Part shown: piece by piece, positions 1 through 20,000 of the stretch | Position numbering within the stretch: the first letter of the stretch is position 1 | How the letters are laid out: each line of letters starts with the position of its first letter | Source: an uncultured virus (IMG/VR IMGVR_UViG_3300042287_000568) | Lineage: Duplodnaviria; Heunggongvirae; Uroviricota; Caudoviricetes | Length of the DNA stretch: 20,000 nt | Virus record (IMG/VR): IMGVR_UViG_3300042287_000568 | Strand: one strand, 5' to 3' | Translations under genes and position numbers: made by a program | Notes under the pieces: generated by a model | What the model was told of the DNA's origin: nothing | The model's input: the letters and a program-made list of their open reading frames with translations, nothing else | The model's database searches: none

Positions 1-124
1 CCCAGTCCGCCCATTCTCTTGCTTGACCTTCAGAGCCGTAGTATTTAACTCCATAGTCGTCCTGAACAGCAATAGCAAACTTTTCATTACGCAACGCATC
101 AAATAGGGTAGATACTTTTTTCAT
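1..124 (-). CDS. Hypothetical protein, 5' part only (runs off window start)
   Basis: ATG at 124-122 overlaps the TGA of the 668-aa gene (ATGA coupling), with GGAG at 135-132. Open frame MKKVSTLFDALRNEKFAIAVQDDYGVKYYGSEGQAREWADW to the edge. Not in the ORF track. Confidence 0.75.
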   Translation of the reverse strand, partial: MKKVSTLFDALRNEKFAIAVQDDYGVKYYGSEGQAREWADW

Positions 125-2127
125 TTTTTGACTCCGAGGATTTCCATTAAATTTTCCCTACTACCTGCGTAGTTTTGAATTCTTGTTTCTAAAATACGCC
201 CAATAATATTTAGGTGGGCTTTTTCAGCATCAGTTAAGCGACCATCACTGTAAAGGCGATTTTTGAATTGTGTAAAGTTAAATTGTCTTGCTCTTAATAG
301 TAGAGCGTCAATCTCTCTTCTGAAGGCAAATCTTTGCTGTTGCTGCAGGTTTTGAAAATACTGTGAGTATGTTTCAGTTCTTTTTACATCCATGAATTGA
401 GAGAAGGTCAGTTTTTGACGCTCAACAATTGACACTTCATCAAGGTCCGCAAGTCCGGAAGTGAAGTTATTGGTAACAACCGGTTTCGTGTCTGTTCCAT
501 TTGAAACTGGAACTATAGAACCAGGGTCTCTGTCTCTCTGGTCTGTGAGCCAGTCGGATACAAGCATTTTTGCCACATCTTCTGGTTTGTAGTCAGAGAA
601 TTTGCGCCTGCGGTCAACCTGAAATCCTCTAATTAGAGAAGAGGCATCCTCAACTATGTATTTTCTCTTATCTCCTTCACCGACAAAGAAAACGTCTGGC
701 GACTCAAGACCAAGATGCTGCTGGATATCGCTTGCAAGTTTTTGACCAAGGTGCTCATATTTTCCAGACGAGGAATAGAGCATGTACTTATTGCCATTAG
801 GCGTTTCAAGCAATTCTCTTCTTTGGTCCAATTTTTGTCTCTTGAATACGTTTGCCTTTGTAAGTGCTTGCTGTAAAATCATTGGGTCAATTTCCGAAAG
901 TGGTCTTCCAGACATTATTTGGTCAACTGCAGCGTCAACGCTTGTTATGTTTTTTCCTACGGCGCTATTTGAGTCTGTTGCTCTTTCTGCATTGGCTAGT
1001 GGCTTCGCTTTTCTGCCCTTACCAAACAATTCATCAGCCCATCGTGGGAGTGATTTCCCACCTGCGGAAACAACTTCATTGGGGTTTTTTACATTTATGA
1101 AATTTTCTGAATAACCTATTCCGTCACCAGTTTGAGCAACCACTTCTTTTAATCGTGCAGTTGGGTCATTGGTAATGTCAATTTTTGACGCAGCATTAAC
1201 CGTGCGTCCAAGTTTTCTTCTTTCACCAACAGTTAGTTGTCTCTTCTTTTCAAGGGACAGCGTTGAGCCTCCTGGAAGAACGTACGTAAGTTTTGTTACC
1301 CCAGTATTTGAGAGGAGTCCAAGTTCTTCTCCGCCTAGTTGAGGAAGGCCCTGAACTGACAATATGTAATCAGCGCCTTCCATGTCTCTGTTGTCTGGAA
1401 TCGCTCTTAGTACCTGTGCTGGAACTACTGGTTCTAACGCAAACCCGTCTTTTCTGACCATTCTTACGACAGCCGCATCAGACTGCCCGATTTGAGAGAC
1501 AATGTTTTTTGCTGCAGCCGCGCGTGCTACTGGGTTGGGGTTTCCGACTCTCGGAATCTGGGGACGTCTTGAATCAACTATTGAATCTTGTGGAGTCTCG
1601 CCAGTGATTGGGGTTGACTGTCCTGCAATTGCTCTAGCGCCACGGGCTATTCTTCTTAGTGCTCCGATTGCCACACCAATAGCAGAAGGTATGTCAAACA
1701 GTTTTGCGCCACATGTGGAAAAACGCGAGTCGGTAAAACGACCGCCGTATTGATACCCCTCTGGGCAACGACTAGCACGATTTGCTCCACCAGTACCGCC
1801 AGGGATTCTTGGTTTTCCGGGAGTTAGGGCACCCCACGCACCAGACCTGATAGGGCTTCGTAGAGGGCTCAGGTTGCCCGGAATGGCTGCCGAACCGATG
1901 GCCTGCGCTCCTTGACCAATTGTAGAATGCGTACCAAGTATTCCGACCTTCACACTGTACTTGCGTGTCAGACCGGAGCGCTTTGCTAAAGCCTTGTAAT
2001 CTATTACGTTTTGTTGGCCGTTTAAGCGCATGGTTATTACGGGATTTACCTTACGAACCGTTTTTACGGAAAGAAGAGTAATTCTTCTTTTGACGAAATT
2101 TATTTCTCTATTGCTCAACGTCGTCAT
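121..2127 (-). CDS. 668-aa putative virion-associated multidomain protein: C-x17-C motif, possible degenerate JAB-like domain, C-terminal degenerate HipA/PI3-4-kinase-like domain
   Basis: Long ORF overlapping both neighbours. Motifs RCPEGYQYGGRFTDSRFSTC, LASDIQQHLGLESPDV and LVSDWLTDQRDRDPGSI (compare kinase DxLxxNxDRHxxN). The ORF is secure; domain labels are by eye. Confidence 0.7.
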   Translation of the reverse strand: MTTLSNREINFVKRRITLLSVKTVRKVNPVITMRLNGQQNVIDYKALAKRSGLTRKYSVKVGILGTHSTIGQGAQAIGSAAIPGNLSPLRSPIRSGAWGALTPGKPRIPGGTGGANRASRCPEGYQYGGRFTDSRFSTCGAKLFDIPSAIGVAIGALRRIARGARAIAGQSTPITGETPQDSIVDSRRPQIPRVGNPNPVARAAAAKNIVSQIGQSDAAVVRMVRKDGFALEPVVPAQVLRAIPDNRDMEGADYILSVQGLPQLGGEELGLLSNTGVTKLTYVLPGGSTLSLEKKRQLTVGERRKLGRTVNAASKIDITNDPTARLKEVVAQTGDGIGYSENFINVKNPNEVVSAGGKSLPRWADELFGKGRKAKPLANAERATDSNSAVGKNITSVDAAVDQIMSGRPLSEIDPMILQQALTKANVFKRQKLDQRRELLETPNGNKYMLYSSSGKYEHLGQKLASDIQQHLGLESPDVFFVGEGDKRKYIVEDASSLIRGFQVDRRRKFSDYKPEDVAKMLVSDWLTDQRDRDPGSIVPVSNGTDTKPVVTNNFTSGLADLDEVSIVERQKLTFSQFMDVKRTETYSQYFQNLQQQQRFAFRREIDALLLRARQFNFTQFKNRLYSDGRLTDAEKAHLNIIGRILETRIQNYAGSRENLMEILGVKK

Positions 2128-2707
2128 CCTGTTCAGAATCGTAGGGAACGGACTTGGTATTCCCCATTTCGTCTTCGCCTTCTATTTCCCAACTTGAATC
2201 GTCGGACATGGTTTTACAGAAATCTGGTTCCATCTCAGAAAAGTCACGCATCACCAAGACTGAGTGTTTTTCGTCGGCATTAGTTACTACCGAGTCTTCG
2301 TATCGTTCGGTTTCTTGTTGTAAAGATTTCTTGCTATTTCCAGCAAGTTTCCTTACTCTGTTATCAAATTGAGAGTCAGAGAAAAGAGTACCGTTTATTC
2401 CTTTTTTAATTTTCTTGCGGCAGTTTTTCATGCCAGGGTGATGACATCCCTCGTTTGGCCAAAGACCAGTAGTTTCGTGATGCAACCAAGCACAGATATT
2501 GTTCAACGGGTACAACTCTGGATGGTCGGCAAGGATGACTTTGCAACGCCTAAAGCCGCCTGGTTTTTTCATGATTGGCCGCCAATAGCGAAGAAGGCGC
2601 TCAAGATTTCCTCTTCTTGGTCCGCGACCTTTGAGTAGGTCTCCAGTAACCAGTTCCTGCGGGATTATCCCACCAAGGGGGTCTGCCTTAATGTCTCTGC
2701 TGTTCAT
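2108..2707 (-). CDS. 199-aa phage head-associated protein with Cys/His motif
   Basis: ATGA overlap with the upstream gene. GNLERLLRYW...PGGFRRC...ICAWLHHETTGLWP resembles a small domain I recall from actinophage capsid-maturation/MuF-type proteins. Acidic tail. Confidence 0.65.
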   Translation of the reverse strand: MNSRDIKADPLGGIIPQELVTGDLLKGRGPRRGNLERLLRYWRPIMKKPGGFRRCKVILADHPELYPLNNICAWLHHETTGLWPNEGCHHPGMKNCRKKIKKGINGTLFSDSQFDNRVRKLAGNSKKSLQQETERYEDSVVTNADEKHSVLVMRDFSEMEPDFCKTMSDDSSWEIEGEDEMGNTKSVPYDSEQDDDVEQ

Positions 2708-3114
2708 TGTTTACCCGTTCTGGAGCGTACTATATTTATGTTTTGCGTCTGCATCAGTGTTTTAAATTCTGTAGCACGATGATTGATTGATTTTTCTTTT
2801 GCTTTTGATTTCATTGCATCTGAGGAAAAAACAACACCAGAAGACATTCTTGGGGAAACAACCTGAGTTTTTCTTATGAAAACCCTTTCCCATTCATCGC
2901 TATTATCCCAAGACGCTCCATCCCATAAAAAATCATGAAACTTCGTTGAACGTAATGGTACTAGATTTCTGGCATTCATAGCGGTTGCCCAAAAATTAAC
3001 AACCTTTGGTTTGACGCCATCATCAAGTATTCCATCGGTTTTTTCGTCTTTTGCATCAATTACATAAAACAGTTTTTTGTCTCCAAAAACGGTCCCTACC
3101 AATACCGCTTTCAT
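2704..3114 (-). CDS. 136-aa hypothetical protein
   Basis: ATGA overlaps at both ends (3111-3114 and 2704-2707) indicate translational coupling. No recognisable motif. Confidence 0.8.
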   Translation of the reverse strand: MKAVLVGTVFGDKKLFYVIDAKDEKTDGILDDGVKPKVVNFWATAMNARNLVPLRSTKFHDFLWDGASWDNSDEWERVFIRKTQVVSPRMSSGVVFSSDAMKSKAKEKSINHRATEFKTLMQTQNINIVRSRTGKQ

Positions 3115-6100
3115 TTCTTTACAGTTTCCTTTTTGGGTTCTGCTTTTTTAGGTGCAGGAGCAATTTTGTCAATAATTGACATAACTTCTCGTCTTGCTAT
3201 CTCTCTTAGTGCGTCCTTGCCCTTTTTCTTTGTTGGAGGAGGGGTCCTCCATGTATCTTCGCTCATGATGTCAATTCCATCTTTATTCGTAAATAACACT
3301 TCATCAATGCCAAGAGATATTAGATTTTCTTTGAATTCTTCTGCAGCCTCTAGTTCGTTTAAATAAGACAGATGCTTAGGCGTATACCCTCCACCTATGG
3401 TTCCTTCACCGTCAAAGAAGTCTTTGATTTTTTCTTTTGGAACGCTTCTGTTCATAAATATCATATTTATTGAGTCTGCCCCACCAATCATACTGCTCTT
3501 GGAGACTCTTTTCTTTCTGATGTTGAATATTGACAAAGGTATTTTAATGTGCTCAACATCGTTGAGTGATATTTCACCAACTATAAACGCCTCAAATATA
3601 TCTTCGTCGTTTTTCTTTATAAGTTTTGAATAGTCTTTTGAAAGGCTTGCTTCAATAATCTCCGCTAGATATTCTTCTGCACCACTTGTTGACATAAACA
3701 TTTGTCCAAAAATTGCTGCTTGAATAATTTGTTCGTCTTCTTCGTTTATCTGTACAAAAATTCCACCATTTTTGTATGACTCTTTTCTTCCGTATCCAAT
3801 TCTTGGAGAATTTTCTGCGCGAAGCACCAATTCTATGCCTCTTCCGTAATCTGTAAATTCTTCAGAGCCAACGTGTGTTCCGTTTTTGTAAAGATTTTCT
3901 TCAACTTTTTCAATAAGTATTCCGTGTATCAACTCAATAGGCGTAAATGAAAATTCTTTAATCCCGGGGGCATTTCCAAGCATTGCGTCTCGTTTGGTTT
4001 TTAAAATCTTTAAAGATTCACTATCAACATCAATGTTTGCAATTTTTCCAGAACCAACAAATTGTTCTAATGACGATTTAGACATTGAAACACGTGCTCT
4101 TCTGTCTATGTCATTATGAATCAACACGGCTACTTCGTTAACTGCTTTTACCACTTCTTTAATAGGAGTTCCATAAATAAACTTTTTGGTATCCGCACTT
4201 ATTCCGTCATCAAAAAGACGGGTTGGTAAAGATTTGCTGTAATTATTAATTGTTGATATGAGTTTTTCTTGGTAGAGGCGCACATACTCCGATACGTCAA
4301 TATCCGTATCGTTATTTTTTATCTTCTCTAAAGTAAAGAAATTAATTCCAGCCGCTTCGCCTCTTTCCATTATTGAGTTTGATTTATCAAATACAATTTT
4401 TGAAATACCAGACATTGACTGGGGTGTTCCTGACTTGGCAACCATTTCTTGGCGCATTTTTTTAGCAGTGTCTGCTCTCAATTTTGCTGATTTTTTGATA
4501 CTTGGTTTATTGGAAGATGAGGAAACTTCTAGAGATATCTTTTCAACGTTTTTCATGTATTGTTCAGCGGACATTTGGTCAAAAATCTCTGCTTCAGGAA
4601 CTCCGTCTTCGCCAACTCCAGTAAATTTTACTTTTCCTGGGGGAAGAATCATATTGCTTGCTTTTGTTTTTCCTGCTTCAATTTTTCCTTTTGAGCCAGC
4701 AGGTACAGCAATTCTAACTTTAGTTTTCTTTCCCTGCTTTTGTTCCATAAGGGAAGTTCCGAGTTGCTTGAATTCAATGTCAACAAATGCGGACTTAAAC
4801 GGGTCAATATCTGGTGCTGGTATATCAAAAGGACTACCAGACGGAGGGAGCGAGAATGCGTCAGTTGCGTCTATTTCTTCGGAACCACCACCAAGACGAT
4901 TTCTTAATCTTCTTGCCGTTTCTCTTCCAGCACCAGTAAGTTCACGAGCCTTTTCTTTTCCGGAGGCAGCCATTGCTGATGCTTTCTCACGAGCGACGTC
5001 GGATAATTCAATACTTCTATCCTGTAGGACTGAACCAAATTCAAGAGCCTTACGTTTTGAATCGTCTGTCAAAAGTTTACCTTTGGCTGATTCTGCTAAA
5101 TTAAGTATTTCGTCTGGTAAACCTTCTGTAGCAATCCTGTCAAGACCGTATTTTTCAATTTTGTCAGCAATGTCTTGCTCAATCCATCCGCGTTCAACCA
5201 TCATTCTTAGTGCTTGCTCTGCAGCGTCACGACTTCCGCGTCGTGCTATTGGCAAGAGGGCACCGTACGGCCCTCCAATAGAAAAACCAATAGCAACTTC
5301 GCTCATTAACTGAACAACGTCTGTTCTTTCTGCATCAATTCCTGCTTTTTCAAGCAACTTTCTAGTTCTCTGGCTTGCGATAAGTCTTCCAGCAATTCCG
5401 GCCTTAGTTCTAGCGCCAGTTGTTGAAGAAAAACCTGAACTTGGAATGTTAACTTCTTCCGTGTTTGAATCTGTTATTAATTGAGCAGATGATATTTGAG
5501 GAATTTCATGTATTGAGCCAGGTGAGGTATCCTCCGGCATATCAATCTCAAGTTCAACGACCATGTCTTCTGGGATAATTGATTTATCCAATCCCGACAT
5601 AACAGGCGCTGCATTTTTAAGTTCATCGTCAGCAACTGTAGTTGGTGGTGTCAAGTTATTACGTTCAAAAACTTGTCTAACATTTTCAATATCTTCCAGA
5701 GTTGAAGTTAGTTCAGAAACGTTTTGCGGACTTAAAGATGAAATTATTCTTGGTGGATTTGTGACCGCTTCAGATAGTGCCGCAAGTTCTTGAGGATTAA
5801 GTTTTGACGCTTGTTTAATTGCAATCCCGTCAGCGCCGTCAATTTCTATTCCAACCAGAGGTTGAGGACCTGGTTTTCTTGCGGTTAGACGTGGAGGATA
5901 TGGACCATTTTCACTAATTGTAAGAATGTCATGCACTGCTGGCGCTATGCCGCGCCCAACTCTTTGAAAGAGTGATTCGTACATTTCAATTTCGGCTTGT
6001 ATTCTTTCAAGATTCAGGCTGTTTGTATCTTTGTCGTCATATTCAGAACCGTCACCAGTTGCCCTTGATACATCAACACTCCGATAGTCTTCAAATTTTT

Positions 6101-8774
6101 TTCTTGCTTCAACAGATTTGGCCTTAAACTCATTTGCACCATTTCTTAAATGTGAAACAGCATTAACAAGTTTTGATTTTTCTTCTGGGGTTAATGCTTC
6201 TCCTCTCTTTGCTTTAAGCGCTATTGCTTCAAGTTCAGGAAACGAAATACCCATCGTGTTAATAAGTTCATTAAGTAGCCGTTTTCTTTCAACTAAAGCA
6301 GGCTCTGAATAGCCGTTCTTTTTAGTTTTCATGTTTGCAATTTGTGCAAGCGTTTGCCTTAGTCCACCCTTGCCGTCTTCTCCGTACAAGAACTCATCAA
6401 TGTCTTCAAGAGTAAAACGACCCTCTTTAATCATTGTCGGAACTTTTCCATATCTGTCTCGCTCAAACGGGTCAACAGGTCCTCGTGCGCCACGACCGCC
6501 ACGACCGCTTCCTCTTCCTGGAATCACGGTAACGACCTTCCCGGCGTTCGCAGGGAGCGATGGTGCCGAACTTGGCAGCGATGGCCTAACTGGCCTTGGT
6601 GAACCACCGGGGGGTGATGGCACGATTCCACCAGATGGAGATATTGAACCAGGAGACATTGGAGGAAGTGGTGTCATCTTGTCAAGAATTGCATCCAACT
6701 CGGGGTCGTCACCTATGAGGCCGACAGATTTGTTTGCTTTTAATTCCGAGAGCGTCTCTAGTAGCGCAATGCTTCTAGAATAGTTAAAGTCTTCCCTGCT
6801 GCCTCCTCCTGTTAGTTCTTCAAGCGCCTCTTGCTGTGCTTTTTGACTGTATGCACCGGCAAGTGCATCAAAACGCTTATCAATCAAGTCTTCAATATCG
6901 GCACCAAAAACATCTCGTAATATCTCTGGTGTTGCTTTCGTTAAGAACTCGTTAGTTAATTCCATCAATTCACGGTTGTTTAAATCCTTCATGGCTACAC
7001 CAGGACTAGTTTCTGCATGGTATTGAAAAATTGCATCCATCTGACCCCAGTGGGCTCTTTCGTGAGCAGATGTTTGTGCACCAAAATCTCTCCAACCTCT
7101 TCCTTCTGTTGCCGCCAGGTCAACACTCCACAGTGCTGAATATGCCCTTAGACGCTCGTCTTTGTCCATCTCTGAAGCAACCGCTCTCCACTGGTCGTCA
7201 ATGTCTCCTCCGGTTGCTTCGTACAGGTCCATATATCCACTTGGTGGAACTCCTCCCCTAAATCCTAGAATTGCTGGTCCAGAGTTAATTAAAATAAATT
7301 CTGGCTCCGCGTATCCGTTTAGGTCGTATCTGTCCCATCGGGGAACGTTGTATTTCTCTCCGTCTGGTCCGTCTGGAATTGGTCCAGCAGTATAAATTCT
7401 TTTCTTGCCTCCGGGCAATGTGAATGTGTGTGGTTGCTCGTACGCAGCAACAAGCATGTCTTCAAATGCTCCAAGCCTAAAATCTCTTTCTCTATCTAAA
7501 GCGGCATCAACAAATCGGGTAAGCGGAGTTATTTCTCCGTTACGCTTGGCTTCTTCGTATGCTTCCAGTGCATCAGTTGCATCAATACCAAGTTTGCTGC
7601 CAATTGCCCCAATGTGTGTTTTAATAATTGCTTCTACGGCCCATTCTTCGTGGCTTTCTAAAGAGCCACCTCTAAACAAAAGTTTAAATTGATTTGGGTC
7701 CAATGGAGAGTCTGGGTCAGCAGACATTTTTTCAATTATTTGTGCAATTTTTTTATATTCATTGGGTTCTGTTATTCCATAATATTCAGCAAGAAAATTA
7801 ATTGTGTCTGCTTTTTTCTGAGCAATTTTTTCCATTCTTGACTGCGCACCCATTGTCAAGCCAGAAACTTCTCTAAGTCTTACCGCTATTTGCGATACGT
7901 AAGACATGTCGTTCCATTTATCACCGACATGAGCAATTCCAACCCGCTTTGCAAGACTGGCAAGGCCAGCAATTCCATTTTCTTTAAATGATTTTCTAAT
8001 TTCGGCGATACTTACCCCTGCAGAAGTAAGGGAGGATATTGTTTGAGACCCGCTCTGTGGTGCCTGCATTGATTGAGTTAGAGAACCAATCAAGTTACGT
8101 ACCTGGGCTACTGAAATGTCAAAACATCCTTCACCTCTGAAGTTAGTAAATCTGTTTGCTGCTGGCGTCCCAGGAGGGCATCTAAATTTTCCAAGAGCAT
8201 CAACTACCACACCGAAAGACTTTGCTGTTCGTGCAAGAAGTTTTCCGCCAGGATTTCTTTCAGCAAGCGTTGGTCCAAGAGATTTAAACTCTTGTTCAAC
8301 TCCGTAATTTTTCATTGGTTCACCAGTTTTGGGGTTTACTGGATACCTTGTTACTTTGCCTTTTGCGTTTTTTGGCTCTTGGAGTCTATTTTGATTCTCC
8401 GGATTCCTGTCAACCCATCCCCAGTTGGGAACTGGGTCGTTTGAGCGCATTGCGTTAATTCTTTCTCTTTCCGTAACCCACGGCTTAAAGAATTGGCCCT
8501 CTTGTTTTTTGGCTTCTGGGTCATAGACAAGACCATTGATGTTTATGTACTTGGATTTTCCAGCGCTTTGAAGTCCTCTTTTTTTATCTTCGGCAGGAGC
8601 ACCCGCTCCCATTGCTGCCTTAATAGAGACGTCGGCTATTAATCTTTCCGATGATGAAATAATCCTTGTTCCGGCCTTGAAAAGCAATGCAGACATATCC
8701 GCATCAAGACGCGTTGTTCTATTATTGAATCCAGGCGCGTAATGGCGAATTTTATTAATGTCCACCCCCGTCAT
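3111..8774 (-). CDS. ~1887-aa multidomain (polyvalent-type) protein: C-x17-C motif, zincin HExxH domain, split degenerate ART-like fold, C-terminal DUF3626-like region
   Basis: Start reassigned to the ATG at 8774 (MTGVDINK), 16 nt after the upstream stop, because the track start at 8906 overlaps the previous gene by 116 nt. Motifs: AHERAH (7050-7064), GLDKSIIPEDMVV, VRIAVPAGSKG...MILPPG, YGRGIELVL...FEAFIVGEISLNDVEHI. Confidence 0.7.
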   Translation of the reverse strand: MTGVDINKIRHYAPGFNNRTTRLDADMSALLFKAGTRIISSSERLIADVSIKAAMGAGAPAEDKKRGLQSAGKSKYININGLVYDPEAKKQEGQFFKPWVTERERINAMRSNDPVPNWGWVDRNPENQNRLQEPKNAKGKVTRYPVNPKTGEPMKNYGVEQEFKSLGPTLAERNPGGKLLARTAKSFGVVVDALGKFRCPPGTPAANRFTNFRGEGCFDISVAQVRNLIGSLTQSMQAPQSGSQTISSLTSAGVSIAEIRKSFKENGIAGLASLAKRVGIAHVGDKWNDMSYVSQIAVRLREVSGLTMGAQSRMEKIAQKKADTINFLAEYYGITEPNEYKKIAQIIEKMSADPDSPLDPNQFKLLFRGGSLESHEEWAVEAIIKTHIGAIGSKLGIDATDALEAYEEAKRNGEITPLTRFVDAALDRERDFRLGAFEDMLVAAYEQPHTFTLPGGKKRIYTAGPIPDGPDGEKYNVPRWDRYDLNGYAEPEFILINSGPAILGFRGGVPPSGYMDLYEATGGDIDDQWRAVASEMDKDERLRAYSALWSVDLAATEGRGWRDFGAQTSAHERAHWGQMDAIFQYHAETSPGVAMKDLNNRELMELTNEFLTKATPEILRDVFGADIEDLIDKRFDALAGAYSQKAQQEALEELTGGGSREDFNYSRSIALLETLSELKANKSVGLIGDDPELDAILDKMTPLPPMSPGSISPSGGIVPSPPGGSPRPVRPSLPSSAPSLPANAGKVVTVIPGRGSGRGGRGARGPVDPFERDRYGKVPTMIKEGRFTLEDIDEFLYGEDGKGGLRQTLAQIANMKTKKNGYSEPALVERKRLLNELINTMGISFPELEAIALKAKRGEALTPEEKSKLVNAVSHLRNGANEFKAKSVEARKKFEDYRSVDVSRATGDGSEYDDKDTNSLNLERIQAEIEMYESLFQRVGRGIAPAVHDILTISENGPYPPRLTARKPGPQPLVGIEIDGADGIAIKQASKLNPQELAALSEAVTNPPRIISSLSPQNVSELTSTLEDIENVRQVFERNNLTPPTTVADDELKNAAPVMSGLDKSIIPEDMVVELEIDMPEDTSPGSIHEIPQISSAQLITDSNTEEVNIPSSGFSSTTGARTKAGIAGRLIASQRTRKLLEKAGIDAERTDVVQLMSEVAIGFSIGGPYGALLPIARRGSRDAAEQALRMMVERGWIEQDIADKIEKYGLDRIATEGLPDEILNLAESAKGKLLTDDSKRKALEFGSVLQDRSIELSDVAREKASAMAASGKEKARELTGAGRETARRLRNRLGGGSEEIDATDAFSLPPSGSPFDIPAPDIDPFKSAFVDIEFKQLGTSLMEQKQGKKTKVRIAVPAGSKGKIEAGKTKASNMILPPGKVKFTGVGEDGVPEAEIFDQMSAEQYMKNVEKISLEVSSSSNKPSIKKSAKLRADTAKKMRQEMVAKSGTPQSMSGISKIVFDKSNSIMERGEAAGINFFTLEKIKNNDTDIDVSEYVRLYQEKLISTINNYSKSLPTRLFDDGISADTKKFIYGTPIKEVVKAVNEVAVLIHNDIDRRARVSMSKSSLEQFVGSGKIANIDVDSESLKILKTKRDAMLGNAPGIKEFSFTPIELIHGILIEKVEENLYKNGTHVGSEEFTDYGRGIELVLRAENSPRIGYGRKESYKNGGIFVQINEEDEQIIQAAIFGQMFMSTSGAEEYLAEIIEASLSKDYSKLIKKNDEDIFEAFIVGEISLNDVEHIKIPLSIFNIRKKRVSKSSMIGGADSINMIFMNRSVPKEKIKDFFDGEGTIGGGYTPKHLSYLNELEAAEEFKENLISLGIDEVLFTNKDGIDIMSEDTWRTPPPTKKKGKDALREIARREVMSIIDKIAPAPKKAEPKKETVKK

Positions 8775-8790
8775 ACGGGCCACGCTTTCT

Positions 8791-10167
8791 CTAGATTGTT
8801 GGTTCTGAGTCTTTGACCTCGGCCTCAAGGAGTTCAAACTCAACAAGCGATGCCATAAGGTCAGAGTCAACTTCTCCGGATTTTTCTTCAACAAGTTTTG
8901 CTCCACCGGTTACCCAGTTGGCGGGGATAAGTTTTTCCTGACCCATAGCCTTGGCTTGCTTCATAATGTGATTCTTTGCTGCTTCTTTGTCTTTTGCACG
9001 ACCGTATGCGCTGATTGCGTTCTTGAGGTCTTCTACGTTAGAAATAGGAAAGGAACCGTCTGGAAGTGCTTTTCCTTCTTCTGCCATTTGTGTGCGCATG
9101 TCTTCATTGAATGCACGCTTTAATGCAATCTCTGCGGCTTCTGCTTCAATGGCTTCTGCTTCTTCTGGCTCATACTTGTCGTATCCAAGAACTTCACCGT
9201 CAAGTGAAACGAATACGTCGTAAGACTTTCCGTCAATTCCTTCAATTTCAACTGCGTATGCATCAAAGCCTTCAAAGATGTCTGGCTCAACAGCAACAAC
9301 GTCACCCTGAATGGACTTAACTGCAATCTCTGCTGCTTCGTGGAAGTCAATTACCATCATTGAATCAAGTGCTGACTTCTGCTCAAAGGCATTGTCATCA
9401 AGTTTGTGGAAACCGAGAACTTCTGCAGTTGTACCATCAATAAAGACTTCAACCGCACGGCCGCTCTTTGATTGAATGTCAACCACGAACATGTCTGCAT
9501 CTGAAGAATATCCAGAGTCAAGAACCTTGCCCTTAAACATTTCTTCGGCAATTCCTTCAACAGAAAGAAGACCTGGCATTCCGCGCTCTGGCAAGCATCC
9601 ACCAGGACAATCGTCACAGACGCCTGAACCACCTGGGTAAACTTTTCTTTCAACAGCACACATGTATGCGTTTCTTCCAAGTTCTGCGACTTTTTCACCC
9701 ATGTTGGCAAGACGTTTCTTTCTTGCTGCTTCTAGGTCAACTTCTCCGTCGTACATTTTCATCTCGGCGTCTTCGTCGTCTTCTTCTTCGTCGTCTTCGT
9801 CGTATTCTTCTTCGTCGTCTTCTTCAATTTCAAGAGACATTTTCTTCTTGGATGACGGCATTGACGCCATCTCGTCTTCGTCATCCATCTCTTCGTCATC
9901 ATCTTCTTCGCCAGGCATTCCCATGCCCGTGCCCTTTTGACGCTTTTTCATAGCGTCAAACATTTCACTATCGTCCCATTTGTCTCCACCCTTGACTTCA
10001 TAGTCATCATCGGTGACTGGAACCATCTTCATCTGGATAGGCATTGCTCCGCACTTACCGCACACTTTTGCACCTGGGGTAAACCCGCAGTCGGCAACAT
10101 TTGCGCCCTTGGCACACTTAAGAACATTGCCGTCCGCATCAACACTGACTTCAACTTTTTCGCTCAT
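8791..10167 (-). CDS. ~458-aa protein with two Cys clusters, an acidic tract, tandem PepSY-like domains and a C-terminal ALPDGSFPI domain
   Basis: AGGAG at 10178-10174 precedes the ATG at 10167 (MSEKVEV). Cys clusters CAKG..DC..VCGKC and C..VCDDCPGGC. IDFHEAAEIAVKSIQGDVVAVE...YAVEIEGIDGKSYDVFVSLDGEVL fits the PepSY pattern, with a similar copy just before it. Confidence 0.7.
   Translation of the reverse strand: MSEKVEVSVDADGNVLKCAKGANVADCGFTPGAKVCGKCGAMPIQMKMVPVTDDDYEVKGGDKWDDSEMFDAMKKRQKGTGMGMPGEEDDDEEMDDEDEMASMPSSKKKMSLEIEEDDEEEYDEDDEEEDDEDAEMKMYDGEVDLEAARKKRLANMGEKVAELGRNAYMCAVERKVYPGGSGVCDDCPGGCLPERGMPGLLSVEGIAEEMFKGKVLDSGYSSDADMFVVDIQSKSGRAVEVFIDGTTAEVLGFHKLDDNAFEQKSALDSMMVIDFHEAAEIAVKSIQGDVVAVEPDIFEGFDAYAVEIEGIDGKSYDVFVSLDGEVLGYDKYEPEEAEAIEAEAAEIALKRAFNEDMRTQMAEEGKALPDGSFPISNVEDLKNAISAYGRAKDKEAAKNHIMKQAKAMGQEKLIPANWVTGGAKLVEEKSGEVDSDLMASLVEFELLEAEVKDSEPTI
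9767..9910 (-). repeat. Low-complexity GAA/GAC-rich tracts encoding Asp/Glu runs
   Basis: (tcg/tct)n runs on the + strand translate to EEDDDEEMDDEDE and EEDDEEEYDEDDEEEDDED. Confidence 0.8.
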
Positions 10168-10173
10168 TGGTAA

Positions 10174-10178
10174 CTCCT
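10174..10178 (-). promoter_or_regulatory. Shine-Dalgarno site
   Basis: AGGAG 6 nt upstream of the ATG at 10167. Confidence 0.75.
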
Positions 10179-10243
10179 GTTTTTTAGCGAGTAAAGACAC
10201 GAGTGTCAATATCACATTATGAATAGTTTATAAAAGTATAACT

Positions 10244-10275
10244 TAGCATGCGCCTCTGAGCGAGAACGCATACTA
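10244..10275 (-). terminator. Stem-loop immediately after the giant protease gene (possible terminator or processing site)
   Basis: Minus-strand TAGTATGCG-TTCTCGCTCAGAGG-CGCATGCTA forms a 9-bp outer stem with one G-U pair, followed by AGTTATACTTTT. There is no immediate U run. Confidence 0.4.
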
Positions 10276-10276
10276 T

Positions 10277-13200
10277 TTATGCTTCTGGGACAATATTGAT
10301 TTTTTTCTTCACGCCGTCTTTGTTTGTGACTGTTCTTCTTGTTGAACCAATTTCTGATGTACTTTTATCAATAAATGTAGACATGGCTGCGCCGGCAACT
10401 TTTTCAATTAGTCTTGAGTACCAGCCAATTCTTTTATCTCCACCAGCCTGTACCTGTTGGTCAAGGGCAAATTGAAGACCGTCAAGAATTAAGTCAACTT
10501 CATCCATCGTCATGTAGATACTTCCGACGTTTGTTCTTCTGTCGCCTGTTTTTGAGGCTTCACTTCTTTTTATAATCTCTTGAAGTTTTGTTAATCCTGA
10601 TGCTGCTTTAGTGTTTCTAGCCTTTTGCGCGGCTCTAATCTCTTTTGCAAGAGAATTCTCAATGTCCTTAAAAAAGGTTGCTTCGTCAGTAATCATCGTT
10701 TTGCCGGTTGATGAGGAGAATCCCATTCTTCCCTTTTTTGGTGAAGGGTTTTGACGTTTTTCATCAAGTTCTGCAACAACCTGCTCAATCAGCGTAGATA
10801 GTTTTTTAATTTCCCCTTCGCGTTTGGCATTTGATTGAGGCGTTTCTGGTGTTCCAGGACGTGCCGGTCTACCGTCTCTTGGAGGGCGAGGTTTGTCGCC
10901 AGTTGAAGACTGGAATCCAGACACTCCACCCTCTCTGTCGTTAAACCACTTGTCTTCCGAATACTCTGATTGCATCTTTAAGAGTTTCTTCAATAGTGCG
11001 TTAGCACGAGCGACACTCTTCTTTTCGTAAGCATTTTCTCCTGAAGTAATGTCAATATATGATGAAAGTTCGTCAATTGCTTCTTTTAGCGACTTTGGAG
11101 TGATGTCTTCAACGCCAAGGATTGTGGAAACAGTGTCCCAGATGTCTTCAGAATCAGGATTGATGTCTGTTTCGTCGTATTCCATTCCTGAAAGTTCACG
11201 AATTGAGTCATCAATCCATTCATTGAAAGCATCAAGACGCGCCTGTCTCTTGGCTTTCGCTTGCTCCGCAGTTGCTTCTTCCTTAACTCGCTTAGATGAT
11301 TCTTGTGCTTCTTTTTGACGCTCTTCTCTTTCGGAAGTGAGTCTTTCTTTCTCGTTGTCAGAACGTTCATCCATGGCGCTTTGTCTTGATTCTGAACGGG
11401 ATTTTCTTCGTTCTTCTGGAGTCATGCGCTTTGTTTCTTCCCTGGCTTCTTCTTCGCCAAGTTTCCTCATTGCACCCTGATAGGCGGCAGGGGACATCGT
11501 TCCACCCTTTTCAGGGTTTCCTTCCCCAAGCATCCAACCCCATTTTTCATCAATTGTAAGTTTTTCCCATTCTTCTGGTTTGGCTTGGTCAAAAGAGTCT
11601 CCAGTGAACTTGGGGTCGGGCTTTGTTCCCATTACTCCACCCTTGCCAACACCCGTAGGCTCGCCGTCACGAGGACGTACTTCAAAGTCGGCAGGTCTCA
11701 TTGCTGGCGCTACGCCAGGCCTCTTGTTTCTTCTTTCGTAATTATCGGTTTCCGAAGAAAAGCCAGTACGACCTCTTCTGCCAGTTCCACTATTTTTGCC
11801 AGTGGACCAGTTTTGTACCAGATAGTCACGTCGCGCAATAAGGGTGTCAGAAAGTTTCTTTGCTTCACCTTTGTCGGAAATTACAGCATCAACCATTTCT
11901 TTGATTTCAGAATCTGATACTGCTCCAATTGCTTTTACCTGACGAGCAATTTCTGCTGGAGGAATGTCTCCCCAGTATGCAACACCACGTCTAGCGCCCG
12001 ACTGATTTGGGTCTCTCAAGGATTCCATTTCCCCGACGATAGGACCGAACGCCGAGCCCTTTGCTTCTCCTCTTGCTCGGAAAAGACCAGCACCACCAAC
12101 ATCAATGACGTACGCTTTACCGTCTCCGCCCTTAATGGTGTTTCCCGAGTTTGAAACAGCGTCCCAGTTTGCAAGCCATGCATTAGCCACAAAAGTGTCT
12201 TGAACTGCCTTCTTCCATGCTGAGTTCTTTATTTCGGATTCATGGTCAACCTGTTTTGCCCCTGGAACCATTTCGCTAACAATTTTTGGACGACCTTTGT
12301 AGGTTCCTACTTTTACTTTTCCAGCAGGAATACCTAATCTTTCATAGAAACGAGACATTAGTGATTCGTTTTCTGCATGAGTTTGTGACTTTGGCGGCTT
12401 GATGTAATATTCCTTACCAGTCTTGGGGTCCTTGAATACGCCGCCACCCTGTGAGCCACCCATGGGGCCAGAATTGGTGTCTACGAAGTCATCTGTAACA
12501 ATCGGGTTGTTTGACATTGTGTTATCAAGCAAGCCTTTAGGTACTGGTCTGTCGTCAATTATAAATCCAGCACTACCACGTGGTGAAGTGTCTGTATCTT
12601 TTCCGCGACCGAATATGCCCCTACGTCCAGTTCTGCGAGCAGCACCACTAGCGGAACCTGGCCCCATGTTTTCATACATGGTGCGCAATCTCTTCCAGTA
12701 CGACGCCGGCATTGTTCCCTTGTCTTTGTCAAACCTCTGAATTGCTTCTTGGACAAGTCTGAGTCCGCCCTGCTGTCTACCCCACATGATGAGTTGCTTT
12801 TGCATTGTCTCAGGAATGTCGGATGGTGCTCCGTTGTTTTTGCCACCACCAGTAGATGATTCAAAGCCTCGTCCACCACGAACATCAATACTGGAGTATT
12901 TTCCTTTTTGAGATTCTGCTGCTTGCTCAAGAACCCCAACCACATCAGACGTGACCACTCCTCTGTCGGTTCGCATTTTGTCTATTTCTTTTATGACTGC
13001 TTCGTATTCGTCTTTATCAACTGAAAATTTGCCGTTTGTGGCTTTTTCAAGTTTTTCAGCAATGGCCCTGAGCGGAGCAGGGTTGTCTGTCATTTTCATA
13101 AAACCCTGAAGTTCGTCACGAAGTTCGCCGATTTCAGAATCATCTAGTTCTATATCAAGTTTTTTGTGTGGGTTTATTGTTCCATTGGAACTCTTAAAGC

Positions 13201-16200
13201 CGCGAGGGCGTTTTGCTGTTCTTCCACGACCGCCACCTTGTCCATCACGAGAAGGACGGGAAAGCCTGGTTCCAGCCTGCTGAAGAGCATCTGATTCGTA
13301 GGTTCCATCTTTTGAGTCTTTTGTTTTCTTCAAAGAGTCAATCAATTTATCTATTGATTCTTTATCGTCTGAATCTTCAACCGGACCATTGTCTCTCATT
13401 CTTGTGAGAGTGTCCATGTAGTCGTCAATTTCTTTATCCGTAAGAGGGATTGAGTCGTTTGCGGCTGAACTCTCATCAAGTTTGTCCAGAATGTTCTGGA
13501 TGACTTGCATGTCTTCGTCGGCACCGATGCCGTCTAGTTGGCTTTCATCCATATATTTTTTAAGAACTTCATTTAGTTCTGCATATTCAGCAAGCGTCAT
13601 GTCCATTTCGCGCTTGTCAGATGAGGAACCAAGTCCACTCTCTCCATCACTACCGGTAGAAGACGAAAAGCCTCTTACTTTGTCCCCGCTTCTAATGCGA
13701 GAATCATTTCCTCTACGCATTGAAGAAAGGGTGTTTGTAACATTGGCTTGGGTTGTACCAGTAAGTTTTGCTATTTCACGATACGACAATTCATCATTAT
13801 CGTTATAAAGTCTAATGATTTCATTACGTAGGTTAGTTGTTGCTTGTCTTTCCTTGTTTGGATTGACGGAACGAAGAGGAACGTCTCCCGCTTTTCTTCT
13901 TTTATCTATAACATTGCGAATGTTAGCAAGTTCCGTAAAAATACCATTTGAACCAGGCTGGGAACTTAAAAAGCGAGATATGTCGCCAACAGTTTCACCG
14001 TCGTTGTACATTTCAACGATTTTGTCTTCTCTTTGTTTTCTATCCCTAACATCAAATTTTTTACCTTTTGAGTCACCACCGCCGGTTCTGGAAGCAAAGC
14101 CGCGAAGTATTTCTCTTTCCTTTTTACCTCTATTCGGAAGGAATGGAGAACCTTCTCTACCATCCTTGAGGTATTGAACGAGGTCCTCACTGACGCCATC
14201 GTCACCCAGTTCTTTTGCAATACGCTGAATTACTCCTGATTCATCATTTTTTGCACCTTCTCTAATTGCATCAGAAAATTCTTTTGCTAATTTTTCTGGG
14301 TCAAGGCTTGGGTCAAGGGTAATAATATTTTCTAGTGCATCTTCAAAAAAGCCATTTAGTTGTACTAGGTCTTCGTCACTTATGTTTCCCTTTCTGATTC
14401 TGTCAATAAATGCATCCGTAGGAACAACGCCCTCTGTGCTGTCTAGGTACCTAGCAAGTTCTTCCATGTCAAGAAGATTTTTGAGCAAGTCAAATAATCT
14501 TTCTTTTTCTGATTCTGATTCCTTTTTGGCTTTTGCTGGTTCTGTTCCACGGAAGGATTTTGTTCTTGCATCAAAAAGGTTCTTTGATTTTTCGGATATT
14601 TTTTTTAAAGATTGTGTGAAGTCAGACAACAACTCGGCCTGAAGGTCGTCCGCTTCTTCGCCTGTTCCATTTTCTCTAGCCCTGTCAACATAGTCGTCAA
14701 AAGCCAAGTTAAGAACTTCTTCAATTCCGTCTATAAAGTTTTGTATTTCTCTTCTATCGTTAAATTGGCTAATGAAACCGTCGCCTTCTTTGTCGTCAGA
14801 AGAAAGAGTGTCAACTAATTTTTTTCTAATTTCTGAAAGCACTTTTCCAGGACTTTCGTCTAGTTTTTCTTTGCTTAAATTAGAAAAAATATCATTAAGA
14901 ACTTTAACTCTGTCCGAAAATGCTTTTTGATAACGTTCCGGAAGACGACCCTCGTCTGTTAGTTCTCTGAATCTTTTAAGAGACATTCCTATGTCTTTGG
15001 CTGCCAATTCTTCTATGGCATTGTCAATTTGAGGAATATCAATTTTGACAACACCTGCAGTGCTTGAACTAAGTCCACTTCTTACAGCGCCAGCGTTTCT
15101 GTCTCTATCAAGGTTTTCTGAAGCAGCGTCACCAACTGGGTCGTCAGCCATACCTCTGCTTGGGCGTCGCATTGGTGGTCCCATTGCTTCGTCGTATTCA
15201 TCTGCGTTGTCATCGCTACCCATACGGGAAGCCATTCCGCTTCTGCGTTGATTTTGCCATGCGCGGGTTGCAGCATTGGTGTCAACTCTTCCACCAGATG
15301 CACGGTCGTTTACTCCAGGAATTGCAGGACGTGAGTACGGCGTTCCTTCTTGTACGATTCCGTCTCCGTCACCGTCCCATGCTTTTGGGTCAAAGTTTAC
15401 CGCGCCCCTACCGGCGCGGCCTAATTTTCCCAGGCCCCCGCTTAGCGTTCGCCCCAGGGCTTTTTCGGCTACGCCAATAGCCTCTATAAATTCTTGTGTT
15501 ACTTCGGTTGTGATGACAATGCCATCTTCCGTCACGTGAGATTCAACCCTGTGATAATCAAAAATTGGGTCAAGTAATTGCTTGGTCTCAAACGCGTTTT
15601 CCAGTTTGACAGGAATTAGGTAATCACTTTTTGATTCAACATCTTTTTCCGCTGATGAAACAATGTCTTGAAGTGTCTCTAGGACTGTTTTTAGTTTTGA
15701 CATATTGCGGGAACTAAGCGTTCTTCCAACTTTTACATCAAATGTCTCGTCAAGAATCTGAGCAAGATTTTCTAGTTCTTCGTCAAAGGCTGATTTTTCA
15801 TAATCCTCACCTTTAGGCATTACGTATTCAGGACTAACAACGAAGTTCGTTGCGCCAGTTGGCACGCCAGGCTTGACCTGCATTGGCATTGAAGGCATCT
15901 GTGACGGAACAACCGTACGTGAACCACTCGGTTGTTGTCCGTCTGCCAGTTCAGGCTTGCCAAACATAAAGGTAACGTAATTGTCTGGAGTGTGATATCC
16001 GATTCTGTACATTACAGAACGACCATCAGAGGTCATTCTTCTGAACTTTGCCGTGCTTTCAGTAGCGGAAACTAGTTGAATTGAGGAACCGCTTCTGCTT
16101 TGTAGTTCGCGTGTCAATCTTTCTTTTTCATTGTCACCAAGCGCCCGAGCAAGACCCTCTGAGAAAATTGGTTTGTCGTCGTCATCGTCGTCATCATCAC

Positions 16201-16801
16201 CCTGTCTAACGACGATAATTTTTGGACCTTGGTTCATTCCAGTATGGTGAGGCATCATCATTCCGGGCATGTGCTTTTCGGCTGTTTCGTCAGACTTTAC
16301 AGAAATTGTTCCAGTCAATTGATTGGCACCATGTAGTACTGGCGATACTTCGTAAAGTTCAACTTCTTTTAGAATGTTTGCTTGGATGTTCGGGTCAAAA
16401 ATTGAATCAAGCGTTTTGTATCCGATTGACCACTCTTGTTCTTGTCCGAAGAACGCGACGTTGGCGAAGGCTTCCCGACCTTTTTCTGAGTTGAGATTGA
16501 ATTGAACCTTTGCGTACAAGCCACCAATACCGGCGTTGAGCATCTTTGTTGGAAGTCTTCTGTCCCCTGGGGCAACTTCGTAAATCTCAAGAACTTTACC
16601 GATTGGGTCGTTCCAGTTGTGTCCCCAAACAACACGGGGCTTGCGGCGGGTAAGGCTTTTGGTGAATGCTCCAGTAATTAGAACGTCTCCTACTGAGTCC
16701 TTATTGCCGATGCCGGCGACGAAACACTCAACGACGCCTTGGGCCTCGTCAATGTTGAATTGGCCTGGAATGGCTTTAAATTGAATATCTTGCTGACTCA
16801 T
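10277..16801 (-). CDS. 2174-aa HK97-family prohead (capsid maturation) protease fused to a ~2000-aa modular extension (HTH pair, HipA/PI3-4K-like kinase, acidic repeats)
   Basis: aa 1-170 contain DSVGDVLITGAF, VVWGHNWNDPIG (catalytic His), GLYAKVQFNL, WSIGY (catalytic Ser) and LYEVSPVLHGAN. Lies directly after the portal, with an AGGAG RBS. Kinase motifs GSQGGG, YYIK, AENE, WLANWD, GN, IDVG. Confidence 0.9.
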   Translation of the reverse strand: MSQQDIQFKAIPGQFNIDEAQGVVECFVAGIGNKDSVGDVLITGAFTKSLTRRKPRVVWGHNWNDPIGKVLEIYEVAPGDRRLPTKMLNAGIGGLYAKVQFNLNSEKGREAFANVAFFGQEQEWSIGYKTLDSIFDPNIQANILKEVELYEVSPVLHGANQLTGTISVKSDETAEKHMPGMMMPHHTGMNQGPKIIVVRQGDDDDDDDDKPIFSEGLARALGDNEKERLTRELQSRSGSSIQLVSATESTAKFRRMTSDGRSVMYRIGYHTPDNYVTFMFGKPELADGQQPSGSRTVVPSQMPSMPMQVKPGVPTGATNFVVSPEYVMPKGEDYEKSAFDEELENLAQILDETFDVKVGRTLSSRNMSKLKTVLETLQDIVSSAEKDVESKSDYLIPVKLENAFETKQLLDPIFDYHRVESHVTEDGIVITTEVTQEFIEAIGVAEKALGRTLSGGLGKLGRAGRGAVNFDPKAWDGDGDGIVQEGTPYSRPAIPGVNDRASGGRVDTNAATRAWQNQRRSGMASRMGSDDNADEYDEAMGPPMRRPSRGMADDPVGDAASENLDRDRNAGAVRSGLSSSTAGVVKIDIPQIDNAIEELAAKDIGMSLKRFRELTDEGRLPERYQKAFSDRVKVLNDIFSNLSKEKLDESPGKVLSEIRKKLVDTLSSDDKEGDGFISQFNDRREIQNFIDGIEEVLNLAFDDYVDRARENGTGEEADDLQAELLSDFTQSLKKISEKSKNLFDARTKSFRGTEPAKAKKESESEKERLFDLLKNLLDMEELARYLDSTEGVVPTDAFIDRIRKGNISDEDLVQLNGFFEDALENIITLDPSLDPEKLAKEFSDAIREGAKNDESGVIQRIAKELGDDGVSEDLVQYLKDGREGSPFLPNRGKKEREILRGFASRTGGGDSKGKKFDVRDRKQREDKIVEMYNDGETVGDISRFLSSQPGSNGIFTELANIRNVIDKRRKAGDVPLRSVNPNKERQATTNLRNEIIRLYNDNDELSYREIAKLTGTTQANVTNTLSSMRRGNDSRIRSGDKVRGFSSSTGSDGESGLGSSSDKREMDMTLAEYAELNEVLKKYMDESQLDGIGADEDMQVIQNILDKLDESSAANDSIPLTDKEIDDYMDTLTRMRDNGPVEDSDDKESIDKLIDSLKKTKDSKDGTYESDALQQAGTRLSRPSRDGQGGGRGRTAKRPRGFKSSNGTINPHKKLDIELDDSEIGELRDELQGFMKMTDNPAPLRAIAEKLEKATNGKFSVDKDEYEAVIKEIDKMRTDRGVVTSDVVGVLEQAAESQKGKYSSIDVRGGRGFESSTGGGKNNGAPSDIPETMQKQLIMWGRQQGGLRLVQEAIQRFDKDKGTMPASYWKRLRTMYENMGPGSASGAARRTGRRGIFGRGKDTDTSPRGSAGFIIDDRPVPKGLLDNTMSNNPIVTDDFVDTNSGPMGGSQGGGVFKDPKTGKEYYIKPPKSQTHAENESLMSRFYERLGIPAGKVKVGTYKGRPKIVSEMVPGAKQVDHESEIKNSAWKKAVQDTFVANAWLANWDAVSNSGNTIKGGDGKAYVIDVGGAGLFRARGEAKGSAFGPIVGEMESLRDPNQSGARRGVAYWGDIPPAEIARQVKAIGAVSDSEIKEMVDAVISDKGEAKKLSDTLIARRDYLVQNWSTGKNSGTGRRGRTGFSSETDNYERRNKRPGVAPAMRPADFEVRPRDGEPTGVGKGGVMGTKPDPKFTGDSFDQAKPEEWEKLTIDEKWGWMLGEGNPEKGGTMSPAAYQGAMRKLGEEEAREETKRMTPEERRKSRSESRQSAMDERSDNEKERLTSEREERQKEAQESSKRVKEEATAEQAKAKRQARLDAFNEWIDDSIRELSGMEYDETDINPDSEDIWDTVSTILGVEDITPKSLKEAIDELSSYIDITSGENAYEKKSVARANALLKKLLKMQSEYSEDKWFNDREGGVSGFQSSTGDKPRPPRDGRPARPGTPETPQSNAKREGEIKKLSTLIEQVVAELDEKRQNPSPKKGRMGFSSSTGKTMITDEATFFKDIENSLAKEIRAAQKARNTKAASGLTKLQEIIKRSEASKTGDRRTNVGSIYMTMDEVDLILDGLQFALDQQVQAGGDKRIGWYSRLIEKVAGAAMSTFIDKSTSEIGSTRRTVTNKDGVKKKINIVPEA

Positions 16802-16805
16802 GTCG

Positions 16806-16810
16806 CTCCT
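16806..16810 (-). promoter_or_regulatory. Shine-Dalgarno site
   Basis: TAGGAGCGAC-ATG upstream of 16801. Confidence 0.7.
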
Positions 16811-16909
16811 AATGTCTTAATTGATAATAAAGGATAAGGAGTCAAACGATTGCAAGTATTGAATACAGATATTAACGTTTCTTTAAATAGGTTTTGCTAT
16901 TTACAGAAA

Positions 16910-18964
16910 TTAGATGTTTGAACCCATTGACCACGCCCGACGCGTTTCGTCTTCAGCAATTTGCGATTTCTTTTTTGCTAGGAGATTGGTAAATGTTCCA
17001 ACAAGAGCAGTGCGCAAAGTAGTTACCTTGTCTTCTTCGCCATGTACGCCAAGTGTTGCAAACACGGCATTGTTGATTTCCTGTGCAGTTTCATCGTTGA
17101 CTGACTTGATTCTGGTTATTTGCGAGTTGACATGAGCGACGATATCTTCTTTTTTTAACGGCATCTTGACAAGATTTTTTTCGGAATATGTTGTTTGTGC
17201 ATCATTGATAATTGCGTTAAGAACAGGCCTAATGTCTTCGTCCATCTGTTTAGCCCATACATCTGCGCTGAAAATGCTTTCCACATCAAGCGCTCCTGTT
17301 GCCAATAGTTTTCTAGATTTAATACCAGAGGCTTTCTCAAGAACAACTCTCTGTTGTCTCTCAAATACTCTTTCCAGGCTTCTATCAAGAATCTCTGTCC
17401 ATCGGTTAAATGTTGTGTCAACTTTTGTTTGCCACTCTTGTTCGCTCTTGCTTTGAAGCGCCGAGTAGTTTGCGGATGCTTGCGCTGGCGCGGTTGGCAT
17501 GGCTCCCTGCTCTGGAGACATGACACCGTCAACTGGTGGCATTCCTGCGTTTTGAGCCATCTGTTCACCCTGTGTTGCGAGTTCCATAGCACCCTGCATG
17601 GTTGTTGGGTCTGGAGGCATTCCCTCTGCACCTGGAGGCATTCCTGGCATTCCTGGCATTCCGGGCATTCCTGGTGCCCCAGGGACTCCTGGAGCCCCCA
17701 TTACACCGGCCTGAGCAGGCTCTTCCATCTTCTTCTTCGTGTTTGCAATCGGAGTGAGGTTTGGGTTCCATAAAAGAGAATCGGCAAGGTCGCTCTCAAC
17801 TTCTTTTCTGCCAGTTCCAGTTCTGTATTCGTTTGTGCTGATTAGACCTTGACCAAGTTCATCCTTGAGGTATCTGTTTCTTTCCTGTTCGTAAAGAATA
17901 AGAACAGGAACATTCCTGACGTCAAAGTCAATGTAATGCTGGTCGTCAAGTTCATCTAAGGCACGAGCAATTGGCTCTAAATGCGGAAGCATTGTTTCGT
18001 TCCAAAAGACTCGGATTTCTTCACCAGCGTTAGAGAATGTTCTGCCAGCAGCGTTTCCGATAACTGATTCCGGAACACCAAAAGATGCAAGAATTTCTTC
18101 CTTAGTAATTTGACGCATTTGAATATATGCAGCGTCACGAGGACTGGCGGATGTATCAACAAAGTCAGCACCATCGTCAGAAGAGATAACGGTCGTTGCT
18201 CCAGCACGAGCAATGTTTCCCCTGAATCTGCTCTTTAGTTCTTCTTTGTCATCATCGTCAATTTCTCCACGAAGAACAAGAAGACCTCCTGGACGACCAT
18301 CGTTTAGAAGGTAGTTTCTATTGTAAACCTTTGCCAAGTTTTCAATCTCAACAGCAATACCAGCAGCCTCTAATGGGGTCATTGATAGGTATGGGTCTAA
18401 TGGATGTGGTTTGCGAATCCAAATAACATCTTTTGGTTTCATGATTATGGTGCCGCCGTTTGGCATCTTCACTTCGTAACCAGCAACAAAATTTCTTGGG
18501 TCAGGAATTGGTGAAGTGCTTTGTGGGGGTAGAAGGTTGAGAGCAATTACTCCGCCGTCCCTGCCATAAATTTTTTCAATAAACACCCCTCGTGTGCTCA
18601 TTAAGAGTTGAGAAGAAAGCCTGTATCTAAATATAAATGAATTTTCACCTATATTGGATTTTGTGTTCAGAATTTTTAATATCTCTGAATTTTTTGCTTT
18701 TGAACCTACAATAATCTCACCCTGCGGAGAGTTGTCTTTCCTAAGAATCACTGGGAGTCTTGCTTGGTTTCCAGCAATTGCGTCAATACAACGAGCAACC
18801 CAAGTTACCTTCTGCATTCCTTCTTTATAAACACGCTCAATATCCCACGAGTCAGAATACGCTTTTCCGGCATAGCCAGGGTTGTGCGCAATTGGAGCGC
18901 CAGGACCGACGCTCTTTGTGGACTGATTGTTCAGTGATTTATTATTAAAGTTATTCCAAGCCAT
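16910..18964 (-). CDS. HK97-family phage portal protein with Pro/Gly/Met linker and MuF-like C-terminal extension
   Basis: Portal motifs WVARCIDAIAGNQARLP, LNLLPPQ, DVIWIRKPHPLDPYLSMTPLEAA, NDGRPGGLL, EEILASFGVPESVIG, TFSNA and GLISTNEYR. Sits between terminase and prohead protease. Confidence 0.93.
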   Translation of the reverse strand: MAWNNFNNKSLNNQSTKSVGPGAPIAHNPGYAGKAYSDSWDIERVYKEGMQKVTWVARCIDAIAGNQARLPVILRKDNSPQGEIIVGSKAKNSEILKILNTKSNIGENSFIFRYRLSSQLLMSTRGVFIEKIYGRDGGVIALNLLPPQSTSPIPDPRNFVAGYEVKMPNGGTIIMKPKDVIWIRKPHPLDPYLSMTPLEAAGIAVEIENLAKVYNRNYLLNDGRPGGLLVLRGEIDDDDKEELKSRFRGNIARAGATTVISSDDGADFVDTSASPRDAAYIQMRQITKEEILASFGVPESVIGNAAGRTFSNAGEEIRVFWNETMLPHLEPIARALDELDDQHYIDFDVRNVPVLILYEQERNRYLKDELGQGLISTNEYRTGTGRKEVESDLADSLLWNPNLTPIANTKKKMEEPAQAGVMGAPGVPGAPGMPGMPGMPGMPPGAEGMPPDPTTMQGAMELATQGEQMAQNAGMPPVDGVMSPEQGAMPTAPAQASANYSALQSKSEQEWQTKVDTTFNRWTEILDRSLERVFERQQRVVLEKASGIKSRKLLATGALDVESIFSADVWAKQMDEDIRPVLNAIINDAQTTYSEKNLVKMPLKKEDIVAHVNSQITRIKSVNDETAQEINNAVFATLGVHGEEDKVTTLRTALVGTFTNLLAKKKSQIAEDETRRAWSMGSNI
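17637..17674 (-). repeat. 9-bp tandem repeat (GGCATTCCT/G x4) encoding (GMP)n in the portal linker
   Basis: ggcattcct ggcattcct ggcattccg ggcattcct gg on the + strand; the protein reads PGMPGMPGMPGMPP. Confidence 0.9.
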
Positions 18965-18967
18965 TTT

Positions 18968-19192
18968 CTACTCAAGACCTAGCAAGAAACCTAAAATTCC
19001 GCATGTAACACCCGCCGAAATGAAACCCAAAGCAGGCGAAACCATGCTCGCCCCTATACTTGTAAATAATATAAATCCTACCATTAAAACGTTGGCAAAG
19101 AATGGGCGAGTCGCTAATTCTTTTATCGCCCCCCATAAAAACTTAATACTCTTTACACTTGCAGACTTCGTTTTAGTGATGAAATTATTCAT
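18968..19192 (-). CDS. Small membrane protein (~74 aa; 83 aa from the alternative start at 19219)
   Basis: Basic N-terminus followed by two hydrophobic segments (FFANVLMVGFILFTSIGASMV and ALGFISAGVTCGILGFLLGL). Stop lies 3 nt before the portal ATG. The start codon is uncertain. Confidence 0.7.
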   Translation of the reverse strand: MNNFITKTKSASVKSIKFLWGAIKELATRPFFANVLMVGFILFTSIGASMVSPALGFISAGVTCGILGFLLGLE

Positions 19193-19253
19193 ATGCTCAC
19201 ACCGTAGCGCATAAAACATGCCTAGTGTGCAATTGCCTTATAGAAAGAAAACC

Positions 19254-20000
19254 ATGACTACTGACTGGATAAAAGTTCTTGAATACTTAGAACCAAAGAA
19301 ACCTGAATTCTGTCCAGAAGAGGCATCTATCACTCAAAGAGTTTTTTTGAGAACGAATGGTATTGAAGCATTATTCGGTGGTGCCGCAGGCGGTGGAAAA
19401 AGTTCAGCACTTTTAATGTCAGCCCTGCAATATGTTGATGTTCCTGGATATTCAGCCATTTTGTTTCGTCGTACATATGCTGACTTGGCGCTCCCTGGTG
19501 CCCTCATGGATAGATTCAAGACATGGATAGACGGTCATGACGATATTCACTGGAACGCAAACAGTTACGTAGCGACATTTCCTTCTGGAGCAAGAATATC
19601 TTTTGGGTACCTAAACAACACAAACGACTACCTTCGTTATAAAGGGTCAGAATTTCAGTTTATTGGAATGGATGAGGTCACCGAAATCCGTGAATCGGAC
19701 TATCGGTACATGTTCTCCCGTTTGCGCCGCCCCAACTCAGGACCGTTATCTCAGGTTCCATTGAGAATGCGGTGTGCCTCAAACCCTGCTCCAAACTGGG
19801 TTAGGCAGAGATTTATCGTTGAGGGAACCGAAAAAGGAAGAATTTTCGTTCCCAGTAAACTGACGGACAACCCTGGAATTGACGCTGACTCCTATCGCCA
19901 AGCCCTGCAGGCTCTTGACCCAATTGAACGGCGCAGGCTTGAAGAGGGAGACTGGTGGAGCACCACCTTGGGAACTCTATTTGAGAGAGAAAACATCGTA
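19254..20000 (+). CDS. terL: Terminase large subunit, N-terminal ATPase domain (partial, runs off window end)
   Basis: Manual translation MTTDWIKVLEYLEPK... gives Walker A LFGGAAGGGKS, AILFRRTY, YKGSEFQFIGMDE (Walker B), coupling motif CASNP, SKLTDNP and LEEGDW. No stop before 20000. An in-frame ATG at 19218 is an alternative start. Confidence 0.95.
   Translation, partial: MTTDWIKVLEYLEPKKPEFCPEEASITQRVFLRTNGIEALFGGAAGGGKSSALLMSALQYVDVPGYSAILFRRTYADLALPGALMDRFKTWIDGHDDIHWNANSYVATFPSGARISFGYLNNTNDYLRYKGSEFQFIGMDEVTEIRESDYRYMFSRLRRPNSGPLSQVPLRMRCASNPAPNWVRQRFIVEGTEKGRIFVPSKLTDNPGIDADSYRQALQALDPIERRRLEEGDWWSTTLGTLFERENIV

What the first reader, a model, noticed from the sequence alone, without database searches (positions are those of the whole stretch)
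10277..16801. Giant prohead protease built as a polyprotein: about ten G-[FLM]-x-S-[SRE]-T-G linkers delimit unrelated cargo modules
Seen: after a ~170-aa HK97-type protease, a short motif recurs at aa 522 GMASRMG (15218-15238), 576 GLSSSTAG (15053-15076), 901 GFASRTG (14081-14101), 1044 GFSSSTG (13652-13672), 1056 GLGSSSD, 1201 GFKSSNG (13181-13201), 1312 GFESSTG (12848-12868), 1680 GFSSETD (11744-11764), 1962 GFQSSTG (10898-10918) and 2027 GFSSSTG (10703-10723). It is usually preceded by Arg/Gly-rich sequence. Codons differ between copies, so conservation is at the protein level. The copies fall at module boundaries: 901-1044 holds the HTH pair, 1056-1312 two acidic repeat units, 1312-1680 the kinase-containing module. 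Known: HK97-type proteases are normally about 200-250 aa, are packaged in the prohead and cleave head proteins and themselves. Inference: the motif is a cleavage or capsid-docking signal, so one gene loads the head with a cassette of separate effector proteins that are released at maturation and possibly injected.
Basis: partly seen in the sequence, partly recalled or inferred. Interest (0 to 1): 0.9.

Follow-up and report, generated by a model that had tools for sequence, protein, structure and literature searches.

The report
Protease-led phage cargo polyprotein with cut-site code
A large uncultured phage fuses its capsid-maturation protease to a chain of swappable effector modules separated by a short conserved motif, probably a cutting signal, which also marks a second giant protein and the tail tape-measure protein; no cut has been measured.

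Summary
Observation confirmed. The 2174-aa ORF (window 10277-16801, minus strand) starts with an S78/HK97-type prohead protease and carries 10 copies of G-[FLM]-x-S-[SRE]-[TMSN]-[GDA]. Shuffles give about 0.02.

- The copies are conserved in homologues, and whole modules come and go exactly between them.
- All 7 copies in the better AlphaFold model lie in low-confidence coil.
- At least 304 clusters of 1195-3805-aa proteins share the protease. Cargo varies: ArdC, UvrD helicase, pentapeptide repeats, sigma-like HTH.
- 0 of 79 sites fall inside Pfam domains; 11.4 expected.
- Lineages use variants (F-x-S-S-T, K-L-S-S-G-R, L-x-S-T-S, M-x-S-R-G) with a common core, hydrophobic-x-Ser.
- Each variant recurs in a second giant protein and in the tape-measure protein of the same phage.

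Best reading: a processing code, most likely read by the fused protease, that releases head-packaged, probably ejected effectors. Cleavage is inferred. The tape-measure sites and the nearly unchanged protease domain argue against a purely head-internal, protease-only model.

This is a new variant of polyvalent and capsid-cargo proteins. The scan noted comparable cargo codes on other DNA, none on this genome.

The parts
10277..16801 (-). 2174-aa protease-led cargo polyprotein (P0001)
   Evidence: Single ORF. Full-length homologues at 48-99% identity in IMG/VR. At least 304 clusters of 1195-3805 aa share the protease domain.
16274..16801 (-). S78/HK97-type prohead protease domain, aa 1-176. Candidate catalytic residues are His61 (16619-16621) and Ser125 (16427-16429).
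   Evidence: Pfam PF04586 and PHROG 80. H61 and S125 are invariant in 41 sequences. They align with the H and S of 'FFNH' and 'MSVGF' in HK97 gp4. The HK97 residue numbers H65/S114 are recalled.
15518..16273 (-). Conserved post-protease region, aa 177-428, without motif copies
   Evidence: Present in 104 of 120 homologues, median identity 50%. No Pfam family.
15239..15517 (-). 'FDPxAWDGDGDG...RP' domain, aa 429-521, ending at the first motif copy. Candidate packaging or anchoring domain.
   Evidence: Also found in three other proteins of the contig: 1095 aa, 791 aa and the 1566+ aa giant ORF, and in the same four genes of relatives. In 45 of the 56 homologues that hold the core, the next hydrophobic-x-Ser site lies 30-59 aa behind it. 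No family found.
15218..15238 (-). Motif copy 1, aa 522 GMASRMG
15056..15076 (-). Motif copy 2, aa 576 GLSSSTA
   Evidence: Extra modules are inserted just before this copy in L011 and L014.
14081..14101 (-). Motif copy 3, aa 901 GFASRTG
   Evidence: Kept as GFASTT in the 50%-identity lineage.
13652..13672 (-). Motif copy 4, aa 1044 GFSSSTG
13616..13636 (-). Motif copy 5, aa 1056 GLGSSSD
13181..13201 (-). Motif copy 6, aa 1201 GFKSSNG (weakest copy)
   Evidence: Reads PFKSSNG in four homologues and is absent in L017/L020.
12848..12868 (-). Motif copy 7, aa 1312 GFESSTG
11744..11764 (-). Motif copy 8, aa 1680 GFSSETD
10898..10918 (-). Motif copy 9, aa 1962 GFQSSTG
10703..10723 (-). Motif copy 10, aa 2027 GFSSSTG
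13673..14101 (-). Cargo module aa 901-1043 with two weak HTH-like stretches
   Evidence: Pfam hits below cut-off: Sigma70_r4_2 at E 2.5e-4, and HTH_SB, HTH_38 and others. Present in only 5 of 120 homologues. Deleted exactly between motif copies in L011.
11765..12868 (-). Cargo module aa 1312-1679 with a protein-kinase-like fold
   Evidence: Foldseek on the AF2 model gives CtkA, PRPK, PknB and CDKs. No Pfam or PDB sequence hit. Homologous stretches occur in giant proteins of other phages. Present in 39 of 120 homologues.
10280..10723 (-). Conserved C-terminal module aa 2027-2174. Candidate capsid-targeting tail.
   Evidence: Present in 87 of 120 homologues, in 73 at the extreme C-terminus. Nearly invariant even in the most divergent full-length homologues, L017 and L020, which are 41% identical over aa 1040-2174. 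The function is inferred.
16910..18964 (-). Portal protein gene, directly upstream
   Evidence: Pfam Phage_portal E 3.8e-48. PHROG portal.
121..10215 (-). Five downstream ORFs (474, 1931, 136, 199, 668 aa) lying between the protease gene and the capsid gene. No family assigned.
   Evidence: The capsid gene (PF05065) lies outside the window at contig 55593-56954.

Best explanation
**What the gene encodes.** The gene encodes a head-packaged cargo polyprotein.
- **Constant N-terminal block.** It holds the S78 prohead protease, about 250 conserved residues and the 'DGDGDG' domain.
- **Constant C-terminal tail.** About 148 aa.
- **Variable middle.** A chain of effector modules. In this phage these are a kinase-like module, an HTH-like module and several helical acidic modules.
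- **Joints.** The modules are joined by disordered, Arg/Gly-rich linkers that each carry G-[FLM]-x-S-[SR]-T-G.

**What the motif is.** I read it as a proteolytic processing site.
- Its universal core across lineages is hydrophobic-x-Ser.
- This fits the hydrophobic-P3 / free-P2 / fixed-P1 pattern of assemblin-fold proteases.
- The cut is therefore most likely just after the invariant Ser.

**Proposed sequence of events.**
1. The polyprotein is built into the prohead through its constant ends.
2. It is cut at the motifs by its own protease domain.
3. The freed modules stay with the DNA and enter the host.

The same code marks a second giant cargo protein and two linkers of the tape-measure protein. 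The reader of the code therefore serves all the long proteins that leave the virion.

**Shown.** Motif enrichment, conservation, boundary position, linker position, co-variation between genes, and intact catalytic residues.

For: 1. **Enrichment.** 10 copies against about 0.02 expected. In 120 homologues, 358 against 9.6. Variant B, 121 against 3.8 in the 31 proteins without variant A.
2. **Modules change only at the motif.** Extra modules in L011 and L014, and loss of the HTH module in L011, fall exactly between copies. Sites are kept at aligned positions down to about 50% identity.
3. **Sites avoid domains.** 0 of 79 sites lie inside Pfam best stretches in 16 homologues (11.4 expected, binomial P 4e-6). 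Sites bracket ArdcN+MPTase, UvrD+UvrD_C and Sigma70_r4 as whole units.
4. **Sites lie in linkers.** 7 of 7 copies in model 2 lie in coil with pLDDT<50, between blocks of pLDDT 60-83. 46% of the model is low, so the chance is about 0.004.
5. **One reader for several genes.**
   - In the 118-kb relative G001, the 17 PSSM hits fall in three ORFs only: polyprotein 10, 3222-aa ORF 4, tape measure 3.
   - In G009, the polyprotein (10) and the second giant ORF (6) both use K-L-S-S-G-[RK] and no variant A.
   - 86 of 120 tape-measure homologues carry a site, concentrated at about aa 35-42 and aa 500-640.
   - In 14 polyprotein/tape-measure pairs from the same contigs, F-SST, L-SRS, L-STS, L-SSS and M-SRG variants match between the two genes.
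6. **The protease looks active.** H61 and S125 are invariant and align with the HK97 gp4 catalytic pair.
7. **Capsid protein junction.** The junction that aligns with HK97 K103|S104 reads K-D-V-[YF]-S|[AS] in four capsid proteins. That is hydrophobic-x-Ser followed by a small residue (103-residue scaffold domain in PMC10275583).
8. **Architecture.** Constant ends and a variable middle. A C-terminal propeptide has been proposed to target the SPN3US protease to the prohead (PMC7411985).
Against: - No cut has been observed. There are no proteomic data.
- The tape-measure protein is not a head protein, so a protease confined to the prohead could not reach it.
- The protease domain barely changes between lineages with different motif variants. 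No column separates 50 variant-A from 25 variant-B proteins. Only positions 8, 17 and 145 differ at the 85% level. Mutual information peaks in the variable linker behind the domain. The residues after the Ser therefore seem to be read by something else, or by few residues.
- The capsid-protein junction shares only the low-information core and does not follow the variant in G009.
- The other giant ORFs between protease and capsid gene (474, 1931, 668 aa) carry no motif.
- 11 of 120 homologues match neither regex and needed lineage-specific readings made after the fact.
- AF2 models are weak, with mean pLDDT 40 and 50.
- Variant B was defined on the same proteins in which its excess is counted.
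- Contig pairing is by equal contig length only.
Confidence: 0.55

Rival explanations
1. The motif is a cleavage site, but the reader is not the S78 domain. It could be a host protease or another phage peptidase that acts after the tape-measure protein and the head cargo have been ejected into the cell.
For: - The motif marks the tape-measure protein as well as the head cargo, that is, the long proteins expected to leave the virion.
- Variants differ between lineages while the protease domain stays 75-85% identical, with no fixed difference.
- Some homologues carry an MPTase-PolyVal peptidase. Iyer et al. propose that this peptidase processes polyvalent proteins (PMC5512222).
Against: - The MPTase is absent from the window protein and from most homologues.
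- The S78 domain is the only peptidase common to all 120.
- The hydrophobic-x-Ser core fits assemblin-fold proteases. That pattern is recalled, not tested.
- No host is known.
Confidence: 0.17
2. The motif is not cut. It is a repeated binding site on linkers for a common partner, which could be the capsid interior, portal or tail channel, a chaperone, or DNA through the flanking Arg/Gly-rich stretch. The partner would keep very long proteins ordered for packaging and passage through the tail.
For: - It occurs on all three very long virion proteins, including the tape measure.
- It co-varies between genes, which implies a common partner.
- The upstream flank is Arg/Gly-rich.
Against: - The strict placement between functional units, and the gain or loss of modules at the motif, fit release of separate products better.
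- The constant C-terminal tail and the DGDGDG domain are better docking candidates.
- No partner has been identified.
Confidence: 0.15
3. The motif is a site of modification on Ser/Thr. This could be phosphorylation by the embedded kinase-like module or the Zeta-toxin-like kinase nearby, or glycosylation.
For: - The motif is rich in Ser and Thr.
- A kinase-like fold lies in the same protein.
- A Zeta_toxin/AAA_33 protein lies in the head gene block.
Against: - The kinase module is present in only 39 of 120 homologues, while motifs are present in nearly all.
- In variant B the residues after the invariant Ser are Gly and Arg/Lys, not Ser/Thr.
- No glycosyltransferase was seen among the ORFs scanned. 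Small ORFs were not scanned.
Confidence: 0.04
4. The motif is only a lineage-typical flexible linker, spread by duplication and shuffling of modules together with their flanks, and nothing reads it.
For: It lies in disordered linkers, and modules are shuffled.
Against: - Gly, the hydrophobic residue and Ser are invariant, with free codon use.
- Sites are kept at aligned positions at 50% identity.
- The same variant appears at fixed positions of the tape-measure protein, which is not a shuffled cargo module.
Confidence: 0.05

Closest known systems
Polyvalent proteins of phages and conjugative elements (Iyer, Burroughs, Anand, de Souza, Aravind 2017, PMC5512222; passages read)
   Same: - Many unrelated effector domains in one giant polypeptide of a phage.
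- Predicted to be delivered with the DNA and released by an embedded peptidase.
- Homologues here carry the hallmark domains ArdcN, MPTase-PolyVal, UvrD helicase and kinases.
   Different: [quoted passage not shown] Here the S78 protease is N-terminal in all 120 homologues.
- The window protein has none of the hallmark Pfam domains.
- In the passages I read, the paper does not describe a recurring inter-module motif, its lineage variants, or its presence on the tape-measure protein.
Capsid-targeted, protease-processed internal or ejection proteins: T4 IPI-III and Alt with gp21 (L/I-x-E sites; recalled), SPN3US gp245 and phiKZ gp175 substrates (PMC7411985 passages; PMC10052503 search listing only)
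   Same: - Proteins loaded into the prohead, trimmed by the prohead protease at a short motif, then ejected into the host.
- The site pattern of a hydrophobic or small residue, a free residue and a fixed residue.
   Different: - There the cargo are separate gene products with a targeting propeptide. Here cargo is covalently chained to the protease itself, and to a second polyprotein.
- The protease is S78 (HK97 type), not T4 gp21 type.
- The proposed P1 is Ser.
- Here nothing has been measured.
HK97 gp4 protease with its C-terminal capsid-targeting part, and protease-scaffold fusions such as lambda C/Nu3 and herpesvirus UL26 (recalled; Duda, Oh, Hendrix 2013 seen only as a reference-list entry, paper not held)
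   Same: - Same catalytic domain family.
- An N-terminal catalytic part plus a C-terminal part that could direct encapsidation.
- The capsid protein carries its own N-terminal scaffold domain.
   Different: - About 1500 aa of cargo (aa 522-2026) lie between the constant N-terminal block (aa 1-521: catalytic domain, post-protease region, DGDGDG domain) and the C-terminal tail.
- The nearest cultured relatives (Gordonia phage Gray, 41% identity) have a 455-aa protease directly followed by the capsid gene.
- No sequence similarity of the tails was found.
Tail-associated lysin Tal of lactococcal phages Tuc2009 and TP901-1, cut at a Gly-rich sequence (recalled, not checked in a paper)
   Same: A tail protein with a C-terminal lysin part and a Gly/Ser-rich processing site in a linker. 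The tape measure here has motif copies in Gly-rich linkers.
   Different: - A different protein family and a different motif.
- That processing is ascribed to the protein itself.
- Here the same motif is shared with head cargo.

Membership tests
Peptidase S78 / HK97-type prohead protease | Sequence match to the family model above the curated threshold | tested here: met
   PF04586 at 44.4 bits against a cut-off of 21, aa 23-169. PHROG 80 at E 1.9e-27.
Peptidase S78 / HK97-type prohead protease | Catalytic His and Ser in place | tested here: met
   H61 and S125 are invariant in 41 sequences and align with the His and Ser of HK97 gp4. That these are the catalytic residues of gp4 is recalled.
Peptidase S78 / HK97-type prohead protease | Gene sits in the head module between the portal and major capsid genes | tested here: met
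   It lies directly after the portal gene. The capsid gene follows on the same strand, but 16 kb and nine ORFs later.
Peptidase S78 / HK97-type prohead protease | Cuts the capsid protein and itself inside the prohead | not testable with these tools
   There is only an aligned candidate junction, K-D-V-Y-S144|A145.
Polyvalent proteins (Iyer et al. 2017) | Two or more unrelated effector domains in one polypeptide of a phage or conjugative element | tested here: met
   The window protein has a kinase-like fold plus HTH-like and other modules. Homologues hold 2-5 Pfam effector families.
Polyvalent proteins (Iyer et al. 2017) | Hallmark domains such as MPTase-PolyVal, ArdC-N, DdrB-ParB or MuF | tested here: not met
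   None in the window protein. They are present in homologues that share its protease, for example P0191-P0193, P0201, P0204 and P0168.
Polyvalent proteins (Iyer et al. 2017) | Assemblin-like peptidase, where present, at the C-terminus | tested here: not met
   The protease is N-terminal here and in 120 of 120 listed homologues.
Capsid-targeted cargo processed by the prohead protease (T4 IP/Alt type) | The same cleavage motif in the cargo and in the capsid or scaffold proteins | tested here: inconclusive
   Only the core hydrophobic-x-Ser is shared with the predicted capsid junction, and the full motif is absent from the capsid protein.
Capsid-targeted cargo processed by the prohead protease (T4 IP/Alt type) | A targeting sequence that brings the cargo into the prohead | tested here: inconclusive
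   The candidates are the DGDGDG domain, shared by four proteins, and the constant C-terminal tail. No binding test gave an answer.
Capsid-targeted cargo processed by the prohead protease (T4 IP/Alt type) | Presence of the processed pieces in virions and their ejection | not testable with these tools
   No cultured member and no proteome are available.

The most novel reading that the evidence does not exclude
These phages use one lineage-specific peptide code, read by the protease that heads the polyprotein, to process every long protein that leaves the virion. These are two cargo polyproteins in the head and the tape-measure protein in the tail. If so, a 'prohead' protease also works outside the prohead, on the tail or after ejection inside the host. 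The full set of delivered effectors of an uncultured phage could then be read from sequence by cutting at the code.
Probability: 0.25. Interest if true: 0.85.

Novelty: new variant of a known kind. Interest (0 to 1): 0.68.

Why it matters
**A sequence rule for delimiting cargo.** If the motif is a processing code, it gives a rule for delimiting the effector units that an abundant group of uncultured large phages loads into its virions. The group has at least 304 protein clusters at 90% identity. Its contigs reach 158 kb, and the 118-kb relative is rated 79% complete.

**Function for unannotated modules.** Most of the modules have no family. Their placement beside ArdC, helicase, pentapeptide-repeat and sigma-like modules marks them as candidate anti-defence or takeover factors.

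**A packaging design.** Cargo appears to be inserted between the catalytic part of a capsid protease and its constant tail. That design could be used to load foreign proteins into capsids.

**An open question made testable.** The same code on the tape-measure protein raises the question of which enzyme processes tape-measure proteins. To my recollection that is unknown even for model phages, and this phage group would let it be tested.

Tried and rejected
- **Complex prediction.** Protease domain (aa 1-176, 41-row alignment) with the linker around site 1312 gave no answer: score 0.00, controls not run. It is not evidence either way.
- **AF2 of aa 1-1100.** The model was too poor to use: mean pLDDT 40, with the protease domain itself below 35.
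- **Specificity-determining residues in the protease.** No column separates variant-A from variant-B proteins. Only F8Y, I17L and K145Y differ at the 85% level. The mutual-information ranking is dominated by the variable linker and by relatedness.
- **Co-variation of the capsid-protein junction with the motif variant.** Not seen: G009 keeps K-D-V-F-S|A.
- **Sequence families for the cargo modules.** Pfam at E<=1 gave only sub-threshold HTH hits. The PDB sequence search of the kinase module gave nothing. The ESM Atlas gave nothing usable for the DGDGDG domain, best score 0.88 to unnamed clusters.
- **Same motif in another lake phage.** Actinomycetia phage DSL-LC01 has a homologous kinase module in a 3289-aa protein, but no copy of the motif and no obvious repeated word.
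- **Internal sequence repeats in P0001.** None at E<=1.
- **Literature.**
  - Searches for polyvalent proteins with proteases, for prohead protease with tape measure and cleavage site, and for the motif strings themselves found no description of this family or motif.
  - The library lacks most subscription journals.
  - Duda et al. 2013 could not be read.
- **Earlier notes of this scan.** None on this genome or sequence.

Full report
**Setting.** The window is the reverse strand of positions 29586-49585 of a 72,189-bp viral contig.

The contig belongs to a contractile-tailed phage. It has a tail sheath, baseplate J, collagen-like fibres, class II ribonucleotide reductase, Rad52 and a Cas4-like nuclease. 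It is a fragment: a close relative of 118 kb is rated 79% complete.

The gene order is:
- large terminase on the other strand;
- a small ORF;
- portal;
- the 2174-aa ORF of the finding;
- ORFs of 474, 1931, 136, 199, 668, 1095, 109 and 791 aa;
- the HK97-fold capsid gene, 16 kb further on.

The nearest cultured relatives of the protease and capsid protein are Gordonia phages of the genus Bendigovirus, at 41-48% identity. There a 455-aa protease is followed directly by the capsid gene, and only aa 1-181 of the present protein align with it.

- The ORF is uninterrupted.
- Pfam Peptidase_S78 covers aa 23-169 and PHROG 'head maturation protease' covers aa 3-176.
- His61 and Ser125 are invariant in 41 related protease domains and align with the His and Ser of HK97 gp4.
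- Whole-protein shuffles give 0.022 copies on average, and shuffles within 20-50-residue windows give 0.02-0.03.
- The invariant Ser is written with five different codons from both codon families, so selection acts on the protein.

**The motif delimits modules.** Full-length homologues at 48-99% identity were found on 13 IMG/VR contigs, besides partial ones.

In an alignment of seven of them, every large insertion or deletion begins and ends at a motif copy:
- L011 has two extra modules after the first copy;
- L014 has one of these;
- L011 lacks the HTH-like module between copies 3 and 4.

At about 50% identity the sites persist at aligned positions in weakened form: GFASTT, GLASTSG, GFASSG, GFASGID, SFTSATG, GFASTSS.

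In the AlphaFold model of aa 1040-2174 (mean pLDDT 49.8), all seven copies lie in coil segments with pLDDT under 50, between blocks of pLDDT 60-83. Low segments make up 46% of the model. The model of aa 1-1100 was too poor to use.

**A large family with changing cargo.** A search restricted to proteins of 1195-3805 aa found 304 clusters that share the protease domain at E<=1e-5, of which 120 were listed at 76-99% identity.

Presence of the pieces of the window protein among these 120:

| Piece | Present in (of 120) |
|---|---|
| Protease | 120 |
| Region behind the protease | 104 |
| DGDGDG domain | 84 |
| C-terminal 148 aa | 87 (73 at the very end) |
| Cargo modules | 5 to 64 |

Cargo in other members includes pentapeptide repeats, Sigma70 region 4, UvrD-type helicases, ArdC-N with MPTase-PolyVal, RNase T with WYL, KTSC and DUF6321. 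These are the domains of the 'polyvalent proteins' of Iyer et al. 2017. Those authors argue that such proteins enter the host with the DNA and are released by embedded peptidases (PMC5512222, passages read).

In the window protein itself, only a kinase-like fold could be named. Foldseek's top hits are H. pylori CtkA, then PRPK, PknB and CDKs. Pfam and the PDB sequence search give nothing for that module.

**Sites and domains.** I took the coordinates of the best Pfam stretch of each family in 16 members.
- None of 79 motif sites falls inside a domain. Domains cover 14.4% of the length, so 11.4 are expected (binomial P 4e-6).
- Sites never separate ArdC-N from its peptidase, or the two halves of the helicase.
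- A site lies 8 residues before the start of ArdC-N in five of the six proteins that have that domain; P0168, which matches neither motif regex, has none.

**Lineage variants.**
- In those 31, a variant [G/K/R]-L-S-S-G-[R/K/A] occurs 121 times against 3.8 expected.
- The 11 proteins with neither show further variants: G-L-A-S-T-S, G-F-A-S-S-G, L-R-S-R-T, and hydrophobic-x-S-[AGS]-P-[VF]-G-[RK]-M.
- The only universal part is hydrophobic, any, Ser.

From memory, not from a call: assemblin-fold proteases have sites of the form hydrophobic-x-fixed residue (herpesvirus V/L/I-x-A|S; T4 gp21 L/I-x-E|). I therefore place the likely cut after the invariant Ser.

The capsid protein offers modest support. 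The position that aligns with the HK97 maturation cut (K103|S104; 103-residue scaffold domain in PMC10275583) reads K-D-V-[YF]-S|[AS] in four capsid proteins. This core carries little information, and it does not follow the variant in G009.

**The code is not confined to this gene.**
- *Own contig.* Motif matches outside the polyprotein lie in the 1573-aa tape-measure protein (aa 42; a near-copy at aa 624), in a 1566+-aa ORF cut by the contig end, and weakly in the 1095-aa ORF.
- *G001.* The 17 matches of a position matrix lie in three ORFs only: polyprotein 10, the full 3222-aa form of the second giant ORF 4, tape measure 3. The matrix was built from polyprotein sites, so only the last two counts are independent.
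- *G009, a variant-B phage.* The polyprotein has 10 and the second giant ORF 6 variant-B sites, and neither has variant A.
- *G006, the same lineage.* The tape-measure protein has G-L-S-S-G-Q in its central Gly-rich linker.
- *Tape-measure homologues.* Of 120, 86 carry a site. Sites number 81 of variant A against 10.1 expected, and 63 of variant B against 20.9 expected, by window shuffles. They concentrate at about aa 35-42 and aa 500-640.

Several unlinked genes thus follow one reader.

**Who reads it.** The S78 domain is the only peptidase common to all members, and its catalytic residues are intact. However, it hardly differs between variant lineages:
- no fully discriminating column exists;
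- three columns differ at the 85% level, including K145 to Y;
- the mutual-information ranking is uninformative.

A prohead protease would also not be expected to meet a tail protein.

**Other constant parts.** A domain with the core FDPxA[WYF]DGDGDG occurs in four proteins of the contig. It lies just before the first motif copy in the polyprotein and in the second giant ORF. With the constant C-terminal tail, it is my candidate for the part that brings these proteins into the prohead. For comparison, a C-terminal propeptide has been proposed to target the SPN3US protease (PMC7411985), and an N-terminal signal targets DarB in P1 (PMC9024508). No family was found for it.

**Verdict.**
- The polyprotein and module-boundary reading is well supported.
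- Cleavage by the fused protease is the best but unproven mechanism (0.55).
- A cut by another enzyme after ejection (0.17) and an uncut binding site (0.15) remain live.
- Relative to polyvalent proteins and to T4- or SPN3US-type head cargo, this is a new variant. The differences are an N-terminal S78 protease as the carrier, an explicit lineage-specific inter-module code, and the same code on the tape-measure protein.
- I found no description of it in the searches.
- The scan has noted comparable 'cargo polyprotein with protease-site code' cases on other DNA, but none on this genome or sequence.

Noticed in passing
contig 67490-72189 (+), outside the window; full forms G001:C1:66560-76225 (3222 aa) and G002 (2410 aa): A second giant ORF with no Pfam or PHROG family. 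It starts with the DGDGDG domain (aa 45-79), followed by a motif copy at about aa 90-97 and further copies. It looks like a second cargo polyprotein without a protease.
   Followed up: partly
contig 12546-17267 (-), outside the window: A 1573-aa tape-measure protein. It has an N-terminal coiled coil, a motif copy at aa 42, hydrophobic segments and a long Gly-rich middle. Its C-terminal part looks like a small peptidoglycan peptidase (my reading of the sequence, with only a weak PHROG 'tail associated lysin' hit).
   Followed up: partly
contig 53078-55453 (+), outside the window: A 791-aa protein in the head gene block. It combines DUF3721, the DGDGDG domain (aa 218-267) and a Zeta_toxin/AAA_33 P-loop kinase domain (aa 383-524), with a weak PHROG 'minor head protein' hit.
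   Followed up: no
window 3111-8906 (-) and 8791-10215 (-): ORFs of 1931 aa and 474 aa directly behind the polyprotein, with no family and no motif copy. The listed GTG start of the 1931-aa ORF overlaps the 474-aa ORF by 116 nt, so its true start is probably further in.
   Followed up: no
window 10277-16801 versus contig 55593-56954: The protease and capsid genes, adjacent in the nearest cultured relatives, are separated here by 16 kb of mostly giant unknown ORFs. A lake actinophage (DSL-LC01) also has a 3289-aa ORF with the kinase-like module between its portal and protease genes.
   Followed up: partly
P0198, P0195, P0202, P0203 (homologues); contig 58338-59342: DUF6321 is inserted right after the protease domain in some homologues. 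In this contig it is a separate 334-aa gene downstream of the capsid gene.
   Followed up: no
window 16367-16369 (aa 145 of P0001): Lys145 of the protease domain is Tyr in 22 of 25 variant-B proteins. In that variant the motif has Arg/Lys two residues after the Ser. This is a possible specificity contact, but it is confounded by relatedness.
   Followed up: partly
aa 1064-1162 and 1214-1297 of P0001 (window about 12911-13612): The two acidic modules share no detectable sequence similarity. They do have the same predicted order of elements (strand, two helices, strand, two helices) in the AF2 model.
   Followed up: no
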